Shown here piece by piece: positions 1-64,000 of a DNA stretch of 64,000 bases (positions are counted from its first letter, which is position 1; the number at the start of each line of letters is the position of its first letter). Below the pieces are notes generated by a model. The model did not search any database. It saw only the letters and a list, made by a program, of their open reading frames with translations, and had not been told where the DNA came from. The position numbers and the translations under genes were made by a program. The stretch comes from Myxococcota bacterium. GTDB lineage: Bacteria; Myxococcota_A; UBA9160; SMWR01. The DNA lies in contig JBNLVK010000248.1 of NCBI GenBank assembly GCA_050618055.1, positions 5,788 through 69,787 of the forward strand, written 5' to 3'.

Positions 1-776
1 CGGGCAAGAGCACCTACCTGCGCCAGGTGGCGTTGATCGTGCTGCTGGCCCAGATCGGCAGCTACGTCCCGGCTGCCAGCGCGCAGATCGGCGTGGTCGA
101 CCGCGTGTTCACGCGGGTCGGCGCGTCGGACCGGCTGGCGCGCGGCGAGTCGACCTTCATGGTGGAGATGCGCGAGACCGCCGAGATCCTCTCGCAGGCC
201 ACGCGTCGCAGCCTGATCATCCTGGACGAGATCGGTCGCGGCACCAGCACCTTCGACGGACTGTCGATCGCCTGGGCGGTGGCCGAGCACCTGCACGACG
301 CGCCGGGCCTGGCCTGCCGCACGCTCTTCGCCACCCACTACCACGAGCTGGCGGACCTCGCCCGCACCAAGACGCGGGTCGCCAACGCCCACTTCGAGGC
401 GCGCGAGTGGGGCGAGGAGGTGCTGTTCCTGCGGAGGCTGGTGCCGGGCAGCGCGAACCGCTCCTACGGGATCCAGGTGGCGCGCCTGGCCGGGCTGCCC
501 GCCGAGCTGATCGCGCGCGCCCGCGAGATCCTGCGCAACCTGGAGGGGAGCGAGCTCGACGAGTCGGGCCGGCCGCGCCTGGCGCTGGGCGGCGCCCCGG
601 TCGACCGGGAGGCGGCGGACGCCGACCAGCTCGGCCTGTTCTCCGCGCCGGGTCCGTCGCGGGGCGAGCGCGACGTGCTCGAGCGCCTGCGGCGGATCGA
701 CCCGGAGCAGACCACACCGATCGAGGCGCTGTCGCTGCTGGCCGACCTGCGCGCGCGCCTGGGAGACGAGTCGTGA
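1..776 (+). CDS. mutS: DNA mismatch repair protein MutS, C-terminal ATPase/dimerisation part (5' end outside window)
   Basis: Frame is open from base 3. Translation shows MutS signature blocks [44 protein letters not shown] and THYHEL. Stop TGA at 774-776. Confidence 0.95.
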
Positions 777-1957
777 GGCGTCGGCGCGCGATCGGACCGC
801 TGCTGTGCCTGCTGCTCGCGCCGGCGCTGATGGGCGTCGAGCGGCCGCCGGGTCTGGGCGACGTCACCGAAGTGCGTCACTGGTCGTACCCCGACTACAC
901 GCGCGTGGTGATCGAGCTCGACCGGGCGGTGCGCATCAAGCGCGAGCCGCGGCGGCTGGCGGCCGACGCCCGCGCCGACCGGCCCGAGCGCCTCTACCTC
1001 GACCTCGAGGGCGTCTGGGTCGGGCGTCGCTTCCTCGACGGCATCGCCGTGCGCGACGGTCTGCTGGAGGGCGTGCGCATCGGCCAGAACACGCGCAGCT
1101 CCATCCGCGTCGTGGTCGACCTCCAGCGCTACGCGCGGCACCGCCTGATCACCCTGTCGCATCCGGACCGCCTGGTGCTCGACGTCTTCGGGCCGCGAAG
1201 CGGCGTGGGGTTACCGCACCGGCCCGGCGTCCCCCAGGAGCCGATGCTGCCCTCGTCGATCCGCGGCGTGCGCACGGTCGTGCTCGATCCGGGCCACGGC
1301 GGACGCGATCCAGGCGCCATCGGCGTCGGCGGGATCCAGGAGAAGCGGGTGACCCTCGCCATGGCGCGGGCGCTCGAGCAGGACCTGGCCGAGCGCGGCT
1401 TCCGGGTGGTGCTCACCCGCGACGGCGACGAGACGCTCACCCTGGAGGACCGCACCGCCCGGGCCGAGGCGGCGCGCGGCGACCTGTTCGTATCGCTCCA
1501 CGCGAACGCGGCGCCGCGTCGCTCGGTGCGCGGGGTCGAGACCTACTACCTGGACGAGAACCACGAGCGCCACAGCCTGACCGTCGCCGCCCGCGAGAAC
1601 GGCGTGAGCCGCAGCGAGGTGAACGCCCTCCAGCGCACGCTCGCGAAGCTCCGCGTGCACGAGGTCTCGCCGCTGTCGCGCAAGCTGGCCGAGCTGGTCC
1701 AGGGACAGATCGTCGGGGGCATGCCCCGTCCCTACGGTCCGGTGCCCGACCTGGGCGTGAAGAAGGGACCGTTCTACGTGCTCTTCCTGTCGACCATGCC
1801 GTCGGTGCTGGTGGAGGCGGGCTTCCTGACCAACAAGACCGAGGCGAAGCGGCTGCGCGATCGCGAGTACATCCACGCCATGGCGGAGCAGATCGCCGAG
1901 GCGCTGGTCCAGTACCGCGACTCGGGCTCGAGCCTCGCCTGGAACCCCCGGCCGTGA
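773..1957 (+). CDS. N-acetylmuramoyl-L-alanine amidase (AMIN domain + Amidase_3, AmiB/AmiC-like)
   Basis: GTG 773 overlaps the mutS stop (GTGA). Signal-like N-terminus [24 protein letters not shown]-like block [17 protein letters not shown]. Catalytic blocks [28 protein letters not shown]. The upstream part of track ORF 407..1957 is Arg/Pro junk. Confidence 0.9.
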
Positions 1958-4680
1958 ACGCTCCCCCGATCGACGACTTCCTCCACCCGTCGCTCGAGCT
2001 GCGCGCGGGCGGTGCCGACGCCGGCTTCGACGTCCCGGCGGCGGTGCGCGCCTACCTGAAGGCGTCCCGCGCGTACCTGCTCGAGCTGCACGCCCAGGTC
2101 GAGAGCGGGCGCATCGTCAACGAGACCCACTCCGACCTGATCGACCGCCTGCTGCGCCGGCTCTTCCAGCTCTCGGAGGAGTGCTACTTCGGCGAGGGCG
2201 GCGAGGGGCCGTCGGACCTGTGCGTCGTGGCGGTGGGCGGCTACGCACGGCGCGAGATGAGCATCCACTCGGACGTGGACATCCTGTTCCTGTACCGCGA
2301 CCGCCTGACGGACCACGTGAAGGCGGTGGCGGAGCGCATGCAGTACTGGCTGTGGGACGCCCAGGTCACCGTGGGGGGCGCTACGCGGACGCTCCAGGAG
2401 ACGCTCCAGCTCGCGACCCAGGACGAGTCGGTGCGCACGGCGGTGCTGGCGCCGCGCTACCTGGCCGGAAGCGGCGTGCTCTTCCACCAGTTCAACCACC
2501 TGCTCCAGAGCAAGCTGGTGGCGAAGCCGGAGCGCTTCATCTCGCGGCTGATCCTGGCGCAGCAGGAGCGGCACACCCAGTTCGGCGACTCGCTCTACCT
2601 GCTCCAGCCGAACATCAAGGAGGGCGCCGGCGGCCTGCGCGACTACCACACCTGCTACTGGGCGATGCAGGCCTCCGAGTCGAGCGCCCGCGGCAAGAAC
2701 GACTTCCTGCACCTGGGCCTGCTCACCGAGGAGGAGGCGGACCTCTTCTTCGGCGCGCTCGACTTCCTGTGGCGGGTGCGCAACGAGCTGCACCTGGTGG
2801 TGGGGCGCGAGCACGACCAGATGAGCTTCGAGCTCCAGGAGCAGGTGGCCCAGACGCTCGGCTACGGCGACGCCGAGGGCAGCCCGGGTCACGAGCTTCC
2901 CGTCGAGCGCTTCATGGGCGACTACTACCGCCACGCCCGCGCCGTGGCGAACTACAGCTCGCTCGTCATCGAGCAGTGCCTGGCGCGCGTGCGCAAGGTG
3001 CCGCGGCGCCGGCGCGTGCAGTACGTGGAGGGCGGCCTGCGCATCGCCAACGGCCAGCTCGAGATCCCGCACGCGCGCTTTCTGCGCGAGGACCCGGTCC
3101 AGCTGATCCGCACCTTCGCCATCGCCCAGGACCACGACGTGCCGCTCACCCGCAAGGCGCGACGGCTGATCCGCGAGCACCTGCACCTGATCGACGACGG
3201 CTACCGCAAGGACCCGGCGGCGGTGGACGCCTTCCTGCGGGTGCTCCGCGGCGAGCGCCGCGTCACCCGCTCGCTGATCGCGATGAACGAGGTGGGTCTG
3301 CTGGGGGCGTTCATGCCCGAGTGGGACCACATCGTCTGCCGCTGGCAGCACGTCATGTACCACACCTACACCGTCGACGTTCACAGCATCTTCCTGGTCG
3401 AAGAGCTGCGCCGGCTGGTGAAGGGCGACTACAAGGACGAGCTGCCCGCCCAGACCGAGTTGATCCGTGGCGTCGACGACCTGACCGTGGCGTACCTGGG
3501 CTGCCTGTTCCACGACATCGGCAAGGGGCTCGGCGGCAACCACTCGCCCAAGGGAGCGGTCCGCACCCGGGCCTGCCTCGAGCGCATGGGCCTGGACGCC
3601 GAGACCGTCGATCGGGTGGTGTTCCTGGTGGAGCAGCACCTGGTGATGTCCCACCTGGCGCAGCGCCGCGACCTCTCCGACCCCCGGCTCGTACTCGACT
3701 TCGCGCGGCTGGTGGGGGACCGGACCAACCTGCGGAACCTGTACCTGGTGACGATCGCCGACATCCGGGCGTCGTCGAAGCAGGCCTGGAGCGACTGGAA
3801 GGGGCGGCTGCTCAGCGAGCTCTTCGAGAAGACCGCCGAGTTCCTGGAGACCGGCGCCGACGACGCGGGGCGGGCGCGGGAGCTGATCGACCGCCGCGTC
3901 GAGGTGCGCCGCGAGGCGGCCGCCGTCGAGCTGGGCAAGCAGGGGGTCGACGCCGGCCTGGTCGAGCAGTACTTCGAGCTGATGCCGCGCCGCTACTTCA
4001 CGGCGCACTCGCCGTCGCAGATCGCGCGCCACGCCCGCGTGGTGCTCGACTTCGAGCCGGAGAAGCGGCTGGCCATGTCGGTGCGATCGTTCCGGGGCGG
4101 CTTTTCCGAGCTGATCCTGTGCGCCCGCGACGAGCACGGACTGTTCTCGAAGGTGGCGGGCGTGTTGACCGCCCTGCACATCAACATCCTCGGGGCGCAT
4201 GTCTACACCATGCGCTCCGGCCTGGCGCTCGAGGTCTACCGGGTGACCACGCCGGAGGGCGAGGAGAACGAGCAGTCGATCGGCTGGGAGACGCTGCGAC
4301 GCACCCTGGAGGAGGTGCTCTCCGGCGAGGTCACGGTCGCGCAGCTGCTGAAGCGGCGCGGGCGCACCGTCCGCCGCACGCGGCCCCCGTCCTCGAAGCC
4401 GGAGGCGGTCACCGTCACCAACGAGGAGTCCGACTTCTACACGATCGCCGACGTGGCGGCGGACGACCGGCTGGGCCTGCTCCACGACCTGACCGCCGTG
4501 ATCGCGGACCTGGACCTCGAGATCTACATCTCGAAGGCCGGCACCGTGCTGGATCAGGTGACCGACACCTTCTACCTGAAGGACGCGCAGGGCAAGAAGG
4601 TGCTCGACCGCAAGGTGCTCGCCGCCCTCGAGAAGCGGCTGCTGGCGGCGGCGCGCTCCGAAGGCCCGGGGAATGGCTGA
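1954..4680 (+). CDS. glnD: [protein-PII] uridylyltransferase/uridylyl-removing enzyme GlnD
   Basis: GTG 1954 overlaps the amidase stop. Nucleotidyltransferase motif GGYARREMSIHSDVDILFLY, HD domain LFHDIGKG, and two C-terminal ACT-like repeats (ELILCARDEHGLFSKV, YTIADVAADDRLGLLHDL). The first ~380 codons of track ORF 805..4680 are spurious. Confidence 0.93.
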   Translation: MNAPPIDDFLHPSLELRAGGADAGFDVPAAVRAYLKASRAYLLELHAQVESGRIVNETHSDLIDRLLRRLFQLSEECYFGEGGEGPSDLCVVAVGGYARREMSIHSDVDILFLYRDRLTDHVKAVAERMQYWLWDAQVTVGGATRTLQETLQLATQDESVRTAVLAPRYLAGSGVLFHQFNHLLQSKLVAKPERFISRLILAQQERHTQFGDSLYLLQPNIKEGAGGLRDYHTCYWAMQASESSARGKNDFLHLGLLTEEEADLFFGALDFLWRVRNELHLVVGREHDQMSFELQEQVAQTLGYGDAEGSPGHELPVERFMGDYYRHARAVANYSSLVIEQCLARVRKVPRRRRVQYVEGGLRIANGQLEIPHARFLREDPVQLIRTFAIAQDHDVPLTRKARRLIREHLHLIDDGYRKDPAAVDAFLRVLRGERRVTRSLIAMNEVGLLGAFMPEWDHIVCRWQHVMYHTYTVDVHSIFLVEELRRLVKGDYKDELPAQTELIRGVDDLTVAYLGCLFHDIGKGLGGNHSPKGAVRTRACLERMGLDAETVDRVVFLVEQHLVMSHLAQRRDLSDPRLVLDFARLVGDRTNLRNLYLVTIADIRASSKQAWSDWKGRLLSELFEKTAEFLETGADDAGRARELIDRRVEVRREAAAVELGKQGVDAGLVEQYFELMPRRYFTAHSPSQIARHARVVLDFEPEKRLAMSVRSFRGGFSELILCARDEHGLFSKVAGVLTALHINILGAHVYTMRSGLALEVYRVTTPEGEENEQSIGWETLRRTLEEVLSGEVTVAQLLKRRGRTVRRTRPPSSKPEAVTVTNEESDFYTIADVAADDRLGLLHDLTAVIADLDLEIYISKAGTVLDQVTDTFYLKDAQGKKVLDRKVLAALEKRLLAAARSEGPGNG

Positions 4681-5608
4681 GCGGGCCGACGTCGACGCCT
4701 GCGTCGACGCCTTCCTCACCCACGGAGCGGTGGAGCGCGGCCTGGCGCCGCGCACGCTCGAGGCCTACGGCCGCGACCTGGCGCGCTTCGCGGCGTACCT
4801 CGAAGGGCAGGGCGTGGCGCGCATGCGCGACGTCGGTCGCGAGCACCTGACCGGCTTCGTGGTCTCGCTCGAGGGCGACGGACTGTCGGCGCGCAGCCGC
4901 GCCCGGACCCTGGTGGCGGTGCGACGGCTGCTGCGCCACGCCGGCGAGTCGGGGGCGCTCTCCGGCGATCCGGCCGAGGGCCTGCTGGCGCCGCGCATGG
5001 CGCGCACGCTGCCGAAGGTGCTGCGCAGCGACGAGTCGGTGGCGCTGATCGAGGCCGCGGACGACGACACGCCGCTCGGCCTGCGCGACCGGGCCATGCT
5101 GGAGGTGCTCTACGGCTCGGGCCTGCGGGTGAGCGAGCTGGTGGGCCTGGTGCTCGGCGCCATCGACCGTCGGGGTGGACTGCTGCGGGTGGTCGGCAAG
5201 GGCAACAAGGAGCGCATCGTGCCGCTGGGGGAGCCCGCCCTGGCCGCGCTCGACGCGTACCTCGAGCGGGCGCGACCCTCGTTGCTGAAGGCGGCGAAGC
5301 GGACGGTCGACGCCGTCTTCCTGTCGAACCGGGGCGCGGCCATGACGCGCCAGAACTTCTTCCAGCGGCTGCGGGCCGTCGCGCGCCGCGCCGGCATCCC
5401 CCAGGACCGGGTCTCGCCCCACGTCCTGCGCCACGCCTTCGCCACCGACCTGCTGGAGGGCGGAGCCGACCTGCGCGCCGTCCAGTCGATGCTGGGCCAC
5501 GCGGATCTCTCCACCACCCAGGTCTACACCCACGTGAGTCGCGCGCGGCTGCGCGAGACCGTCGAGGAACGGCATCCGCGCGGCGCCGGACGTTCGCGCA
5601 GCGGATGA
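4673..5608 (+). CDS. xerD: Tyrosine recombinase, XerC/XerD family (XerD-like)
   Basis: ATG 4673 overlaps the glnD stop. Core-binding N-terminus VERGLAPRTLEAYGRDLARF. Catalytic region RVSELVGL, HVLRHAFATDLLEGGADLRAVQSMLGHADLSTTQVYTHV. Sits in housekeeping context next to scpAB. Confidence 0.88.
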   Translation: MAERADVDACVDAFLTHGAVERGLAPRTLEAYGRDLARFAAYLEGQGVARMRDVGREHLTGFVVSLEGDGLSARSRARTLVAVRRLLRHAGESGALSGDPAEGLLAPRMARTLPKVLRSDESVALIEAADDDTPLGLRDRAMLEVLYGSGLRVSELVGLVLGAIDRRGGLLRVVGKGNKERIVPLGEPALAALDAYLERARPSLLKAAKRTVDAVFLSNRGAAMTRQNFFQRLRAVARRAGIPQDRVSPHVLRHAFATDLLEGGADLRAVQSMLGHADLSTTQVYTHVSRARLRETVEERHPRGAGRSRSG

Positions 5609-6918
5609 AGCGGCCCCGCACCAGCGAGCTGTTGCGCGCCATTCCCGCGCCCGAGGCGGATCTGGTGCGCCGCGTGCTGGAGGCCGCCGAGGCGTCCGGC
5701 TGCGGCGTGCACCTGGTGGGCGGGCCGGTGCGCGACTGGCTGCTCGAGCGCCCGCTGCGCGACGTCGACCTGCTGGTCGAGCCGGGCGAGCCGTCGGCGG
5801 CGGACCTGGCGCGGGCGGCGGCCCCGCCGGACGCCGAGATCGAGGTGCACGAGCGCTTCGGCACGGTGGTGCTGCGCGGCGGCGGGGGCGTGGTCGACCT
5901 GGCCGGGTCGCGCCGCGAGACCTACGAGCACCCGGGCGCGCTGCCGGTGGTCGAGCCGGCGCCGCTGGAGGAGGACCTCTGGCGGCGCGACTTCTCGGTG
6001 AACGCGGTGGCGCTGCCGCTGTCGAAGGCGGCCCGCGCGCGGCACGCCGGGATCGTCGATCCCACCGGCGGCCTGGAGGACCTGAGCAAGCGCTCGCTGC
6101 GCGTGCTGCACCCCCAGAGCTTCCGCGACGATCCGACCCGCGCGCTGCGGGCGGCGCGTCTGGCGCCGCGGCTCGGCTTCTCGGTGAGCCGCGCCTCGCG
6201 CACGTCGCTGCGCGGGGCGCTGCGCGAGGGCGCCTTCGGGCGTGTGAGCGGCGAGCGCATGCGGCGCGAGCTCCAGAAGCTGTTCCAGGACGCCGAGCTC
6301 GGTCTCGACCCGGCCCGGGCCCTGCGGCTGCTCTCGGACTGGCACGTGCTGGGCGCCCTCGAGCCGGGACTGGTGTTCGACAAGAAGGCCTCGGCGGCGC
6401 TGCGCCGGGTGGGGCGTGCGGTGGCGGAGCCGCCCTGGCGCGCCGCGCGCTGGCGCGCCTGGGCCACCGGCTTCGCCGTCTGGCTGGCACCGCTGCCGCC
6501 CCCGCTGCGCCGCCGCGCGCTGCGGCGGGTCGCGGTGCGCGGCGGCGTCGCCGAGCGCATCGTCCAGATGCCGCGGGTGCGCGATCGCGCGCTGCGGGCG
6601 CTGGCGCGGGGGCGCGGGCGCGGTCCGGTGCACGCGGCGCTGCGCGACCTGCCGGAAGAGGAGCTCCACGCGCTCCACGCCTGGGCCGAGCCCGCGCTGC
6701 GCCGCCGGATCGCGCGCTACGCGGCCGAGGACCGGCACCGGCGGCTCCCGATCAACGGCCAGGACCTGGCGGCGCTGGGGCTCGCGGGTCCCACGCTGGG
6801 GCGGGCGCTCGAGCGGGTGCGGCTGGCGTTCCTGGACGGAGCCGTGAAGACGCGCGAGGAGGCCCTGGCGCTGGCCGCCGAGGTGGCTCGCGGCCGGCCG
6901 TCGCGGCGGCGCCGGTGA
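5605..6918 (+). CDS. tRNA nucleotidyltransferase / poly(A) polymerase family protein (CCA-adding enzyme-like)
   Basis: ATGA overlap with the xerD stop. PolyA_pol head motif HLVGGPVRDWLLERPLRDVDLLV, then RRDFSVNA. The C-terminal helical region is poorly conserved. Confidence 0.8.
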   Translation: MKRPRTSELLRAIPAPEADLVRRVLEAAEASGCGVHLVGGPVRDWLLERPLRDVDLLVEPGEPSAADLARAAAPPDAEIEVHERFGTVVLRGGGGVVDLAGSRRETYEHPGALPVVEPAPLEEDLWRRDFSVNAVALPLSKAARARHAGIVDPTGGLEDLSKRSLRVLHPQSFRDDPTRALRAARLAPRLGFSVSRASRTSLRGALREGAFGRVSGERMRRELQKLFQDAELGLDPARALRLLSDWHVLGALEPGLVFDKKASAALRRVGRAVAEPPWRAARWRAWATGFAVWLAPLPPPLRRRALRRVAVRGGVAERIVQMPRVRDRALRALARGRGRGPVHAALRDLPEEELHALHAWAEPALRRRIARYAAEDRHRRLPINGQDLAALGLAGPTLGRALERVRLAFLDGAVKTREEALALAAEVARGRPSRRRR

Positions 6919-7009
6919 GAGGGGACCCGGCGTTGCCGGCGCGTAGGGGATTCTCCATACTCGCCCTGCCTCCCTCCTCCGCCTTCCGCGCCGACTGCTC
7001 GGAGCGCAC

Positions 7010-7846
7010 ATGACCGCGGCCCCGTCCGACGCTCTCGCGTCCGTGGACGCATCGCCCGTTTCCGGAGGCTCGACCTACGACGTCAAGCTCGGCGTCTTCG
7101 AGGGCCCGCTCGACCTGCTGCTCCACCTGATCCGGGTGAACGAGGTCGAGATCACCGACATCCCGGTGGCGGAGATCGCCTCCCAGTACATCGAGTACCT
7201 GGACCTGATGCGCGAGCTGAACCTGGACGTGGCCGGCGAGTACCTGGTCATGTCGGCGACGCTGGCGTGGATCAAGTCGCGCATGCTGCTGCCGGTCGAG
7301 TCGGAGGGCGAGGACGAGTCGGTCGACCCGCGCGCCGAGCTGGTGGCCCGGCTGCTCGAGTACCAGCGCTTCAAGGAGGTGGCCGGCGAGCTGGGCGACC
7401 GCCAGCTGCTGGGCCGCGACATCTTCGCCGCCCACGGTCCGGACCTCGAGCCGCCGCCCGAGAGCGAGCGCGAGATCGAGGTGGGGCTGTTCCAGCTGGT
7501 GGAGGCGCTGCGCACGGCGCTGCTGCGGGCCGGACCCTCCGGCGCTGCCCACGAGGTCGAGGTCGAGACGGTGACCGTCCACGAGCGCATGCTCGTGGTG
7601 ATGCAGGCCCTGGCGGACCGCGAGTCGTGCGAGTTCGAGGGTCTGCTGAAGGAAGAGGGCGAGTACGCCAGCCGCCAGATCATCGTGGCCACCTTCCTGG
7701 CGATCCTCGAGCTGACCCGGCTGGAGGCGCTGGGCCTGTACCAGGGACTCGACGGCGAGGGGGTCCCCGCCGGCCCCATCCACCTGCGCCGCAAGGCCGC
7801 GCCCGACGACCAGGGCTGGGTCGAGCGCATCTCCGAACTCATGTGA
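7010..7846 (+). CDS. scpA: Segregation and condensation protein A (kleisin ScpA)
   Basis: Motifs FEGPLDLLLHLIRVNEVEITDIPVAEIASQYIEYL and GEYLVMSATLAWIKSRMLLP. Followed directly by scpB. Confidence 0.92.
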   Translation: MTAAPSDALASVDASPVSGGSTYDVKLGVFEGPLDLLLHLIRVNEVEITDIPVAEIASQYIEYLDLMRELNLDVAGEYLVMSATLAWIKSRMLLPVESEGEDESVDPRAELVARLLEYQRFKEVAGELGDRQLLGRDIFAAHGPDLEPPPESEREIEVGLFQLVEALRTALLRAGPSGAAHEVEVETVTVHERMLVVMQALADRESCEFEGLLKEEGEYASRQIIVATFLAILELTRLEALGLYQGLDGEGVPAGPIHLRRKAAPDDQGWVERISELM

Positions 7847-7856
7847 GGACCGCCCC

Positions 7857-8522
7857 ATGGACGCCGAACAGCAGAAGCGCATCGTCGAAGCCGTCGTGCT
7901 CGCCAGCCCCGAGCCGATCCCGCCCACGCGCATCGCCGAGCTCATTCCGCGCTGCAACCCCTCGAAGGTGCGCGCCCTGGTGAAGGAGCTGAACGCGGAG
8001 TACGCCGAGTCGCGGCGCGCGTTCGAGATCTGGGAGGTGGCCGGCGGCTTCCAGATGCGTTCGCTGCCCGAGTTCGCGCCGTACCTGAAGCAGATCCAGA
8101 AGACCCGCGCGCTGCGCCTCTCCCAGGCGGCCCTCGAGACCCTGGCGATCGTGGCCTACCGGCAGCCGGTGACGCGGGCCGAGGTGGAGCACGTGCGCGG
8201 CGTCGACGCCGGCGCGGTGCTGCGCAGCCTGCTCGAGCGCAACCTGGTCCGCATTGCCGGGCACCGCGAGGTGCCGGGCCGACCCATCGTGTACGCGACC
8301 TCGCGCCGCTTCCTCGAGGTCTTCGGGCTGCCCAAGCTGGGCGACCTGCCGGCGCTGCGCGAGGTGGCGGAGCTTCCGTCGGACGACGAGGACGCGCCGG
8401 TCACGCCGCTGGCCGAGCCCGAGGCCGGCGCCGAGCCCGCCGAGTCCGCCGGGTCCGAAGTGCCCGCCGAGGCGGGCGCCGCCGAAGGCGAGCCCGCCGC
8501 GCCGCCGCCCGTCACCCACTGA
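7857..8522 (+). CDS. scpB: Segregation and condensation protein B (ScpB)
   Basis: IVEAVVLASPEPIP, LSQAALETLAIVAYRQPVTRAEVEHVRGVD, PGRPIVYATSRRFLEVFGL. Acidic/Ala-Pro-rich tail. Confidence 0.92.
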   Translation: MDAEQQKRIVEAVVLASPEPIPPTRIAELIPRCNPSKVRALVKELNAEYAESRRAFEIWEVAGGFQMRSLPEFAPYLKQIQKTRALRLSQAALETLAIVAYRQPVTRAEVEHVRGVDAGAVLRSLLERNLVRIAGHREVPGRPIVYATSRRFLEVFGLPKLGDLPALREVAELPSDDEDAPVTPLAEPEAGAEPAESAGSEVPAEAGAAEGEPAAPPPVTH

Positions 8523-8536
8523 GCCGCCGGACAGCG

Positions 8537-9358
8537 ATGGCCCGCGAGCGGCTGCAGAAGCTTCTGGCCGCCGCCGGCGTGGCGTCGCGTCGCGGCGCCG
8601 AGAGCCTCATCGAGGCCGGCCGGGTGTCGGTGAACGGCCGGACGGCGAAGCTCGGCGACGGCGCCGACCCGGAGCGCGACACCGTCGAGCTCGACGGCGA
8701 GCGGCTGCGCTTCGAGACGCATCGCTACTGGGTGGTGAACAAGCCGCGCGGCGTGCTCTCGACGGTGCGCGATCCGGAAGGGCGCCCGACCGTCCTCGAC
8801 CTGCTGCCCGACCGCGGGACGCGCGCCTTCCCGGTGGGCCGGCTCGATCGCGACACCGAGGGGCTGCTGCTGCTCACCAACGACGGTGAGCTCACCCACG
8901 CGCTGCTGCATCCCTCCCACGAGGTGGAGCGCGAGTACCAGGTGACGGTGCGCGGCGAGCTGGGCGAGCGCGCGCAGAAGCGTCTGGCGCGGGGCGTGCG
9001 TCTCGAGGAGGGCATGACCGCGCCGGCGAAGCTCTCGCGGGTGCGCTTCGACGCCGAGGCGAACACCACGAGCTTCCACCTCACCCTGGTGGAGGGCCGC
9101 AAGCGACAGATCCGGCGCGCGCTGCTGGCGCTGGGTCACCCGGTGCGCGCGCTGCGCCGCATCCGCATGGGTCCGCTGCGCCTGGGAAGGCTGCCGCGCG
9201 GCGGCGTGCGGGCGCCGACCGCCGCCGAGCGGCGCGCGCTCGAGGCCCTGCGCGAGCGCGCCCGCGGCCTCGGCGATGTGCAGCCGACGGGCAGGAAGGC
9301 CTCCAAGAGGCGGCCGCGCAAGCGGAAGGCCGGATCCCGGAAGCGGCCCGCGCAATAG
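8537..9358 (+). CDS. rluB: rRNA pseudouridine synthase, RsuA/RluB family (S4 domain + PseudoU_synth_2)
   Basis: S4 block RLQKLLAAAGVASRRGAESLIEAGRVSVNG. Catalytic block VGRLDRDTEGLLLLTNDGEL. Basic C-terminal tail. Confidence 0.85.
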   Translation: MARERLQKLLAAAGVASRRGAESLIEAGRVSVNGRTAKLGDGADPERDTVELDGERLRFETHRYWVVNKPRGVLSTVRDPEGRPTVLDLLPDRGTRAFPVGRLDRDTEGLLLLTNDGELTHALLHPSHEVEREYQVTVRGELGERAQKRLARGVRLEEGMTAPAKLSRVRFDAEANTTSFHLTLVEGRKRQIRRALLALGHPVRALRRIRMGPLRLGRLPRGGVRAPTAAERRALEALRERARGLGDVQPTGRKASKRRPRKRKAGSRKRPAQ

Positions 9359-9413
9359 CTCTATCTAGTTGAAATATATAGGTTTTCTGTAGGTTCTGGA
9401 GTAGACTCGGGGC
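9359..9413 (+). promoter_or_regulatory. AT-rich intergenic patch, likely promoter/5' UTR of the 9414 gene
   Basis: tagctctatctagttgaaatatataggttttctgtaggttctggag is by far the most AT-rich stretch in the surrounding ~10 kb. It contains TTGAAA and TATATA hexamers and a GGAG about 12 nt before ATG 9414. The exact -35/-10 pairing is not convincing. Confidence 0.3.
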
Positions 9414-10277
9414 ATGGCCGCGAGTTCCTCCCGCCTCCTCCTCCCGCTCGGCGTGGCCGCCCTGACGCTCGTGGGTGTCGGCCGCGCCGAGGCCATCAGC
9501 GGCGTCTGTCCGGACGGCAGCATCTTCATCGTGCGCGAGGCACGGGACATCCCGTGCAAGGCCGCGAAGCGCGTCGACCCGAACGACATTCCGCCGCTGG
9601 CGCCCGAGTTCCTGCCGCGCCCCTACGGCTGGGAGGCGTTCCACCGCGAGAGCGATCCGAACAACCCCTACAACCTGGTCGAGGTGGAGCCCCAGCAGCC
9701 GGTGCTGCCGCCGAAGGGCGAGGCGCCGGGCGTGAGCGCGCCGTCGACTCCGGCGCCGCCGCAGCCGGCCCCCACACCCCGCGTGGCGGCGGCACCGCCC
9801 GCGCTTCCGCAGCAGCCCGCCGCGCCGCTCGTGCTGTCGGCCCGCGAGATCGAGGACCTGGTGGCGATCGTCGAGGTGCTCCAGGACCGCGCCCCGGCCA
9901 CGCTTGTGCAGCGCGACGCCGACCACGCGAGCACGCTCCAGGTGCGCTTCGCGCGCTCGCGCGCCTTCGAGACGCGCCTGGCCCGCGACCTGGCCGCGCG
10001 CGCTCTCGCGCCGGCCGGACCGGTGGTCGTGTTCCACGTGCGCGCCGACGCCCCCGGCGCGTTCTGGGGGAACCTCACCTTCGTGCAGGGCCACGTGGCC
10101 TTCTCGCCCAACGCGGCGGATCCGGCCGAGTTCGGGGTGGTCGACGGCGCGCTCGGACCGCTGGCCGCCGGCGAGCGGGTGGTGGGCTACGCGGTGCTGC
10201 CGGCGGGCGCCGACCCCGGCCAGCCCCTCGACGTCTACTGGAACGATCGCCGGCTCACGGCGGTGCTGACCCCCTAG
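9414..10277 (+). CDS. Hypothetical secreted protein (Cys-bracketed DUF4124-like hairpin, Pro-rich linker)
   Basis: Signal peptide MAASSSRLLLPLGVAALTLVGVGRAEA. Motif CPDGSIFIVREARDIPC. Pro/Ala-rich spacer. No confident family assignment. Confidence 0.6.
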   Translation: MAASSSRLLLPLGVAALTLVGVGRAEAISGVCPDGSIFIVREARDIPCKAAKRVDPNDIPPLAPEFLPRPYGWEAFHRESDPNNPYNLVEVEPQQPVLPPKGEAPGVSAPSTPAPPQPAPTPRVAAAPPALPQQPAAPLVLSAREIEDLVAIVEVLQDRAPATLVQRDADHASTLQVRFARSRAFETRLARDLAARALAPAGPVVVFHVRADAPGAFWGNLTFVQGHVAFSPNAADPAEFGVVDGALGPLAAGERVVGYAVLPAGADPGQPLDVYWNDRRLTAVLTP

Positions 10278-11152
10278 GCGCGAGCCTTCGCCAGCCGCCC
10301 GACGCGTGCGGGCAGGTTCGGAAGCTCCAGGTAGTCGCACAGCTCCTCGAAGGCGTCCGAGGGCCCGCTCCAGCGCCAGTCGTCGACGTCGCCCAGGCCG
10401 GGCACGTCGGTCACGACCGTGGCGATCCGGCGGAACAGCAGCGCCTGGTCCCGCTCGCGTTCGAGGGTGGCCGCCAGCTTCGCCGCGCCGCGCACCTTCA
10501 CGTCCCACTCGGCCGGGTCGGCCGGGATCGCCTCGATGTGGCCGTAGCGCGACAGCACCGTCGCGGCCGACTTGGCGCCCCAGCCGGGCAGTCCGGGAAA
10601 GCCGTCGGCGCTGTCGCCCACCAGCGCCAGGTAGTCGGCGATCGACTCCGGCGGGACGCCGAACTTCTCGACGACCCCCTTCTCGTCGTAGGTCACGCCC
10701 TTGCGCCGGTCGACCTGCACCACCCGCGGATCCTCCACGCACTGGGCCAGGTCCTTGTCGGGCGTGCAGATCTCGACGCGCTCGACCCGCGGGTCGGCGG
10801 CGGCGGTGGCGGCGGCGGTGGCGAGACCGTCGTCGGCCTCGTGCTCCACCATGGCGAACACGGCGAAGCCGGCGGCGCGCAGCACGTCCTCGAGCAGCTC
10901 GAACTGGTTGCGCAGCTCGGGCTCGATGCCCTCGCCGGTCTTGTAGCCGGGGTACAGCGCGTTGCGGAACGACTCGATCACGTGGTCGGTCGCGACACCC
11001 ACGTGGCTGGCGCCGCCCTCCACCAGTCCCACCACCGACCCCAGGACGCCGCGGGTGGCGGCCACCTCCATGCCGTCCCGGTTCACGTGGTCGGGCAGGG
11101 CGAAGTGGTGGCGAAAGAGCTCGTAGGTCCCGTCGACGAGGTGGACGATCAC
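10274..11152 (-). CDS. 5'-3' exonuclease / flap endonuclease (Pol I N-terminal-domain type, no polymerase domain)
   Basis: GTG 11152 immediately follows the stop of the upstream CAP gene. Motifs LVDGTYELFRHHF, HEADDGLAT, and the H3TH block IADYLALVGDSADGFPGLPGWGAKSAATVL. Confidence 0.85.
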   Translation of the reverse strand: MIVHLVDGTYELFRHHFALPDHVNRDGMEVAATRGVLGSVVGLVEGGASHVGVATDHVIESFRNALYPGYKTGEGIEPELRNQFELLEDVLRAAGFAVFAMVEHEADDGLATAAATAAADPRVERVEICTPDKDLAQCVEDPRVVQVDRRKGVTYDEKGVVEKFGVPPESIADYLALVGDSADGFPGLPGWGAKSAATVLSRYGHIEAIPADPAEWDVKVRGAAKLAATLERERDQALLFRRIATVVTDVPGLGDVDDWRWSGPSDAFEELCDYLELPNLPARVGRLAKARA

Positions 11153-11665
11153 CTACCGAGGATAGGTCACGTACACCTGGGTGTAGAGGAGCGTTCCGTC
11201 GGAGGTCCGGGCGATGCCGATGCCGGTGGCGTTGAAGACCGGCGAGAACAGGTTGCGCGCGTGGATCGGCGACCGCACCCAGCCGGAGACGATCTCGCGG
11301 TTGGGCTGGGCGCGGCTGGTGGCGCCGATGTTCTCGGCGGCCAGCGTGAAGCCGTCGAGCCGGGCCTGGGTCAGCCGGTCGACGGCGTTCGCGCCCTCCG
11401 GGCTCTCGTGGGCGATGTAGCCGCGCGCCGCCATGTCCCGGCTGTGGGCGCGGGCCACCGCGTCGAGCGCCTCGCTGCGCTGGAGCGGTCGCAGGTGCCG
11501 CTGGCTGCGCACGTCGTTCACCTGGCGCAGCAGCTCGGCCTCCAGCGGCGCGAGCTGGGGGTCGGGAACGCCCGGTCCGCTCGCCTGGATGCGCAGCGGC
11601 GAGAGCCAGAAGGCGAGGGCGATTCCCAGCAGGAAGCCCACCGCCTGGTGCAGGTCGCGGGGCAC
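11153..11665 (-). CDS. CAP/SCP (PR-1, YkwD-like) domain secreted protein
   Basis: GTG 11665 overlaps the upstream stop by 1 nt (TAGTG). N-terminal hydrophobic segment AVGFLLGIALAFWL. CAP blocks LLRQVNDVRSQRHLRPL, ARAHSRDMAARGYIAHESP, SGWVRSPIHARN. The rest of the 1360-aa track ORF is spurious. Confidence 0.8.
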   Translation of the reverse strand: MPRDLHQAVGFLLGIALAFWLSPLRIQASGPGVPDPQLAPLEAELLRQVNDVRSQRHLRPLQRSEALDAVARAHSRDMAARGYIAHESPEGANAVDRLTQARLDGFTLAAENIGATSRAQPNREIVSGWVRSPIHARNLFSPVFNATGIGIARTSDGTLLYTQVYVTYPR

Positions 11666-13158
11666 TAGTTGTGCTCCGTCAGCAGCGGCGCCGGCGCCAG
11701 CACCGACGCGTCGAGCACCTCGCGGCGCTTCAGGCGTCCGTCCTGGTAGTGGGAGATCACGTCGATGCGGCCGTCCCCGTCCGAGTCCTCCTCGAGGCGG
11801 GCCACCTGCTCGTTCGCGTCGTAGGTGCGCACCGCGTCGGCACGACCGTCGCCGTCGTCGTCCTGCTCCTCCCGGGCCAGGCGTCCGTTCTCGTAGTGGG
11901 AGACGCGGTCGCGGAAGCCGTCGCCGGTGGAGTCGCGCTCCAGGCGCGCCAGGGTGCCGCTGCGGAAGTAGCTCCAGGTGTCGACGTGGCCGTCGCCGTC
12001 GTCGTCGGCACGGCGGCGCAGGATGGCGCCGTCCTTCAGCTGGGTCCAGGTGTCGACGCGTCCGTCGTGGTTCGCGTCCTCCTCGATGGCGCGGATCTCG
12101 TGGGTGGCCAGGTCGTAGTGGAGCGTGCGGTCGGGACGTCCGTCGAAGTCCTCGTCGAGCAGCTCGCGCACGATCTCGCCGCGCTCGCGGAAGATCCACT
12201 GGTCGGTGGCGCCGTCGCCGTCGCGGTCGACGTGGCCGGACGCGGCGGCGAGCTGGGGGTTCGCGTCGGGTCGCGCCACGGCGGCGGTCGTCGCACGGGG
12301 CGCCGGCTGCTGGCGCTCGGGACGCGGCGTGGCGACCGGGGCGGGCACCCGGCGCAGGGCGGCCAGCTCCTCGGCGAAGGATCCGGCCTGGGGCGCCTGG
12401 GTCGGTGCGGCCTGCCGGGGCGGGTACGCGGGCGCGGCCTGGGGCGCGGGGGCGCCCTGGCGCCGGTTCAGCTCCTCCTCCATCTGGCGCAGGCGGGCCG
12501 TCTCGTAGTCGGTGGGCGCGGGGCCCGGGGGCGGCGGGGGCGGTGCGTTGTCGAGCGTCGGCACCTCCGGACCGGGCGTGGGCTCGCCGCGGACCTTGTC
12601 GGCGGCGTACACGAAGGGGGCCGCCACCACCGCGAAGGGCAGCGTCACGTACTTCCACCAGACCGGCGCCTCGTCGACCTTCTGGTGGACCTCCACCTCG
12701 GTGGTGTTGCCGCCGATCATGGTGATCGCCGACGACGGCGCCGGAGCGGGGGCGCCGCTGGTCGCACGCCGGCCGTAGGGATCGGGGCCCTGCGGCGGGA
12801 CGGCGCCCTGCGGAGCCCCGTACGCGCCCTGGGGTGCCGGGGCCGGGCTCTGGGTGGGCGCCGGGGCCGGCGGGTACGACCCCTGCGGCGGCGCACCGGC
12901 CGGGTTCGCCTGCGGCGCGGGGGGTCCGTAGCTCCCCTTGCCGCTCACCTTCGGGTGGTACGCCCCCTGGTAGGTCGGAGCCGACTGCCCCGGATAGATG
13001 ATCGATGCGCCCGCGCCGGTGTCGACGACGGGCGTGCGGTCGACGGTGTTGTCCTTGGTGTGGAAGGCGGGACAGCCGACGCTCGCGCCCGAAACGATCG
13101 CGACGGTGAGAAGAAGAAGGCGGCGTCGCCAGGTTCCAGCTCGATCTGCTGCTCGCAT
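11665..13158 (-). CDS. Lipoprotein with Pro-rich spacer, one TM-like segment and seven C-terminal DxDGDG (Ca-binding-like) repeats
   Basis: ATG 13158 is preceded by GAGAGG. Lipobox-type signal RRRLLLLTVAIVSGASVGC. Long PAPQ-rich low-complexity region. Repeats are described in the next feature. Confidence 0.7.
   Translation of the reverse strand: MRAADRAGTWRRRLLLLTVAIVSGASVGCPAFHTKDNTVDRTPVVDTGAGASIIYPGQSAPTYQGAYHPKVSGKGSYGPPAPQANPAGAPPQGSYPPAPAPTQSPAPAPQGAYGAPQGAVPPQGPDPYGRRATSGAPAPAPSSAITMIGGNTTEVEVHQKVDEAPVWWKYVTLPFAVVAAPFVYAADKVRGEPTPGPEVPTLDNAPPPPPPGPAPTDYETARLRQMEEELNRRQGAPAPQAAPAYPPRQAAPTQAPQAGSFAEELAALRRVPAPVATPRPERQQPAPRATTAAVARPDANPQLAAASGHVDRDGDGATDQWIFRERGEIVRELLDEDFDGRPDRTLHYDLATHEIRAIEEDANHDGRVDTWTQLKDGAILRRRADDDGDGHVDTWSYFRSGTLARLERDSTGDGFRDRVSHYENGRLAREEQDDDGDGRADAVRTYDANEQVARLEEDSDGDGRIDVISHYQDGRLKRREVLDASVLAPAPLLTEHN
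11716..12228 (-). repeat. Seven tandem ~24-aa coding repeats, consensus D-x-D-G-D-G-x-x-D-x-W/V-x-x-Y-x-x-G-x-L-x-R-x-E
   Basis: Read from the translation: DRDGDGATDQWIF.., DEDFDGRPDRTLHY.., DANHDGRVDTWTQL.., DDDGDGHVDTWSYF.., DSTGDGFRDRVSHY.., DDDGDGRADAVRTY.., DSDGDGRIDVISHY.. Confidence 0.6.
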
Positions 13159-13356
13159 CCCGGTACCTCTCTGCAGTGACACGCGTGCGCTGCCATGAGT
13201 CTGCAAGAAGCGTGCGCGAGGGGCCCCGGGGACGGGTTCCGACCGCGGCGCGCCGGGTTGTCCCGTGCCACTGCGCACCGGCTGCGCATCCGCGATGCGG
13301 AAGCGCGCGCGCAGCCCGGGGCGGAAGCCTTCCGAAGAGTGGAAGCCGGCGACGCT

Positions 13357-14397
13357 CTAGGCGTCGGCGTCGGCGTCGGCGTCGTCGTCGTCGCCGGCGC
13401 CCGACAGGCGGCCGATCGCCACGGTGCCGAGCAGGCCGCCGGCGATCAGCGCCAGCGCGGCGGCGACCTGTCCGCCGCTCGGGTCGAAGCGGCGCACCGC
13501 CCAGTCGTCGGGCTCGAACTCGGCGCGGTTCTCGACGGTGACGGTGCGGCCCTTCAGCACGTCGCCCGGCTCGGGCTCGACGCCCACCTGGAAGGGCCAC
13601 AGTCCCACCACCGCGCCGAGCAGCAGGCCCAGCAGGGCGCCCAGCGTGGCCTTCTCGTAGCGCTCGAGCAGCCACTTCAGCGCGTTGCTCACGCCGACCA
13701 CGCCCGCCGCCACGCCGAGGCCCAGCGGAATCACCAGCGCGAGCGCGTCGATCACCAGCGTGAGGTCGAAGCCGGTGCCGGCGGTCGGGTCGCCCAGCAG
13801 GCCCAGCTTCAGCTGGTCGATGGTGCCCAGGATGTTCTCGTACTGGCCGAGCAGCAGCAGCAGGTAGCCGCCGCTCACGCCGGGCAGGATCATGGCGGAG
13901 GCGGCGGCGAGCCCGGAGACGAACAGCATGAAGGCGCTGGCCGCCGCGGCGCCCGAGCCCGAGCTGCCGAAGGCCATGGCGCACATGACGGCGAAGGCGG
14001 CGGCCGCGGCTCCGTACACCGCACCGCTGGCCGGCCGCGCCATGCGCCAGATGAGCGGCACACCGCCGAGGGTCAGCCCGATGAACAGGCTGTACATCAC
14101 CCAGCGGTGTTCCACGACCAGCGACTTCACCGTGCCCGCCAGCAGCAGGATGCCGAGCGCCGCCGAGCCCACGATCGCCGCCAGCAGCACCAGCGAGCGC
14201 AGGCGGAAGCGCAGCGTGGTGACCTCGGCGATGCCGGCGATGAAGCCGGGGTAGACGCCGGCAGCCAGCAGCATGGTGCCGCCGCTGATGCCCGGCACCA
14301 GGTTCGCCAGGCCCATCAGCGTGCCGCCGATGACACCGCGGATCACCAGGACCGGCAGCGCCCCCTCGCGCGCGGGAGAACCGTTCTCGCTCGACAT
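13357..14397 (-). CDS. DUF368 family membrane protein (family recently linked to undecaprenyl-phosphate translocation, PopT-like)
   Basis: ATG 14397. Two copies of the hallmark motif (VPGISGGTMLL and LPGVSGGYLLL) and about 8 hydrophobic segments. Unusual acidic tail GDDDDADADADA. Confidence 0.85.
   Translation of the reverse strand: MSSENGSPAREGALPVLVIRGVIGGTLMGLANLVPGISGGTMLLAAGVYPGFIAGIAEVTTLRFRLRSLVLLAAIVGSAALGILLLAGTVKSLVVEHRWVMYSLFIGLTLGGVPLIWRMARPASGAVYGAAAAAFAVMCAMAFGSSGSGAAAASAFMLFVSGLAAASAMILPGVSGGYLLLLLGQYENILGTIDQLKLGLLGDPTAGTGFDLTLVIDALALVIPLGLGVAAGVVGVSNALKWLLERYEKATLGALLGLLLGAVVGLWPFQVGVEPEPGDVLKGRTVTVENRAEFEPDDWAVRRFDPSGGQVAAALALIAGGLLGTVAIGRLSGAGDDDDADADADA
13360..13392 (-). 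repeat. In-frame microsatellite (GGCGTC)x4 + (GTC)x3 encoding the DDDDADADADA tail of the DUF368 protein
   Basis: Direct reading of 13360-13392: ggcgtcggcgtcggcgtcggcgtcgtcgtcgtc. Confidence 0.7.
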
Positions 14398-14440
14398 GCT
14401 CGTCTTTCTCCCAGGGGGGGCGGCGCGGTACTGTAGCAGC

Positions 14441-15139
14441 GTGTGCGGACGCTTCACGCTGACCTCCACACCGGAAGCGCTGGCGCTGCGCTTCGAGCTC
14501 GACGCTCCGCCCGAGCTGGCTCCGCGCTACAACGTGGCCCCCACCCAGGACGTGCTGGCGATCCGCGCGCAGGCGGGACGTCGCTCGGCCCGCTCGGCTG
14601 ACTGGCTGCGCTGGGGACTCGTGCCGCCGTGGGCGAAGGACGCGTCGGTGGGGGTGCGCATGATCAACGCCCGCATCGAGTCGGTGACCTCGCGCAGCGC
14701 CTACCGCGAGGCGGTGACGGCGCGACGCTGCCTGGTGGCGGCCGACGGCTTCTACGAGTGGGCCGACCTGGGCGGCTTCAAGCAGCCCTACTACGCCACG
14801 CCCGCGGGCGGCGGACCGATCGGCTTCGCCGGCCTGTGGGAGCAGTGGCGCGACCCGGCGGGCCGCACGCTCGAGACCTGCACGATCCTCACCGCGGACG
14901 CGACGCCGGTGCTGCGCCGCGTCCACGACCGCATGCCGGTGGTGGTGGATCCGGCCGACCACGCGGCGTGGCTGGATCCGCGGCCCGGCGACGTCGATTC
15001 CCTGCTCGAGCGCCTGGGGGCGTCGAAGCCGGAGTGGCGTCTCCACCCGGTGAGCCCGCGGGTGAACCGGGCCGACGAGGACGACGCCTCCCTGGTGGCG
15101 CCGGTGCCCGAGCCGCCGCGGCAGGAAGCGCTGTTCTGA
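14441..15139 (+). CDS. yedK: SOS-response-associated peptidase (SRAP, YedK/HMCES family abasic-site processing protein)
   Basis: GTG 14441 gives the invariant N-terminus (M)CGRF. Other blocks: YNVAPTQ, MINARIES, CLVAADGFYEW, HDRMPVV. Confidence 0.9.
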   Translation: MCGRFTLTSTPEALALRFELDAPPELAPRYNVAPTQDVLAIRAQAGRRSARSADWLRWGLVPPWAKDASVGVRMINARIESVTSRSAYREAVTARRCLVAADGFYEWADLGGFKQPYYATPAGGGPIGFAGLWEQWRDPAGRTLETCTILTADATPVLRRVHDRMPVVVDPADHAAWLDPRPGDVDSLLERLGASKPEWRLHPVSPRVNRADEDDASLVAPVPEPPRQEALF

Positions 15140-15216
15140 GCGGAGCGCGCGACACGGCAGCGGACCTGGCGGCGGACGTCCGGAGACGGCGGCTGCGGCG
15201 GCTGCTGCTGCTGGCG

Positions 15217-15429
15217 GTGGCGCTGCTCTACGCACTGTCGATCCCGTGGTACCGGACGGGCGGCGCGCAGGACGGCGACTGGCTGGGACTTCCCGGCTGG
15301 GTGGCGGTGGCGCTGCTCTGCTACGTGGGCGCGGCCTTCGCGAACGCGGGGGCCTGGCTGCTGACCGACGTGCGGGACGCGCCCCGCGAGCGGGCGGATC
15401 CGCCGGGTCCGGACGAGGGGGCGTCGTGA
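15217..15429 (+). CDS. DUF3311-like small membrane protein (partner of the downstream symporter); start uncertain
   Basis: Two hydrophobic segments (LLLLAVALLYALSIPWY, WVAVALLCYVGAAFANAGAWLL). The stop overlaps the symporter start (GTGA). The first canonical in-frame start after yedK is GTG 15217, which would clip the RRRRLRRLLLL leader. Confidence 0.5.
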   Translation: MALLYALSIPWYRTGGAQDGDWLGLPGWVAVALLCYVGAAFANAGAWLLTDVRDAPRERADPPGPDEGAS

Positions 15430-16862
15430 GCCTCGACGTGCTGGGCGTCGTCGGGCTCGGCGTCTACCTGACGACGCTGGCGGTGATCGCCGAAGTCGCG
15501 CGCCGCTCGCGCCGCAGCGGTAGCCCGGCCGACCACTTCCTGGCGAACCGCGAGCTCGGCACCTTCGTGGTGTTCCTCACCCTGTACGCCACCGCCTACA
15601 GCGGCAACTCGCTGCTCGGCTACCCGGGCGAGGCCTACCGGCGCGGCTTCTCGTGGATCATGGCCACCGGCTTCATGATGTCGATCATCGTGGTCTTCCA
15701 CGCGCTGGTGCCGAAGCTGCGTCCGCTGGCGGTGGCCCACGGCTTCGTGACCCCCGGCGACTACGTGCGCCACCGCTTCGGCGACCGCGACGGCGGGCGT
15801 CCGCTCCAGCTGGCGGTGGCGCTGCTCATGATGGTCGCGCTGGCCAACTTCCTGTTCGCCCAGCTGAAGGCCATGGGCGTGATGGCGGAGCAGGTGACCG
15901 GCGGCATGGTCTCCTACGAGCTGGGGGTCGTGGTGCTGGCGGCCGTGATCCTGCTCTACGAGACCCTCGGCGGCATGCGCGCCGTCGCCTGGACCGACAC
16001 CGGCCAGGGCCTGCTGATGCTGGTGGGACTGGCCGCGCTGCTGGCCTGGCTGGTGGGCGACTCGGGCGGCTTCTCCGCCATCACCCGCGACATCGCACGG
16101 GTGCGTCCCGACGCGGTGCGGGTGCCGGACACCGCCGAGCGCTTCAACTGGGCCAGCACGATCGTGCTGCTCGGGCTGGCGAGCGTCGTCTACCCCCAGG
16201 CGATCCAGCGCGTCTACGCGGCGCGCAGCGGCGAGACGCTGCGGCGGGCCTTCGCGCTCATGACCTTCATGCCGCTCACCACGACGCTGGTGGTGACGCT
16301 GATCGGCCTGGCGGCGATCCCGCGCTTCGAGGGGCTGGGGGAGGTCGCCGCCGACCGGGTGATGCCGCTGTTGCTGGGCGCCTGGGCGGCGGAGGGACCG
16401 ATCCACGCGGGCGCGGCGGTGCTGGTCTTCCTGGGCGCGCTGGCCGCGATCATGTCCACCGCCGACTCGGTGCTGTTGTCCCTCGGCTCGATCGCCGCCG
16501 AGGACGTGGGGCGCCGCCGCCGCGACGATCCCGACACTACCCGCCTGGGCAAGCGCATCGCCGCGGTGGTGATGATCGGCATGGCGGGCGCCGCGCTGAT
16601 CGCCCGCGACGTGACGCTCTGGGGGCTCATCGAGCTGAAGATGGAGCTGCTGATCCAATGCGTGCCCGCCTTCCTGCTGGCGCTCCACTGGCGGCGGCTG
16701 CGCGCCGACGCGGCCTGCGCCGGGCTGGTGGTGGGCGCGACGATCGCCGTGGCGGGGGTCTTCCTCGGCATGAAGCGCATCGAGGGCATCCACATCGGCG
16801 TGATCGGGCTGGCGGTGAACGCGACGATCTGCGGGCTCGGCTCGCTGCGCCGCGCGCGCTAG
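15426..16862 (+). CDS. Sodium:solute symporter (SSS) family transporter
   Basis: GTG 15426. SSS N-terminal block HFLANRELGTFVVFLTLYATAYSGNSLLGYPGEAY and about 12-13 hydrophobic segments. The small-subunit + SSS gene arrangement is typical. Confidence 0.9.
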   Translation: MSLDVLGVVGLGVYLTTLAVIAEVARRSRRSGSPADHFLANRELGTFVVFLTLYATAYSGNSLLGYPGEAYRRGFSWIMATGFMMSIIVVFHALVPKLRPLAVAHGFVTPGDYVRHRFGDRDGGRPLQLAVALLMMVALANFLFAQLKAMGVMAEQVTGGMVSYELGVVVLAAVILLYETLGGMRAVAWTDTGQGLLMLVGLAALLAWLVGDSGGFSAITRDIARVRPDAVRVPDTAERFNWASTIVLLGLASVVYPQAIQRVYAARSGETLRRAFALMTFMPLTTTLVVTLIGLAAIPRFEGLGEVAADRVMPLLLGAWAAEGPIHAGAAVLVFLGALAAIMSTADSVLLSLGSIAAEDVGRRRRDDPDTTRLGKRIAAVVMIGMAGAALIARDVTLWGLIELKMELLIQCVPAFLLALHWRRLRADAACAGLVVGATIAVAGVFLGMKRIEGIHIGVIGLAVNATICGLGSLRRAR

Positions 16863-18631
16863 CGCCGGGCGCGGATCTCCGCCGCCAGCGCCGCGTTGCC
16901 CTGCTGCTCGGCCAGGACGATGGCGCGGTCTAAGGCGTCGCGGGCCTCGCCGCCGCGGCCGAGCTGGAGCAGCGCCAGCCCGCGCGACGACCAGGCGCCC
17001 GGCAGGTCGGGCAGGACCCCGAGGGCCTGGTCGGTGGCGGTGAGCGCCGCTTCTGCCTCGCCGCGCTCCAGGTGCACGAAGGCCAGGATCACCAGGGCCT
17101 CGGCGCGCTGGTGGCCGCGGGCCAGGCGGACGGCGTGGCGCGCGCGGCCCAGGGCCTCGGCGTGCTGGTCCGACAAGGCGAGCGCACGGGCCAGGCGCAT
17201 GTGGGCCCCGGCGTCGCGGGGTCGCAGGCGCAGCGCGCGTTCGTAGTGGAGGATCGCCCGCGTCCAGTCGCGGCGCTCGGCGTACACGTCGGCCAGCCCG
17301 CGATGGGTCGCCGCCCACTCGGGCCGGAGCGCGGCGGATCGGCGGAAGGCCTGCTCTGCCTCTTCGACGGCGCCGCGCAGCAGCAGCTCGCTGCCCACCC
17401 ACTGGTGGGCGAACCAGTTGTCCGGGTCGACCGCCACCGCGTGCCGGAAGAGCGTCTCGGTGTCGCGCCAGTGGCGCGTCTGGCGGTGGGCCGCGACGCC
17501 GAGCGCCAGCACGACGCAGAGCGCCGCGGCGCCGGCGGCGCGACGCGCCCCCGGCGAACGCACCGACCGGTCGACGCTCCACGCGAGGGCCAGGCAAAGA
17601 CCGACGAGCGGCAGGTAGGTGTAGCGGTCCGCACGGCCCTGCATGCCCACCTGCACCAGGCCCAGCACCGGCACGAGCATGCCCAGGAACCAGAGCCAGC
17701 CGACCAGCAGCCAGGGGGCGCGGCGGCGCAGCGCGAGGCCCGCGGCACTGATGGCGAGCAGCAGCACGCCGCAGGCGGCGACGGCGGACCACGCGAGCGC
17801 GTCCTGCGGGTGCGGGTAGAAGACGCTCAGGCCGCTCGGCCAGAACGCGTCGCGCAGGTAGAGCACCACCGAGAGCACGGCGTTGCCCACGCGCAGCGCG
17901 GGGTCGAGCAGGTCGCCGTGGTCCATGGATCCGTAGCGCTGCTGGGCGTAGACCGTGGCGATGCTGGCCAGGGCGGCGAGCGCCAGCAGCGGCAGCTTCT
18001 CCAGCACGGCGAGGCGCCGCTGCGCGGGGGTCTTCAGGCGATCCAGCGGCCAGGCGTCGAGCAGCAGCAGTACGCAGGGAAGCGTCACCAGCATGGGCTT
18101 GGTCAGCAGGCCCAGCGCGGTGGCGGCGACCACCGTCAGGTAGCGCCCCGTCGAGGGCGCCCGGGCGTACCCCACGTGGAGCCACAGGGCGAGGGCGAAG
18201 AACACCGCCGACAGCGTGTCCTTGCGCTCGGAGACCCACGCCACCGACTCGACGTGCAGCGGGTGGACGGCGAAGACGGCGGCCACGAACGCCGCCGGGG
18301 CCGGATCGCCGGTGGCGCGCCACAGGGCCGCGTGCAGCAGCAGGCTCGCCAGCAGGTGGAGCGCCACGTTTGTGGCGTGGTAGCCGGCCGGGTCGAGCCC
18401 GTGCCAGGCGTGATCGATCTGGAGCGAGATCCAGGTGAGCGGGATCCAGTTGGCCTCGTAGGGCTCGGCGAAGGCCCGGGCCATGGCGTCCAGGGTCGGA
18501 CCGCTGCGCAGCAGCGGGTTCTCGGTCACGTAGACCGGATCGTCCCAGCGCAGGAAGTCGTGGCCGGTGGTCTGCGCGAAGACGGCGAGCGTGGCAACCG
18601 CGATGGCCAGGGCCGCGAGGGCGGCCCTCAT
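16859..18631 (-). CDS. TMTC-like GT-C membrane glycosyltransferase domain (DUF1736/PMT_2-like) fused to C-terminal TPR repeats
   Basis: ATG 18631 overlaps the sulfatase stop (ATGA). Block FLRWDDPVYVTENPLL and about 10 TM segments. The C-terminal ~200 aa are TPR-like (WFAHQWVGSELLLRGAVEEAEQAFRRS, YERALRLRPRDAGAHMRLARAL). Confidence 0.8.
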   Translation of the reverse strand: MRAALAALAIAVATLAVFAQTTGHDFLRWDDPVYVTENPLLRSGPTLDAMARAFAEPYEANWIPLTWISLQIDHAWHGLDPAGYHATNVALHLLASLLLHAALWRATGDPAPAAFVAAVFAVHPLHVESVAWVSERKDTLSAVFFALALWLHVGYARAPSTGRYLTVVAATALGLLTKPMLVTLPCVLLLLDAWPLDRLKTPAQRRLAVLEKLPLLALAALASIATVYAQQRYGSMDHGDLLDPALRVGNAVLSVVLYLRDAFWPSGLSVFYPHPQDALAWSAVAACGVLLLAISAAGLALRRRAPWLLVGWLWFLGMLVPVLGLVQVGMQGRADRYTYLPLVGLCLALAWSVDRSVRSPGARRAAGAAALCVVLALGVAAHRQTRHWRDTETLFRHAVAVDPDNWFAHQWVGSELLLRGAVEEAEQAFRRSAALRPEWAATHRGLADVYAERRDWTRAILHYERALRLRPRDAGAHMRLARALALSDQHAEALGRARHAVRLARGHQRAEALVILAFVHLERGEAEAALTATDQALGVLPDLPGAWSSRGLALLQLGRGGEARDALDRAIVLAEQQGNAALAAEIRARR

Positions 18632-20019
18632 TCGGCGGGCTCGGCGGTGTAGCCCAGCGCCTCGAGCTGGCGGCGCTCCTGTTCGTCGACCGGGCGAAGG
18701 GGCGCCGCCGCCGCGGCCGTGCGCTCGTCGCGCAGCGCCCAGACCCGCTCGCGCAGCGCCGACGCCACGTGGGGGGCCGGCGCCGCCAGGTCGATCGACT
18801 CGTCGCCGCGACGGTGCAGGCGCGACGTCCAGACGCCGCTGCGAAGGGTGAGGATCAGCTTGTAGCCGTCGGCCACGATGCCGAGCCGCCGGTGGGGGTA
18901 GACGGCGAGGGTGGTGAGCAGCGGAACGCTCGCGCCCTGCGCCGCCTCCGGGGCGAGCAGGTCGCGGGTCGCGTCGGGCGAGGTCGGCGGCGCGTCGAGG
19001 AGCGCACCGAGCAGGGTGGGGTGCAGGTCCGCCAGGCGGGCGACGTCGCCGCGGCGCCCGGGCGCCAGGCCCGGCCAGCGCACGAAGAGCGGCACCCGCA
19101 GCAGCGGATCGGTCAGGTCGTTGCCGTGGGCGAACCAGTAGTCGTCTTCGCCCATCGACTCGCCGTGGTCGGCGGCGAACACCAGCCGCTCGCCCAGGCC
19201 CTTCTCGCGCAGCGCGTCGAGCAGGCGACCCAGCTCGCCGTCCAGGTAGGCGATCTCGCCGTCGTAGCCCGCCCGGTAGAAGGCGGCCTCGTCGTGCTCG
19301 TCGATCTGCTGGTAGCGCGGGATGCCGCCCTCGCCGTGGGAGCCGGCACCGGTGGGCAGGCGACGCGGGTCGCGGCTGCGCTCCGCCGCCAGGAAGCGCT
19401 CGCGCCAGCCCGGCGGCGGCGTGTACGGTCCGTGCGGATCCTGGTAGTGGACCCACAGGAAGAGCGGCGCGTCGGCGACCCGGGCGTCGCCCCGCCAGGT
19501 GTCGAGCAGGCGGATCGCCGCGTCGGTGGTGTCGGCGGCGATGCGCTCGGGCCAGCGCCGGATCGCCTCCTCCTGGAGCATGGTGTCGTCGTAGATCTCG
19601 AAGCCCTGGGCCACGTCTTCCCGGCCCCGTAGCACCGCGTTGCTCACCACCGCCGCCGTCTTCCAGCCGCGCTCGGCCAGCGCCTCGGCCAGCGTCAGCG
19701 CCTCGGGCGCCACCTCCGAGCTGTTGATCTGGAGACCCAGCGACAGCGGGTGGAGACCCGTGTGCAGCGACACCAGCGACGGCACCGTGAAGGGCGTAGG
19801 GGCGTAGGCCGCGTCGAAGACCAGGCTCTCGGCGGCCAGCGCGTCCAGGTTCGGGGTGAGGCCGCGCTCGCTGCCGTAGGCGCCCAGGCGATCGGCGCGC
19901 AGCGTGTCGACCGTGATCAGCACCAGCGCCGTCGGCGACGGCTCGTCGGTCGACCCGGGAGCGGAGCAGGCGAGCAGGGCCAGCGCGGCGGCGACGCAGG
20001 CGAGCGGCGCAGTGCGCAT
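18628..20019 (-). CDS. Sulfatase-family (alkaline-phosphatase superfamily) lipoprotein
   Basis: Lipobox MRTAPLACVAAALALLAC. Blocks VLITVDTLRADRLGAYG, TPFTVPSLVSLHTG, FAADHGES. Confidence 0.85.
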   Translation of the reverse strand: MRTAPLACVAAALALLACSAPGSTDEPSPTALVLITVDTLRADRLGAYGSERGLTPNLDALAAESLVFDAAYAPTPFTVPSLVSLHTGLHPLSLGLQINSSEVAPEALTLAEALAERGWKTAAVVSNAVLRGREDVAQGFEIYDDTMLQEEAIRRWPERIAADTTDAAIRLLDTWRGDARVADAPLFLWVHYQDPHGPYTPPPGWRERFLAAERSRDPRRLPTGAGSHGEGGIPRYQQIDEHDEAAFYRAGYDGEIAYLDGELGRLLDALREKGLGERLVFAADHGESMGEDDYWFAHGNDLTDPLLRVPLFVRWPGLAPGRRGDVARLADLHPTLLGALLDAPPTSPDATRDLLAPEAAQGASVPLLTTLAVYPHRRLGIVADGYKLILTLRSGVWTSRLHRRGDESIDLAAPAPHVASALRERVWALRDERTAAAAAPLRPVDEQERRQLEALGYTAEPAE

Positions 20020-20990
20020 CAGGCGCCGTCCCCGGCGAGCCTCTCGAACAGCGCCTCCAGTGCCTCGGCCGTGCGCTCCGGATCGTGGCGCACCAGCGAG
20101 GTGCCCGACATGACCGGAGCGCGCACCACGTGGCGCACCCCGAGCCGGGCGAGCTCGTCCTCGTCGAGCTCCACCGGGTGGGCGGCCTCGGCCTCGTAGC
20201 GTGCGGTCAGCGCCGCCGGGATCTCGCCGCGGTTGGCGAGCACCGCGTCCGGCACGCGACCCGCGTAGCGCGCCAGCTCGGACACGTGGCGCGACGCCGG
20301 GTAGCCGCTGGTCTCCCCGTAGCGGGTCATCAGGTTCAGGATGTAGACGAGCCGCGCCGGCGTGCGGCGCAGCGCGTCGCCGATGCCGTCCACCAGCAGG
20401 TTCGGGATCGACGACGTGTAGAGGTCGCCCGGCGCCAGCACCACGAAGTCGCTGCTGGCGATGGCGTCGAGCGCGTCCGGGTTGGCGCGGGCCGGCGGCT
20501 CCAGGTAGACGCGCTCGATGGGCGCCGCGCTCGGCACGTCGGGCACGCCGATGTTCGCCTCGCCTTCCAGCAGCGTTCCGTCGGCCAGCTCGGCGTAGAG
20601 GTGGGGGTGGTCCCAGGTGACCGGCAGCACGCGCCCGCGCACGTCGAGCAGGCGCGAGAGGGCGTCGATGGCGGCCTTCTCCGAGCCCAGCGTGCGCGTG
20701 AGCGCCAGCACGAACAGGTTGCCGAAGCTCCTTCCCTCGAGCGGCGCCTCCTCGAAGCGGAAGCCGAACAGGTCGCGCAGCAGATCCGATTCGCCGGACA
20801 GCGCGACCAGGCAGCGCCGCAGGTCGCCCGGCGGCAGCAGGCCGAACTCGTCGCGCAGCCGGCCCGAGTCGCCGCCCGAGTCCATCATGGTCACGACCGA
20901 GCGGATCTCGAGGTCGGGCCGACGCCGCAGGCCGGAGAGCACGTGGAAGGATCCGGTGCCCCCGCCGATCACCGTGACCGCGCGCTTCAC
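20019..20990 (-). CDS. YvcK / CofD-like (UPF0052, 2-phospho-L-lactate transferase fold) protein
   Basis: VTVIGGGTGSFHVLSGL, MMDSGGDSGRLRDEFGLLPPGDLR, GPGDLYTSSIPNLLV. Confidence 0.85.
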   Translation of the reverse strand: MKRAVTVIGGGTGSFHVLSGLRRRPDLEIRSVVTMMDSGGDSGRLRDEFGLLPPGDLRRCLVALSGESDLLRDLFGFRFEEAPLEGRSFGNLFVLALTRTLGSEKAAIDALSRLLDVRGRVLPVTWDHPHLYAELADGTLLEGEANIGVPDVPSAAPIERVYLEPPARANPDALDAIASSDFVVLAPGDLYTSSIPNLLVDGIGDALRRTPARLVYILNLMTRYGETSGYPASRHVSELARYAGRVPDAVLANRGEIPAALTARYEAEAAHPVELDEDELARLGVRHVVRAPVMSGTSLVRHDPERTAEALEALFERLAGDGA

Positions 20991-20996
20991 GGACGT

Positions 20997-23180
20997 CTAG
21001 CCGGTGGCCCAGTCCGCCAGCTCGGGCAGCAGCCGGGCTTCGGGAAGCTCCGCGCGCCACTGCTCGCAGAGCCACGCGACCGAGGTCTTGATGGCGGGCA
21101 GGGCGTCGGTGCCGGGGGTCATGGCGCCCACCGCCTCGCCGAGCCAGGCGAGCAGGCCGTCGAGGTCGGCGTGGGTTCCGTCGGAAAGGGCCTGGCGCAG
21201 GGCGGGCACCGTCGCGCTCTCGAACTCGACCTTGCGGTCCAGGTCGACGATGTCGGGCAGCAGCAGCGCCGCGGTTCCCAGCGAGGCGTCGATGCGCCCC
21301 AGCAGGTCGGCATAGATCTGCCGGGCGATCTCGTCGGCGCGCGCGCGGACGGCGCCCAGCAGGGCGGCCCCGCGCTCGGAGGGCGGCGCGTCGGCGGGCA
21401 GCAGCTGGCAGTAGAGCTTGAGCTTGGGCTCGGTGCCCGACGGCCGGATCGTCACCACGAATGCGTCGGTGGTGATCTGGATGACGTTGCGCGGCAGCCG
21501 GTCCGACGCGCTCACGAACGGGCCGAACTCCTTCTCGTCCCAGAAGTCGAGGACCTGGCGCACCGGCTCGCCCGCGACCGTGGTGGGCGGGCTCTCGCGC
21601 AGCGACTCCATGATCCGGTCCTTCTTCAGGATGCCCTCGGCGCCGAGCATGACGATGGAGCGGTTCACGTTGTCGTAGCTGCCCAGCCGCTCGAGGATGC
21701 CCACGTAGTAGTCGAGCAGCGTGCGGCCGCGTGCGCTCTCGCGCTGGTGCAGGGCCGCCAGGTACATGCAGGCCGGCGACGCATCCTTGTCGCGGATGCC
21801 CGGCAGCATGATCACGCCGTGGCTCTCCTCGGCGGCCAGGACCAGGCGGTCGGTGGGGACGCGGACGCCGCGGTAGTCCTCGCCGCGGTCCAGGCGCTTC
21901 AGCACGTCGGCCACGTACTTGAAGCCGACCAGCAGGTCGTCGATCACCACCGAGTCGCCGGCCTCCTCGACCACGCGGCCCAGCATCTTGGTGGTGACCA
22001 GCGTCTCGATCACCAGTCCCTTCCGCTGCGGACCCTCCGGGTCGAGCATCAGGTAGTAGGCCAGGATCGCCGCGATCTGGTTGCCGTCGAAGTGGAACCA
22101 GCTGCCGTCGGCCAGCCGGATCTCCAGGCCCACCCGGTCGGCGTCCGGATCGCTCGACAGCACGATGGTGGAGTCCTGGGTCTCGGCGTAGGCGCGGGCC
22201 GGGGCGGTCGCCTGGGCCACCTCCGGGTTGGGCGCGCGGAAGGGGATGGCCGCGAAGCTGCCGTCGGGCCGCTCGTCGTCGGGCACGCGCAGCGGAAAGC
22301 CCAGCCGCTCGAGCACGGCGCCCGCCGTGTTGAGCCCCACGCCGCACAGCGGCGTGAAGGTGATGGGGTCGTCGGTGGGCGTGTGGATGCCGCCGTAGAG
22401 CTTCTCGTAGAGGTCGACGTAGGTCTTGTGGCAGTGCTCCGGCACCGCCTTGACCAGCCCCTTCGACAGGGCGTCGGCGAAGGGCAAGGAGCTCACCTCG
22501 GTGGCGTTCTCCATCACGTCGATCAGCGCCTGGTCGTCCGGTGCGATGGGCTGGCTGCCGAAGCCGTCGTAGGTCTTCACGCCGTTGTCGTCCGGCGGGT
22601 TGTGGGAGGCGGAGAGGTTGATGCCGCCCAGCGCCTCGAGCTCGGCGATCAGGAAGGAGAGCTCCGGCGTGGCGAGCACCGAGGCGTCGTCCTCGGGGCT
22701 CGAGGTCCAGGCGGTGATGCCGTTGCCCGCGTAGATCTCGCAGGCCAGCCGCGCCAGCGACCGGGACGACACGCCCAGCAGCGGGTGGTCCCCGCCCAGG
22801 AAGCCGTAGGTGCCGGCCATGTCGCGGAACACACGCACGTCGTTGGCCACCACCACCTGCAGGTCGTCGCGGTCCGGATGGGCGGTCTTCAGGTAGTTGC
22901 AGTGGCCCTGGACCGTCATGGCGACGGTCGTCTCGTTCATGCGGTTGCTGCCGTAGCCCACGCGGCCGCGCCGCCCACCGGTGCCGAAGGGCAGCACCTG
23001 CCAGAAGGCGTCGAACAAGAGGTCCAGGTGGTCCGTGCCCAGGTGGCGTTCCAGGGTCTCCGGGTGGGCGTAGGGCAGGTCGCCCGAAATCCACTGGCGC
23101 AGGCGGCGGGCGGCGTCGTCGCCGCCGTCGCCGTAGCGCTCGCGCAGCGCGTCGCAGGTCCTGTCGAGTGCTTGGCTCAT
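20997..23180 (-). CDS. Alpha-D-phosphohexomutase family protein (long phosphoglucomutase/phosphomannomutase-like form)
   Basis: Phosphoserine loop NLSASHNPPDDNG, metal loop SSDPDADRVG, sugar loop AAEESHGV. Confidence 0.85.
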   Translation of the reverse strand: MSQALDRTCDALRERYGDGGDDAARRLRQWISGDLPYAHPETLERHLGTDHLDLLFDAFWQVLPFGTGGRRGRVGYGSNRMNETTVAMTVQGHCNYLKTAHPDRDDLQVVVANDVRVFRDMAGTYGFLGGDHPLLGVSSRSLARLACEIYAGNGITAWTSSPEDDASVLATPELSFLIAELEALGGINLSASHNPPDDNGVKTYDGFGSQPIAPDDQALIDVMENATEVSSLPFADALSKGLVKAVPEHCHKTYVDLYEKLYGGIHTPTDDPITFTPLCGVGLNTAGAVLERLGFPLRVPDDERPDGSFAAIPFRAPNPEVAQATAPARAYAETQDSTIVLSSDPDADRVGLEIRLADGSWFHFDGNQIAAILAYYLMLDPEGPQRKGLVIETLVTTKMLGRVVEEAGDSVVIDDLLVGFKYVADVLKRLDRGEDYRGVRVPTDRLVLAAEESHGVIMLPGIRDKDASPACMYLAALHQRESARGRTLLDYYVGILERLGSYDNVNRSIVMLGAEGILKKDRIMESLRESPPTTVAGEPVRQVLDFWDEKEFGPFVSASDRLPRNVIQITTDAFVVTIRPSGTEPKLKLYCQLLPADAPPSERGAALLGAVRARADEIARQIYADLLGRIDASLGTAALLLPDIVDLDRKVEFESATVPALRQALSDGTHADLDGLLAWLGEAVGAMTPGTDALPAIKTSVAWLCEQWRAELPEARLLPELADWATG

Positions 23181-23207
23181 TCGCTTCCGATGGCTTGGGG
23201 TGGTCGT

Positions 23208-24284
23208 CTAGCGCAGGCCGAGGCGCTCGCGCTGGTAGGAGCCGCTCTGGACCGCCTCGCACCAGGCGCGGTGGGCCAGGTACCAGGCGACCGTCTCGGC
23301 GAGACCGGTCTCCAGGTCGTGGGCGGGCTCCCAGCCGAGGTCGCGCCGGGCGCGGCTGGCGTCGATGGCGTAGCGCCGGTCGTGGCCGGGACGGTCGTCG
23401 ACGAAGGTCTTGAGCTCGGCGTAGCCGTCGACGCCCGCGCGCTGGAGCGCCTCGTTCTCGCGGGCCGGAAGCCGGCGCTCGAGCTCGGCGCACAGCGCGT
23501 CCACGATCTCCAGGTTGGTGCGCTCGGCGTTGCCGCCCAGGTTGTACTTCTCGCCGGGGGCGCCCTCGCGCAGCGCGCGCATCACGCCGGCGCAGTGGTC
23601 CTCGACGTAGATCCAGTCGCGCACGTTGCCGCCGTCGCCGTAGATCGGCAGCGGCTTGCCCTCCACCGCGTTCAGGATCATCAGCGGGATCAGCTTCTCC
23701 GGGAACTGGTAGGGCCCGTAGTTGTTGGAGCAGTTGGTGATGAGCGTCGGCAGGCCGTAGGTCTCGTGGTAGGCGCGGACCAGGTGGTCGGCGCCAGCCT
23801 TCGAGGCGGAGTAGGGCGAGTTGGGCTCGTAGGGGGTGGTCTCGGAGAAGGCGCCGGTCTCGCCCAGGCTGCCGTAGACCTCGTCGGTCGAGACGTGCAG
23901 CAGGCGGAAACGCTGCTTCTGGGCGTCGGAGAGCGAGGCCAGGTGGCGGCGGCACGCCTCCAGCACCTCGAAGGTGCCGGTCACGTTGGTGTGGATGAAG
24001 GCGGCCGGCCCGTCGATCGAGCGGTCGACGTGGGTCTCGGCGGCGAAGTTCAGCAGGGCCTGGGGCCGGTGGGCCGCCAGCGTCGCGTCGAGCCGGGTCG
24101 GATCGGCGATGTCGCCCTCGACGAACACGAAGTTCGCGTCGTCCGCCACGTCTTCCAGGCTCTTCAGGTTGCCGGCGTAGGTGAGCTTGTCGTAGACGAC
24201 GACGCGCACGCCGTCGGCCAGGGCCATGCGGACGAAGTTGCTGCCGATGAAGCCGGCGCCGCCGGTGACGATCCAGGTGTCCAT
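23208..24284 (-). CDS. rfbB: dTDP-glucose 4,6-dehydratase
   Basis: VTGGAGFIGSNF, YSASKAGADHLVRAY, NCSNNYGPYQFPEKLIPL. Full-length colinear SDR-extended architecture. Confidence 0.95.
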   Translation of the reverse strand: MDTWIVTGGAGFIGSNFVRMALADGVRVVVYDKLTYAGNLKSLEDVADDANFVFVEGDIADPTRLDATLAAHRPQALLNFAAETHVDRSIDGPAAFIHTNVTGTFEVLEACRRHLASLSDAQKQRFRLLHVSTDEVYGSLGETGAFSETTPYEPNSPYSASKAGADHLVRAYHETYGLPTLITNCSNNYGPYQFPEKLIPLMILNAVEGKPLPIYGDGGNVRDWIYVEDHCAGVMRALREGAPGEKYNLGGNAERTNLEIVDALCAELERRLPARENEALQRAGVDGYAELKTFVDDRPGHDRRYAIDASRARRDLGWEPAHDLETGLAETVAWYLAHRAWCEAVQSGSYQRERLGLR

Positions 24285-24287
24285 CTT

Positions 24288-25217
24288 CTAGACGTAGTTG
24301 CCGGCCTTGGGCATGGAGAGGCGGCTGTTGGCCTGCTTGTAGCGGGCGACTTCGTCGCGCAGGTCGCGGGTGGAGACCGGCGTCGACGTCTCGCCGGCCG
24401 CCTCGCAGCGGGCTTTGCGGCGGAGGGTCGCGTGCAGGATGTGCACCCAGTCGCCGGGCGCCGGGTGGTGGAAGTCGTGGGTGGCGGCGCGCCAGTCGAT
24501 CTCCTCGAACAGCGGACGACCCGCCCGCTTCTCGGCCGCGGCTGCGTGGATGCGCAGCGCCTCGATGATGTCGTCCGGGAAGATGGGCGTCACCTCGACC
24601 ACCCGCTCCAGGCGGCCCGGCTGGGCGAAGGCCTGGCGCAGCGTGTCCGGGTGCGCCGTCGACCCGACCACCAGCACGTTGTCGAGCGCGATGGTGCGGT
24701 CGAGCAGGTCGAGCAGGAAGTCCATCACCGGACCGACCGGCTGGTCGGGCCGCCGCGCGCCGATCTCCTCGGCCTGCGAGAACTCGAGCTCGTTGAAGAA
24801 GACGGTGACCGGCGGCATCTCGGAGAGCGTGTCGGACCAGGCGGTCACCAGGTCGCCCACCTTGCCGCCGCGGTGGATGACCTCGAGCACCAGGCGCGGG
24901 ACGGTCACGCCCAGGAAGCCGGTCTCGGTGCGCGCGGCCAGCGAGCGGGCCAGCAGCCGCTTGCCCACGCTGCGCCCGCCGATCAGCAGCAGTCCCGAGG
25001 GCGGATGGGTTCCCCAGCGCGCGTACACGTCCGGATCGGTGGCCGCGCAGGCGTAGGTCTGGATCTCGTCCTTGGCCGAGGTGAGCCCGCCGATCTCCGA
25101 CAGGTCCATGTCCGGCATCGGCTCGAGCGCGGTGGCCTGCTCGATCGGCGCGAACTTGCGCGCGAAGCTGGTCCAGAGGTTCTGGGCCCGTTCGCGGCGG
25201 ACGTGGCGGTCTTCCAT
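24288..25217 (-). CDS. AAA+ ATPase-like protein with degenerate catalytic motifs (probable pseudo-ATPase)
   Basis: Colinear with classic FtsH/Cdc48-type AAA modules, but Walker A reads GGRSVGKR (vs GPPGTGKT) and Walker B reads VFFNELE (vs IFIDEID). The sensor-1 position reads GSTA (vs ATN). The Arg-finger region QPGRLERVV is retained. Confidence 0.7.
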   Translation of the reverse strand: MEDRHVRRERAQNLWTSFARKFAPIEQATALEPMPDMDLSEIGGLTSAKDEIQTYACAATDPDVYARWGTHPPSGLLLIGGRSVGKRLLARSLAARTETGFLGVTVPRLVLEVIHRGGKVGDLVTAWSDTLSEMPPVTVFFNELEFSQAEEIGARRPDQPVGPVMDFLLDLLDRTIALDNVLVVGSTAHPDTLRQAFAQPGRLERVVEVTPIFPDDIIEALRIHAAAAEKRAGRPLFEEIDWRAATHDFHHPAPGDWVHILHATLRRKARCEAAGETSTPVSTRDLRDEVARYKQANSRLSMPKAGNYV

Positions 25218-25290
25218 GGTGAGGCATTCTAGCCCGATGGGGTGGGCTCGGCCCCGCCGATCGGGTCGCCGAGCCGACAGCCGCGCCGTG

Positions 25291-26778
25291 CTAGCTCGTG
25301 GCGGCCCCGGAGGAGAAGAGATCGGCGATCTTGCCGTCCACCGAGGCGGGGCGCGCGCGGCCGCGGGACCAGTCCCGCAGCTCCTTGATGCGCTCCTCGT
25401 AGGTCTCGTAGATCGGGACCGTCTCCTCGATGGCGCGGATCAGGTCGGCGTCGGTGACCTCGCGACCGGCCGAGAAGGCGCCGTAGAGCGCGGCGGTCAC
25501 CACCTGCTCGAGCTCGGCGCCGGTGAGCCGCTCGGACGCCAGCGACAGCTGCTCCAGGTCGAACTGGAGCGGATCGCGGCCGTGGCGGGCCAGGTGGATC
25601 GACAGCACCTCGGCGCGCTCGGCCTGGGTGGGCAGGTCGACGAAGAACAGGTCGTCGAAGCGGCCGCGGCGCAGCAGCTCCGGCGGGAGCCCGGCCACGT
25701 CGTTGGCCGTCGCCACCACGAACACCGGCGCCTGCTTCTCGGCCAGCCAGGTGAGGAAGGATCCCAGCACACGGGTGGCGGTGGTGTCCTCGGAGCTGGC
25801 GGCGAAGCCCTTCTCGATCTCGTCGATCCACAGCACGGCCGGCGCCACCGACTCGGCCACCTGCATCGCCTCGCGCAGCAGCGCCTCGGGGCGGGCGCCG
25901 CTGCCGCCGAAGGCGGAGGCCAGGTCGAGGCGCAGCAGCGGGAAGTGCCACTCTCGCGCCACCGCCTTGGCGGAGAGCGACTTTCCGCAGCCCTGCACGC
26001 CCAGTAGCAGCAGGCCGCGGGGCAGCGGCACGCCGAAGCGGCGTGCGTCGTCGGAGAAGGCGCGGCGGCGTTCTGCCAGCCAGCGCTTCAGCTCGCCCAG
26101 GCCGCCCACGTCCTGGAGCTCGGTGTCGTCGTCGTGGAAGGTGAGGGCGGGGGTGCGGCGCAGGGCGTGGCGCTTGTCGCGCACGATCTGCTGCACCGCC
26201 TCCTTGTCGAGGGCGCCCGACTGGCGCAGCGCCCGCCGCAGCATGCGCGTGGCCTCGGATCCGGTGAGCCCCAGCGCGCCGCGCACCGCCAGCGACAGCA
26301 CCTCCTCGTCGACCGGCAGCTTCATCTGCTCGGTGACCCGGCGGAACAGGCGGTCCATCTCCGGCGCGTTGGGCAGCGGCAGGCTCACGCGCCCGACCTC
26401 GCGCACCAGCTCCATGGGCAGGTCGAAGGCCGGACCCACCAGCACGATGCACTGGCGCCGCGACGCCAGCGTCGGCAGCAGGTCGCGCAGGCGGCGCACC
26501 GCGATCGGATCCTCCAGCACCCGGTGGGCGTCGAGCATCACGAACACGGCGGGATCGTCCCGCTCCTCGATGGCCTGGAGGCCGGCGTCGAGGGATCCGT
26601 GGCCCTCGCCGCTGCTGCCCAGGCCGAGCGCCACCGACCAGGTCGTGCACGGGCGCTCCAGCGCCTCGGCCACCCGCTCGAGCAGCGACACGGCGCGCTC
26701 CTCCTCGAAGGTCTCCAGGGCCAGCAGGCGCCAGCCGGCGCGGATCAGCGCGCGAAGCTCTTCGGCGGGGGGCGTCAT
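25291..26778 (-). CDS. Ycf46-like AAA+ ATPase (N-terminal regulatory domain + one intact AAA module)
   Basis: ATG 26778 overlaps the GspE stop (ATGA). Walker [19 protein letters not shown], Walker [12 protein letters not shown], sensor/Arg finger [30 protein letters not shown]. Overall pattern resembles the cyanobacterial/plastid Ycf46 family. Confidence 0.85.
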
Positions 26779-28646
26779 TCGGTGTCCGCCGTCACGCGGG
26801 CCACCTCTTCGAAGGTGGTGACGCCGTCTGCCAGCTTGCGCAGGGCCGCCTCGCGCAGGCTGTCCATGCCCTCGATGCGGCCGGCGTGGTGGATCTCGTT
26901 GGCGTCCTTGCCCTGGTTGATGAGCGTCCGGATGCGGCGGCCCACGTCGAGCATCTCGAACACGCCGCTGCGGCCGTAGAGGCCGGTGTGGCGGCAGTCG
27001 ACGCAGCCCTCGCCCCAGCGGACCACCAGCTGCTCGCGCCGCTCCGCCGGGATCTTGATGCCGAGCGCGGTGACCTGGTCCGGGTTGAGCGTGCCCTCGA
27101 CGCCGCAGCTCGGGCAGATCTTGCGGATCAGCCGCTGGGCGACCACGCCGCGCAGCACGCTGGAGAGCAGGAACGGCTCGACGCCCAGCTCGATCAGGCG
27201 GGCGACGGCGCCGGCCGCGTTGCGCGTGTGCAGGGTCGAGAACACCAGGTGGCCGGTGAGCGCCGCCTGCACCGCCATGTTGGCGGTGTCGCCGTCGCGC
27301 ACCTCGCCCACCATGATGATGTCCGGGTCCTGGCGCAGGATCGTGCGCAGGGCCGTGGCGAAGGTGACGTCGATCTGCGGGTTCACCTGCACCTGGCAGA
27401 AGCGCGGGTCCACCATTTCGATCGGATCTTCGACGGTGGTGATGTTGATCTCGGGGCCGGACAGGTAGCGGAGGGTCGAGTAGAGCGTGGTCGTCTTGCC
27501 GGATCCGGTGGGGCCGGTGACCAGGATCAGCCCGTTCGGACAGGTGATCCACTTCTCGAAGCGCTCGCGCTCGTCGGCGGTGAGGCCCAGGTCCTGGAGG
27601 TCGGTCATCAGCACCGACGGATCGAACACGCGCACGACGATCTTCTCGCCGTAGGCGGTGGCCATGCTCGAGACGCGCAGCTCCACCTCGCCCTGGGCGC
27701 GCTGGGTCTTGATGCGCCCGTCCTGGGGGCGGCGCCGTTCGGCGATGTTCATGCCGGCCAGCACCTTCACCCGCGAGGTGATGGCGCCGTGCACCGGCAG
27801 CGGCACCTGCTCGATGTCGTGCAGGATGCCGTCGATGCGGAAGCGCACCACCGCGTCGTCGGCCCGCGGCTCCAGGTGGATGTCGCTGGCGCGCTGCTCG
27901 AAGGCGTAGTTCAGCAGGTAGTCGACCGCGGCGACCACGTGCTCGTCGTTCTGGCTGGCGGCCAGCTCGTCGCTGCTGCGCAGCTCGACCATCTGCACCA
28001 GGCGGCCGTGCTGCTGCGAGGCGCCCAGGCGCTCCTCGGCCCGGTCGACCTGGGAGCGGAAGCCGTAGACGCGGTCGATGACCTTGATGATGTCGCTCTT
28101 GGCCGAGACGACCGTGCGGATGGGAGCATCGATCGTCTGGGTGAGCTGCTCGCGGAGCGCCGTGTCGAAGGGGTCGGCGATGGCGAGGACGATGCCGTCC
28201 TTGTCGCGTCCGACCGGGATCACCACGTGGCGCCGCGCGAAGGGACGGGAGAGGGTCTTGGCGACCAGGTCGTTGTCGATCTTCAGCGAGTCGATCTTCA
28301 GGTAGGGCGAGCCGGACGCCTTCCCCAGGGCCTCGGCGATCTTGTCCTCGCCGATCATGCGGCCGTCCGGCGCCTTCAGGTTGGCGGCGGTCACCAGCTC
28401 GGCCGGCGACACGTCGTAGCGGCTGGCGGCCTGCGAGCGCACCGAGCCCACCCGGTCCTTCAGCACGGCACTGCGCAGGGTGGTGGAGCGCGCCTCGATC
28501 TTCCTGGCCTGCTCCGGGGCGAGCAGCTCCTGGCCCACCAGGTGCTCGAGCAGCTCCTCGAGGCCCAGGGCCGGGCGGATCCCGCTGCGTTGGATCTTGG
28601 CGGGCGCAGCGCCCGCGGCCTTCTCTGCCGTCGGATCGTTCTCCAC
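26775..28646 (-). CDS. GspE/PilB-family type II/IV secretion-type ATPase with T2SSE_N (MshEN-like) N-terminal domain
   Basis: GTG 28646 (GGGGA upstream). Walker [13 protein letters not shown], Asp box, Walker [10 protein letters not shown], His box LVFSTLHT, tetracysteine CPSC...CVDC. No PilC/GspF, pilin or secretin gene in the window. Confidence 0.9.
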
Positions 28647-28746
28647 GTCCCCGTATCGGTCGCACGCGGCCGGATCTCCAGTGGCGCGTGGGGCGTCAGC
28701 AGGGTGTCCGCAGGCTCCAGTATTCCCCGAGTGTTCGACGGCGCGC

Positions 28747-28762
28747 TGCCGGTATGCTGCCA
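28747..28762 (-). promoter_or_regulatory. Possible sigma-54 (-24/-12) promoter upstream of the GspE-led operon
   Basis: Minus strand reads TGGCAGCATACCGGCA versus consensus TGGCAC-N5-TTGCA. GG and GC have the correct 10-nt spacing. It lies about 100 nt upstream of GTG 28646. This is a single weak match, and no enhancer-binding protein gene was seen. Confidence 0.25.
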
Positions 28763-28766
28763 GCCC

Positions 28767-29420
28767 GTGAGCCCCGCCAACACGACTCCCGCCCCTGCGC
28801 GCCTCGACGCCCCCACCCTCGCGCGGGCGCGCCGCCACCTGATGCGCCGCGACCCGAAGCTGGCGGAGATCTGCCGCGAGGTGGGCGCCTGCTCGATGGA
28901 GCAGCGGGGCGATCCCTACCGGGCGCTGGTGCGCTCGGTGGTCTTCCAGCAGCTGGCCGGAAGCGCGGCCCGCGCCATCGACGCCCGGCTGCGCGCGCCG
29001 CACCGGGGTCGCTACCCGAAGCCGGCCGACCTGCTGGCGCTGCGCACCGCCGACCTGCGCAAGGCGGGCCTTTCGCGCCAGAAGATCGCCGCCGTGCGCG
29101 CGGTCGCCGAGGCGTTCGACTCGGGCGAGCTCGACAACCGGAGGCTGCGGCGCATGGACGACGACGCGGTGGTGGAGGCCGTCACCCGGGTGAAGGGCAT
29201 CGGCACCTGGACCGCCCACATGCTGCTGATGTTCTCGCTGGGGCGGCCCGACGTGCTGCCGGTGGGCGACTACGGCGTGCGCAAGGGCGCCATGCTGCTC
29301 TACGGCCTGCCGGAGCTGCCGAAGGCCGACGCGCTCGGCGCGCTGGCCGAGCCCTGGCGCCCCTACCGGAGCGTCGCGTCCTGGTACCTGTGGCGCGCGA
29401 CCGAGACGATCACGCCGTAG
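28767..29420 (+). CDS. DNA-3-methyladenine glycosylase II-like (HhH-GPD, AlkA C-terminal-domain type)
   Basis: In-frame GTG at 28767 (alternative GTG 28731). Blocks VVFQQLAGSAARAI, HhH VKGIGTWTAHMLLMFSLGRPD, catalytic Asp LPVGDYGVRKG, WRPYRSVASWYLW. Confidence 0.85.
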   Translation: MSPANTTPAPARLDAPTLARARRHLMRRDPKLAEICREVGACSMEQRGDPYRALVRSVVFQQLAGSAARAIDARLRAPHRGRYPKPADLLALRTADLRKAGLSRQKIAAVRAVAEAFDSGELDNRRLRRMDDDAVVEAVTRVKGIGTWTAHMLLMFSLGRPDVLPVGDYGVRKGAMLLYGLPELPKADALGALAEPWRPYRSVASWYLWRATETITP

Positions 29421-29429
29421 CCCGAAGGG

Positions 29430-29804
29430 CTAGCGCGAGCAGGTCACTCCGGCCGGCTGGTAGAGGATCTTGTCGCCCTCGCCGTAGATGCAGCTGCCGC
29501 CCTTCTTGCGGGGCGCTGCGGGTGCCGCGTTCGGATCGGTCAGGCCCAGGCGGTCCATGCCCTTGTCGAGCTGGCGCTCGCGGTGCTGGTAGTACCGCTC
29601 GCTCTGCTCCTTCTGGTGCTCCTGCCACTCCCGGCGGGCCTGCTCCCGCTCCTCCCGGTAGCGCTCCTCACGCTCCTCCCGCTCCCATTCCTCCGCGTAG
29701 TTGCGGCGGCGGCTGCTGCGGGCGTCGGCGGGCTCGGGGAGCACGAAGGTGGCCACCACGACCAGTCCGAAGGCGACGCTGAGGGTTCGAAGAAACGTGT
29801 CCAT
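29430..29804 (-). CDS. Hypothetical small secreted protein: Glu/Arg-rich coil + C-terminal Cys-bracketed hairpin
   Basis: Signal/anchor MDTFLRTLSVAFGLVVVATFVL, then EEWEREEREERYREEREQARREWQEHQKEQ, ending in CIYGEGDKILYQPAGVTC (DUF4124-like). Confidence 0.55.
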   Translation of the reverse strand: MDTFLRTLSVAFGLVVVATFVLPEPADARSSRRRNYAEEWEREEREERYREEREQARREWQEHQKEQSERYYQHRERQLDKGMDRLGLTDPNAAPAAPRKKGGSCIYGEGDKILYQPAGVTCSR

Positions 29805-30000
29805 GGGGGGTCTCCCAAGGCAGTTGGGGTGAGTTTCCTACGTATCGCCCTGTGTCGCAGGTCACTGAAGGGGGAAACCCCGGGCCTGGCACGGTGCCCC
29901 CGCGGGGCGCTTGGGATGGCCTGAGGGAGCCGTACAAGGGAGGGCGGGCCACTACACTGCCGCAGTTCTGCCAACGGATGAGAGAGGTGAGGATCGAGGC

Positions 30001-30828
30001 ATGAAGTCGACGCCGCTGCGCACCCTGGGAACGCTCCTCTGCCTGCTGGCCTGGGTCGCCTGCGGCGACCACGAGCACGCCGGTCACGCCGGTCACACGA
30101 ACCCCATGCCCGCAGCCACCCACGACGCACCCATGGAGGACGGCGTCGCCGTGTTCTCCGAGCTGCCCGAGTTCGCGCTGGTGGACCAGGACGGCGCCCC
30201 CTACGACCGCACGTCGCTCACCCGCGCGATCACCGTCGCCGACTTCGTCTTCACGACGTGCCCCGACTTCTGTCCCCTGCTGACCAGCGCGATGGCGAAG
30301 CTCCAGAGGGAGCTGGCCGCCGACCCGACGCTGCGCGACGTGCGCCTGGTGAGCTTCAGCGTCGATCCCGAGACCGACACGCCGGAGGCCTTCACCGCGT
30401 ACGCCGGCCGCTACGACGCGGACCTGTCGCGCTGGAGCTTCGTCACCGGCGAGCGCCCGGCGCTGATCGAGCTGATCGAGAAGGGCTACAAGCTGCCCGT
30501 CATGAAGAACCCGGACGCCGAAGGGTCTCCGTTCCTGCACAGCGACCGGTTCGTGCTGACCGACACCCAGGGCCGCATCCGCGGCTACTACGCGGCGCTC
30601 GAGGACGAGGGGCGCGCGCAGCTGCTGGCCGACCTGCGCAGGCTGGCCGCCGCCGCGCCGTCCGCCGCCGCGCTCGAGCGCCCGGCCGACCGCGGCCCGG
30701 GTCAGTGGGCGGCGACGCGGGCGGTGAACGCGCGACGGACGATGGCGCAGCCCTCCGCATCGCCCTCGCAGATGCCGAACTTCGCGTGGCCGCCGAGGGT
30801 GGCCGCCTCCTCGCCGTCCAGCACGTAG
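30001..30828 (+). CDS. SCO1/SenC family copper chaperone / thiol-disulfide protein (lipoprotein)
   Basis: ATG 30001 with GAGG upstream. Lipobox LLCLLAWVAC, His-rich linker, CxxxC motif TTCPDFCP, conserved His in FLHSDRFVL. The last ~45 codons are low-complexity and overlap the convergent gene. Confidence 0.85.
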   Translation: MKSTPLRTLGTLLCLLAWVACGDHEHAGHAGHTNPMPAATHDAPMEDGVAVFSELPEFALVDQDGAPYDRTSLTRAITVADFVFTTCPDFCPLLTSAMAKLQRELAADPTLRDVRLVSFSVDPETDTPEAFTAYAGRYDADLSRWSFVTGERPALIELIEKGYKLPVMKNPDAEGSPFLHSDRFVLTDTQGRIRGYYAALEDEGRAQLLADLRRLAAAAPSAAALERPADRGPGQWAATRAVNARRTMAQPSASPSQMPNFAWPPRVAASSPSST

Positions 30829-31142
30829 TCGGCCCCGAACTCGAACGCGTCCCGGGTGTCCAGGAGGGCGGCGTCGCGGTGCTGCTCGGCCGGGTCGACG
30901 CGGCAGTCGGCGTTGGCGTCGAAGCGCAGCGAGACGGGCGCGTCGTCGGCCAGGTGCCAGTCGCCGCGGGTCTCGACGCGCACGCGCAGGCTTCCGTCGG
31001 TGCCTTCCGGACCCGGCCCGGTCCCGAGCCAGACCGCGAAGCGCGCTTCTTCGACGAGGAGCTGCGGTTCGCCGGCCGGCGTGGTCTCGCCGGCTCCGCA
31101 GGCGAGGGCGGCGAGTATGACGAGAAGGGCCGGGCGTCTCAC
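30702..31142 (-). CDS. Hypothetical lipoprotein
   Basis: Lipobox MRRPALLVILAALAC followed by a non-repetitive, non-Arg-rich sequence with 4 Cys. No family recognised. Its 3' end overlaps SCO1 by 127 nt. Confidence 0.5.
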   Translation of the reverse strand: MRRPALLVILAALACGAGETTPAGEPQLLVEEARFAVWLGTGPGPEGTDGSLRVRVETRGDWHLADDAPVSLRFDANADCRVDPAEQHRDAALLDTRDAFEFGADYVLDGEEAATLGGHAKFGICEGDAEGCAIVRRAFTARVAAH

Positions 31143-31373
31143 CCGCGCGCCGCCAGCCGGTCCGTCGACGAGGGGTCGGGCACCACGGCCGCGCAGTATA
31201 GCCCGGCGAGGGGTTCCACCCGCGCAGCCGTCGCCGGCGCGCCTGTGCCAGACTGGTCCGCGGAGACCCGCCGGCTACCGGCTGATCGAAGAGTGCGTCG
31301 GCTGGCTGGGCGCCCGGGCGATCCGGTGGGTGCTGCTCTTCGCGGAGGGAAAGCCGGTGAGGTCGGACGCGCG

Positions 31374-32318
31374 GTGAGCACGGCCACGATCCACTACCTC
31401 GTCCGCTCCGCCTACGCCTACACGCTGACGGAATGGATCGACTCCTATTCCGCCTGGAAGCCACGCATCCGGATCGTCCCCTACGAGAGCCTGGGCGGCT
31501 GGCTCGGCCCGGGCGTCTTCGTCTTCACGGACCTCGAGCGGCTCTCCCCGCCGCTCCGGCGCCGGGCGGCTGCGGTGCGCGAGGCCGCGATGCGGGCCGG
31601 GTGCCCGGTGCAGAACGATCCGCTGCGCTCGATGGGTCGCTTCGATCTCCAGCAGGTCCTGAGCAACGACTTCCGCGTCCACCGGGCGGAGGGCGGCGAC
31701 GCGAGCATGCTCTCCGACGTGCGCTTTCCGGTCTTCCTGCGCGACGAGGACGAGCACGGCGGACAGTCCGAGCTGATCCGCGACCGGACCCGCCTCGAAC
31801 GCGCGCTGGCCAAGCGTCCGGGCAGCCTGGTGGTCGAGTTCCTGGACACCTCCGACGCGAACGGCCTGTTTCGCAAGTACGCGGCCACGCGCATCGGCGA
31901 CGCGCTGTTCGCGCGCCACCTCTTCTACAACCGGCGCTGGAAGGTGCGCCAGGCGCGGGTCTTCGGCGAGGAGCTGGCCCGCGAGGAGCTCGACTACGTG
32001 CGCGACTTCCCGCACCGCGAAGAGGTCGCGGCGGCCTTCGAGAAGGCCCGCATCGAGTTCGGGCGCATCGACTACGCCTTCTACGAGGGCCGCCTCCCGA
32101 TCTGGGCGATCAACACCAACCCGCACCTGAAGACCGCCGTGCTCTCCACCAACGACCACGGCCGCGAAGCCCACGCGCTCGCCGACGCCTACGTCGACCG
32201 AGCCTTCGAGGCCCTGCTCGCGAAGGTCCCGGCCGACGCGGAGCGCGTCTGGTGCGGATCCCGCCTGCGCGCCGCGGCCGGCGCCATGCGAACGGGCCGC
32301 CCGCGCATCCGACGCTAG
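31374..32318 (+). CDS. Hypothetical protein, weak ATP-grasp-like pattern
   Basis: GTG 31374. Blocks FPVFLRDEDEHGG, SLVVEFLD, RKYAATRIGDALFARH and C-terminal GRIDYAFYEGRLPIWAINTNP resemble the ATP-grasp layout. Assignment is by eye only. Confidence 0.55.
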   Translation: MSTATIHYLVRSAYAYTLTEWIDSYSAWKPRIRIVPYESLGGWLGPGVFVFTDLERLSPPLRRRAAAVREAAMRAGCPVQNDPLRSMGRFDLQQVLSNDFRVHRAEGGDASMLSDVRFPVFLRDEDEHGGQSELIRDRTRLERALAKRPGSLVVEFLDTSDANGLFRKYAATRIGDALFARHLFYNRRWKVRQARVFGEELAREELDYVRDFPHREEVAAAFEKARIEFGRIDYAFYEGRLPIWAINTNPHLKTAVLSTNDHGREAHALADAYVDRAFEALLAKVPADAERVWCGSRLRAAAGAMRTGRPRIRR

Positions 32319-32340
32319 CGGCGCGGTATGGGGCGGCACG

Positions 32341-32538
32341 TGGCGTCCCCAACGGGAGTCGCTCCAGAGCGATGGAGGGGAAGCCGACATCGCGACGAAC
32401 GCCGCGTTGGGGAACCCATGTCGCCGCAGGGCAGCGGCAAGGCGTCCCCAACGGGAGTCGCTCCAGAGCGATGGAGGGGAAGCCGACATCGCGACGAACG
32501 CCGCGTTGGGGAACCCATGTCGCCGCAGGGCGGCGGCA
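32341..32538 (-). repeat. Two tandem 99-bp units (97/99 identical), each ending with a copy of the last ~20 nt of the adjacent tRNA-Glu
   Basis: Plus-strand ggcgtccccaacgggagtcg occurs at 32342, 32441 and 32540 (the tRNA itself), an exact 99-bp period. The units differ only at 32433/32532 (a/g) and 32440/32539 (a/t). Confidence 0.85.
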
Positions 32539-32614
32539 TGGCGTCCCCAACGGGAGTCGAACCCGTGTTGCCGCCTTGAAAGGGCGGAGTCCTAGGCCTC
32601 TAGACGATGGGGAC
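32539..32614 (-). tRNA. tRNA-Glu (anticodon UUC), CCA encoded
   Basis: Reverse complement is GTCCCCATCGTCTAGAGGCCTAGGACTCCGCCCTTTCAAGGCGGCAACACGGGTTCGACTCCCGTTGGGGACGCCA. Acceptor GTCCCCA/TGGGGAC; anticodon stem CCGCC/GGCGG with loop CTTTCAA; T arm ACGGG-TTCGACT-CCCGT. 76 nt, same layout as E. coli tRNA-Glu. Confidence 0.95.
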
Positions 32615-32766
32615 GCGACCGGGCTTCCGTCGCCTGCCAAGCGGCCTTGCGGGGCCGGGACAGGGTGGGGCGGCGCGGGCGGGCGAGGATAACGCGGGGC
32701 CGTTTCCGGGCCACCCCGCGGCGCCCCGGCCGTCGTAGGATGGGCGCGCGCAGGGAAGGAGCGGAC

Positions 32767-34542
32767 ATGTCGGGCTGGACGGGCTCGCGGGCGGTGCGCA
32801 CCGCCGCGGCGGCGCTTTGCGCGCTGGCCGTCACGGGGCTGGGCTGTGCGGGAAGCGGGCAGGGCCAGGGCAGCGGCGGACGCGTGGCCACCGGCTTCCC
32901 CGAGCGTGCCACGCTCGACCGGCTGGCCGCGGCGCCGGCGCCCGACGTGGCCGAGTTCACGCTGGGCTACCGGGACGCCGGCGAGTGGGACCTCTCCGGC
33001 CCGTTCCCGGACGTGGTCGACCTCAGCCCGCGAGAGGGCGACCTGCCCTGGGACGGGCTGGTCGACCGCATCGTCGCCTCGCGCGCCGGGCTGGTGGTGG
33101 CCAGCGAGGGCATGGAGTGCTTCGCCCGCGAGGCGGGGAGCTTCCTGGTGGAGCACGACGCGCTGCCCGGACTCGGCCTCCAGCGCTTCTTCGCCGGACG
33201 CTGCGGCGTCGCCACCGGCACCCCGCAGCTCTTCACGCTGAACTGGACGACGCCGGTTCCCTACTCGTTGGACCAGGCCATCGCCGAGCTGGACGAGCAG
33301 ATCGACGGTCACCTGCGCGAGCGCGTGGTGGGCGGTCCGCTCGACGTGGGCCTGTGGATGACCACCGGCGCCGACCGGGTCGACCTGGTGGTGGCCACCG
33401 GCAAGCGCCTGGTGCGCGTCGACCCGGTGCCGACCACGCCCCGCGACGGCCGCGTGGTGCTGCGGGGCGAGGTGCTCACCACGGCCCGCGGCATCGAGGC
33501 CCTGGTGACGCGCGGCCGCCTGGCCTGGAACGAGTGCGAGGCCGACGGGAACGTGCGGCTACCGCGCTTCGCGATCACCTGCCAGGTCGACCCGGACGAC
33601 CGCACCGCCTGGGTGAGCCTGGCGCTCTACCGCCACGGCTCGATCCTGGGACGCACCGCGCTGGAGGTGCTGGTCCGGCCCCGGGGCGACCCGGTGCGCG
33701 GCTACCGGCGCCACGCCTACACCGGGCCGCGACCCGTCGACGGTCCGGAGGCCATGTCGAGTGCCTTCCTCGAGGTGCTGAACGCGGTGCGCGGCGAGGC
33801 CGACGCGCCGCCGCTGGTCTACGAGGTGGAGCAGAGCGCGACGGCCACCGAGGTGGCGCCCCACTACTTCCAGGCGCTGATGGATCCGGCGGCGGAGCGG
33901 GCGGCCGAGGTGGTGGCGCTGGGCATGATGGCCGGCTGGGAGGTGGACGCGCTGGTGCAGGAGGGCCGCTTCACGTCGATGTGGCTGATCGAGAGCGGCG
34001 ACGTGGCCAGCATGCTCTCCGACGCCCTCGAGTTCCCGAGCGTGCGTCGCGCGCTTCTGGCGCCCGAGACGGCGCGCCTGGCGGTGGGTCCGCTGTCGAT
34101 CGAGGAGGAGGGCGTGCGCGCCATTGCGGCGATCGCCGCCACCTACCGCCTCTTCTCCGAGTCGGACCACCGCAAGCACGCCGCCTACGTCCACGACCGT
34201 CTGGCGGTGGCGCGGGTCGAGCGGAAGCGGCTGATCCCGCGCGAGATCGATCGGGTGCGCCCGCTGGCGCTGGACGCGGCGCGGCGGGTCCAGGCGGGGC
34301 TGGACCCGAAGCAGGCGCTGGGCGACTGGATCGAGGAGACGGTCCAGGTGCTCGGCCGCTCGGTCACCGGCTGGTACGCCGAGGTCCAGGACCTGGACGA
34401 GATCGTCTTCCCCGACAGCTTCCTCGACCCCCGGCGCCTGGAGGTCTCCATCTCGGTGGCCCTGCGGCGGCCGCCCGACGAGCCCTGGGGCCGCTACGTG
34501 GTGATGATGGTCGGCAGCGAGCCCGAGGCGCGCCGGCTCTAG
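32767..34542 (+). CDS. Hypothetical large lipoprotein
   Basis: ATG 32767 with strong RBS GGAAGGAG. Lipobox ALCALAVTGLGC. 591 aa of normal composition with no repeats. No family recognised. Confidence 0.7.
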   Translation: MSGWTGSRAVRTAAAALCALAVTGLGCAGSGQGQGSGGRVATGFPERATLDRLAAAPAPDVAEFTLGYRDAGEWDLSGPFPDVVDLSPREGDLPWDGLVDRIVASRAGLVVASEGMECFAREAGSFLVEHDALPGLGLQRFFAGRCGVATGTPQLFTLNWTTPVPYSLDQAIAELDEQIDGHLRERVVGGPLDVGLWMTTGADRVDLVVATGKRLVRVDPVPTTPRDGRVVLRGEVLTTARGIEALVTRGRLAWNECEADGNVRLPRFAITCQVDPDDRTAWVSLALYRHGSILGRTALEVLVRPRGDPVRGYRRHAYTGPRPVDGPEAMSSAFLEVLNAVRGEADAPPLVYEVEQSATATEVAPHYFQALMDPAAERAAEVVALGMMAGWEVDALVQEGRFTSMWLIESGDVASMLSDALEFPSVRRALLAPETARLAVGPLSIEEEGVRAIAAIAATYRLFSESDHRKHAAYVHDRLAVARVERKRLIPREIDRVRPLALDAARRVQAGLDPKQALGDWIEETVQVLGRSVTGWYAEVQDLDEIVFPDSFLDPRRLEVSISVALRRPPDEPWGRYVVMMVGSEPEARRL

Positions 34543-34564
34543 CGGGGCACGCTATACTTACCGC

Positions 34565-36019
34565 ATGGTAAGTAGCACGGCCCCCGCCGAGACCTCGGTC
34601 CCCCGGGCGCTGCCGGTCTGGGGCGTGGCTCGCGTCTGGCTGCGGCACCTGCTCTCGCTCTACATCCCGGCGGTCAGCCTGGGCTTCCTCTACACCGGGC
34701 CCCACGTCTGGTACCTGGCCATCCCCTGGATGTTCCCCCTCGTGGTGGCCCACCAGCTCGACTGCGCGCCCTGGTCCGAGCGGCGCCAGCCCGACGAGAC
34801 CCTGCCCGACTGGCCCTTCGACCTGCTGGTCTACGTGCTGGCCGGCCTCCAGCTCTGGATCGTGGCGGCGACCGTCGAGCTGTTCACGCGCCAGGCCGTC
34901 TTCTCGGTCGACATGGCCATGGTGCTGCTGCTGGTGGGTGGCGCCTCGGGCTTCTCGATCATCACCGCCCACGAGCTGATCCACCGCAAGCGCAAGGCCG
35001 AGCAGTGGCTCGGCCGGCTGCTGCTCTCGACCGTGCTCTACGAGCACTTCTACACCGAGCACCTGCGCGGTCACCACGTGCGCGTGGGCACGCCCGCCGA
35101 TCCGGCGACGGCGCGCTTCGGCGAGTCGTACGAGCCGTTCTTCCGCCGGACGGTGCCGGCCCAGTTCCGCAGCGCCTGGCGCCTCGAGGCCCGCCGCCTG
35201 GGCGACGAGGACATGCCGCTCCTCGACCCGCGCCACCTGCGCAACCGGGTGCTTCACGGGCTGGTCTTCGAGTGGGGCCTGGCCTTCGGCGTGCTCTTCG
35301 TGTTCGGCGTGCCGTCGTTCGTGGCCTTCCTGCTGCAGGCCTTCATGGCGGTGCGGCTGCTCGAGGCGGTGAACTACTTCGAGCACTGGGGCCTCCAGCG
35401 ACGCGCCGCCCGGGTGCGGCCGGTCGACTCGTGGGACACCCACAGCGCCTTCACCTACTACGGGCTGGTGGGGCTCTCGCGCCATGCCGACCACCACGCC
35501 TGGCCGGCGCGCCCCTACCCGCAGCTGCGCGTCTTCGACGAGGCGCCGCTGCTGCCCATCGGCTACGTGGGGCTGGTCGACCAGGTGATGGCCCAGAACC
35601 AGGAGTTCATGCACACGGCCACCGACGAGCTGGCGCGGCGCCGGCTGGGTCCGTTCACCCCGGAAGAGGGCGAGCCGACCACGCCGCTCGCCCGCGACGA
35701 GGCGCGCGCGAAGCTGGCCGAGGCCCAGCGCGCCGAGGCGTCGAAGAAGCCGGCGCGCAAGAGCCGCCTGCGGCTCTGGCACGTGCTGCTGGGGATCGTG
35801 CTCTTCACGGCGCTGGGGGCCCACCTGGAGAGCGGGGGCATGCCGTTGCTGGCCCGGGTGGCGCTGCACGGCTGGATCCTGGCGGTGGTGGCCCTGGTGA
35901 TCTGGATGCAGCGCCGCATCCGCGAGCACCTCGACTACGAAACCCTGGCCTTCGGCGTGGGCTTCGCGGTGATGATTGCACTGGGCCTGCTGACCGACGG
36001 GGTGCTGGCGGCCCTCTGA
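34565..36019 (+). CDS. AlkB-type integral-membrane diiron hydroxylase (alkane 1-monooxygenase / fatty-acid desaturase superfamily) with extra C-terminal TM region
   Basis: His boxes HELIHR, EHLRGHH and LSRHADHH in canonical order, plus NYFEHWGL. About 100 extra C-terminal residues with two hydrophobic segments. Confidence 0.85.
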   Translation: MVSSTAPAETSVPRALPVWGVARVWLRHLLSLYIPAVSLGFLYTGPHVWYLAIPWMFPLVVAHQLDCAPWSERRQPDETLPDWPFDLLVYVLAGLQLWIVAATVELFTRQAVFSVDMAMVLLLVGGASGFSIITAHELIHRKRKAEQWLGRLLLSTVLYEHFYTEHLRGHHVRVGTPADPATARFGESYEPFFRRTVPAQFRSAWRLEARRLGDEDMPLLDPRHLRNRVLHGLVFEWGLAFGVLFVFGVPSFVAFLLQAFMAVRLLEAVNYFEHWGLQRRAARVRPVDSWDTHSAFTYYGLVGLSRHADHHAWPARPYPQLRVFDEAPLLPIGYVGLVDQVMAQNQEFMHTATDELARRRLGPFTPEEGEPTTPLARDEARAKLAEAQRAEASKKPARKSRLRLWHVLLGIVLFTALGAHLESGGMPLLARVALHGWILAVVALVIWMQRRIREHLDYETLAFGVGFAVMIALGLLTDGVLAAL

Positions 36020-36069
36020 GCCGCTCCCGGCCCCTCAAGGGCCACGCCGGGCCGGCCGACCCAGCCTGC

Positions 36070-36612
36070 ATGGACCCGAAGACCGATCGCGGCAGCGCCG
36101 TCGACCTGCGCGACCTGCGGGCCGACGCCCACGCGCTGTCGGCCGAGGCCTTCGAGGACCGCCACGGCAGCGCCTTCCTGCTGCTCACGGCCGCCGAGCT
36201 CAGCGTGCCGTCCGGACCGTCCACCACCCAGGTGCGGCTGCTCGACGACGAGGAGCACCCGTGCGAGTCGACCGCCAGCCTTTCGCTGGTGGCCTTCCCG
36301 GTGCGCCGCACTGGCCGCTCGGTGGGCCACCTGGTGACGATCGGCCGCGCGTCGAACAACGACCTGGCCGTGCCCGACGTCAGCATCTCCCGCTTCCACG
36401 CCTTCCTGAAGGTGGGCGCGGACGGCGCGTGGCAGATCCAGGACGCAGGCTCGACCAACGGCACGACGGTGAACGGCGACCATGTCCCGCAGCAGGGCCA
36501 CGGAGCCGCCGTCTCGCTCAAGGCCGGCGACACCGTGCGCTTCGGTCAGGTGGAGCTCACGTTCCTGGGCGCGGCGGAGATGCAGGGCTTCGTGAAGAAG
36601 CTCGAGCGCTAG
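36070..36612 (+). CDS. FHA domain-containing protein
   Basis: FHA core VTIGRASNNDLAVPDVSISRFHAFL...IQDAGSTNGTTVNG...GDTVRFG. Confidence 0.85.
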   Translation: MDPKTDRGSAVDLRDLRADAHALSAEAFEDRHGSAFLLLTAAELSVPSGPSTTQVRLLDDEEHPCESTASLSLVAFPVRRTGRSVGHLVTIGRASNNDLAVPDVSISRFHAFLKVGADGAWQIQDAGSTNGTTVNGDHVPQQGHGAAVSLKAGDTVRFGQVELTFLGAAEMQGFVKKLER

Positions 36613-39600
36613 CGGTCGCACCCGCCGGTCGCTCGACCCGGTAGCGGTACCCCGCGGCGAACGGACCCGTGAGCACGCTGGTCTCACCGGTCGACCAGCG
36701 GATCTCCACGCGCGAGACGCTCTCGTGCAGGCCCAGGCCGAAGTGGGCGATCGGCGCGTCGAAGGAGACGTAGCCGCCGCCGGCCTTGATCTCGCGCATC
36801 TGCCGGCGCTCGCCCCCGGCGCCGTAGTGCACGTCGATGCGGCTGCCCACGCCGAAGCGGTTGCCGCGGTGGTCGACCAGCTCGAAGGCGAGGGCGTGGC
36901 CGTCGCCGCCCCGGTTCTCGTGCAGCCAGAGCGGCCCATCGGTGTTCGACGTCACCAGGTCGAGATCGCCGTCGTTCTCCAGGTCGAAGGCCACCCAGCC
37001 CAGGGCGTCCAGGTGGCTCTTCAGCCCCACCTCGCTGGTGGCGTTCTCGAAGCCGCGGCCCGCGAGGTTGCGGTAGTAGAGGTTCGACTCGCGCTTCTCC
37101 GAGCTGAAGAAGCCGTTCACCAGGTAGAGGTCCTGCCACTCGTCGTTGTCGAAGTCGGCGAACCTGGCGTTCCAGGTCCAGCCGCCCACGTGGATGCCTA
37201 GGTCGCGCGCCCGGTCGGCGAAGGTGCCGTCGGGCTGGCGCACCAGCAGGAAGTTGCGGCCCCGGTCCTGGCGGATCGCCTGGCGCCGCGGCATGCCGTC
37301 GTCCGAGGGCTTGCGGAAGTGCTGCTGGCAGACGAAGGACAGCGGCTCCCAGTGCCCGGGAATGCGCCGGCACTCCTCGATGTCGTTCCGGCGCAGCGCG
37401 TAGAGCATCATCGTGTAGGCCACGCAGTCGCCGCGGTCGACCGGGTTCGCGATGGAGAGACACACGCTGGCGTCGCCCTGGCGGCGCGCGTCGCGCAGGG
37501 TGGCGTGGGCGCGCATGTTGGACTCGCAGCGCTCCTTCCAGTCGGCGTCGCTGTGGTCGTCGCAGACCTGGTCGGTCTCCACCTGGTAGCCCTCGAGCGT
37601 CTCGTTGGGGCGCCGTCCGGTGATCTGCCCGATGTAGAGCTCGGGCACGCCGTCGTTGTCGATGTCGGCGGTGTCGAAGCTCATGGTGGAGTCGCCGGAG
37701 CGGGGGATCACGCCGTCGTTGCGCAGCGACGGCTCGAGCCGGCGCCCGCCGGCGCCGAAGTAGAAGTCGTCCGCCACCTCCTTGAAGCCGTTGCCGACCA
37801 TCAGGTCGAGGAGCCCGTCGCCGTCCAGGTCGGAGAGCAGGGTGGTGAGCGTCTCACCCGGCGTGCCCGGCAGCGGCACCGCCGTGTAGCCCCCGGCGTC
37901 GGCGTAGAGCACCTGGTTGCGCGACGCCTCCGGCGGCTCGGCGGTCCAGCGACCCGAGGTCCAGTTGCCGAGCACCACGTCCAGGCGGCCGTCCCGGTCG
38001 ATGTCGCCAAAGGCCATGGCATCCGCCAGGTTGGCGTCGGTTTCGTGAAGCGGCTCGAGCTTCTCGGCCGAGAAGCGGCCGCCCTGGTTCCAGAGCACGT
38101 GGTTGCCGCTCCGGTAGGCCGAGAACACGACGTCGAGCCAGCCGTCGTCGTCCAGGTCCACCAGCGCCGCGTTCCCCACGAACAGCTCTTCCAGCGCCGG
38201 CGCCGCCAGGTCCTGGCGGGCGAAGCGTCCGTCGCCCAGGTTCGCGTAGAGCTGCGGACCCCGATCCGAGCCCACCAGCACGTCGACGTAGCCGTCGCCG
38301 TGCACGTCTCCGGCGGCGATCGGCCAGTTGCTGAAGAAGGGCCGCTGGAACTTGTAGAGCGGCGGCATGCTGTCGATGCGCTCGAGGCCCACCGTGTCGC
38401 CGTAGCGGGTGTCGAAGAGCGGTCCGTCGCCCGCCCGGCGCGGGGCGAAGGCCGTGCGCGAGACGCGCAGGCCGTCGGCGTCGGCCAGCGGGGCCGGCTC
38501 GAACGCCGGCGCGTGGGCGCGCAGGGCCGGCAGCAGGTCGTCGGCCGGACGCGGCGGAGCCACCGGGCGCGGGTCGGGTCGCGGCGGTGGCGGGGCGTCG
38601 CGCAGCGCGGCGAAGACCGCGAGCTGACGCGCGCCGTCGCGGCGCTCGAGCTGCTCGGCGGCGATGCCGAGCCCCACCGAGAGCGCCAGCAGCCCCACCG
38701 AGAGCGTCGCCGCCACGCGCAGCGACGCCGCCTGCCAGACGATCAGGAAGGAGTAGACGCTGAAGATGCCCAGGCTGAACAGCAGCACCATCACGTAGGC
38801 GGTGGGCATGCCGGCGGCCAGCAGCGCGGCCGAAACCACCACGTCGAAGGCGATCGGCACCGGCAGCAGCAGACCGAAGAGCGCGACCCCGACCATCCAG
38901 CCGTAGGCGAGCCAGCTCTCGTCGCGCGGCAGCGACGCCACCAGCACGTCCCAGGGCAGGACCGTCACGGCGACGGCGCCGATCAGCCCGGCGGCCAGCA
39001 TCAGCGGCACCGTGTTCTTCACGATGAACCAGAGGTTCCCGGCGAAGTCGCGCGCCACCCAGACCAGCGCCTGGCCGAAGCCCTCGGACGTCTCGAAGAG
39101 CGGCTCGTCGAGCGCGCGCCCCTGACCGGTCGGCACGTCGGCCAGCTGCGACGGATCCACCCCGGCCAGCCGCTCCCGGCGGAACACGAACCTCGCCAGC
39201 AGCGGCAGCACGATCAGGGTGAAGGCCAGCCCACCGCCCAGCTTCAGCAGCACGAGCTGGGTGGGGAACATGGCGAACATCATGCCCACCACCACGAAGT
39301 TGAGCGTCGGCGAGCTGATCATGGCGGCCAGCGACGTCTCGAGGCGCAGCCCCGAGGCGTGCATGCCGCGGGCGATGGGCGCGGCGCAGTTCACGCACAC
39401 GCCCAGCGGCGCGCCGATCAGCACGCCGAGCAGCGAGTTCGAGAACGAGCCGCGGAAGCCGCTGCGCCCGATGCGGCGGAAGAGCGTCATGAAGCCGGCG
39501 GCCAGCAGCAGGCCGAAGGTCATGCCGCGCTGGTTGGTGGAGATCCAGTTGAGCGTGGTCTGGGCGACGCGCACCAGCGGCGGATCCAGCTCGTCCACCT

Positions 39601-39766
39601 GGGCCAGGGCCTCGAAGCCCAGCGGATCCTCCAGCACCACGCCGCCGCCCATCGAGGCCTTCTCGTTCAGGTTCGGGTAGCGCGAGCCGGACCAGAAGGT
39701 GACGGCGATGCCCAGGCACAGCAGGGCGGCCAGCAGTGCGCGACGGTCGCGAAGGAGGGGGCCCAA
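36557..39766 (-). CDS. Fusion protein: N-terminal ArsP_1/DUF318-type permease + FG-GAP/VCBS repeats + ASPIC/UnbV (CRTAC1-like) domain, paralogue 1
   Basis: TTG 39766 is the only start in frame, 9 nt after the upstream stop. Permease motif GAPLGVCVNCAAPIARG and ~8 TM segments in residues 1-330. Multiple D-x-D-x-DG blades (DLDDDGWLDVV, DIDRDGRLDVVLG, DLDGDGLLDLMVG, DIDNDGVPELY, DFDNDEWQDLYL). UnbV block AGGGYVSFDAPIAHFGLGLHESVSRVEIRWSTGE. Confidence 0.85.
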   Translation of the reverse strand: MGPLLRDRRALLAALLCLGIAVTFWSGSRYPNLNEKASMGGGVVLEDPLGFEALAQVDELDPPLVRVAQTTLNWISTNQRGMTFGLLLAAGFMTLFRRIGRSGFRGSFSNSLLGVLIGAPLGVCVNCAAPIARGMHASGLRLETSLAAMISSPTLNFVVVGMMFAMFPTQLVLLKLGGGLAFTLIVLPLLARFVFRRERLAGVDPSQLADVPTGQGRALDEPLFETSEGFGQALVWVARDFAGNLWFIVKNTVPLMLAAGLIGAVAVTVLPWDVLVASLPRDESWLAYGWMVGVALFGLLLPVPIAFDVVVSAALLAAGMPTAYVMVLLFSLGIFSVYSFLIVWQAASLRVAATLSVGLLALSVGLGIAAEQLERRDGARQLAVFAALRDAPPPPRPDPRPVAPPRPADDLLPALRAHAPAFEPAPLADADGLRVSRTAFAPRRAGDGPLFDTRYGDTVGLERIDSMPPLYKFQRPFFSNWPIAAGDVHGDGYVDVLVGSDRGPQLYANLGDGRFARQDLAAPALEELFVGNAALVDLDDDGWLDVVFSAYRSGNHVLWNQGGRFSAEKLEPLHETDANLADAMAFGDIDRDGRLDVVLGNWTSGRWTAEPPEASRNQVLYADAGGYTAVPLPGTPGETLTTLLSDLDGDGLLDLMVGNGFKEVADDFYFGAGGRRLEPSLRNDGVIPRSGDSTMSFDTADIDNDGVPELYIGQITGRRPNETLEGYQVETDQVCDDHSDADWKERCESNMRAHATLRDARRQGDASVCLSIANPVDRGDCVAYTMMLYALRRNDIEECRRIPGHWEPLSFVCQQHFRKPSDDGMPRRQAIRQDRGRNFLLVRQPDGTFADRARDLGIHVGGWTWNARFADFDNDEWQDLYLVNGFFSSEKRESNLYYRNLAGRGFENATSEVGLKSHLDALGWVAFDLENDGDLDLVTSNTDGPLWLHENRGGDGHALAFELVDHRGNRFGVGSRIDVHYGAGGERRQMREIKAGGGYVSFDAPIAHFGLGLHESVSRVEIRWSTGETSVLTGPFAAGYRYRVERPAGATASARASSRSPASPPRPGT

Positions 39767-39775
39767 CGCGGTGGC

Positions 39776-40594
39776 TCAGAGCAGGCGCAGCGCCATGGCG
39801 TCGTAGCGGTCCTGGAGGGCCTGCATGCCCTCGGGCATCTCGATGCGGTGCGGCGTGTACCAGGGCGTGTAGGTGGGAAGCACCCGGGCCAGCAGCTTCG
39901 GAGCGCGCGTCCGGATCTGCTCCCAGGCGCGCCGCCGGCGTCCCGCCGCACCGCCGTGGCGCTCGAGCAGGCCGCGGTCGGCGCCCAGCATGTAGCGCTG
40001 CGCGCGCAGGCACCAGCGCAGCATGTGCCATTGGGCGAACAGGCCCACCCGCAGCCGGTAGAGGTAGTCGCCCACCACGTGCTCGTAGACGTCGAAGGCC
40101 ACGGTGCGGTGCTCGAACTCCTCCACCAGGTGCCAGGTGTAGAGCTCGCGCAGGGCCGGGTGCATCTCGTCCATGCCCCTCTCGAACGACACGCGCGCCA
40201 TGGCGGTGGTGAAGGCCTCGAAGCCTTCGGCGTAGGCCAGGTTGAAGCGGAGCGCCTTCTCGCGGCTGAAGCGCTGGTAGTCGTCGTCCAGGTCCTTCTC
40301 GATGGCCAGCAGCTCCGGGAAGCCCTGCGCCCTCACGATCTCGTTGAAGCGCGCGTGCTGCTTGTAGTGCTGTCCCTCCTGGGCGTTGAACTTCCCCAGG
40401 TCCTCCAGCAGCGCCTCGTCGGTGACGTGGCGGCGCGCCTCCTTCATGGTGCGAATGAGGTAGGGCTCGAGGTACGGCAGCAGCAGCGAGAAGGCGAGGA
40501 AGAAGAACGACTCCTCCGGCTTCCCGGGTACGACCACCGGGTCCATGTCGTCGGGGAACGCGAGGCTCATCTGACGAACGGTGATCGTGTCCAT
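39776..40594 (-). CDS. PF10118-like 'predicted metal-dependent hydrolase' (helical, E..H motifs)
   Basis: ATG 40594 with GGAGA upstream. Blocks FFFLAFSLLLPYLEPYLIRTM, FNAQEGQHYKQHARFN and HLVEEFEHRTVAFDVY match my recollection of that family. Confidence 0.75.
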   Translation of the reverse strand: MDTITVRQMSLAFPDDMDPVVVPGKPEESFFFLAFSLLLPYLEPYLIRTMKEARRHVTDEALLEDLGKFNAQEGQHYKQHARFNEIVRAQGFPELLAIEKDLDDDYQRFSREKALRFNLAYAEGFEAFTTAMARVSFERGMDEMHPALRELYTWHLVEEFEHRTVAFDVYEHVVGDYLYRLRVGLFAQWHMLRWCLRAQRYMLGADRGLLERHGGAAGRRRRAWEQIRTRAPKLLARVLPTYTPWYTPHRIEMPEGMQALQDRYDAMALRLL

Positions 40595-40632
40595 GCGGCG
40601 TCTCCGAGTGTCCCCTGCGGGCTCCGGCCCCG

Positions 40633-43600
40633 TCAATCCCGGCGGATGCGGTAGCGGTGGCCGGCCTCGAAGGGGCCGCGCAGGCGCGTCGCCTCGCCGG
40701 TCGGCCAGCGGACCTCCACCTCGTCCACCCGCGCGTGCGGTCCCAGCCCGAAGTGGACCCGCGGCGCGTCGCTGGAGACGTAGCCGCCGCCGGTCTTCAG
40801 CTCGCGGAGCTGGGAGAGGCCGTCGCCGTAGGCGATGCGCACCCGGCTGCCCACGCCGAAGTGGTTGCCGCGGGCGTCGGCCAGCTCGAAGACGACGGCG
40901 TGTCCGTCGCGGGTCTGGTTGCGGTAGACCCACAGCGGACCGTCGAAGGTGGCGGTCACGATGTCGAGGTCGCCGTCCAGGTCGAAGTCGACGTAGACGT
41001 AGGCGCCGGCCGTGAGGTAGCTCTCCAGGCCCGACGTCGCGGTCTCGTCGTCGAAGCCCTGACCCTGGCGGTTGCGGTAGAAGTAGTTCGACTCGCGCCG
41101 CTTCGACGCGTAGAAGCCGTTGGCGATGTAGAGGTCCTGCCACTGGTCGTTGTCGACGTCGGCGAAGCGGGCGGTCCAGCTCCAGCCGCCGCGCACCACG
41201 CCCAGCGCCTTGGCGCGATCCTCGTAGCGTCCGTCCGCGCCGCGCACCAGCAGCACGTTGCGGTTGCGCAGCTGGCGGATGCCGCGCTTCTCCTCCTTCT
41301 TCGAGCCGGCCTGGGGCTCGAAGCCCAGCCGGCACAGGTGGGCCAGGCCGCTCCAGCGGGGCGGGAAGGCGTCGCAACGCGACGCGTCCCGGTCGTCGGT
41401 CAGCGTGAAGCGCAGCATGGCGAAGGCGATGCAGTCGGAGCGCCGGGTGCCGTCGGCGATGGACAGGCAGCTGATGGCGCCCGCGCGCCGGCGCGCCGCG
41501 CGCAGCGTGTCGTGCAGGGCCATGCGCTCCTCGCAGCGTTCGCGCCAGGCCGGGTCGTCGTGCTCCCGGCAGACGTCCTCCACACCGCGGGCGAGGTCCT
41601 GCGACGAGCCCCGCGGACTGCGCGCCACCTGGGCGATGTAGACCTCGAGGTCGCCGTCGTTGTCGACGTCGGCCGAGTCGATGCTCATGGTGTTGGCCGT
41701 GGAGGCGGGGATCACGTCGTCCTTGCGCGTCAGCTTGCGCAGCTTCCCCTCCGGACCGCCCCAGTAGAAGTAGTCGGGCGTGGCGAAGTCGTTGCCGATC
41801 AGCACCTCCGGGTGTCCGTCGGCGTCCAGGTCCGAGACCAGGCTCGACAGGGTCTGGCCCGGATCGCCGGGCAGCGGCTCGACCGCGAAGTCGTCGCCGC
41901 GGCTGCGCAGCAGGAAGTTCCGCGAGCGCTCCGGCGGGCGCATCGACCAGGAGCCGCCGGTGTAGCCGCCGAGCACCACGTCGAGGCGGCCGTCCGCGTC
42001 CAGGTCGCCGAAGGCCACGCCGTTGGCGATGGTGGCCGGCACCTCGGGAAGCTCTCGCACCGCGTCCTGCGGGAAGCGTCCGCCGCGGTTGTGCAGCACG
42101 TGGTTGCCCTCGCCGATGGTCGATACGAACACGTCGAGCCAGCCGTCGTCGTCCAGGTCGACCAGCGCCAGGTTGGCCGCGTGGGAGCGCCCGGCGGTGG
42201 GCTGCGCGATCTCCTGGAGCACGAAGCGCTCGCCGCCCAGGTTCGCGTAGAGGAAGACGCCCTGGTCCGAGCCCACCACCAGGTCGGGCCAGCCGTCGCC
42301 GTGGACGTCGCCGGCGGCGACGGGCCAGGCCCGGTACCAGGGGCTCGTGAACTTGTAGGCCAGCGGCACGTGGTCCGGCCGGACCAGGCCGAAGGCCTCG
42401 CCGTAGTGGCGGGCGAACGTGGGCTCGCCGGCGCCGACCGGCGGGGCGAAGGCGCTGCGCTCGACGGCAACGCCCGGCGGCGCGGTGACGGCGAAGGGCT
42501 CCCAGCGGCGGGCGGCGTCGCCCAGCGCCGGCAACAGCGCGTCCGCCGACTGCGCGTCGGGCAGCGTCGGTGCGGGCAGCGTCTCGGCGTCGGCCAGCCC
42601 GGCGAACAGGGCCAGCTGCCGCGATCCGTCCCAGGCCTCGTAGCGCTGCGCGGCCACGCCCAGGCCCACCGACAGCACCAGCAGGCAGAACGACAGCGTG
42701 GCGGCGACGCGCAGCGAGACCGCCTCCCACACGACGAGGAACGAGTAGATGCTGAAGATGCCCAGGCTGAACAGCAGCACCATCACGTAGTGGCCCGGCA
42801 TGCCGGCCCCGAACAGGGCCGCCGCCAGCACCACGTCGAAGGCGATGGGTACGGGCAGCAGCAGGCCGAAGGCGGCGATGGCGACCATCCAGCCCACGGC
42901 GTTCCAGGAGTCGTCGTGGGGAAGGGCGGCCAGCAGCGTGTCCCAGGGAAGCAGGGTCACGGCCAGGGCGCCCAGGGCGCCGGCCAGCAGCATCAGCGGC
43001 ACCGTGTACTTCACGATGAACCACAGGTTCTTCGCGAACTCGCGCACCAGCCAGAGCGCGGCCTCGCCGAAGCCCTGCGATCGCTCGAAGAGCGCCTCGT
43101 TTGCCGCCGGCCCCAGACCCTCGCCGGCGGCGGCCAGCCGGCTCGCCTCGACGCCGGCCCGCACCTCGCGCCGGAACACCAGGCGCGACAGCAGCGGAAT
43201 GCCCGCCACCACGAACACCAGGCCGGTCACCACCTTGAAGGCGGCCATGTAGGCCGGCAGCATCGAGAAGAGCATCGCCAGCACCACGAAGTTCAGCGTC
43301 GGCGAGCTGATCATGGCCGCCAGCGACGTCTCCAGGCGCGTGCCGGCGGCGTGCAGTCCGCGGGCGATGGGCGCCGCGCAGTTCACGCACACGCCGAGTG
43401 GGGCTCCGATCACCACGCCCAGCAGGGTGTTCGAGAAGGCGCCCTCGAAGCTGCGCCGCCCGAGCCTTCGCAGCAGCGTCATGAAGGCGGCCGCGAGCGC
43501 GATGCCGAAGATCATGCCCCGCTGGTTCGTCGACACCCAGTTGATCGTGGTGTCGAACAGGCGGACGCCGAAGCGGTCGGCCGGGTCGACGGGCCGCGCC

Positions 43601-43767
43601 GCCTCGAAGCCCAACGGATCTTCCAGGATCGTGCCGCCGCCCATGGCGGCCTTCTCGCCCAGGTCCGGGTAGCGCGAGCCCGACCAGAACGCGACGGTGA
43701 TCAGCAGGCACAGCAGCGCGGCCAGCAGGGCGCGCTCGTCGCGCGCGATGTCACCCAGGGCTCCCAT
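40633..43767 (-). CDS. Fusion protein: ArsP_1/DUF318-type permease + FG-GAP/VCBS repeats + ASPIC/UnbV domain, paralogue 2
   Basis: ATG 43767. Colinear with 36557..39766 over the whole length, with the same motifs GAPLGVCVNCAAPIARG, SLAAMISSPTLNFVV, DLDDDGWLDVF, DLDADGRLDVVLG, DVDNDGDLEVY. Ends in TGGGYVSSDAPRVHFGLGPHARVDEVEVRWPTGE. Confidence 0.85.
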   Translation of the reverse strand: MGALGDIARDERALLAALLCLLITVAFWSGSRYPDLGEKAAMGGGTILEDPLGFEAARPVDPADRFGVRLFDTTINWVSTNQRGMIFGIALAAAFMTLLRRLGRRSFEGAFSNTLLGVVIGAPLGVCVNCAAPIARGLHAAGTRLETSLAAMISSPTLNFVVLAMLFSMLPAYMAAFKVVTGLVFVVAGIPLLSRLVFRREVRAGVEASRLAAAGEGLGPAANEALFERSQGFGEAALWLVREFAKNLWFIVKYTVPLMLLAGALGALAVTLLPWDTLLAALPHDDSWNAVGWMVAIAAFGLLLPVPIAFDVVLAAALFGAGMPGHYVMVLLFSLGIFSIYSFLVVWEAVSLRVAATLSFCLLVLSVGLGVAAQRYEAWDGSRQLALFAGLADAETLPAPTLPDAQSADALLPALGDAARRWEPFAVTAPPGVAVERSAFAPPVGAGEPTFARHYGEAFGLVRPDHVPLAYKFTSPWYRAWPVAAGDVHGDGWPDLVVGSDQGVFLYANLGGERFVLQEIAQPTAGRSHAANLALVDLDDDGWLDVFVSTIGEGNHVLHNRGGRFPQDAVRELPEVPATIANGVAFGDLDADGRLDVVLGGYTGGSWSMRPPERSRNFLLRSRGDDFAVEPLPGDPGQTLSSLVSDLDADGHPEVLIGNDFATPDYFYWGGPEGKLRKLTRKDDVIPASTANTMSIDSADVDNDGDLEVYIAQVARSPRGSSQDLARGVEDVCREHDDPAWRERCEERMALHDTLRAARRRAGAISCLSIADGTRRSDCIAFAMLRFTLTDDRDASRCDAFPPRWSGLAHLCRLGFEPQAGSKKEEKRGIRQLRNRNVLLVRGADGRYEDRAKALGVVRGGWSWTARFADVDNDQWQDLYIANGFYASKRRESNYFYRNRQGQGFDDETATSGLESYLTAGAYVYVDFDLDGDLDIVTATFDGPLWVYRNQTRDGHAVVFELADARGNHFGVGSRVRIAYGDGLSQLRELKTGGGYVSSDAPRVHFGLGPHARVDEVEVRWPTGEATRLRGPFEAGHRYRIRRD

Positions 43768-43821
43768 CGGGCCGTACCCTGACCGCCCGGGAGCCCGGCT
43801 GCAAGCCTCGCGACCGGGGGG

Positions 43822-45990
43822 TCAGGACCCGGGGGACCAGGGGAGGGCGGCCGGGGCCTCCGCGTCGGGCAGCTCCTGCCAGTCGATGCCGTCGCCGGCC
43901 GGGACGGGCGCCTCGGGCTCGGGCAGGTCGCAGCGGGCGTACGGGATCTCGCTGTTGCGGCGGGCGTGGAAGACCTTGGCCCCCACGCGCTTCAGCATCA
44001 GCGTGAGGCCCTGCTCCTGGTCCAGCGAGATCGGCACCTCGTAGGCCGGCGTGCTGTCGATGCGCAGCTGGTAGTCGCCGCCCGGCAGGCGCAGGGGCTC
44101 GGGGCTGCCCAGGGTGCCGGTGGCCAGGGTGCGACCTTCCTGGAGCACGGCGAAGGGCGTGCCCACCGTGGTGGCCAGCGCGTCGCGCAGCTCCTCGGCG
44201 CTGCCGGCGGTGACGAAGCGTCCGCCCGTGGCGGCGGCGATGGCCCGCAGGCTGGCGAGATCCACGTCGCCCTCGCCGTCGAGCCCGAAGCCGATCACGT
44301 GCACCGGGATCGTGCCCGTGCGCTGGAGCTCGCGGGCGGCGGCGATCGGGTCGCCGTCGCAGCTCTCGATGCCGTCGGTCACCAGCACCACGGCGCGCTC
44401 GCCGCGGAAGCTGCCCAGGTCGGCCTGGATCTGGCGCAGGGCGTAGGCGATGGGCGTCTGGCCGCGGGGCTTGAGCCCGGCCATGGCCTGGCGGACCGCG
44501 TCGCCGCCGGCGCGGGTCGGCGGGACCAGCAGCTGCGAGTCGTGGCAGTCGCGCCTGGCGTGGGGCCGCTGGTGGCCGTAGGCGCGCAGGGCCAGCGACA
44601 CGTCGTCGGGCAGGGCGACCAGCGCCTCGGACAGGGTGCGCTGGGCGACCGTGATCTTGGGCTCGCCCTGCATGCGTCCCCACATGCTGTTCGAGGCGTC
44701 GAACACGATCTCGATGGCGCGGTCCGACAGCGAGATGGCGGGCTCCTCGCCGCGCATGGCCTCGATCTGGAGCTCGGCGCAGCCGGGCGCGCGCGCTGCC
44801 ACCACCACCTGGTCGCGGGCCGTGCGGCCGTCGACGCTGGTGGCGATCGCGGTCAGCCGGTGCTCGCCGTCGCCGAGCGGCACGTGGCCCTCGAAGCGGC
44901 CCCCCGAAAGGACCGTCGGCAGCAGCTCGCCGTCGTCCACCTGGAGCCAGACCTCGCGGACGCCGGCGTCCGCCGGCTCGGCACCGATCTCCTCGAGCGC
45001 CACGTCCCAGGTGCTGGCGCTGCCCTGCACGAGCAGCGGAGCCTCGTCGGCCGGATGCTCGCTGCCGTCGGCCGGCGTCGCGATCGAGACGCGCAGCGGA
45101 CCGGACAGCACCACGTCCACGTGGGTGCGGGCGATCTCCCCGTCCAGGCTCGTGGCGGTGGCCTCGATGCGGTTTCGTCCGGGCCGCAGCGTCACCGGCG
45201 CGGTGAACGATCCCCCCACCAGGTGCGCCGTCACCGGCGGCTGGTCGCCCACGCGCACGCTCACCCGGTCGACGCCGGTGGTGCGCAGGGTCAGGAAGGC
45301 GTCGGCCAGGCGGGTCGGGTCGGTCACGGCCGCGAAGCTGGCGTCGGTGCCGTCTGCGATCTGGCGCAGCAGGGCCTCGCCCTCGTCGACGTCGCCCAGC
45401 AGCAGGGTGTGGACGGCGACGCCGGCCGCGCGGGCCTCGCGCGCGGCCTCGAGGGCCTTCTTCTCGTCCGACTTCCCGTCGGTGAAGAGCAGCGCCACCT
45501 TGGACGCGCCGGGGCGCCCGCGCTCGGCGAAGCCGGACAGGGCGGCGCGGATGCCGGCGGCCAGGTCGGTCTCGCCCTTCTGGTCCAGGGTCTCGAGCGC
45601 GGCGACCACCGCCGAGCGGTCCGGCGTGAGCGGCTGGAGGAGCGTCGCCTTGCGGTCGAAGTCGACCACGCCCACGTGGATGTTGGCCTTGGGGTGGAGG
45701 CTGCGCACCAGGTTCACGACGCCGCGGGTGCGGTGGTCGTCGCGATCGGTGCGGCGCAGGCTCTCGGAGCTGTCGAGCACCAGGAACAGGTCGAGGGCCG
45801 ACACGCCCCCGTAGATCGAGGCGCCGCCGACGACCTCCAGCCGGGCCTGGTCGGGGCCGACCACCCGGCCGGCGGTCGGCTCGTGGATCTCGACCGAGAG
45901 GCGTCCCTCGGCGCGGGCGCCGCCCGAGAGCGGCAGGAGTCCGACGAGCGCGAGCAGCCCGGCGGCGAGCAGGCGGAAACCGGTGTGCAT
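43822..45990 (-). CDS. Secreted protein with two von Willebrand factor A domains separated by Ig-like region
   Basis: Signal peptide MHTGFRLLAAGLLALVGLLPLSGGARA. Two MIDAS motifs (LVLDSSESL and IVFDASNSM), each followed by VWA-like beta-alpha pattern (LFTDGKSD, LVTDGIESCDG). Confidence 0.85.
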   Translation of the reverse strand: MHTGFRLLAAGLLALVGLLPLSGGARAEGRLSVEIHEPTAGRVVGPDQARLEVVGGASIYGGVSALDLFLVLDSSESLRRTDRDDHRTRGVVNLVRSLHPKANIHVGVVDFDRKATLLQPLTPDRSAVVAALETLDQKGETDLAAGIRAALSGFAERGRPGASKVALLFTDGKSDEKKALEAAREARAAGVAVHTLLLGDVDEGEALLRQIADGTDASFAAVTDPTRLADAFLTLRTTGVDRVSVRVGDQPPVTAHLVGGSFTAPVTLRPGRNRIEATATSLDGEIARTHVDVVLSGPLRVSIATPADGSEHPADEAPLLVQGSASTWDVALEEIGAEPADAGVREVWLQVDDGELLPTVLSGGRFEGHVPLGDGEHRLTAIATSVDGRTARDQVVVAARAPGCAELQIEAMRGEEPAISLSDRAIEIVFDASNSMWGRMQGEPKITVAQRTLSEALVALPDDVSLALRAYGHQRPHARRDCHDSQLLVPPTRAGGDAVRQAMAGLKPRGQTPIAYALRQIQADLGSFRGERAVVLVTDGIESCDGDPIAAARELQRTGTIPVHVIGFGLDGEGDVDLASLRAIAAATGGRFVTAGSAEELRDALATTVGTPFAVLQEGRTLATGTLGSPEPLRLPGGDYQLRIDSTPAYEVPISLDQEQGLTLMLKRVGAKVFHARRNSEIPYARCDLPEPEAPVPAGDGIDWQELPDAEAPAALPWSPGS

Positions 45991-46091
45991 CGAGGTCTTA
46001 TCGAAGGTCCGGGGAGCGGGCTTGACCTAAAGAAGCGCCGGAGGTCGGCCGTAGCTCCGAGGACGGACCGCTGCCGGTCCGTGGGAAGACG

Positions 46092-47597
46092 ATGTCCAGA
46101 CCGCCCCAGCACGATCCCGATCGCGACAGCGACGCGCCCCCGGCCGAGTCCCCGGCCACACCGCGTGAACGCGAGCGGCGGGTCGAGTCGGAGTGGCTCC
46201 ACGAGGTCCACGACCTGCTGGGCAGCGAGCGGAAGCCGCGCCCCCGACGGCCTCCCCAGCGCAGGCGGGCCGCCGTCGGACCGCGGGTGGTGGTCTGCGA
46301 CGAGGGCGAGCTCGACGACGTCTGCCAGCTGCTCGGCCGACTGGGCGAGACGCCGCTGCGCCTGCGTCCCGCCGACCTGTCCGAGCTGCGCGACTGGGAG
46401 CGCCCCAGCCGCCTGCTGGTGACACCGGTGCGGGTCGCGCTCTCCGAGAACCTGCCGCTGTCCAACGGCCCGGACGCCAGCGTGTCGATCGCGGTCGCCG
46501 ACAGCGACGCCCAGTCCCAGTGCACGGCCATGCTGCGCCGCGGCTTCGACTACGTGGTGCGCCGGCCGGTACACCCCGAGGCGCTGCGCCTGCTGGTCAT
46601 GCAGGTACTGTGGCGGGGTCGCGAGCACCGGGGCGTGGCTCGCTTTCCGTTCGGCGCCGACATCCGCTGGCGCCAGGGCCTGCACACCGGTCGCTGCACG
46701 ATGATCGAGATCTCGGCCCACGGCTGTCGACTGATGACCCGCCAGCCGTTCAAGCTGGGCGATCGCATCCACCTGCGCGTGCCGGCCGCGCTCACCGGAT
46801 CGCGCAGCCTGCGCCTGCGGGGCCGCGTCGTGCGGCGCGATCGGCTGACGAGCGACGGCGGTCCGGAGCCGCGGGTGGCCGTGCAGTTCGAGCGACTCTC
46901 GGCGCGCAACGTGGCCCACCTGGACGCGCTGCTCGCGGAGCGCGCCAGCGGTCCGGCGGTGATGGGCGGAGACCCGGCGGCCGGCGGGCTGCGCCGCGAG
47001 CTCGGTCGGCGGCGCTCCGGCTTCCTCAGCCTGGGCCAGAGCGAGGAGCCCGAGGCGGCGGAGCCGCCCCAGGCCCAGGCGCCGGATCTCGAGCGGCGCC
47101 GCCAGCCGCGGGGCGCCTGGCCGCACGAGCTGGTGTCGCTGGATCGGGAGACCGACCGGGTGCTCCACACGCTGCTCGGCTCGGACCTGTCGGTGGGCGG
47201 CGTGCGCGTCGAGCCGAACCCGCTGCTGCGCCTGGGCGACCGGCTGCGTCTCGCCCTCTACGACGCCGGCAGCGCCGAGCCGCTGGTGGTCGAGGCGCGG
47301 GTGGCCCACGACGGCGGTCGCTCCGGTGTCGGCCTGGTGTTCCTGGATCCGCCCGACGCGATCCGCGAGCGGCTGCGCGCCATGGTCGAGTCGTTGCCGC
47401 CGGTGTCCTCGCTGTCGAAGGACGACGCGAAGCCCGAGGGTGTGGTGCTGGGCGAGATCATGACCACCGGGACCCTGCCCGGCGCCGCCTCAGCCGCCGG
47501 CCAGGACGATGCGCGACAGGCCGAGCACGGCGATGGCGCAGCCGAGCACCACGACGAAGAAGCCGAGCCCGCCCGCGACGAACCAGCGCAGGACTGA
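46092..47597 (+). CDS. Receiver-like domain + two PilZ domains protein (putative c-di-GMP receptor)
   Basis: N-terminal pseudo-receiver pattern (VVVCDEGELDD ... LRRGFDYVVRRPVHPEALRLLV). PilZ 1: REHRGVARF ... MIEISAHGCRL. PilZ 2: ERRRQPRG ... GSDLSVGGVRV. The acidic low-complexity tail overlaps the convergent gene. Confidence 0.8.
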   Translation: MSRPPQHDPDRDSDAPPAESPATPRERERRVESEWLHEVHDLLGSERKPRPRRPPQRRRAAVGPRVVVCDEGELDDVCQLLGRLGETPLRLRPADLSELRDWERPSRLLVTPVRVALSENLPLSNGPDASVSIAVADSDAQSQCTAMLRRGFDYVVRRPVHPEALRLLVMQVLWRGREHRGVARFPFGADIRWRQGLHTGRCTMIEISAHGCRLMTRQPFKLGDRIHLRVPAALTGSRSLRLRGRVVRRDRLTSDGGPEPRVAVQFERLSARNVAHLDALLAERASGPAVMGGDPAAGGLRRELGRRRSGFLSLGQSEEPEAAEPPQAQAPDLERRRQPRGAWPHELVSLDRETDRVLHTLLGSDLSVGGVRVEPNPLLRLGDRLRLALYDAGSAEPLVVEARVAHDGGRSGVGLVFLDPPDAIRERLRAMVESLPPVSSLSKDDAKPEGVVLGEIMTTGTLPGAASAAGQDDARQAEHGDGAAEHHDEEAEPARDEPAQD

Positions 47598-47855
47598 GCG
47601 GCGCTCCCCTTCCAGGAGCTGGATGTGGAGCGCCACCGGGTGGATCCACCAGCGCCCGGGCAACGGCCCGTGCGGACGCAGCGCCCGGTAGAGCGCGACG
47701 TGGTACCAGAAGCCGGTGGGGACGCCGACTGCCAGGCCCGCGGCGGTGACGATGCCGCCGGCCTGGAGCAGCACGTCGGGCGGCACCAGGGTGCCCGCCA
47801 GCGTGGCGCCGCCCAGCAGCGCGAGGGTGCCCAGGACGAGCAGGGTCTCGATCAC
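47490..47855 (-). CDS. Hypothetical small membrane protein (about 4 hydrophobic segments)
   Basis: MIETLLVLGTLALLGGATLAG..., GIVTAAGLAVGVPTGFWYHVALY, FVAGGLGFFVVVLGCAIAVLGL. Composition is unlike the shadow ORFs. No family recognised. Confidence 0.45.
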   Translation of the reverse strand: MIETLLVLGTLALLGGATLAGTLVPPDVLLQAGGIVTAAGLAVGVPTGFWYHVALYRALRPHGPLPGRWWIHPVALHIQLLEGERRSVLRWFVAGGLGFFVVVLGCAIAVLGLSRIVLAGG

Positions 47856-47894
47856 CCGAGCCGGATCGACGCCGCGCGCGTCCGGCTGAAGGAC

Positions 47895-48428
47895 CTACAG
47901 CCGCTCGATGTGCAGGCGGCGGCCGCTCTCGTCCCAGGCCTCCACGCCCAGCCAGCGCCCGCGCGTGCGCAGGATCTGCTGGAGCTGCCAGCCCACCCAC
48001 GCGGCACACAGCAGGAAGCCCCCGCTGGCGGCCTGGAGCGCCTGGGCCTCCGGAGTGACGTCGAGCAGGCCCAGCAGCCAGGCCGCCCCGGCGAAGGCCG
48101 ACGCCAGCGCCGCTAGCGCGCCCTGGCGCAGGCGACCGCGCGGCGATCCGAGGGACGTGGGCCAGGCGAAGGGCGCCGCCGGCGACAGCACGCGTGCGCC
48201 GGTGGAGGCCACGGCCTGGGGCGCGTTGCGCGCGGCCGAGGCCCGCGACTCGCGCATCAGGGCGCCGCTGCCGCACTGCGGGCAGATCTTCTGACGGCGC
48301 AGGTGACGCCACCAGCAGTAGACGAGACCGGGCACGGCCAGGCAGGCCCACGCCAGCAGCTCCACCCGGTCCGAGCCCTCGAGCAGGGTGTCGGGCGTGC
48401 CTACGTGGAGGCAGTCGGTGCAGAGCAT
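47895..48428 (-). CDS. Hypothetical zinc-ribbon membrane protein
   Basis: ATG 48428 gives MLCTDC...(TM)...CPQC, a split four-Cys ribbon around a hydrophobic segment, with further TM segments downstream. Start chosen by motif. The upstream part of the track ORF is Pro/Arg-rich. Confidence 0.5.
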   Translation of the reverse strand: MLCTDCLHVGTPDTLLEGSDRVELLAWACLAVPGLVYCWWRHLRRQKICPQCGSGALMRESRASAARNAPQAVASTGARVLSPAAPFAWPTSLGSPRGRLRQGALAALASAFAGAAWLLGLLDVTPEAQALQAASGGFLLCAAWVGWQLQQILRTRGRWLGVEAWDESGRRLHIERL

Positions 48429-48540
48429 GCGGAGTGCCACGGTCGGTCCTCGATCCCGTCGATCCTGCTGTGAAGTGTCATTGAAACCGCGTTTGTGGCC
48501 CGATCGGCGCGGGCCGCTCCCCGTGTTCGCACCTGCCTTC

Positions 48541-48581
48541 ATCGCTGAACCCCCTCTGTATGCGATGGCTGCTTCAGCGAT
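48541..48581. promoter_or_regulatory. Perfect 9-bp inverted repeat ATCGCTGAA-N23-TTCAGCGAT in a 290-bp divergent intergenic region
   Basis: Read directly: 48541-48549 atcgctgaa and 48573-48581 ttcagcgat. The surrounding region 48440-48720 is visibly less GC-rich. Confidence 0.3.
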
Positions 48582-48721
48582 CGGCAGGCCGGGCCCCGAA
48601 CTTTTGGGTCTTCTTCGGAAAAATCCGCTCGGCCGGGCAGCCCTGCCCCGGGGGGCCGCGGTTGCCGGCGGGCCGGGGCCCCCATAGCCTTTGGCCCTTC
48701 GAACCGCGGAAGGAGGGGGAC

Positions 48722-49516
48722 GTGGAGCGGAACTACGTGCGTGGGGTGCGCCTGGCTGCACTGGTGGCCTTCGCCTTGTCGACGACGGCCTGCGTGATCA
48801 TCGAGGACGGCGAGGTGGGCGTCCTGAAGAGCTTCGGCGCGATCTCGGACGAGCCGGTGGGGCAGGGGGTCTCGTTCCAGATCCCGGTGGCCCGCCAGAT
48901 CGAGACCTGGAACGTGAAGCTCCAGGAGATCAAGGAGACGGCCCAGGTGCCGTCGTCCGAGGGCCTGATCGTGGGCCTCGACGCCTCGCTGTTGTTCCGG
49001 GTGCGCGCAGACAGCGCTCCGCTGATCCGCAAGACGATCGGCTGGAACTACGTCGATCGCGTGATCACGCCCTACTTCCGCAACGGCCTGCGCGACGTGG
49101 TCAGCGGCTACCAGGTGAAGAACATCTACGCCGAAGAGGGCCGCCGCGAGATCGCCGCCAAGCTGAGCGAGTTCCTGAAGACCAACCTGGAGCCCAATGG
49201 CATCGACGTGGTCGACGTGCTGCTGCGCGACGTGAAGCTGCCCCAGCGCTTCCGCGAGAGCATCGAGGCCAAGCTCACCGCCGAGCAGAAGGTGGCCCAG
49301 AAGCAGTTCGAGCTGGAGCAGGCGAAGAAGGAGGCCGAGATCGAGATCGCGCGGGCCGAGGGTGCCGCCAAGGCCCAGGAGATCGTGCGCTCGACCCTGT
49401 CGGACTCGTACCTCTCGTACCTGTGGATCAAGACGCTGAACGAGAACCCCAACGTGATCTACGTGGCGACCGAGGCGAACATGCCGCTGTTCCGCACGAC
49501 GATGGGGCAGAAGTAG
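48722..49516 (+). CDS. SPFH/Band 7 (prohibitin/HflC-like) domain protein
   Basis: GTG 48722 after strong RBS GGAAGGAGGGGGA. N-terminal anchor, then EDGEVGVLKSFG, LLFRV, and coiled KLTAEQKVAQKQFELEQAKKEAEIEIARAEGAAKAQEI. Confidence 0.9.
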   Translation: MERNYVRGVRLAALVAFALSTTACVIIEDGEVGVLKSFGAISDEPVGQGVSFQIPVARQIETWNVKLQEIKETAQVPSSEGLIVGLDASLLFRVRADSAPLIRKTIGWNYVDRVITPYFRNGLRDVVSGYQVKNIYAEEGRREIAAKLSEFLKTNLEPNGIDVVDVLLRDVKLPQRFRESIEAKLTAEQKVAQKQFELEQAKKEAEIEIARAEGAAKAQEIVRSTLSDSYLSYLWIKTLNENPNVIYVATEANMPLFRTTMGQK

Positions 49517-49530
49517 CGGCGAGCCCGCCC

Positions 49531-51315
49531 ATGCTTCAGCGCGCGGCCGGTCCGGTGGCGCTGGCCGTGCTCTTCCTGGGTCTGCTGGCGACCAGCTTCC
49601 GCAAGTGGACGGACGTGCACGTCGACTTCGGGAGCGAGCTGTACATCGCCTGGCGGATCGCCGAAGGCGAGCACCTCTACCGCGACCTCGCCCATCGCAA
49701 CGGTCCGCTGTCCCACTACTGGAACGGGCTGCTGTTCCGCACCTTCGGCGTGTCGCTCACCACGCTGGTCGTAGCGAACCTGGCGGTGCTGGCGGGCATT
49801 GCCGCCATGCTCTGGCGCGGCATCGCCCGCGCCTGCGACCGCACCACCGCCACGGCCTGCGTGGCCGTGATGCTGGGCGTCTTCGCCTTCGGCCAGTACA
49901 GCCAGATCGGCAACTACAACTACGTCACGCCCTACCACCACCACCAGACCCACGGCCTGGCCCTGGGGCTGGCGACGCTGCTGTGCTTCGACGCCGCCAC
50001 CCGCCGCGCGTCGCTGCGCTGGCTGGCCCTCGCCGGACTCTGCACCGGTGCCGTCTTCCTGACCAAGGCCGAGCTGTTCGTGCCGCTGGCGGGCGCGGCG
50101 GCGGTGGCCTTCGCCGCGCGGGGTCTGGGCGTCTGGCGGACCCGGGCGGGCGCGGGCTGCGAGCTCGCCGTCTTCGCCGGCGCGGCGCTGCTGCCGGTGG
50201 TGGGCCTGGGGCTCTGGCTCGCCGCGCAGATGCCGCCCTCCCAGGCGCTGCGGGGCCTGGCGGGAAACTGGGTGCACCTCGCGGGCGTCGGCAGCGACAC
50301 CTTCTACCGGCACAACGCCGGCCTGGACCACCCGGTGGGCAACGCCCGGCGCGTGCTGGCCGCGACCGGCGTGCTGGTCGTGACCGGGGGCCTCCTCTAC
50401 GCGCTCGACCGGCTGGCGGCGCCGCTGCGGGACCGGCGCTGGCTGCCCGCGGCCGCCGGTCTCGCACTCTTCGCGGCGCTGCTGGCCGCACCCGTTCCGT
50501 GGTGGAAGGCGGCGCCGGCGCTGCCGGTGGTGGGGACCGTCGCCGTCGCGGCGCTGGCTCTCGCGTGCCTGCGCACGGCCGACTCGGAGCGCCGCCAGCA
50601 TCTTCTTCCGCAGCTCCTGTTCGCGGTCTACGCCACCGGACTGCTCGGCAAGATCGCGCTCGCGTCGCGCTTCGACTGGTACGGCTTCGTGCTGGCCATG
50701 CCGGCGACCCTGCTGCTGGTGGCGGCCGGCGTCCACGGGCTGCCCGCCTGGCGGCGCGAGCGGGCCGGCGCCGGGCGGGTGGCGCGGGCGCTGGCGCTGG
50801 CCACCGTGGCGGCGGCCGGCGTGTTCTTCGTGACCGTGTCGGGCCGCCACTACGCCGCGCGCACCTTCGTGCTGGGAAGCGGGGGCGACCGGATGCTGGC
50901 GCGCGGTCCGGACCGCTCGCCGCGCCCCGCGCTGCGGGCCCGCACCCTGGACGACCTGGCCAGACGCGCCCGGCCGGGCGAGACGCTTCTGGTACTGCCT
51001 GAGGGGGTGTCTCTCAACTACTGGCTGCGAATGCGGAATCCGTCCCGGTTCCATCTCTTCCTGCCGACCGAGATCGCGGCCTTCGGCGAGCCCGCCATGC
51101 TGGCCGACCTGGCGGCCCACCCGCCCGACTACGTGGTGCTCGTGCACCGCCTGTGGAAGGAGTTCGGCACCGGGCCGTTCGGCCAGGATCCGCGCAACGG
51201 GAAGGCCCTGCGCGCCTGGGTCGACGCGAACTACCGGCGCGTCTCGGGCTTCGGTGCCGAGCCCTTCGGCCCCGACGGCTTCGGCACGGTCGTGCTCGAG
51301 CGCTCCGACCGGTAG
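49531..51315 (+). CDS. GT-C fold membrane glycosyltransferase-like protein (ArnT/PMT-like), C-terminal soluble domain
   Basis: ATG 49531. About 12 hydrophobic segments. Acidic first-loop region DVHVDFGSELYIAWRIAEGEHLY. The C-terminal ~120 aa are non-membrane. Family call is by architecture, less certain than the two neighbours. Confidence 0.65.
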   Translation: MLQRAAGPVALAVLFLGLLATSFRKWTDVHVDFGSELYIAWRIAEGEHLYRDLAHRNGPLSHYWNGLLFRTFGVSLTTLVVANLAVLAGIAAMLWRGIARACDRTTATACVAVMLGVFAFGQYSQIGNYNYVTPYHHHQTHGLALGLATLLCFDAATRRASLRWLALAGLCTGAVFLTKAELFVPLAGAAAVAFAARGLGVWRTRAGAGCELAVFAGAALLPVVGLGLWLAAQMPPSQALRGLAGNWVHLAGVGSDTFYRHNAGLDHPVGNARRVLAATGVLVVTGGLLYALDRLAAPLRDRRWLPAAAGLALFAALLAAPVPWWKAAPALPVVGTVAVAALALACLRTADSERRQHLLPQLLFAVYATGLLGKIALASRFDWYGFVLAMPATLLLVAAGVHGLPAWRRERAGAGRVARALALATVAAAGVFFVTVSGRHYAARTFVLGSGGDRMLARGPDRSPRPALRARTLDDLARRARPGETLLVLPEGVSLNYWLRMRNPSRFHLFLPTEIAAFGEPAMLADLAAHPPDYVVLVHRLWKEFGTGPFGQDPRNGKALRAWVDANYRRVSGFGAEPFGPDGFGTVVLERSDR

Positions 51316-52715
51316 AGCGCCCAGTAGAAGCCGGAGATCGCGGCGTGGTCGTACTCGCGGACCAGGCGGAAGCGGCGACCCTCGCTGTCGCGGATCGCCG
51401 GCCGCGGCCGCTCGGGGCGCTGCGCCGCGTGCAGGATCCACCACTCCACCCCGTCGCGCTGGGCGCGCGCCCGCGGCACGTACGCGATGCGACCGCGGGC
51501 CTCCGGCAGGCGCGCCGCGTAGAAGCGCAGCACCGATCCGGTGCGGAAGTCGTGGTCGCTCGAGACGCGCGCCGGCGCGTCGGGTCCGGCCTCGCGCGCA
51601 ATGAGCTGCGTGGCCTCGCGGAAGCCGCCCCGGCCGTGCTCGAGGAAGGCCAGCGTGTGCGCCGTGTTTCCCACCACGAACAGCAGCGCGCCGGCACCGA
51701 ACGCCACGCGTGCGCCGCGCCCGCGCAGCCCCGCTTCGGGCAGCAGCTCGCAGAGCGCCACGATCCACAGCGTGAGACCGATCAGGAAGTAGCGGACGGC
51801 CACGACCTCGGGCTGGAGGACCGCGAAGACCAGGGCGGGCGCCAGCACCACGGTCACCCCGTCGCCGAGCCAGCGCCCGTCGCCGGCGCGGAAGCGGCGG
51901 CGCAGCGCGACGGCGAAGCCCAGCGCGAAGAGCGCGCCCACCGGGAGCGCCAGCCAGGGCGTGAGCGGAGCTCCGAAGGCGAAGCCGAAGGTGCGCGTCG
52001 CCAGGGCCACCGCGTCGGTCGGGTTTCCCGCCCCGACGAACAGGTGGCGCAGGTCCACCCAGGCGAGCGCGGCGAGCACGACCGCGGGCAGGGCGTGCAG
52101 GGCGACGAGCCGTCGCAGCGGTCGGCCCGCGGCCAGGCGGCGCACCTCCCAGACCGACTGGGCCAGCGCGCCCGCCCAGTAGAACGCGAAGCCCAGATGG
52201 GCGAGCAGGCCCAGGGCGACGCAGGCTCCGAAGCCCAGCGCGGGCGCGCTGCTGCCGGTGGCCAGCGCGCGGCGCAGGCAGAGCTGCGCCGCCAGGGCGA
52301 AGGCCACGGCCAGGGCGTAGCCGCGCGCCTCGACCGCGAAGTGGACGAGCGGGAACGAGAGCAGGGTCGCGACCGCGGCCGCCCGTGCCGCACGGCGGCT
52401 GGTCGGCCAGGCCAGGGCCGCGGCCAGCGGGATCGTCGCCACGCCGGCCAGGAACGACGGCAGGCGGTGGAGCAGTGGATCCGCCTCGGGGCCGAGGGCC
52501 ACCATCCAGAGCGTCACCAGGTGGTGGTTGTTCGAGTGGTGGATGCCGGTGAAGACGCCGGCCCAGCCGTCGAGCCCGGCCGCCAGGTCGATGCTCCAGA
52601 TCTCGTCGAGCCAGAAGTCGGCGGGCAGCACCAGGGCGCGCAGGACGGCGCCCAGCAGCGTGGCCAGCGCGATGGCGGCGACCGAGCGCCGCGGATCGTC
52701 CCGGTTCCAGGTCAT
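51231..52715 (-). CDS. GT-C fold membrane glycosyltransferase (ArnT/PMT, GT39/GT83-like)
   Basis: ATG 52715 overlaps the upstream stop (ATGA). First-loop motif ADFWLDEIWSIDLA, about 11 TM segments, soluble C-terminal domain. The 3' end overlaps the convergent 49531 gene by 85 nt. Confidence 0.75.
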   Translation of the reverse strand: MTWNRDDPRRSVAAIALATLLGAVLRALVLPADFWLDEIWSIDLAAGLDGWAGVFTGIHHSNNHHLVTLWMVALGPEADPLLHRLPSFLAGVATIPLAAALAWPTSRRAARAAAVATLLSFPLVHFAVEARGYALAVAFALAAQLCLRRALATGSSAPALGFGACVALGLLAHLGFAFYWAGALAQSVWEVRRLAAGRPLRRLVALHALPAVVLAALAWVDLRHLFVGAGNPTDAVALATRTFGFAFGAPLTPWLALPVGALFALGFAVALRRRFRAGDGRWLGDGVTVVLAPALVFAVLQPEVVAVRYFLIGLTLWIVALCELLPEAGLRGRGARVAFGAGALLFVVGNTAHTLAFLEHGRGGFREATQLIAREAGPDAPARVSSDHDFRTGSVLRFYAARLPEARGRIAYVPRARAQRDGVEWWILHAAQRPERPRPAIRDSEGRRFRLVREYDHAAISGFYWALYRSERSSTTVPKPSGPKGSAPKPETRR

Positions 52716-54253
52716 CGCACCCGCTCGAACACGACGACCCGCGGCGCGCGCGGCGACGCGGGACGGAAGCGGTGCAGCGCCGGGTCCTCCCGGTTCTCGA
52801 AGGGCAGGTCGGGCGCGTCCAGCCGGTGGCGCACGAAGGCGTCGGGCCGGCGCCCGATCTCCGCCGCGAAGGCCTCCTTCCACTCGCGATCGGCGCGGGT
52901 GTTGGTGTGGTGCCGGGGAATGATCCAGCGGGCCGACGCCAGCTCGTCGCGGCCCTCGCCGGTGAGCCCGCCGATCACCCGGTGGCGCGTATGGAACTTG
53001 AGCGGCAGGTCGCCGTAGCTGATGGCGACGACGTCCTCCGCGTCGGCGTTCTCGCGCAGGAAGGCCAGGATGCCCTGGATCGGACCGTCCACGTCGCGGG
53101 CGGCGAGGGCGCGCAGGTGGTCGGGCAGGGCCGACGTCGCGACCAGGGCCAGCGCCGCGCCGACCGCCAGCACGCGCGACATGCGAAACAGCGTGGCCCA
53201 GAGCAGGCCGCCCAGCACGAACAGCGGCGGCGCCAGCGGCGCCAGGTAGCGGTAGAACAGGAGCGGCGAGAGCGCCGCCAGCAGCGCGATGCTCGCCGCG
53301 CACAGCACGAGCACCAGCGCGACGTTCGAGCGCAGCCGGGCGTCGAGCGCGAAGAGCGCCTGGCCGCGGCGCCAGCGCAGCGCGACGGCGACGACGGGCA
53401 CGAGCAGCCACGCGGGCGACAGGAAGCGGCCCAGCAGCCCCACGTAGTCGAGGCTGAAGCGCAGCCACTTGCCCGCGTCGAGGACGCTCGCCAGGTAGCC
53501 GTCGCCGCCCGGTCGCACGCCGGCGAACCAGACCACCCAGGGCAGGTTCAGCACGGCGACGGCGACGCCCACCCGGGCCAGCGTCCGCAGGCGGCCCCTC
53601 TCGAAGCAGGCGGCGTGCACCGCCAGCCCGACCAGCAGCGTCGCGCAGTAGACGTAGTGGGTGTGGAAGAGCAGGAACGCGCAGGCGAACAGGGCCAGGC
53701 CCGCGCGCCGCGTGCGGCCCGGCCCGAGGGCGCTGTAGGCCCAGGCGCCGCCCAGGAAGAGCGCCGCCGCCAGCGTGTAGTAGCGGCTCTGGCGGCTGAA
53801 GATCAGGAACGGGACCGAGACGGCGCACAGCGCGGCGCCCGCGCCGGCGGCCAGCCGGTCCCGCCACCAGGCGCGGCCCGTGAGGTAGCAGAGGGCGGTG
53901 CACAGGATGCCGGCCAGCGCGAAGGGGAGGCGGGCCGCGAGCGCCGTCTCGCCCAGCAGCGCGAGGGAGGCGGCCGTCACGTAGAACGAGAGCCAGGTGT
54001 GCCAGCGCCACAGGTGGTCGGCGGCGTACTCCTTGCCGAGCTCCTGGGAGAAGAAGTTCGTGCCGTCGGTTCCGCGCGGGAGCCCGCCGTCCAGGATCGT
54101 GCGCGACACCAGCGCGGTCTGCGCCTCGTCCTGCCAGAGCGGCTGTGCCCCCAGTGCCGGCAGCGTGAGCGCCGCGGCCAGCGCGCACAGTGCCAGGCAG
54201 ATCGCGCGATCCCGCGCATCGCTCGCTTCGGAGGCCACGGCGCCGCGCAGCAT
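52712..54253 (-). CDS. GT-C fold membrane glycosyltransferase (ArnT/PMT, GT39/GT83-like)
   Basis: ATG 54253. First-loop motif QPLWQDEAQTALVSRTIL, typical of ArnT-like enzymes. About 11 TM segments and a soluble C-terminal domain. Confidence 0.75.
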   Translation of the reverse strand: MLRGAVASEASDARDRAICLALCALAAALTLPALGAQPLWQDEAQTALVSRTILDGGLPRGTDGTNFFSQELGKEYAADHLWRWHTWLSFYVTAASLALLGETALAARLPFALAGILCTALCYLTGRAWWRDRLAAGAGAALCAVSVPFLIFSRQSRYYTLAAALFLGGAWAYSALGPGRTRRAGLALFACAFLLFHTHYVYCATLLVGLAVHAACFERGRLRTLARVGVAVAVLNLPWVVWFAGVRPGGDGYLASVLDAGKWLRFSLDYVGLLGRFLSPAWLLVPVVAVALRWRRGQALFALDARLRSNVALVLVLCAASIALLAALSPLLFYRYLAPLAPPLFVLGGLLWATLFRMSRVLAVGAALALVATSALPDHLRALAARDVDGPIQGILAFLRENADAEDVVAISYGDLPLKFHTRHRVIGGLTGEGRDELASARWIIPRHHTNTRADREWKEAFAAEIGRRPDAFVRHRLDAPDLPFENREDPALHRFRPASPRAPRVVVFERVR

Positions 54254-54265
54254 AGCAGCGCGCCG

Positions 54266-56534
54266 ATGCTAAGGTCCCTGGCGCCGCCGCAGCGCGGTGG
54301 CGCGATCGCCATGACACCGAACCGTGCCGCCGCCCGCTGGATCCGGTTCGCGACGCCGGTCGGTCTGTTCGCCCTGGCGTGGATCGTCCGCGCCGGACCT
54401 TGGCGCGACGTGTTCGCGGGCGGCGTGGCGGTGCCGGCCGGCAACGACGCCTTCTACCACCTGCGCCGCATCGTCCACGCGCTGGCCGGCGGCGGCGTCC
54501 TCGAGTTCGACCGCTACCTGAACCACCCGACCGGCGCGCGCCCCATCTGGCCGCCGCTGTTCGACCGGCTGTGCGCCGCCGTGCTCGCGCCGTTCGCGTC
54601 GGACCCGGCGGGCGCCGGCCAGCCGCGGATCGAGGCGCTCGCCATGTGGATCCCGCCGCTGCTGGGCGGGCTGGCGGTGGTCGCCACCTGGGCGACGACC
54701 CGGCGCCACTGGGGCGACGCCGCCGGCCTGCTGGCGGGCGGGCTGCTCGCGCTGCTGTCGGGACACTTCTGGTACAGCCAGGTCGGCTTCCTCGACCACC
54801 ACGCGGCGGTGGCGCTGGCGGCGGTCGGCGTGCTGGGGGCGGGGCTCTCGCTGGTCGCGGCCCACGAGGGCGGCGCCGCGTCCTGGGCGCGGGCGGTCTG
54901 GCTGGGCGCCCTCGCGGCCCTGGCCCTGGCCCTCTGGCCCGGCAGCCTGCTGCACGTGGGTCTGGTCTTCGCGGGTCTGCTCGGCGTGCTGCTCGCGTGC
55001 CCCGTGGCAGAGGCGGCCCGGCGCCTCGCCTTCGCGCTGGCCTGCGCGTGTGGCGTGGCCGCGCTCCTGCTGGCACCCGCCGGCTGGAACGCCTCCTGGC
55101 CCCAGTGGGGCGCCTGGTCGCCGGTCGTGCTGTCGCGCTTCCAGCCGCTGCTGTTCGCAGCGGCGGCGCTGGTGCTGGCGGGCTGCGGCGTGCTGGGGTC
55201 GGATCGGGGGCGCCGCGCCGCGGTGCTGGTCGCGGGGTCGGCGGTGGTGGGCGCGGGCCTGCTGCTCGCGGTTCCCGGCCTGCGCGAAGGCCTGGACGAC
55301 GCCTGGCGCTGGCTCGCCAAGGCCGAGTCGTTCCAGTCCGGGGTGGCCGAGTCGCAGCCGCTGCTCTCCGACGGCGGCGTCTTCACGCTGGCCATCGCGA
55401 CGGCCAGGCTCTCGTGGCTGGGCCTGGCGCTCCCGCTGCTGGCCGCCTTCGTGCTGTGGCGGAAGCGTCGCGATCCCGCGTTCGCGCGAACCGCCGTGGC
55501 GGCGGCCTTCGCGCTGGGCCTGCTCGGCGTGACGCTCCTCCAGAAGCGCTTCTTCAACAGCGCGTCGATCGGCGTGGCGATGATGGGCGCCGTGGCGATC
55601 GTCGAGCTGTGGCGGGCCCTCCCGCGCCGCCCGCAGCGGGTGGCGCTCGTCGGGGTCGCGCTGCTCGGCACATGGCCGGCGTTGGCTCCCTACGGGCGCT
55701 TCCTCGCCAACGAGGCGCGTGCGCTGCGCGGCGAGAAGCACGCCGTCACGGGTGGCTTCATGCAGCAGCGTCGCGCGGTGGAGACGGCGCTCTGGCTGCG
55801 CGACCACACGCCGGCGACGAGCGGCTGGCTCGACCCGGCCCAGGCACCCGAGTACGCGGTGCTGGCGCCCTGGCCGCTGGGACACGCGCTCCAGTACGTG
55901 GCCCGGCGCCCGACGCTGGTCGACAACTTCGGCGACGACCTGGGCGGCGACGGCTTCGCCTTCGTGGACGGCTACTACCGGGCACCCGAGTCGGCGGAGC
56001 GGGTCGAGGCCGCGCGCGCGCGGGGTCCGCTACGTGGTGGCCCAGCCCGGTGCCGCCCACCTGACCGCACCGGCGCGGCCCGGCTCGCTGGCCCACGCGC
56101 TCGTGCACTGGGGCGACCCGGGCGAGGGCGCGCCGCTGGTCCGTCACCACCGGCTCGTCTTCGCGTCGGGCGGTATCGGCGGACGGCCCGACGATCCGCC
56201 GCTCTACCGGGTCTACGAACTGGTGCCGGGAGCCCTGGTCGAGGGGCGGGCCGCTCCCGGGGCCCGCGTGGAGCTGCGCATCGGCGTGGGCGAACGACCC
56301 GGCACACGCTCCTTCCACCGCGACGCGACGGTCGCCGACGCCGAGGGCCGCTACCGCTTCCGCGTTCCCCATCCCACGGGTCCCACGGGTGCCGGCGGCG
56401 CCCTGGGCGGCGTCCAGGCGGCGCCGCTCTACCGCCTGGCCTGCGCGGGCGAGGTGCGCGGGGTCGCCGTGCCGGAAGCGGCCGTGCGCTCGGGCGCGAC
56501 CGTGGTCGGACCGCGCCTCTGCGCCACGCTATAG
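54266..56534 (+). pseudogene. STT3/PglB/AglB-like oligosaccharyltransferase, reading frame broken by a 1-nt frameshift near 56010-56025 (or sequencing error)
   Basis: Frame 2 from ATG 54266 (alternative ATG 54311) gives AGNDAFYHLRRI, ~13 TM segments and APWPLGHALQYVARRPTLVDNFGD (cf. [23 protein letters not shown] of PglB), up to ...ESAERVEAARARG. The sensible continuation VRYVVAQPGAAHLT...RVYELVPGALVEG...YRFRVPHP runs in frame 0 to the stop at 56534. The switch lies in gccgcgcgcgcgcggggtcc. Confidence 0.7.
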
Positions 56535-56541
56535 GTAGGTC

Positions 56542-57942
56542 ATGAGCCAGCGTTTCGACTGCATCATCGTGGGGGGAGGTCCGGGCGGCTACGTGGCGGC
56601 GATCCGCGCCCGCCAGCTCGGACTGGAGACCGCGCTCGTCGAGCGCGAGCACCTGGGCGGGATCTGCCTGAACTGGGGCTGCATTCCGACCAAGGCCCTG
56701 CTGCGCGCGTCCGAGATCCGCCACCTGATGCGCGAGGCCGAGACGTTCGGCTTCGAGGTGGGCGACGTGCGCGTCGACCTGCCCAAGGTGGTGGACCGCT
56801 CGCGCAAGGTGGCGAAGAGGCTCTCGGGCGGCGTGCGCTCGCTGATGAAGAAGAACGGCGTGCAGGTCGTCGAGGGACACGGGCGGCTGGCCGGACCCGG
56901 GCGCGTGGCGGTGACCGACGCGAACGGCGGCGTGCAGGAGCTGGAGGCGCCCCACGTCGTGCTGGCCACCGGTGCGCGCGCGCGCACGCTGCCCGGCCTC
57001 GAGCCCGACGGCGAGCGCATCTGGAGCTACCGCGAGGCGATGGTGCCCGAGTCCATGCCCGCCAGCGTGCTGGTGGTGGGCTCCGGCGCGATCGGCGTGG
57101 AGTTCGCGAGCTTCTACCGCGACCTGGGCGCCGAGGTGACGATCGTCGAGCTGCTGCCCCAGATCCTGCCCGCCGAGGACGAGGAGATCGCGAAGTTCGC
57201 GCGCCGCGCGTTCGAGAAGCAGGGCATCGCCATCCACACCGGGGCCCAGGTGAAGGGCGCGAGGCCCACGGCGTCGGGCATCGAGGCCGAGATCGCCACG
57301 TCCGACGGCCAGCTGAGCCGCCTCGAGGTGGAGCGCCTGATCGTCGCCGTCGGCATCACCGGCAACGTCGAGGACCTGGGTCTCGAGGGGACGGGCGTGC
57401 GCGTCGAGCGCGGGGAGATCCAGGTGGACGCCTGGGGCGCCACCGGCGAGCCGGGCGTGTACGCCATCGGCGACGTGGCCGGTCCGCCGCACCTGGCCCA
57501 CAAGGCGAACCACGAGGGCGTGGCCTGCATCGAGCGCATCGCGGGGGTCGACGGCGTGCACCCCCTCGACCGCGACGCGGTGCCCGGCTGCACCTACTGC
57601 CGCCCGCAGATCGCCAGCGTGGGGCTCACCGAGCGGGCAGCGCGCGAGGCCGGACGCGAGATCCGCGTGGGCCGCTTCCCGTTCCAGGGCAACGGCAAGG
57701 CGCTGGCCTACGGCGACACCCAGGGACTGGTGAAGACGGTCTTCGACGCCCACAGCGGCGAGCTGCTGGGCGCCCACATGGTGGGCCCCGAGGTCACCGA
57801 GATGATCCAGGGCTTCGCCATCGCCCGCACGCTCGAGACCACCGAGGCGGAGCTCATGCGCACCATCTTCCCGCACCCGACCCTGTCCGAGTCGATGCAC
57901 GAAGCGGTGCTCGCGGCCTACGACCGCGCGCTCCACATCTAG
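56542..57942 (+). CDS. lpdA: Dihydrolipoyl dehydrogenase (E3)
   Basis: FAD motif IIVGGGPGGYVAA, redox-active disulfide GGICLNWGCIPTKALL, NAD motif VVGSGAIGVEFA, C-terminal HPTLSE. Confidence 0.95.
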   Translation: MSQRFDCIIVGGGPGGYVAAIRARQLGLETALVEREHLGGICLNWGCIPTKALLRASEIRHLMREAETFGFEVGDVRVDLPKVVDRSRKVAKRLSGGVRSLMKKNGVQVVEGHGRLAGPGRVAVTDANGGVQELEAPHVVLATGARARTLPGLEPDGERIWSYREAMVPESMPASVLVVGSGAIGVEFASFYRDLGAEVTIVELLPQILPAEDEEIAKFARRAFEKQGIAIHTGAQVKGARPTASGIEAEIATSDGQLSRLEVERLIVAVGITGNVEDLGLEGTGVRVERGEIQVDAWGATGEPGVYAIGDVAGPPHLAHKANHEGVACIERIAGVDGVHPLDRDAVPGCTYCRPQIASVGLTERAAREAGREIRVGRFPFQGNGKALAYGDTQGLVKTVFDAHSGELLGAHMVGPEVTEMIQGFAIARTLETTEAELMRTIFPHPTLSESMHEAVLAAYDRALHI

Positions 57943-57951
57943 GGCTGGGGG

Positions 57952-58446
57952 CTAGACGCCCTCGAAGGTGACTGCGACCTCGGTGCCGTCGGGGCCGGTC
58001 GCCACCGTCACGTTCGCGGTCCGCTTGCCCTTCTTCGCCTTCAGCATCGAGCGGAGGTCGTCCTCCTCGGTCTCGACGGTCCAGCCCTGGCCGGACATCT
58101 CGCTCTTGTAGTGGGCGAACACGTCGGCGCGCGACGACTGGGAGACGAACGTCACCAGGCCACCCTGGTTCGGGATGATCATCGCGTTGCGCGGCTCGGA
58201 CTCGGGCGGCGAGGGGATGTCGTCGGGGAAGCCCTCCGGGATCTCGCCCGTGCCGAGCAGCGCCTTCTGCGGATCGGCCTCGGTGCCGGGCAGCGTCACC
58301 ACGCGGGTGCCCCGCGCTTCGGTGGGTGTGGACGCCTCCGTGCCGGTCGAGTCGTCTCCGCCACCGCAGGCGACCAGGGCCAGCAGGAAGAGGGAGCAGA
58401 CGCCGGCCAGCGCAGAACGAGTCAGGAGTCCGGGATGGAAACCCAT
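57952..58446 (-). CDS. Hypothetical lipoprotein
   Basis: ATG 58446 gives MGFHPGLLTRSALAGVCSLFLLALVAC (lipobox), followed by a Thr/Glu-rich linker and a small globular domain. Confidence 0.6.
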   Translation of the reverse strand: MGFHPGLLTRSALAGVCSLFLLALVACGGGDDSTGTEASTPTEARGTRVVTLPGTEADPQKALLGTGEIPEGFPDDIPSPPESEPRNAMIIPNQGGLVTFVSQSSRADVFAHYKSEMSGQGWTVETEEDDLRSMLKAKKGKRTANVTVATGPDGTEVAVTFEGV

Positions 58447-58515
58447 GTGGGAGAGACCTCCAATGCGTAGGGCCCGCATCCTACCGTCCAGCGGCGCTGT
58501 GCGCCCGCCCTGATC

Positions 58516-59616
58516 TCAATCGGCGGCCGCGCCCGGCAGGCCGAGGGGCGGATGGAACCACTGGAGGATGCGCGGGTTCTCGTCTCGTGGATAGGTGTGC
58601 GACAGGTCCTCGATCTCGCGGAACACCAGCTCGGCCCCGGCGCGCCTCAGCTCGTCGGCGGCGGCCCGCGCCAGGTCGATGGGGAACATCCAGTCGAGCG
58701 CGCCGTGGACCCAGTAGATTGGCACGCCGCGCGCCCGCTCCATGTTGCCGTTGCCGAAGTTGTCCGGGTGGAGCACGCCCGAGACCGGCGCCAGCGCCGT
58801 GACCGGGGCGTTCGCGCGCAGGCCGTAGAGCAGCGCGTAGGTCGCGCCGTCCGACAGACCCGTCACCAGCACGTGTCGCCGGTCGACCGCCCACCGCTCG
58901 CCCACGAACTCGATCATCGAATCGAGTGGGGCGGCGTCGAGGTCGGGCCCCATCAGCGACCAGGTGGGACCGCGCGACGTGGGCGCCAGCAGGAGGAAGC
59001 GCCGGCTGCGGGCCTCGCGCAGCCAGGTCCACAGGAAGTCGCCGCCGTGGCCGGATCCGCCGTGCAGCGCGACCACCAGCGGCAGGGGCTCGCCCACGTA
59101 CGACTCGGGCACGAACAGGGTGAACCCCCCGCGCTGGTAGGGCGCGTTGTGAGCCTCGTGCAGGCCGACCCGGTGGCTGCCGGTGTCGGCCGGATCGAGC
59201 TCGTCGACGCGCTCCCAGACGGCGCGCTCGAAGAAGTAGCGGTTGAAGGGGGGCAGGGCGCCGCGCAGCGGGTAGAGCGCCGCCTGGGCGCGGGCCGCGT
59301 TGCGCATGGACCCCAGGATGCGCGCCGTGGCGTCGCCGCCGCCCGGGGTGACGAATCCCTCGAGCGCTTCGCGCGCCAGCTGCGTGGCGCGGTCGAGCTG
59401 CTCGGCGAAGGCGCGCAGCTCGTCGGGCGGCGGCGCGTCGGCCAGCGCGTCGGCGGCGCGCTCGAGCGGACCCAGCACCGACGCGAGCACGCGCCGCAGC
59501 TCGCCGATCATGGGCGGGTGCAGGTGGCGCTGCGCCTTCTCCAGCGCGTCCAGGCCGTGCAGCAGCGCCGGGCCGAGCTCCCCGATCGCGTCGAGGTACG
59601 GATGTTCGGCTTGCAT
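58516..59616 (-). CDS. Alpha/beta hydrolase (phospholipase/carboxylesterase, PHB-depolymerase-type esterase) with N-terminal helical domain
   Basis: ATG 59616. Blocks LPLVVALHGGSGHGGDF, nucleophile elbow VTGLSDGA, WVHGALDWMFP, LSHTYP. Confidence 0.8.
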   Translation of the reverse strand: MQAEHPYLDAIGELGPALLHGLDALEKAQRHLHPPMIGELRRVLASVLGPLERAADALADAPPPDELRAFAEQLDRATQLAREALEGFVTPGGGDATARILGSMRNAARAQAALYPLRGALPPFNRYFFERAVWERVDELDPADTGSHRVGLHEAHNAPYQRGGFTLFVPESYVGEPLPLVVALHGGSGHGGDFLWTWLREARSRRFLLLAPTSRGPTWSLMGPDLDAAPLDSMIEFVGERWAVDRRHVLVTGLSDGATYALLYGLRANAPVTALAPVSGVLHPDNFGNGNMERARGVPIYWVHGALDWMFPIDLARAAADELRRAGAELVFREIEDLSHTYPRDENPRILQWFHPPLGLPGAAAD

Positions 59617-59660
59617 GGGGGCCCCCGGCGCGCGCCCGGCGAAGGTACCCGAAGCCGGCG

Positions 59661-61175
59661 TCAGGCCGCGGTCTGCCAGAGCAGCAGGGCCGCGTAGGCG
59701 CGCCAGGGACGCCAGGCCTCGGCGGCCTCGAGAAGCCGACGGGGCGTGGTGTCCAGGGCGCGCAGCAGGCCCAGGTCGCTGGCGGGGAACGCGTCGGGCT
59801 CGCGCAGCGCGCGCATGGCGACGTACTCCGCGGTCCAGGGACCGATGCCCGGCAGCGCCATCAGCCGCTCGCGCAGCCCGTCCGGATCGGCCGAGGGCTC
59901 GAGCGACAGGCGCCCGGACGCCACCTGCTCGGCCAGCGTGCGGATCGCCTTCTCGCGGGCCCGGGGGAGCCCGCTCCCGCGCAGGTCGTGCGCGGCCACC
60001 GCGGATGCGGTCGGGAACAGGCAGCCCGGGCCCTCGGCGTCGGTCGGGTCCTCGGGGAGCTTCTCGCCGCAGGCCTCGGCCAGCCGGCCGGCCAGGGTGG
60101 TCGCCGCCGCCACCGAGACCTGCTGGCCCAGGATGGCGCGGACCGCCAGCTCGAAGCCGTCCCAGGCCCCCGGCACCCGTACGCCGGGGAGCGTCCGCAG
60201 CGAGCGCCGCAGTCGCGGGTCGCGGCCCAGTACGCGGCCGATCTCGTCCGGGTCCGCCTCCAGGTCGAACAGCGAGCGCAGCCGCTCCGCCACCTGGATC
60301 AGCAGCAGCGGACCGGCGTAGCGGACCGTCGCCCGCAGGGCGTTGCGCTCCGGGACCCAGCGCACGTCGATGCGCCCCGCCGCTTCTCCCAGGCGGAAGG
60401 TTCGCCGATAGGACTCGGAGGTGACCCGTTCGACGCCCCGCGTCGCCCGGGCGCCCAGGAACCCGAGCACCGCCTGCCAGGGGTAGGGCGGTCGATAGGC
60501 CAGATGCAGCACCAGTCCGCGTTCGCAGCTCCCGGCTTTGCCACCCGTCACCGACCGGTGGCGGCCGTCGCGACGCAGCTCGCGCGGTGCGCGGCCGTAG
60601 CTCTCGCGGAAGGCGTCGTTGAAGCGGCGGACGCTGGAGAAGCCCGACGCCAGGGCGATCTCGGCCATCGGCAGCCGAGTCTCGTCGATCAGCTTCTTGG
60701 CGAACAGCAGTCGCCGCGTCTGGGCGACGGCCACCGGCGACGCGCCCAGGTGTTCGAGGAACAGGCGCCGCAGGTGGCGCGATCCGATGCCGAGGCGGTC
60801 GGCCAGGTCGTCGACGCCGGCGCCGTCGAGCGCGCCGTCGCCGATCAGGCGCAGCGCCCGGGAGACGGTTGCCGAGGTGCCCTGCCAGGCGGGCGTGCCC
60901 GGCGAGGCTTCGGGCCGGCAGCGCAGGCAGGGCCGGTAGCCGGCCTCCTGGGCGGCGGCGGCACAGGGCAGGACCAGGCAGTTCTCGCGGCGCGGCGTGC
61001 GCGCCGGGCAGACGGGCCGGCAGTAGACGCCGGTGGAGCGCACGGCGGTGAAGAAGCGCCCGTCGAAGCGGGCGTCCCGCGACGCCAGCGCGCGGTAGCA
61101 GACGTCGTCGTCGAGCTGCATGGTGCCCTCGTGGATAGCCCGCGTCCGGCCCGGGGACTGGCCGTTTTCGGACAT
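59661..61175 (-). CDS. Ada-AlkA fusion: Ada Zn-binding methylphosphotriester domain + AraC HTH + AlkA_N + HhH-GPD 3-methyladenine glycosylase II
   Basis: Cys cluster CYRALASRDARFDGRFFTAVRSTGVYCRPVCPAR...CLRC. AraC HTH IALASGFSSVRRFNDAFRESYG. HhH LPGIGPWTAEYVAMRAL with catalytic Asp PASDLGLL. Confidence 0.9.
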   Translation of the reverse strand: MSENGQSPGRTRAIHEGTMQLDDDVCYRALASRDARFDGRFFTAVRSTGVYCRPVCPARTPRRENCLVLPCAAAAQEAGYRPCLRCRPEASPGTPAWQGTSATVSRALRLIGDGALDGAGVDDLADRLGIGSRHLRRLFLEHLGASPVAVAQTRRLLFAKKLIDETRLPMAEIALASGFSSVRRFNDAFRESYGRAPRELRRDGRHRSVTGGKAGSCERGLVLHLAYRPPYPWQAVLGFLGARATRGVERVTSESYRRTFRLGEAAGRIDVRWVPERNALRATVRYAGPLLLIQVAERLRSLFDLEADPDEIGRVLGRDPRLRRSLRTLPGVRVPGAWDGFELAVRAILGQQVSVAAATTLAGRLAEACGEKLPEDPTDAEGPGCLFPTASAVAAHDLRGSGLPRAREKAIRTLAEQVASGRLSLEPSADPDGLRERLMALPGIGPWTAEYVAMRALREPDAFPASDLGLLRALDTTPRRLLEAAEAWRPWRAYAALLLWQTAA

Positions 61176-61189
61176 GATGCCACGGCGCC

Positions 61190-62119
61190 TTGTTCCGGTG
61201 CCGGGCCCTGTGGGAGACTCCGGTCCCCGTGACGAGCCGCCCGGTCCTCGACTCGATTCGCGCCATGCGGCCCCACCAGTGGACGAAGAACCTGCTCGTC
61301 TTCGTGCCGCTGGCCCTGACGCCGGGCGAGGTGGGCGACGTCGCCAAGCAGGCGACGGCCCTGCTGGCGTTCGTGGCGCTCAGCCTGGTGGCCTCGGCCG
61401 GCTACGTGGTGAACGACCTGCTCGACCTGGAGGCGGACCGGGCGCACCCGGTGAAGCGCAGGCGGCCGTTCGCCAGCGGCGCGCTGTCGCCGGGCTGGGG
61501 CATCGGCCTGGCGGCGCTGCTGGCCGCGGTCGGCGCGGCGCTGGCCTGGCGCTTCACGCCCCCCGGCTACTGGGCCGTGATCGGCCTGTACCTCGCGCTC
61601 ACGTTCGCCTACTCGTTCTTCTTCAAGCGCCAGCTGATGCTCGACGTGATCGTGCTGGCCGGCCTGTACACGCTGCGGGTGATCGGCGGCGCCCAGGCCG
61701 TGCAGATCGGCCTCACGCCCTGGCTGCTGGCCTTCTCGCTGTTCATCTTCCTGAGCCTGGCGTTCGCGAAGCGCTACTCGGAGCTCCAGCTCATGGCGTC
61801 GCGCAACGAGAGCCAGGTGCGGGGGCGCGCCTACCAGGTGGTCGATCTCGAGCTGGTGGCCGTGCTCGGCTCGACCAGCGGCTACCTGTCGGTGCTGGTG
61901 CTCTGCCTCTACATCAACAGCGACCTGGTGCGCGGCCTCTACCAGAGCGTCTGGGGCCTGTGGTTCCTGGTGCCGATCCTGCTCTACTGGATCAGCCGCA
62001 TCTGGTTCCTGGCCAAGCGCGGCGAGCTTCCCGGCGATCCGGTGGCATTCGCGGTGCGCGACCGGGTGAGCTGGATCTCCGGCGCGCTGATGGGCCTGGT
62101 GATCCTGCTCTCGGTGTGA
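61190..62119 (+). CDS. UbiA-family prenyltransferase, decaprenyl-phosphate phosphoribosyltransferase-like
   Basis: Start TTG 61190 or GTG 61229. Blocks RPHQWTKNLLVF and YVVNDLLDLEADRAHPVKRRRPFASG, as in the Rv3806c-type family. 8-9 TM segments. Second Asp-rich region around FAKRYSEL. Confidence 0.8.
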   Translation: MFRCRALWETPVPVTSRPVLDSIRAMRPHQWTKNLLVFVPLALTPGEVGDVAKQATALLAFVALSLVASAGYVVNDLLDLEADRAHPVKRRRPFASGALSPGWGIGLAALLAAVGAALAWRFTPPGYWAVIGLYLALTFAYSFFFKRQLMLDVIVLAGLYTLRVIGGAQAVQIGLTPWLLAFSLFIFLSLAFAKRYSELQLMASRNESQVRGRAYQVVDLELVAVLGSTSGYLSVLVLCLYINSDLVRGLYQSVWGLWFLVPILLYWISRIWFLAKRGELPGDPVAFAVRDRVSWISGALMGLVILLSV

Positions 62120-62123
62120 GCGC

Positions 62124-62954
62124 TCAGGCGCTCAGCGGACGCGCCTGCTGGTCCGCGATCTCCTTGGCCTTCTGCTCGAGCGTCGAGGGCAGCACGGGGC
62201 GCTCCTGGCGGGCGAAGGCGGCGAGCAGCGCGCGGTCGGCCAGCAGGTTGATCATGCGCGGACAGCCGCCGGAGAAGGCGTGGAAGATCACGTCGCAGCC
62301 CGGTGCGAACACGTCGGCGTAGGTCCCCCCCGCGACCTCGATGCGGTGGTGCAGGTAGTCGCCGATCTCGTCCTCGCGCAGCGGCTCGACGTGGTGCTCC
62401 AGCGCGATGCGCTGGCGCAGCGGCGCCAGCTCGGGACGCGACAGCATCTGGCGCAGCTCCGGCTGCCCGGTCAGCACGATCTGGAGCAGCTTCTCGGTGT
62501 TGGTCTCCAGGTTCGAGAGCAGGCGGATCTGCTCGAGCATGGGCGGCTCGAGGTTCTGGGCCTCGTCGATGATCAGCACCGTGTTGAGTCCCCGCTCCAG
62601 GCGCGCCAGCAGGAAGCGGTTCAGCGCGATCAGGTAGTCGGCCTTCGACTCGAACGGCCCCTCGAGCTGGAAGTCGGCGGCGATCAGCTTGAACAGGTCG
62701 ACCCCCGAGAGGTCGGCCGTGTTCATCAGCAGCGCCGTGTCGACGTCCGACGGGATCTGGTCGAGGACCGCGCGCAGCAGCGTGGTCTTGCCGGCCCCCA
62801 CCTCGCCGGTCAGCAGCAGGAAGCCCTTCCGGCGCGTGATGCCGTAGTAGAGCGTCGCGAAGCCCTCCTGGTGGGTCTCCGACGGCCACAGGAACCGGGG
62901 ATCCGGCGACAGATCGAAGGCGGGCTCGCGAAGATCGAAGAAAGACTCGTACAT
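62124..62954 (-). CDS. ExeA/GspA-like AAA ATPase (type found in EPS / PEP-CTERM-type loci)
   Basis: ATG 62954 gives MYESFFDLREPAFDLSPDPRFLW. Walker A LLLTGEVGAGKTTL, Walker B VLIIDEAQNL, then LQIVLTGQPEL. Confidence 0.85.
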   Translation of the reverse strand: MYESFFDLREPAFDLSPDPRFLWPSETHQEGFATLYYGITRRKGFLLLTGEVGAGKTTLLRAVLDQIPSDVDTALLMNTADLSGVDLFKLIAADFQLEGPFESKADYLIALNRFLLARLERGLNTVLIIDEAQNLEPPMLEQIRLLSNLETNTEKLLQIVLTGQPELRQMLSRPELAPLRQRIALEHHVEPLREDEIGDYLHHRIEVAGGTYADVFAPGCDVIFHAFSGGCPRMINLLADRALLAAFARQERPVLPSTLEQKAKEIADQQARPLSA

Positions 62955-63400
62955 GCGCGATCTTGGGGGCTGCGGGGGCGATCCGGACGGATTACCGCCA
63001 GGGGTCCCCGGCGAGGGTAGCGGGCCGGGGTCCACAACCCACGAGTGCACCGCGGGGCCGCTCAGGTGACACCGACAAGAGGCCTTGCCCCCGCGCCGCG
63101 CCCCCGGATCGGCTCGAATCGGCCAGATCGGCACACCGGGCCTCCCAAGATCCGGGGATTTCGGCGTCCGGAAGGCGACAAAACGGCGTTTTTCAGTTGC
63201 TTAGGTCGGGATACAAACTGACAATGAGGTTGTAAAAGCCCGAAACGCAAGAGGTTCGCTGCCTTGCCCCAGGAGTCGCCGCCCCGCGATGGGGGCGTGT
63301 TACCAATGCCCCGCAGGCGGTTACTCACCCGGGCAGGCCAACTTCCTGGCGCTGTCGTAGACGAGCCTGGTGCCCCTCGCCGGCTCCGGAAAAAGCTGCT

Positions 63401-64000
63401 GTGCTGAGATCCCACGCGAAGCTGATTCGCTCCCTGCTGCTGACCCTCGACGTGTTGGTTTCGGCTCTCGTGTTCGTGGCCGCCGCCTCCACGCCGCAAC
63501 TGCTCACCACCACGACCGGCAGCGCCGACGCAGCGAGCCTGCTGGTGCCGGCGCTGGTGGCGTGCCTGGCCTGGCCGCTGATCCTCGAGCAGCTCGACCT
63601 CTACGAGTCGCAGCGCCGCCGCGACACGGCCCACGTGCTGGGAAGGCTCGCACTGGCGGGAAGCATCTCGACGGCGCTGGTGGCCGCCGCGGCCGGCATC
63701 TCCGGCGCGCCGGTGCGGCCGCTGTTCGCGCTGGTGGTGGGCGCCGGCCAGTTCGTGCTGCTCTCGACGCTTCGCGTCACCGCGCTCTCCGGCATTCGCC
63801 TGATGCGCCGCCGCGGACACAACTACCGCAACGTGCTGATCGTCGGCACGGGCACGCGGGCGCGTCACGTGCTCTACCAGCTCCAGCGCCACCCGGAGTG
63901 GGGCCTGCGCGTGATCGGCTTCATGGACGAGCACGACACGCCCCACGACGCGCGCATCCCCGCCACGCGCGTGTTCAAGTTCGTCGACCTCCAGGACATC
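63401..64000 (+). CDS. Exopolysaccharide-type polyprenyl glycosylphosphotransferase (WcaJ/EpsB-like), N-terminal part; continues beyond the window
   Basis: The frame from GTG 63401 is open to the window end and is not in the track because it has no stop. N-terminal TM segments LIRSLLLTLDVLVSALVFVAAA. Rossmann-like NVLIVGTGTRARHVLYQLQRHPEWGLRVIGFMD is typical of the family's CoA_binding_3 region. Confidence 0.8.
   Translation, partial: MLRSHAKLIRSLLLTLDVLVSALVFVAAASTPQLLTTTTGSADAASLLVPALVACLAWPLILEQLDLYESQRRRDTAHVLGRLALAGSISTALVAAAAGISGAPVRPLFALVVGAGQFVLLSTLRVTALSGIRLMRRRGHNYRNVLIVGTGTRARHVLYQLQRHPEWGLRVIGFMDEHDTPHDARIPATRVFKFVDLQDI

Follow-up and report, generated by a model that had tools for sequence, protein, structure and literature searches.

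A TfpB-like ATPase gene conserved beside a Cdc48-like AAA+ gene in a class of Myxococcota: a candidate accessory pilus motor and its putative remodeller

Results

The window, by which we mean the whole 64-kb stretch of DNA that was analysed from a Myxococcota MAG, carries eight co-directional genes (g1 to g8) on its minus strand between positions 16859 and 28646 (Table 1). A GC3 frame plot shows unbroken minus-strand coding from 16859 to ~28650, and the cluster described in the original prediction agrees with our gene models in its coordinates, its overlaps, and its domain content. As read from the sequence, the g1/g2 and g7/g8 junctions are both ATGA overlaps (-4) and the g6/g7 junction is a TGATG overlap (-1), while gaps of 3, 27, and 6 nt separate g3/g4, g4/g5, and g5/g6, respectively. 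A simple scan for promoters and terminators found no such site inside the cluster, a result that is uninformative at 73% GC. A sigma-54-like element is present upstream of g1 in the window, and it was rejected as a conserved promoter, as strict matches occur in 0 of 32 related upstream regions. The earlier observation that no platform protein, pilin, secretin, or prepilin peptidase is encoded nearby was borne out, since searches with PilC and GspF ORFs found no T2SSF homologue in the window or in 52 related neighbourhoods and the window contains no prepilin motif. Secretins and a prepilin peptidase are encoded on other contigs of the same genome.

Table 1. Genes and other features of the cluster
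Feature	Coordinates	Strand	Basis
g1, TfpB-like PilB/GspE-family ATPase, 623 aa	26775..28646	-	Pfam, NCBIfam, motifs, tree
g1 N-terminal region, residues ~28-200, MshEN/GSPII fold without c-di-GMP-binding residues	28047..28565	-	AF2, Foldseek, motif search
g2, Cdc48/p97-like AAA+ ATPase, 495 aa; start overlaps g1 stop (ATGA)	25291..26778	-	Pfam, AF2, Foldseek, motifs
g2/g3 spacer, largest gap of the cluster, 73 nt	25218..25290	-	junction read from sequence
g3, degenerate single-domain AAA protein (predicted), 309 aa	24288..25217	-	PF00004 40 bits, motifs
g4, dTDP-glucose 4,6-dehydratase (RfbB/RmlB), 358 aa	23208..24284	-	TIGR01181 471 bits, cut-off 365
g5, long phosphohexomutase-family protein, 727 aa	20997..23180	-	PGM_PMM domains I-IV, active-site SASHNP
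g6, YvcK/CofD-related UDP-GlcNAc-binding protein, 323 aa	20019..20990	-	TIGR01826 295 bits, cut-off 196
g7, alkaline-phosphatase-superfamily lipoprotein ("sulfatase" Pfam), 463 aa	18628..20019	-	PF00884 123 bits, lipobox LLAC
g8, polytopic membrane protein, six hydrophobic segments and C-terminal TPR, 590 aa	16859..18631	-	TPR families above cut-off

The product of g1 consists of an MshEN-fold N-domain, an N2 domain, and an ATPase core. It scores 410 bits against PF00437 (T2SSE; gathering score 24.9), which places it within the superfamily, and 64 bits against PF05157 (gathering score 23.1). All of the catalytic motifs and the zinc-binding tetracysteine of working motors are kept ([35 protein letters not shown]...CVDC), with GPTGSGKT as the Walker A motif and CPSC/CVDC as the tetracysteine, and we predict from its sequence that g1 is a catalytically intact extension-type ATPase. 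Its N-terminal region carries a signature of the clade, [28 protein letters not shown]. The AF2 model of this domain (pLDDT 84) was matched by Foldseek to PilF GSPII-B, MshE (5htl), X. citri PilB-N/PilZ (7lkm), and XpsE (2d27), with E values of ~1e-6 and target TM scores of 0.62-0.68 to 5htl, 8pdk, and 7lkm (0.68 for 5htl). The c-di-GMP motif of MshEN, a tandem 24-residue RLGxx(L/V/I)(L/V/I)xxG(L/V/I)(L/V/I)xxxxLxxxLxxQ as defined in PMC5013675, was sought in strict and relaxed forms, and neither form matched in g1 or its 21 orthologues (22 sequences), in keeping with the earlier remark that the N-terminus resembles this motif only loosely. The tandem motifs are kept by the window genome's own PilB and GspE as well as by 10 other Myxococcota paralogues. 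Since the MshEN fold is kept in g1 but the c-di-GMP-binding residues are lost, its N-domain is probably a protein-docking surface rather than a nucleotide sensor.

The best NCBIfam model for g1 is TfpB (NF053534) at 612 bits, which lies under the equivalog cut-off of 850, and g1 also misses the cut-offs of the GspE (512 bits; TIGR02533, cut-off 630.25) and PilB models (509 bits; TIGR02538, cut-off 675.65). Distant orthologues score 656-671 bits with the TfpB model, and for these and g1 alike it outscores PilB and GspE by about 100-130 bits. Control sequences from Acinetobacter and Pseudomonas clear the TfpB cut-off (1061 and 974 bits), just as the window genome's paralogues on contigs C113 and C234 clear their own PilB/GspE cut-offs (818 and 687 bits). 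In the ATPase tree, which took in no proteobacterial PilB, GspE, or MshE sequences, a split with an SH-aLRT of 100 and a length of 0.99 separates the g1 group plus proteobacterial TfpB from Myxococcota PilB and GspE. Among the matches listed, all g1-related loci are at <=50% identity, and the close orthologues came from a separate genome search. By these measures g1 falls in the TfpB clade, as a sister group and not as TfpB proper, because of its shortfall from the equivalog cut-off. In Acinetobacter baylyi, experiments have shown TfpB to be a second extension motor of the type IV pilus, encoded without pilC synteny (Ellison et al. 2021, PMC8213720), and it acts on the type IVa pilus, with the platform protein encoded elsewhere (PMC8213720). 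The original prediction had called this ATPase an "orphan"; its clade is already known for a pilus motor whose platform lies elsewhere.

The product of g2 matches PF00004 at 86 bits. Its N-terminal D1-like domain has no Walker motifs, and its C-terminal domain is a classical AAA domain with canonical motifs ([24 protein letters not shown]) that are invariant across 41 homologues; the pore-loop aromatic residue is conserved as well. Against PDB sequences, VCP D2 was found at 1e-41, and the AF2 model (pLDDT 84) matches Cdc48/p97 D1-D2 over its full length in Foldseek (E 1e-22; TM 0.60/0.58 to 8u7t_A). The architecture is that of a type II Cdc48/p97-like protein with a dead D1 and a predicted active D2, the latter being the only domain that can be active because D1 is without Walker motifs. 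The "Ycf46-like" label first given to g2 turned out to be the generic name of COG0464 ("SpoVK/Ycf46/Vps4 family", JGI), and gene-order analysis revealed no DUF1257/DUF2997-like neighbours of the slr0374-type Ycf46 context.

The coupling of a secretion-type ATPase to AAA+ proteins, as originally proposed, holds for g1 and the first AAA+ gene. Within the class, 110 genomes have orthologues of both, and in every one of the 102 resolvable genomes they are adjacent on one strand with g1 first, at a median HSP gap of 20 nt. In the remaining 8 they are split across contig ends, and in none are they non-adjacent on one contig. Myxococcota of other classes also show the adjacency (5 of 20 sampled, G260, and the 40%-GC locus L018). 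Another locus, L154, was rejected as a paired locus, as the neighbour is a 34%-identical PilT-like fragment, and was counted as unpaired. Of 5 complete genomes from other classes, 4 carry g1 and the g2 homologue without linkage, and paired and unpaired members interleave in the g2 tree. The neighbours of unlinked g1 or unpaired g2 homologues, identified by eye, are housekeeping genes (Nth-like, GpsA-like, and DUF1499-like) that provide no functional lead. A literature search found no paper describing the ATPase and AAA+ pairing.

Weak matches of the g2 AAA domain to PADLOC IetA (2e-18) and NCBIfam IteA (2e-16) could be taken to mean that g1-g2 is a mobile anti-phage defence cassette, as AAA+ proteins of the IetA/IteA type resemble g2. 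We rejected this scarcely credible reading, as the similarity to IetA is generic and confined to the AAA domain, PADLOC returned nothing specific for g1 or g3, no IetS-like partner and no composition anomaly were seen at the locus, and both genes, each in a single copy, show vertical conservation throughout the class, with fixed synteny and 60-80% identity.

The genes after g2 present a different picture. In all 9 g3 orthologues compared, Walker A reads GK[R/Q/E/S], Walker B reads [N/D/H/R]E, the sensor-1 position is His, and the first Arg finger is lost (QPGR). The protein is thereby predicted to be catalytically degenerate, as was first supposed. It was rejected as a recent duplicate of g2, to which its similarity is weak. 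Near-universal in the class, g3 has orthologues in 192 of 225 genomes, including families that do not encode g1-g2. In family f1, to which the window belongs, g3 directly follows g2 in 33 of 33 resolvable genomes, a state seen in 0 of 45 elsewhere, and in complete genomes outside f1 g3-g4 lies 1.2-2.4 Mb from g1-g2. The adjacency of g3 to g4 is found in 9 of 9 f1 loci and, distant from g1-g2, in 5 of 9 genomes of other families. It is evident that g3-g4 (pseudo-AAA plus RfbB) is an independent conserved module and that the g2/g3 spacer is the seam joining two independently conserved modules. The last four genes are lineage-specific neighbours, a variable fill present in 2-4 of 9 f1 loci (4 for g5, 3 for g6) in a slot ahead of a conserved flank, with g7 and g8 found solely in the window and in L128, the one other genome in which the entire eight-gene set recurs. 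Across most of the class, g2 is followed by an unrelated gene or by one on the opposite strand. The description of g7 as a sulfatase-family lipoprotein stands as far as its fold match and lipobox are concerned, but the C/S-x-P-x-R formylglycine motif is absent from the sequence. For g8, the PMT_2 score of 17 bits falls short of the gathering score of 26.1 (E = 0.007) and its hydrophobic segments and TPR are compatible with, not diagnostic of, a GT-C protein, making this assignment weak.

These distributions bear directly upon the original proposal that the eight genes encode a single machine, in which the GspE-like ATPase and the AAA+ pair energise export or assembly of an envelope glycoconjugate. 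The tight packing of the genes, the failure of the simple scan to find an internal promoter- or terminator-like site, the nature of the products (RfbB, phosphohexomutase, YvcK, a lipoprotein hydrolase, and a TPR membrane protein), and the recurrence of the full set in L128 all speak for such a machine. However, the separation of g3 from g2 outside f1, the occurrence of g3 in families without g1-g2, the variability of g5-g8 even inside f1, and the unrelated or opposite-strand genes after g2 in most of the class have largely refuted it, and we consider it very improbable. Absence of the linkage in relatives, which had been named at the outset as an outcome that would speak against the unit, is what we observe for genes 3-8. 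Because the eight genes are not one unit, their linkage provides no basis for glycoconjugate export by the ATPase, and the linkage of g1 to sugar genes is confined to f1. The remaining "operon" is a family-specific juxtaposition of the g3-g4 module and then variable envelope and sugar genes. Tight spacing is therefore of limited value as evidence, as eight packed co-directional genes here comprise three unrelated synteny layers.

Discussion

The current study identifies g1-g2 as the conserved part of the cluster, and clues to its function come from a few genomes in which filament genes are close at hand. In G112, G143, G145, and G146, g1 and g2 are followed on one strand by genes for FimT-like, PilV, PilW, PilX, and PilY1 proteins, in that order, while in the Thermodesulfobacteriota locus L025 a TfpB-like ATPase gene ends the series GspH, prepilin, PilW, PilX, PilY1, and DUF4124. 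Such arrangements are rare: of 102 genomes in the class, just 4 have pilin genes next to the pair, and for the clade as a whole the tally is ~4 of 80 members. PilB occurs near-universally across the class (182 of 225 genomes), the pair in only about half of it (117 of 225). Pili therefore do not depend on the pair, and because PilB is near-universal, the phyletic profile does not discriminate. Complete sets of pilus and T2SS genes lie on other contigs of the window genome, including PilB-PilT-PilC and PilQ on C113, and this genome has 4 T2SSF genes; T2SSF is still present in all 5 of the g1-bearing genomes that gave no PilB match. A platform protein is available to g1 in trans.

Based upon these features, we infer with somewhat more confidence than doubt that the conserved, functional unit is g1-g2, an accessory pilus motor together with an AAA+ remodeller dedicated to it, and that this unit acts on pilus genes encoded elsewhere. 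Most likely, g1 would dock in trans on the type IVa pilus machine of this organism and serve there as an accessory or priming motor. The fold of g2 and its linkage to g1 suggest that g2 may remodel, load, or recycle the g1 hexamer or the pilus-priming complex. More specifically, and only tentatively, the Cdc48-like unfoldase could be a dedicated partner of TfpB-class motors that loads, resets, or disassembles the motor hexamer or the minor-pilin/PilY1 priming complex.

Another type IV filament system could conceivably be the one powered by g1, as the genome has three E/F/secretin sets, namely those on C113 and C234 (the T2SS) and an unclassified set on C109 whose ATPase reaches no NCBIfam equivalog cut-off, and as g1 scores nearly equally with the GspE and PilB models. 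Yet the C234 and C109 systems each have their own adjoining ATPase, the pair has been seen next to no filament genes other than those for type IVa minor pilins (PilV/W/X) and PilY1, and TfpB itself works on the type IVa pilus, all of which leaves the T2SS or the C109 set with a small chance of being the system served.

A more serious challenge to a pilus role is the possibility that g1-g2 is a self-contained cytoplasmic two-ATPase module that drives no filament, with the former motor acting as a signalling or scaffold protein alongside an unfoldase, for example in the regulation of exopolysaccharide or envelope synthesis. In M. xanthus, PilB reportedly acts as a signalling protein that regulates EPS (PMC5544727). 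Such a module would also suit the finding of a platform gene near the pair in 0 of 52 neighbourhoods, the lack of the pair in about half of PilB-bearing genomes, and the sugar-nucleotide genes that adjoin it in f1. In contrast, g1 retains its catalytic motifs and zinc tetracysteine, its nearest characterised relative is a working pilus motor, in two phyla the pair or its clade shares operons with genes for minor pilins and PilY1, and the sugar-gene linkage is limited to one family. We regard this signalling role as unlikely, though deserving of attention.

When and where bacteria start a type IV pilus is an open question in the field. TfpB has established that pilus initiation can involve a second motor encoded separately (PMC8213720). 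In the present case, a bacterial class and scattered relatives keep a TfpB-like motor in fixed genetic linkage with a Cdc48-type unfoldase, a linkage that in some genomes extends to minor-pilin/PilY1 priming genes. If g2 is truly a motor partner, the control of type IV pilus initiation would gain a remodelling step driven by ATP, and to our knowledge such a step exists in no described pilus system. The pair thus presents a concrete two-protein system for testing the active remodelling of pilus motors.

Compared with known systems, g1 shares its superfamily, domain order, Walker, Asp, and His boxes, and zinc tetracysteine with PilB, GspE, and MshE (PDB 5tsg, 3jc8, 4ksr, 5htl), whereas it has neither an adjoining platform protein nor tandem c-di-GMP motifs, and a long branch with full support sets it apart from the PilB and GspE clades of Myxococcota. 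The match of its N-domain model to the PilB-N/PilZ complex 7lkm is a reminder that the N-domain of an extension ATPase can be a docking site for dedicated regulators. Known cofactors and inhibitors of PilB include PilZ-FimX on the N-domain of X. citri PilB and CpiA on A. baylyi PilB (reviewed in PMC11656802); none is an AAA+ ATPase, and that review makes no mention of AAA+ partners. The closest parallel is A. baylyi TfpB, likewise a PilB-family extension-type ATPase of the same clade without pilC/pilD synteny. Both have a homologous N-terminal helix-hairpin and an MshEN-fold domain without the RLG...Q motif, and the g1 clade, like TfpB, is sometimes co-located with pilin genes. Unlike TfpB, g1 has an N-domain insertion of about 20 residues and a translationally coupled Cdc48-like AAA+ gene, which adjoins the ATPase in 0 of 79 non-Myxococcota-type clade members examined. 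As for g2, it departs from Cdc48, p97, and VAT in having no N-terminal adaptor-binding domain, a D1 devoid of Walker motifs, and a length of 495 aa only, but it resembles them in its full-length alignment with the D1-D2 tandem and in its canonical, invariant D2 motifs.

Synteny of the eight-gene cluster

The eight gene models of the original prediction were reproduced exactly, and both a codon-position GC plot, in which minus-strand coding runs unbroken from 16859 to ~28650 of this ~73% GC window, and the Pfam and NCBIfam domain content agree with them (see the table). As read from the DNA, the g1/g2 and g7/g8 junctions are ATGA overlaps, the g6/g7 junction is a TGATG overlap, and the remaining gaps measure 73 nt (g2/g3), 3 nt (g3/g4), 27 nt (g4/g5) and 6 nt (g5/g6). 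Since gene models, junctions and domain assignments all agree, the cluster itself is confirmed as an observation. Its neighbors are a sodium:solute symporter gene in convergent orientation at one end and an HhH-GPD glycosylase gene in divergent orientation at the other. The sigma-54-like element TGGCAG-N5-CGGC, ~116 nt ahead of the g1 start, was not matched strictly in the g1 upstream region of any of 32 related loci and is probably a chance match.

Features of the window in and around the cluster (g1-g8 numbered from the 28646 end; domain assignments of g1-g8 from Pfam and NCBIfam)
Feature	Position	Strand	Content
g1	26775..28646	-	MshEN + T2SSE
g2	25291..26778	-	AAA
g3	24288..25217	-	AAA
g4	23208..24284	-	dTDP-glucose 4,6-dehydratase (RfbB)
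g5	20997..23180	-	four-domain phosphohexomutase, 727 aa
g6	20019..20990	-	YvcK
g7	18628..20019	-	"Sulfatase"-family lipoprotein; lipobox LLAC; without C/SxPxR motif
g8	16859..18631	-	membrane protein, six hydrophobic segments + TPR repeats; PMT_2 below threshold
sigma-54-like element	28747-28762	-	
HhH-GPD/Nth-like glycosylase gene	28731-29420	+	divergent from g1
small ORF near g1	29430-29804		labelled DUF4124-like at first reading; no Pfam match at E <= 0.001
VCA0040-like gene	13357-14469	-	DUF368, undecaprenyl-phosphate translocase-like; part of the conserved flank downstream of the g5-g8 slot

Across relatives, the eight genes resolve into three syntenic layers, namely g1-g2, g3-g4 and g5-g8. 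The linkage is kept for the first two genes and is lacking among relatives for genes 3 to 8, an outcome named in the original prediction as one that would refute it; the proposed eight-gene operon for glycan export is consequently not a system, as g3-g4 are unlinked from the first pair outside the window's family and g5-g8 are variable. Orthologues of g3 (54-75% identity) are encoded by 192 of 225 species genomes in the surrounding class, including families without g1-g2, and g3 follows g2 in 33/33 resolvable genomes of the window's family versus 0/45 elsewhere. In three complete genomes, g3 is located 1.2-2.4 Mb from g1-g2. In other families, RfbB is encoded directly after g3 in 5/9 genomes, well away from any g1-g2 pair; g3-g4 therefore form a module of their own, with the 73-nt spacer as the seam. 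Pairs of g3 and RfbB in which no pilus-type ATPase is involved can be found at loci L184, L186, L188, L191 and L192. The g3 protein is a single AAA domain, and 9/9 orthologues carry other residues in place of the Walker A Ser/Thr, the Walker B Asp, the sensor-1 Asn and one arginine finger; we know of no explanation for a conserved pairing of such a pseudo-ATPase with RfbB. An origin of g3 as a recent copy of g2 was rejected by sequence comparison.

The g5-g8 segment is a variable slot bounded by g4 on one side and a conserved flank on the other, and the complete set of four is confined to the window and a single further genome. At the corresponding place, three members of the window's family (L131:7383-8513, L132:7593-8723 and L133:7504-8634) instead have a gene encoding a receiver and an HD-GYP (c-di-GMP phosphodiesterase) domain, identified by eye rather than by Pfam, followed in each case by a gene for a DnaJ-domain protein.

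Conservation of the g1-g2 pair

Within the class, g2 orthologues occur in 119 and g1 orthologues in 117 of the 225 species genomes, with both present in 110. The two are adjacent on the same strand, g1 first, in 102 of these 110 (median gap 20 nt), and in the other 8 they are split over contig ends; no co-carrying genome of the class has g1 and g2 on one contig and non-adjacent. Outside the class, the adjacency recurs in 5 of 20 genomes sampled from other Myxococcota classes, in G260 and in a 40%-GC locus (L018). The pair is absent from about half of PilB-bearing genomes and is therefore accessory. The original prediction regarded the coupling of such an ATPase to an AAA+ protein as unusual, and we agree. 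Our literature search found no paper in which an ATPase of the PilB/TfpB type is paired with a Cdc48-like AAA+ protein.

In several other classes, g1 and g2 homologues are unlinked, the neighbors of the unlinked copies being housekeeping genes, and paired and unpaired members are interleaved in the g2 tree. Among g2 homologues of other classes, the only recurrent neighbor is GpsA-like, as judged by eye. A second g2 paralogue, 38-47% identical and away from T2SSE genes, is also encoded by many genomes of the class (e.g. G024, G025, G213 and G214-G223). An Nth-like gene (by eye; L167:7200-7829) is divergent from the unlinked g1 orthologue of G236, a complete genome of another class. Because an Nth-like gene is divergent from g1 in both the window and G236, this arrangement suggests that the locus of g1 is syntenically old and that g2 either moved into it or disappeared from it.

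The C-terminal half of g2 is a canonical classical AAA module, closest in sequence to VCP/p97 D2 (1e-41), and its Walker A, Walker B, sensor-1 and arginine fingers are invariant among 41 homologues. The D1-like half lacks Walker motifs. A full-length model (pLDDT 84) aligns end to end with the Cdc48/p97 D1-D2 tandem (E 1e-22) and compares with substrate-bound Cdc48 at TM 0.60/0.58; the nearly invariant F290 would occupy the pore-loop position.

Affiliation of g1 and its N-terminal domain

The Walker A, Asp box, His box and zinc tetracysteine of g1 are all intact. Among NCBIfam models, TfpB scores highest against g1 with 612 bits, under the equivalog cut-off of 850 (GspE 512, PilB 509), and distant g1 orthologues exhibit the same scoring pattern; Acinetobacter and Pseudomonas sequences recovered alongside them exceed the TfpB cut-off. 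Each of five complete genomes from other classes encodes a single g1 orthologue, scoring 590-650 bits with the alignment starting near residue 30, clearly distinct from its PilB/GspE paralogues, which reach at most 386 bits and align from about residue 97. In a maximum-likelihood tree whose PilB and GspE representatives all come from Myxococcota, these PilB and GspE clades are set apart by a fully supported long branch; beyond it, the g1 group shares a side with proteobacterial TfpB and with relatives from Acidobacteriota, Nitrospirota and Thermodesulfobacteriota. TfpB is the second type IV pilus extension motor of Acinetobacter, phylogenetically distinct from PilB and not syntenic with pilC (PMC8213720; review PMC11656802). 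As TfpB is a separately encoded motor, "orphan" ATPases are already a known kind within this clade.

Neither the strict nor the relaxed MshEN c-di-GMP motif, as defined in PMC5013675, is matched in g1 or 21 orthologues; tandem RLG...Q motifs are carried by all three paralogues of the genome, PilB and GspE among them, and by ten paralogues from other Myxococcota. Despite the missing motif, the model of g1 residues 2-241 (pLDDT 84) adopts the MshEN/GSPII fold, with Thermus PilF GSPII-B, Vibrio MshE, the Xanthomonas PilB-N/PilZ complex and the N-domain of XpsE, a c-di-GMP non-binder (PMC5013675), as its best structural matches. The domain would probably serve protein docking and not nucleotide sensing.

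Pilus context

Close homologues come from MAGs labelled Myxococcota or Myxococcales. The assembly, itself a MAG (5.5 Mb, 314 contigs, 84% complete), contains three further full-length T2SSE ATPases, each with a T2SSF platform gene and a secretin alongside: one above the PilB equivalog cut-off in a PilB-PilT-PilC arrangement (contig C113), one above the GspE cut-off (C234) and one unclassified (C109; loci L005 and L012). The C109 ATPase scores below every NCBIfam equivalog cut-off (PilB 491, GspE 471) and its branch in the tree is very long, at 2.35 substitutions per site. A prepilin peptidase is encoded on C36; neither this nor a T2SSE/T2SSF/secretin set is found on the window's contig. The absence of a platform gene near g1, noted originally within the window, extends to relatives, with no T2SSF homologue in the window or any of 52 related neighborhoods. 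In the genome G099 (10 contigs), which carries g1-g2 and has no PilB match at E <= 1e-180, one T2SSF gene (C5:325971-326955) appears broken into several short open frames, which may reflect assembly indels or a decaying pilC.

Four genomes from two genera (G112, G143, G145 and G146) encode, directly after g1-g2 and on the same strand, a FimT/GspH-like prepilin, PilV, PilW, PilX and PilY1, a second minor-pilin set besides one near PilB. Independently, a GspH-prepilin-PilW-PilX-PilY1-DUF4124 operon in a Thermodesulfobacteriota MAG (L025) ends with an ATPase of the same clade, and prepilin genes lie 2-4 kb downstream at two Psychrobacter TfpB loci. The DUF4124 gene of L025 is located at 9147-9791, between PilY1 and the ATPase. 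Pilin genes are linked in only ~4% of loci, as is to be expected, since this gene family is known for its location away from pilus genes. The main rival explanation is that g1-g2 constitute a filament-independent two-ATPase regulatory module, which we consider unlikely. With moderate confidence, we favor a reading in which g1-g2 encode a TfpB-like accessory pilus motor together with a dedicated AAA+ partner of the Cdc48 type, which would act in trans on pilus genes located elsewhere.

Pilus assembly is primed by a complex of minor pilins and PilY1. Such a complex fits the pilus-initiation role proposed for TfpB (PMC8213720; review PMC11656802), of which it has been written: "[quoted passage not shown]" (PMC8213720). 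The first helix-hairpin is common to g1 and TfpB; the g1 group additionally has an insertion that is conserved within it, ...[19 protein letters not shown]...

Follow-up and report, generated by a model that had tools for sequence, protein, structure and literature searches.

Islander islands integrate into tRNA genes and leave attL/attR direct repeats (PMC4383910), and tRNA gene fragments and pseudo-tRNAs arise from integrating elements (PMC9897764). In the ssrA islands of Dehalococcoides, a conserved element-derived motif abuts each direct repeat and served to locate the insertion point in the T loop (PMC3146451). A further arrangement is found behind tyrT of Escherichia coli, whose distal repeats and rtT are treated in PMC3318445, citing Bosl and Kersten (1991). 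Behind tyrV of E. coli K-12 (NC_000913), a 178-bp unit is present in 3.1 copies. Each copy closes with the final 19 nt of tRNA-Tyr, and the small RNA annotated there, RttR, terminates exactly at the CCA of such a repeat. The E. coli unit also carries an inverted complement of the tRNA 3' segment, GGGGAAGGAT, that closes the predicted fold (p = 0.026), and the fold itself is not significantly stable (z −0.9). The tyrT transcript terminates inside the distal repeats, and rtT is released from it by processing; to our knowledge, the origin of this arrangement has never been explained.

The array described here is best classified among the att repeats of tRNA genes, as a small and structured variant whose anatomy resembles that of tyrT. 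It lies in a 64,000-nucleotide stretch of DNA (the window) from a metagenome-assembled genome of the Myxococcota with a size of 5.49 Mb in 314 contigs, 84% completeness and 72% GC. The sole tRNA called by ARAGORN in the window was an intact tRNA-Glu(UUC) with an encoded CCA on the reverse strand (32539–32614). It matched the Rfam tRNA model RF00005 over its full length with 58.5 bits, and this model matched 32542–32614 and nothing else in the window. The genome-wide tRNA list contained no second tRNA-Glu with the UUC anticodon in the assembly.

Behind this gene, Tandem Repeats Finder (TRF) detected a 99-bp period at 32342–32559 (2.2 copies, 98% matches, score 422). Read on the tRNA strand, as are all array features below, the layout is tRNA(...O)-X-O-X-O-flank, in which O is the 20-mer from the T loop to the CC of tRNA-Glu, CGACTCCCGTTGGGGACGCC, and X is the remaining 79 nt of each unit. 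Copy 1 of O is part of the gene itself (tRNA positions 56–75, att-type core; 32540–32559), and copies 2 and 3 close the downstream units at 32441–32460 and 32342–32361; its inner border in the array is C56 of the T loop. These three exact, same-orientation direct repeats at 99-bp spacing were the only ones in the whole assembly, where a reversed control pattern gave no match. The proximal unit (32440–32538) consists of X, O and a terminal T, and the distal unit (32341–32439) is identical to it at 97 of 99 positions. Because one of the two differences is T/A at position 99 (the other is C/T at position 7), the proximal unit ends in ...GCCT and the distal one in ...GCCA. The initial annotation had reported the two units, the recurring 20 nt, the near-identity and the differing ends, and all of these were reproduced; the tRNA-Glu array is a real feature. 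The partial copy that it had noticed before the array is also present, CGTGCCGCCCC at 32330–32340 following copy 3 of O and resembling the unit start TGCCGCCGCCC as the degenerate start of a further unit.

The flank of the array extends 22 nt to the stop codon of a convergent protein gene (31338–32318, forward strand), which matched no Pfam family and lies outside the cassette. No sigma-70 promoter-like or intrinsic terminator-like site was found at the locus, and the GC content is flat around the array, with no compositional island. The earlier statement that no integrase lies nearby held: a PF00589 scan of the genome placed no integrase next to the array. The only tyrosine recombinase of the contig, 27 kb away, is of the XerD type (window 4673–5608, forward strand; TIGR02225, 334 bits, above cut-off), a housekeeping gene and not an island integrase.

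Neither unit is a tRNA or an additional tRNA gene. ARAGORN and Infernal made no tRNA call within them, recognizing the real gene alone, and a cmscan search of the units at E ≤ 10 returned neither rtT (RF00391) nor any other Rfam family apart from noise. The initial annotation had described X as shuffled tRNA-Glu pieces, a description that stands for one of the two pieces. The fragment GCGGCGACATGGGTTC (32511–32526; 32412–32427 in the distal unit) matches tRNA positions 41–56 at 14 of 16 bases, a score equalled in six of 2000 dinucleotide shuffles (p ~0.02 under other scoring). By contrast, the resemblance of CCATCGCTCTGGAG to the tRNA 5' end CCATCGTCTAGAG is at chance level (p 0.07–0.23), and this stretch is homologous instead to a unit behind tRNA-Arg. 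The 7-bp acceptor-like closure suggested for the units can be drawn, but the minimum-energy fold pairs otherwise.

In the predicted fold, each unit forms a short GC-rich hairpin directly after the preceding CCA (hairpin 1; 32521–32538 and, in the distal unit, 32422–32439), and then a long hairpin in three parts, whose outer stem would pair TCCCCAACG (“anti-O”; 32504–32512 and 32405–32413), an inverted complement, with CGTTGGGGA of O. The fold energy per unit was −50 kcal/mol with z about −3.3, and the units behind tRNA-Glu and tRNA-Arg together gave z values of −3.2 to −3.5 against shuffles. The opposite strand was predicted to fold at least as stably (z −5.4 versus −4.5 on the tRNA strand), which argues for an inverted repeat at the DNA level rather than an RNA structure specific to the tRNA strand. 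The X:O duplex of the Glu unit had an energy of −27.8 kcal/mol (p = 0.027 against shuffles), and complementarity of X to its own O was weaker in the other arrays described below (p = 0.12 for Arg and 0.24 for Leu, with Arg, Leu and the relative G117 spanning 0.12–0.24). Since the X:O complementarity is no more than modestly above chance, we regard anti-O as suggestive only.

We scanned all tRNA 3' tails of the genome for short-range repeats of their own tail and found three genuine tRNAs with such repeats: Glu, Arg(TCT) and Leu(GAG). Behind tRNA-Arg(TCT) lies one 96-bp unit (contig C58:1285–1380) that ends in positions 56–76 of its own tRNA. The 40 nt preceding O in this unit, CGTTCGTCGTGA...CTCTGGAG, align without gaps to the corresponding block of the Glu units, CGTTCGTCGCGA...CTCTGGAG (32461–32500 in the proximal and 32362–32401 in the distal unit, flush with O), at 27 of 40 positions and with the same spacing to O, the alignment having a 9-mer at its start and an 8-mer flush with O. 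Among 200,000 random 40-mers drawn from the genome, the mean was 11.3 ± 2.9 matches and the maximum 26 (p < 5e-6 for the observed 27). Both kinds of unit are predicted to adopt one common three-helix architecture, with the middle stem CGUUC/GAGCG conserved and with outer and apical stems that differ in sequence and keep their pairing in both; the Arg unit also opens with a predicted hairpin equivalent to hairpin 1. A homologous and similarly folded unit behind a second tRNA thus points to a defined cassette rather than random debris.

At C58:1285–1457, tRNA-Arg(TCT) is followed by the Arg unit, beyond which lies a tyrosine integrase gene on the opposite strand. The unit recurs after a partial tRNA-Arg at the end of contig C63 and the start of contig C226, where the tRNA 3' half from the anticodon loop and a second copy of the unit make up a direct repeat of ~141 bp; this second copy looks like the other att end of the island. 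The tRNA-Arg(TCT) island appears to use the anticodon loop and not the T loop. Homologues of its integrase (50–68% identity) adjoin tRNA-Arg(TCT) or tRNA-His in other metagenomes, and none of those loci has an X-O unit, which shows that the island does not generally include one. Among these homologues (P0001–P0041; L077–L079), the called open reading frames run through the antisense tRNA-Arg and acquire spurious tails such as APRGGxEPPTRCLEGSxSIQLSYRG, an overextension that results from GC-rich DNA without stop codons. An origin of X as a remnant of integrase C-terminal coding sequence, with attP inside int as in phage Mx8, was considered and found no support, because the tails of the homologues are antisense tRNA.

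At C76:553–792, tRNA-Leu(GAG) is trailed by three units of 51 bp that all close with GAATCCTCTCTGCCGCACCA, the third being degenerate with two changes; because two copies are identical and the assembly is built from short reads, the true copy number is uncertain. No resemblance was seen between X(Leu) and X(Glu), and neither X(Arg) nor X(Leu) resembles the body of its own tRNA. The genome also contains att repeats of the T-loop type for tRNA-Lys, tRNA-Met and tRNA-Cys and of the anticodon-loop type for tRNA-Gly(CCC) and tRNA-Arg(TCG), and integrase genes adjoin four tRNAs (Lys, Cys, Arg(TCG) and Arg(TCT)). Displaced 3' fragments were seen for these five tRNAs, Gly-CCC (C213), Lys-UUU (C278), Arg-UCG (C24/C109), Met (C43/C172) and Cys (C212/C290). 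The partners lie on one contig for Gly (2 kb) and Lys (6.8 kb) and on separate contigs for the other three, whose islands therefore span contig breaks.

In two related genomes, O bounds elements at tRNA-Glu, of which the one analysed bears an integrase. The tRNA-Glu(UUC) gene is nearly identical across the order. One relative (G064) has, adjoining this gene, a 1.9-kb element with genes for a tyrosine integrase (PF00589) and an excisionase-like protein (HTH_17); this element terminates in GGGTTCGACTCCCGTTGGGGACGCCA, a direct repeat of the tRNA-Glu 3' end. In another (G021), the O 20-mer recurs 9.5 kb downstream of tRNA-Glu, and in at least two other relatives a sequence resembling an integrase C-terminus was seen by eye on the opposite strand directly behind the gene. 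O is an att core in relatives. The flanks of tRNA-Glu on either side hold nothing common to this genome and 29 relatives, and the assembly of the closest relative, from the same genus (G001), lacks the tRNA-Glu locus.

The distribution of X is narrow. BLAST searches of 41 genomes and then of 193 genomes of the order recovered X(Glu) and X(Arg) in none of the 193, the hits being chance matches in coding sequence, and none of 225 genomes of the class has a short Glu array. Exact-pattern searches of public genome and metagenome contig collections gave no match for two unit-specific patterns and one chance match, in an unrelated terminator region, for the shared-block pattern. An nhmmer profile of the unit recovered the Glu and Arg units alone from their own genome, with coding DNA as the next matches. 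No parent element with the CGTTCGTCG...CTCTGGAG arm beside an integrase turned up in any of the searches. That X is missing from relatives and public contigs is expected of recent mobile DNA and not of a conserved RNA gene.

A fourth array was found in a genome of another family of the same order (G117; locus L082, at the end of contig C14), with at least 2.3 units of 103 bp whose O ends derive from tRNA-Arg(TCT). Its 82-nt interior is unrelated to those of the present genome and repeats, in diverged form, the flank that follows the final O (the first 32 nt identical, the rest ~70%), the duplicated flank including the end of a convergent gene. The repeat begins at tRNA position 56 or 57 in every one of the four arrays (the three of this genome and that of G117), and so uniform a border speaks for a breakpoint that is site-specific, not random.

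The Glu array shares several traits with the direct repeats of Islander and ssrA islands, a group that includes tandem “accretion” arrays and integrase-less cis-mobilizable elements (CIMEs). Its repeat reproduces the 3' portion of the tRNA that is targeted, which restores the gene, and has its inner border in the T loop; in a relative, an element with an integrase is delimited by the same core; a conserved motif foreign to the tRNA adjoins the repeat; and several copies are stacked behind a single gene. It differs from tRNA islands in that the 79-nt interior has no integrase, cargo or compositional signature and no parent was found, in that the units are near-identical copies and not different islands, and in that the interior holds a piece of the core in inverted form and is predicted to form a long hairpin. 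Only an autonomous island, and not a CIME, requires an adjacent integrase, which is absent here. As with described tRNA fragments and pseudo-tRNAs, a partial tRNA lies beside a canonical gene, where it could wrongly be taken for a tRNA or a pseudogene; in contrast to those, the Glu fragment is reiterated at a short fixed period and forms part of a structured unit also present behind another tRNA.

Our preferred reading, to which we assign a probability of about 0.5, is that the array consists of integrase-less att cassettes that arose by site-specific recombination targeting the T loop and were later duplicated. Three copies of O with two of X imply an O-X-O ancestor and thus an insertion-like event that duplicated the segment from the T loop to the 3' end. 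The fixed border suggests a T-loop origin, as do the integrase elements of relatives that employ this core, the T-loop integrases of this genome and the conserved non-tRNA block that abuts O at two different tRNAs. In the history that we infer, an element recombining at the T loop would have entered behind tRNA-Glu and duplicated O, giving O-X-O. Either just its core-adjacent arms would then have persisted, or a miniature integrase-less derivative would have been inserted from the outset, an outcome that may be likened to a cis-mobilizable element. The second copy in O-X-O-X-O could then stem from re-insertion at the O that had been regenerated or from copies of O recombining unequally, with tRNA-Glu staying intact because O restores its 3' end. 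The units form strong inverted-repeat hairpins on both strands. Lying between the tRNA and the convergent gene, they are probably transcribed as a trailer of tRNA-Glu, in which they may act as a terminator or processing block. Among the origins proposed by the initial annotation, stacked att-site scars are the best supported, given the att core in a relative, the T-loop border and the other T-loop att repeats with neighbouring integrases in this genome, although “scar” is too passive a term. Several observations weigh against this reading: no integrase, cargo or compositional island adjoins the array, no parent element with a matching arm was found, the integrase family on the Arg side normally lacks the unit and its island appears to use the anticodon loop, an interior of 79 nt is far below the usual size of an island remnant, the G117 case looks like plain duplication of a flank, and every X begins like the flank behind the last O.

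A selected function resembling that of the tyrT/rtT trailer appears rather unlikely as the explanation of the units. They would be co-transcribed with tRNA-Glu and cut at each ...GACGCC(A/U) to give stable hairpin RNAs of ~99 nt, or would serve as the terminator of the tRNA. By analogy, tyrT/rtT would be the closest functional counterpart: the tyrV repeats and the end of RttR show a comparable anatomy, in which units repeated directly behind a tRNA gene close with its final 19–20 nt, CC(A) included, and in both systems an inverted complement of a tRNA segment within the unit closes the outer helix of the predicted fold. The folds of the Glu and Arg units surpass those of shuffled sequences in stability, their outer and apical stems pair despite sequence change, and no other terminator is visible at the tRNA-Glu locus. 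On the other hand, the Glu units differ from tyrT/rtT in having no sequence or covariance-model similarity to it, about half the length and no tpr-like small open reading frame. The absence of the units from all 193 genomes of the order, the equal or better folding of the antisense strand and the weak X:O complementarity in the Arg, Leu and G117 arrays also speak against selection for an RNA. These points, together with the lack of tRNA likeness by covariance model, also bear on the co-transcribed tRNA-like mini-RNAs that the initial annotation had offered as a third option. A trailer function and a recombinational origin are compatible and could coexist.

Plain tandem duplication of the tRNA 3' end and its flank by slippage or unequal crossing-over, with neither a recombinase nor a mobile element, is in our judgment unlikely. 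The G117 interior, as a copy of its flank, fits this explanation as well as it fits att cassettes; X starts like the flank following the last O in each of the four arrays, and unequal crossing-over would readily yield more units once two copies of O were present. However, the similarity of X(Glu) to its own flank is not significant beyond ~11 nt (p = 0.27), and three copies of O with two of X still need an O-X-O ancestor. Duplication also leaves unexplained why four arrays have the same T-loop border and why a 40-nt block occurs at two tRNAs with the same final base before O.

It is more doubtful still that the Glu and Arg units represent a family of ~100-nt non-autonomous mini-elements spreading at tRNA 3' ends, or a source of rtT-like trailer RNAs with base-paired tRNA-like ends. 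Each mini-element would carry a conserved arm, CGTTCGTCG-N-CTCTGGAG, and a segment complementary to the 3' end of its target tRNA. The unit would therefore form a hairpin mimicking the target site, in the manner of the folded single-stranded att sites of integron cassettes or the CTX phage, and arrays would form by repeated insertion into the regenerated target.

Decay and later re-duplication of tandem tRNA-Glu genes, a second origin offered by the initial annotation, is improbable. The unit length equals a tRNA plus a ~23-nt spacer, GTTCCCCAACG resembles the tRNA 5' end GTCCCCATCG, and the internal fragment matches positions 41–56 as described above. These fragments are not in tRNA order, neither ARAGORN nor Infernal called a cloverleaf, and a perfect 20-nt 3' end attached to an unrecognizable body is not the product of uniform decay. 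Moreover, the body with its 40-nt block is homologous to the tRNA-Arg unit and not to tRNA-Glu, and no relative has tandem tRNA-Glu(UUC) genes at such spacing. An assembly artefact with a wrong copy number or a chimeric join is very improbable, even though the genome is an incomplete one in many contigs and related arrays lie at contig ends (C63/C226 and G117), because the array sits midway in an 89-kb contig and its three junctions (A+TGCCGCC, T+TGCCGCT and A+CGTGCC) are distinguishable, unlike those of a collapsed or inflated repeat.

Short arrays reiterating tRNA 3' ends can be mistaken for pseudo-tRNAs or missed in annotation, and the present one marks a tRNA gene, apparently the only copy of its kind, as a hot spot of recombination. 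Its significance is modest unless mobility or processing is demonstrated. If the units prove mobilizable or processed, they would rank with the smallest known att-bounded cassettes and would provide a second, independent case of the tyrT/rtT arrangement; if not, they amount to the usual debris that tRNA-targeting elements leave behind, here in a genome assembled from a metagenome.

Two minor observations concern tRNA calls and the tRNA-Glu locus of relatives. ARAGORN returned several “tRNAs” of 80–95 nt with non-tRNA-like tails, such as a “tRNA-His(atg)” at C248:5730–5820, which are likely false positives. In two relatives from different families (loci L020 and L040), a palindromic element of ~120 nt, AGCGCGGCGTCTTYGC...CTGCGGGCTCCT...GTACAC..GTAC...GTCGCCCTTC...AATCCACC, lies right behind tRNA-Glu, a possible small RNA or dispersed repeat; L020 seems to carry a second, partial copy of it.

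Follow-up and report, generated by a model that had tools for sequence, protein, structure and literature searches.

YraQ/ArsP-type permeases fused to CRTAC1-like propellers as candidate envelope transporters in a lineage-specific mosaic gene cluster

Four adjacent genes in a Myxococcota genome raise the question of whether they encode one conserved envelope device, and of what is done by the two proteins among them that join a permease to a propeller. The window (the whole stretch of 64,000 nucleotides analysed) carries four co-directional minus-strand open reading frames for a double-VWA protein, two large fusion paralogues (F-A and F-B) and a PF10118 protein, at exactly the positions given by the initial annotation (Table 1). 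The gaps between them measure 54, 38 and 9 nt, and the three large genes have a GC3 of 0.95-0.97. The cluster is flanked on both sides by plus-strand genes, a divergent one for a PilZ-domain protein and a convergent one for an FHA-domain protein, the latter overlapping the 3' end of the F-B gene by 56 nt. An operon scan was uninformative, returning no promoter-like site and one terminator-like site, on the non-coding strand; the four genes are probably co-transcribed. The remaining neighbours in the window are sugar-nucleotide and housekeeping genes, and a T2SS or pilus locus was rejected as a description of the wider window, in which only a lone MshEN-T2SSE ATPase was present.

Table 1 Positions of the genes and protein features discussed, numbered within the window.
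Feature	Position (nt)	Strand	Basis or remark
FHA-domain gene, 182 aa, convergent	36070..36612	+	tblastn to L086 FHA protein
F-B, second permease::propeller paralogue, 1069 aa, TTG start	36557..39766	-	Pfam, 56% identity to F-A
F-B C124-V-N-C127	39386..39397	-	counterpart of F-A CVNC
PF10118 ('Metal_hydrol') protein, 272 aa	39776..40594	-	Pfam E 4e-53
F-A, YraQ/ArsP-type permease + CRTAC1-like propeller, 1044 aa	40633..43767	-	Pfam, AF2, Foldseek
F-A propeller + UnbV/ASPIC, residues 430-1044	40636..42480	-	Pfam, AF2, Foldseek, PDB sequence match
F-A membrane domain, residues 1-389	42601..43767	-	9 TM helices (1+4+4)
F-A C127-V-N-C130 motif, break of TM3	43378..43389	-	invariant in 86 homologues
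Double-VWA protein, 722 aa, secreted	43822..45990	-	signal peptide + Pfam
PilZ-domain protein, divergent	46092..47597	+	Pfam PilZ, 2 stretches

The proposed covalent fusion of a permease to a propeller was confirmed by Pfam and AF2, with PF03773, PF13517 and PF07593 found in one chain in both F-A and F-B. PF03773 (ArsP_1) matched F-A with E 2e-12 (47.1 bits) and F-B with E 4e-12 (46.3 bits) against a cut-off of 32.3, covering positions 21-292 and 51-290, respectively, of the 294 in the model. PF13517 (FG-GAP_3) matched six stretches of F-A and four of F-B (E 4e-37 and 2e-33), and PF07593 (UnbV_ASPIC) matched the two large proteins with E 1e-18 and 8e-15. As claimed, the paralogues align over their full length (56% identity over ~1050 residues), and both carry the motif GAPLGVCVNCAAPIARG...SLAAMISSPTLNFVV. 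F-A is an exact match to a protein from a Myxococcota MAG (P0001), and its AF2 model was confident as a single rigid body (pLDDT 90, pTM 0.89). The N-terminal segments are hydrophobic as the annotation had noted, but its count of about eight did not hold, the model containing nine TM helices arranged as 1+4+4. Topologies of 4+4 or 1+4+4 are those of the ArsP family (PMC7176098).

Four of the F-A helices are broken, at G125-C127, S154-T157, L304-A309 and ~335-339, and these breaks coincide exactly with invariant residues. The motif C127-x-x-C130-A-A-P, invariant in 86 homologues, aligns with C-T-C-C-A-A-P of Klebsiella YraQ, the profile alignment setting GVCVNCAAPIA of the fusion opposite MCTCCAAPVA; CxxCAAP is thus common to the fusions and YraQ, which upholds the cysteine motif as a family signature. 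F-B retains every family-invariant residue, including both cysteines. The membrane-domain profile matched Klebsiella YraQ over the 4+4 core with E 4.6e-18, and tblastn against enterobacterial YraQ gave 27% identity over 84% of the domain. Weak NCBIfam matches were to the SO_0444 Cu/Zn efflux family and SaoE, and a DUF318/arsP relative has a zinc-stress phenotype in Shewanella (bioRxiv 10.1101/072470). Among the Foldseek matches to the fusion model, a list filled by propellers, no solved transporter structure appeared as a counterpart of the membrane domain. Judged by its sequence, the membrane half is a member of the PF03773 YraQ/ArsP-type permease family.

The C-terminal part carries D-x-D-x-DG Ca-type motifs (five sites in F-A, four in F-B). 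Murine CRTAC1 (9etn_A) was the top Foldseek match for F-A (E 4.1e-19, TM 0.64 normalised to target), and CRTAC1 9etn was also the sole PDB sequence match by phmmer, over F-A residues 867-1026 (E 1.3e-15); integrin-like fungal GlcNAc lectins, aldos-2-ulose dehydratase and, among the top matches, integrin alpha-V propellers were likewise retrieved. A helical insert of ~110 residues (~720-830) in the F-A propeller contains six Cys that are invariant or at least 90% conserved. The K/R counts fit an N-in/C-out topology with K/R-rich loops on the N-terminal side, although in the window protein the 54-residue central loop is rich in Arg, which makes the positive-inside call slightly less clear. The predicted periplasmic location of the propeller is supported, indirectly, because split propeller halves found in other genomes carry their own signal or anchor sequence; together with the six conserved Cys, these variants bear out the claim that the propeller is extracytoplasmic.

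The initial annotation had called the fusion unusual. This was contradicted by database searches, in which 378 species-representative genomes from seven phyla encoded a relative and all of the 120 best matches (120/120) showed the identical three-domain architecture. At E<1e-30 the membrane domain gathered ~385 clusters at 50% identity, most of them ~1000-1100 aa long, and the phmmer reach of the fusion subfamily was 843 of 1.84 billion representatives. Its view that no system of this type has been characterised stood up, as the database and literature searches turned up no characterised homologue or paper; nothing functional was found in the literature for the UnbV-permease fusion, PF10118, bacterial CRTAC1 or YraQ/UPF0718. 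We know of no transport assay for any member of the fusion subfamily or for YraQ, and to our knowledge no bacterial function is known for either of two orphan families, the YraQ/UPF0718-type permeases, of which E. coli has one, and the bacterial CRTAC1-like FG-GAP/UnbV propellers. The fusion is therefore a widespread, uncharacterised protein family. Tandem paralogues recur at two other loci (L002 and L039), and carriers in culture, some with the gene on plasmids, include Maricaulis maris DSM 4734, Leisingera sp. NJS204, Phaeobacter and Tateyamaria omphalii.

Eight species genomes carry the gene in two parts, divided directly behind TM9: a full permease gene is retained beside a propeller gene whose start encodes a hydrophobic signal or anchor sequence of its own. 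A selenocysteine or read-through explanation for the in-frame stop was rejected: the stops are TAA or TAG, and ATG or GTG and the signal or anchor sequence come after them, which shows the genes to be truly split. Seven of the eight split loci sit behind a TonB-dependent receptor, a link restricted to this subgroup, which may be a single clade. The presence of the fusion in hundreds of species and the adjacency of the two genes when split constitute Rosetta-stone evidence for joint work across the inner membrane.

Most likely the fusion functions as a secondary transporter to which a capture domain in the periplasm is tethered, and we give an even chance to the full reading in which F-A and F-B are such inner-membrane transporters encoded in a lineage-specific mosaic cluster. 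They would belong to the YraQ/ArsP type (PF03773, TC 2.A.119) and have a cytoplasmic N-terminus, and the invariant CxxC together with Asn, Ser, Thr and Asp at the breaks of the four discontinuous helices would form the translocation site. The last helix would lead through a linker to the periplasmic CRTAC1-like FG-GAP propeller and UnbV domain, which Ca2+ and disulfides would stabilise. Joined covalently to the permease, the propeller would serve as its receptor or capture domain and would hand its ligand to the permease or take it from the permease; in the split variants, an outer-membrane receptor, a periplasmic protein and an inner-membrane permease may form a chain. As the ligand, our first guess would be a thiophilic metal or else a metal-peptide chelate. 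A transport function, the direction and substrate of that transport, and any link to the VWA protein are what we infer here; several carriers are cultured and some of the genes lie on plasmids, so the hypothesis is directly testable.

The genetic contexts of the fusion were heterogeneous. In alphaproteobacteria a T2SS, Sel1 and two unknown secreted proteins lie beside it in 22-32 loci, and by tblastn the alphaproteobacterial partners Sel1, p6 and p7 had no match in the window or its relatives. Elsewhere it adjoins NRPS, lasso-like RiPP and FecR/DUF3179 genes, contexts compatible with a peptide or metallophore cargo. On a Leisingera plasmid it lies within an EPS locus with a Wza-like export protein, yjbF/H, NodZ and sugar-nucleotide enzymes, and neighbours at other loci include GT8, sulfotransferase and ALGX/GDSL genes. 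No ars genes were found in the window or in ~90 related loci. Given this heterogeneity no single substrate is indicated, and a role in cell-surface polymers fits equally well. It is conceivable, though unlikely, that the propeller does the work itself, as a periplasmic lectin or enzyme that is anchored in the membrane and acts on exopolysaccharide or on polymers that are secreted or lie at the surface, with the permease as an anchor or a supplier of a metal cofactor. The likeness of its fold to fungal GlcNAc lectins, aldos-2-ulose dehydratase and CRTAC1 would suit such a role, as would the EPS and glycan-related neighbours, the alphaproteobacterial T2SS with its secreted proteins, and, at a distance of 13-16 kb in the window, the genes for PGM/PMM and GDP-mannose dehydratase. 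However, conservation within the fusion is highest in the membrane domain, whose invariant polar and Cys residues at helix breaks would be unexpected in a mere anchor, the split variants retain the full permease gene, and the propeller yielded no catalytic motif.

Whether the four genes form a conserved system was decided by comparison with relatives, and the order VWA/fusion/PF10118/fusion was absent from those examined. Among the closest relatives, two loci (L083 and L084) hold PilZ, VWA, one fusion and FHA genes and lack PF10118, whereas two others (L086 and L087) hold PilZ, VWA, PF10118 and FHA and lack the fusion; the closest relative, with ~75% amino acid identity across the locus, has VWA-PF10118 and no fusion gene. 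The PilZ gene is syntenic in all four, the neighbour at the FHA position in relatives is annotated FHA/Yop-YscD_cpl, and the window FHA protein is 77% identical over its full length to that of L086 (tblastn). Because PilZ and FHA both remain in L086 and L087 without the fusion gene, they belong to the backbone of the locus, and the PilZ gene is part of this local backbone, not of the context of the fusion family. The conserved local backbone would thus comprise the PilZ, double-VWA and FHA genes, with the fusion genes and PF10118 as variably present cargo. In 82 loci outside these myxobacterial relatives, searched in all ORFs with phmmer and custom HMMs at E<0.01, neither VWA nor PF10118 had a match, and the two were rejected as conserved fusion partners. 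The four-gene cluster is a lineage-specific mosaic and not a conserved system, and the PF10118 and VWA genes of this window should not be annotated as fusion-system components.

The PF10118 protein matched its Pfam model with E 4e-53 and 181 bits (cut-off 33.2), residues 6-248 covering positions 2-243 of 247, and was modelled by AF2 as an all-alpha bundle (pLDDT 94). Its invariant columns are E43, E73xxH76, H80, E123, H155, E159xxH162 and H190. The bundle and these E/H residues point to a probable di-metal carboxylate protein, which is probably cytoplasmic, as it has no signal peptide and a single weak hydrophobic stretch. Ferritin-like di-metal oxidases (R2lox, RNR R2, the aldehyde-deformylating oxygenase ADO and CmlI) share with PF10118 the all-alpha bundle and the pattern E...ExxH...E...ExxH, but the Foldseek matches to them were weak (E 0.05-0.5, TM 0.40-0.47, none <=0.001) and the protein had no match among PDB sequences. 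Over 1800 homologues of it stand alone in settings that are unrelated, and it would be a ferritin-like di-metal enzyme of the cytoplasm that is not generally linked to the fusion. Separately, kinship with the DUF455 proteins that adjoin fusions in RiPP-like clusters was rejected (hhalign probability 0.3%); such kinship would have meant a recurrent link between the fusion and a di-iron protein.

These results make it improbable that the four proteins constitute one dedicated envelope device for transport or sensing, built from the double-VWA protein, a fusion heterodimer and PF10118. The tight co-directional arrangement with gaps of 9-54 nt and no coding-strand terminator-like site between the genes, the adjacency of VWA to the fusion in L083/L084 and to PF10118 in L086/L087, and the tandem paralogues seen elsewhere would all be expected of such a device. 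Against this stand the relatives that keep VWA-PF10118 without a fusion or one fusion without PF10118, the eighty other species loci with neither partner, and the stand-alone, probably cytoplasmic nature of PF10118.

The double-VWA protein is, as had been claimed, secreted and equipped with two MIDAS-containing VWA domains. Behind a signal peptide (residues 1-27), VWA1 (~67-230), Ig-like/Glucodextran_B-like beta domains, VWA2 (~425-606) and a C-terminal beta domain follow one another, with two Pfam PF00092 stretches (E 4e-30) and intact DxSxS motifs in both VWA domains (D73SSES and D431ASNS); PDB matches were to the VWA domains of anthrax-toxin receptor and BatB. Its orthologues are 75% identical in L086/L087 and 58-66% in L083/L084. 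It would be a periplasmic or secreted MIDAS protein for which contact with the propeller is possible, either way. As a long shot, the fusion may represent a transporter class that is new to the envelope: a YraQ-type permease would have a CRTAC1/integrin-like Ca2+ propeller built in as its periplasmic receptor, the split form would supply the stages in periplasm and inner membrane that follow a TonB-dependent receptor, and in this myxobacterial clade the double-MIDAS VWA protein would dock on the propeller like an integrin beta-I domain. If true, this would be a bacterial integrin-like head mounted on a transporter, and would give a first function to the orphan YraQ/UPF0718 family and to bacterial CRTAC1-like proteins.

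It is very improbable that the fusion is a transmembrane sensor in which the permease-like domain passes the binding of ligand or Ca2+ by the propeller on to c-di-GMP/FHA signalling in the cytoplasm. The PilZ and FHA genes on either side in the window and its relatives, and a GGDEF-EAL gene directly downstream of the fusion in four gammaproteobacterial loci, would suit a sensor; yet PilZ and FHA stay in place where the fusion is missing, signalling genes are absent from most contexts, and the fusion has no cytoplasmic output domain, its cytoplasmic loops spanning merely 5-13 residues. A defence system was rejected, as the PADLOC models had no match for the four proteins, PilZ or FHA.

Compared with known systems, the preferred transporter reading draws on several partial likenesses. 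The genes alone recall the integrin alpha/beta head, where an FG-GAP propeller is paired with a MIDAS betaI/VWA domain as the propeller gene here lies beside a double-MIDAS VWA gene, but the VWA gene persists without the fusion in L086/L087 and is absent from 80 other fusion loci. With the YraQ/UPF0718 and ArsP permeases (PF03773 ArsP_1/DUF318; TCDB 2.A.119, TOG superfamily), the fusions have in common a full-length Pfam match and the 1+4+4 TM layout, and with YraQ the first-repeat CxxCAAP and a proline-rich break in the second repeat. They nevertheless form a distinct, divergent subfamily, nearly all members of which are fused to, or encoded beside, a ~650-residue propeller predicted to be periplasmic. 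ArsP exports trivalent organoarsenicals (PMC6205960), whereas the fusions have no ars-operon context and nothing points to arsenic. CRTAC1 (cartilage acidic protein 1, PDB 9etn) and the bacterial CRTAC1 family/ASPIC-UnbV proteins share the FG-GAP/VCBS propeller, UnbV_ASPIC and DxDxDG motifs; CRTAC1 is soluble or secreted, as are its usual bacterial relatives, while the fusion propeller is tethered to a 9-TM permease and, compared with CRTAC1, carries the extra ~110-residue helical insert with six Cys. Finally, the order of TonB-dependent receptor, permease and signal-peptide propeller in the split variants is akin to the chains of outer-membrane receptor, periplasmic binding protein and inner-membrane permease. 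No TonB receptor adjoins the window genes, and where those uptake chains employ a Venus-flytrap binding protein, the system described here would employ a propeller and a YraQ-type permease, mostly in one polypeptide.

F-A and F-B, the two permease–propeller fusion paralogues of the window, were each found by Pfam to contain PF03773 (ArsP_1), PF13517 and PF07593 in one chain, as the initial annotation had expected. The ArsP_1 matches exceeded the gathering score and were near full length, and the two proteins shared 56% identity over ~1050 residues. NCBIfam gave weak partial matches only, to the SO_0444 Cu/Zn efflux and SaoE families. An AlphaFold2 model of the fusion (pLDDT 90, pTM 0.89) and the conservation analysis were based on an alignment of 86 sequences. 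The N-terminal membrane domain has nine membrane helices instead of the approximately eight hydrophobic segments first counted. After TM1 (11-30) come two sets of four helices, a 1+4+4 layout already described in the ArsP family, among other topologies (PMC7176098). Four helices are discontinuous in the model, and their breaks coincide with the family-invariant residues G125-V-C127-V-N129-C130, S154-S-P156-T, L304-P-V-P307-I-A-F-D311 and L335-G-x-x-S339-x-Y341, the pattern that would be expected of a transporter binding site. A profile of residues 1-400 matched Klebsiella YraQ/UPF0718 (E 4.6e-18) across the 4+4 core and placed GVCVNCAAPIA of the fusion opposite MCTCCAAPVA of YraQ, so the cysteine signature that had been read from the sequence alone is a genuine family feature. 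TM9 (352-389) leads through a linker into the propeller (~430-1043), which carries five DxDxDG motifs in F-A and four in F-B, and a helical insert (~720-830) with six cysteines that are invariant or at least 90% conserved. The top fold match was murine CRTAC1 (9etn, E 4e-19), also the sole PDB sequence match, followed by integrin alpha propellers and fungal integrin-like lectins.

Because the chain has nine helices, its N- and C-termini lie on opposite sides of the membrane. K/R counts over the alignment favored a cytoplasmic N-terminus (1.95 for the N-terminus and 2.6 for loop 2, both short segments). The strongest evidence came from eight related loci of other species (L031, L034, L036, L037, L042, L043, L045 and L049), in which a TAA or TAG codon directly behind TM9 divides the fusion gene in two. 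The resulting genes share one frame, with the single stop codon followed by 0-4 codons before the propeller ORF, which starts with ATG or GTG and encodes a hydrophobic signal or anchor sequence of its own. Export of the propeller follows from this, and its suggested extracytoplasmic position was borne out indirectly. The fused and split forms constitute classic Rosetta-stone evidence that permease and propeller work together. F-A and F-B are most likely YraQ/ArsP-type secondary transporters to which a periplasmic capture domain is covalently tethered; the CxxC/Asn/Ser/Asp site would move the substrate and the propeller would deliver it to the permease or receive it.

To assess the spread of the family, the fusion was searched against 5.8 billion proteins. 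The best 120 matches all had the same three Pfam domains and ~1000-1100 aa, and were named merely 'FG-GAP-like repeat-containing protein' or 'YraQ (UPF0718)'. In a species-representative genome collection, 378 stretches coded for a relative, from Alpha- and Gammaproteobacteria, Myxococcota, Planctomycetota, Nitrospirales, Acidobacteriota, Bacteroidota and Rhodothermales; among the cultured carriers are Maricaulis maris, Robiginitomaculum antarcticum, Pelagimonas phthalicica and Sulfitobacter. Plasmid-borne homologs occur in cultured Roseobacter-group strains (Leisingera, Phaeobacter sp. G2, Tateyamaria omphalii, Roseovarius faecimaris, Tropicibacter oceani and Parasedimentitalea marina). Of 1.84 billion representatives, the membrane domain alone reached 385 clusters (50% identity) at E<1e-30 and just 843 at E<1e-3, and most of its best 150 matches had ~1000-1100 aa, with a few of 367-394 aa. 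The family is thus a compact, divergent YraQ-like subfamily, nearly always joined to a propeller. The architecture is thus common, contrary to the earlier view that it is unusual. That no characterized system of this kind was known still holds: literature searches for functional studies of the fusion family found none.

The genetic context was surveyed in 80 species loci, whose neighbors were clustered all-against-all and named by Pfam. In Alphaproteobacteria, the fusion belongs to a module with two Sel1-repeat proteins (32 loci) and two unknown secreted proteins, p6 (~156 aa, 29 loci) and p7 (~396 aa, 25 loci), whose gene order is shuffled across bacterial orders; in 22 loci the module is embedded in or adjoins a type II secretion cluster (GspD/E/G/K, prepilin peptidase). 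A TonB-dependent receptor gene lies directly upstream in seven of the eight split loci, often with a TPR-sulfotransferase gene. A lasso-peptide-like set (Asn-synthase-like, PqqD, HPr-kinase-like (ScmC), DUF455 in 2-3 copies, NTP_transf_5), with sulfotransferase genes also adjoining, was found in 8 of the 80 species loci and in L002, spanning Proteobacteria, Bacteroidota and Acidobacteriota; among the loci with this set are L002, L010, L032, L035, L044, L071 and L082. NRPS or AMP-ligase genes are neighbors in six loci, and one fusion gene lies in an exopolysaccharide locus on a Leisingera plasmid, with NodZ and yjbF/H. All these contexts are envelope- or secretion-related, without convergence on one substrate. 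A role centered on the propeller, in surface polymers, is an alternative that we consider unlikely. The window has no partner from these other contexts; for Sel1, p6 and p7, tblastn gave no match.

The four genes first described in the window, encoding the secreted double-VWA protein, F-A, the PF10118 protein and F-B, have exactly the coordinates initially assigned, with gaps of 54, 38 and 9 nt. The G+C content of the window is 70-76%, and GC3 of the three large genes is 0.95-0.97. Three proteins of a Myxococcota MAG, on a contig of 89,366 nt, are exact matches to proteins of the window. A coding-strand scan between the four genes found no terminator-like site, and co-transcription is plausible. 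F-B starts with TTG 9 nt behind the PF10118 stop codon and in the same frame as that codon. The FHA gene had been masked in a mechanical ORF list by a longer frame, 35005..36612. The MshEN–T2SSE ATPase and SCO1/SenC genes of the window have no established link to the fusion.

Features of the window and of related loci in other genomes
Feature	Sequence	Positions	Strand	Remarks
VWA	window	43822-45990	minus	722 aa; signal peptide; two VWA stretches (E 4e-30); two intact DxSxS MIDAS motifs
F-A	window	40633-43767	minus	1044 aa; ArsP_1 (E 2e-12), FG-GAP_3 (6 stretches), UnbV_ASPIC
PF10118	window	39776-40594	minus	272 aa; PF10118 (E 4e-53)
F-B	window	36557-39766	minus	1069 aa; ArsP_1 (E 4e-12), FG-GAP_3 (4 stretches), UnbV_ASPIC
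PilZ	window	46092-47597	plus	divergent from cluster; one border
FHA	window	36070-36612	plus	182 aa, complete; convergent with F-B, overlapping its 3' end by 56 nt
Fatty-acid desaturase	window	34565-36019	plus	beyond FHA gene
631-aa protein	window	32647-34542	plus	no Pfam match; 54% identity to L083/L084; shared local backbone
121-aa ORF	window	47490-47855	minus	63-73% identity to relatives; shared local backbone
Band_7/SPFH	window	48560-49516	plus	78% identity to L086; shared local backbone
Lone MshEN + T2SSE ATPase	window	26775-29429	minus	c-di-GMP-binding type; 6-10 kb range from operon
SCO1/SenC copper chaperone	window	29911-30828	plus	6-10 kb range from operon
Split permease gene	L034	2477-3598
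Split propeller gene	L034	3599-5578
Alphaproteobacterial module	L052	about 5000-13045		example from L040-L081
Alphaproteobacterial module	L061	10001-17400		example from L040-L081
Lasso-peptide-like set	L002	14429-21036
Tandem second fusion paralogue	L002	5099-9898		broken into 254-aa N-terminal fragment and 933-aa remainder
IS element (Transposase_mut)	L002	5808-7100		inserted in second paralogue
Exopolysaccharide locus	L090 (Leisingera sp. NJS204 plasmid NZ_CP035420)	126625-134412		Wza-like export protein, p6, p7, hypothetical, NodZ, fusion
DUF3179 and fusion	L085	5201-9510		4-nt overlap; FecR two genes farther upstream
DUF3179 and fusion	L094	5832-10204

The order in the window is Band7–small ORF–PilZ/VWA–F-A–PF10118–F-B–FHA–desaturase. 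Its closest relatives, L086/L087, have Band7–small ORFs–PilZ/VWA (723 aa)–PF10118–FHA–desaturase without a fusion gene, at 62-78% identity per protein (Band7 78%, PilZ 62%, VWA 75%, PF10118 75%, desaturase 73%), and the FHA proteins of the window and L086 share 77% identity along the whole length. The next relatives, L083/L084, have PilZ/VWA (611 aa)–one fusion–FHA–homolog of the 631-aa protein, with a fusion 62-64% identical to F-A and neither PF10118 nor a second paralogue. F-B is nearest to F-A and the L083/L084 proteins (55-56%), which makes it an older paralogue of this clade. In intermediate relatives (47-52% identity) the neighbors differ again, such as DUF3179, FecR and ALGX/GDSL; on two unrelated metagenomic contigs the fusion is directly preceded by a DUF3179 gene. 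VWA and PF10118 were absent from 82 other loci of other phyla or classes (phmmer E<1e-5, custom HMMs E<0.01). The four genes are therefore not syntenic as a system, and the simplest history is that a PilZ/VWA...FHA backbone gained or lost fusion genes and PF10118. The window contains an ordinary member of the fusion family with a lineage-specific duplication. What had been observed was confirmed in full, with the helix count as the one small correction. The permease–propeller fusion, its cysteine signature and the periplasmic propeller survive from the initial interpretation, whereas the four-gene system and the rarity of the fusion do not; a four-part envelope transport or sensing device is improbable, and the system that had made the finding seem exceptional fails to hold up.

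The PF10118 protein was modeled as an all-alpha bundle (pLDDT 94) with invariant E43, E73xxH76, H80, E123, H155, E159xxH162 and H190, an E/ExxH/E/ExxH pattern. Its fold matches were weak (E 0.05-0.5, TM 0.40-0.47) and uniformly di-metal carboxylate proteins (R2lox, RNR R2, aldehyde-deformylating oxygenase, CmlI). The family name 'metal-dependent hydrolase' is probably a misnomer, and a putative oxidase of di-iron or Mn/Fe type would be the likelier assignment. No signal peptide was found in this protein. More than 1800 stand-alone homologs exist (55-75% identity among the best 120 listed), and their settings are unrelated, among them lipid or aromatic catabolism and Minicystis rosea. Kinship to DUF455 was ruled out on comparison. 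The VWA protein is exported and resembles the VWA domains of anthrax-toxin receptor and BatB.

That the fusion serves as a sensor is very improbable beside its reading as a transporter with a tethered capture domain. For this transporter, the leading guess at a substrate, a weak one, is a thiophilic metal or metal-peptide chelate, suggested by the paired cysteines, the kinship at a distance to SO_0444 and ArsP, and the TonB-receptor, FecR, NRPS and RiPP neighbors. The fused/split relation at the family level brings two orphan families within reach of experiments in cultured bacteria. Compared with known kinds, the protein unites a YraQ/ArsP permease and a CRTAC1-like propeller in one chain, a fusion that was itself previously undescribed.
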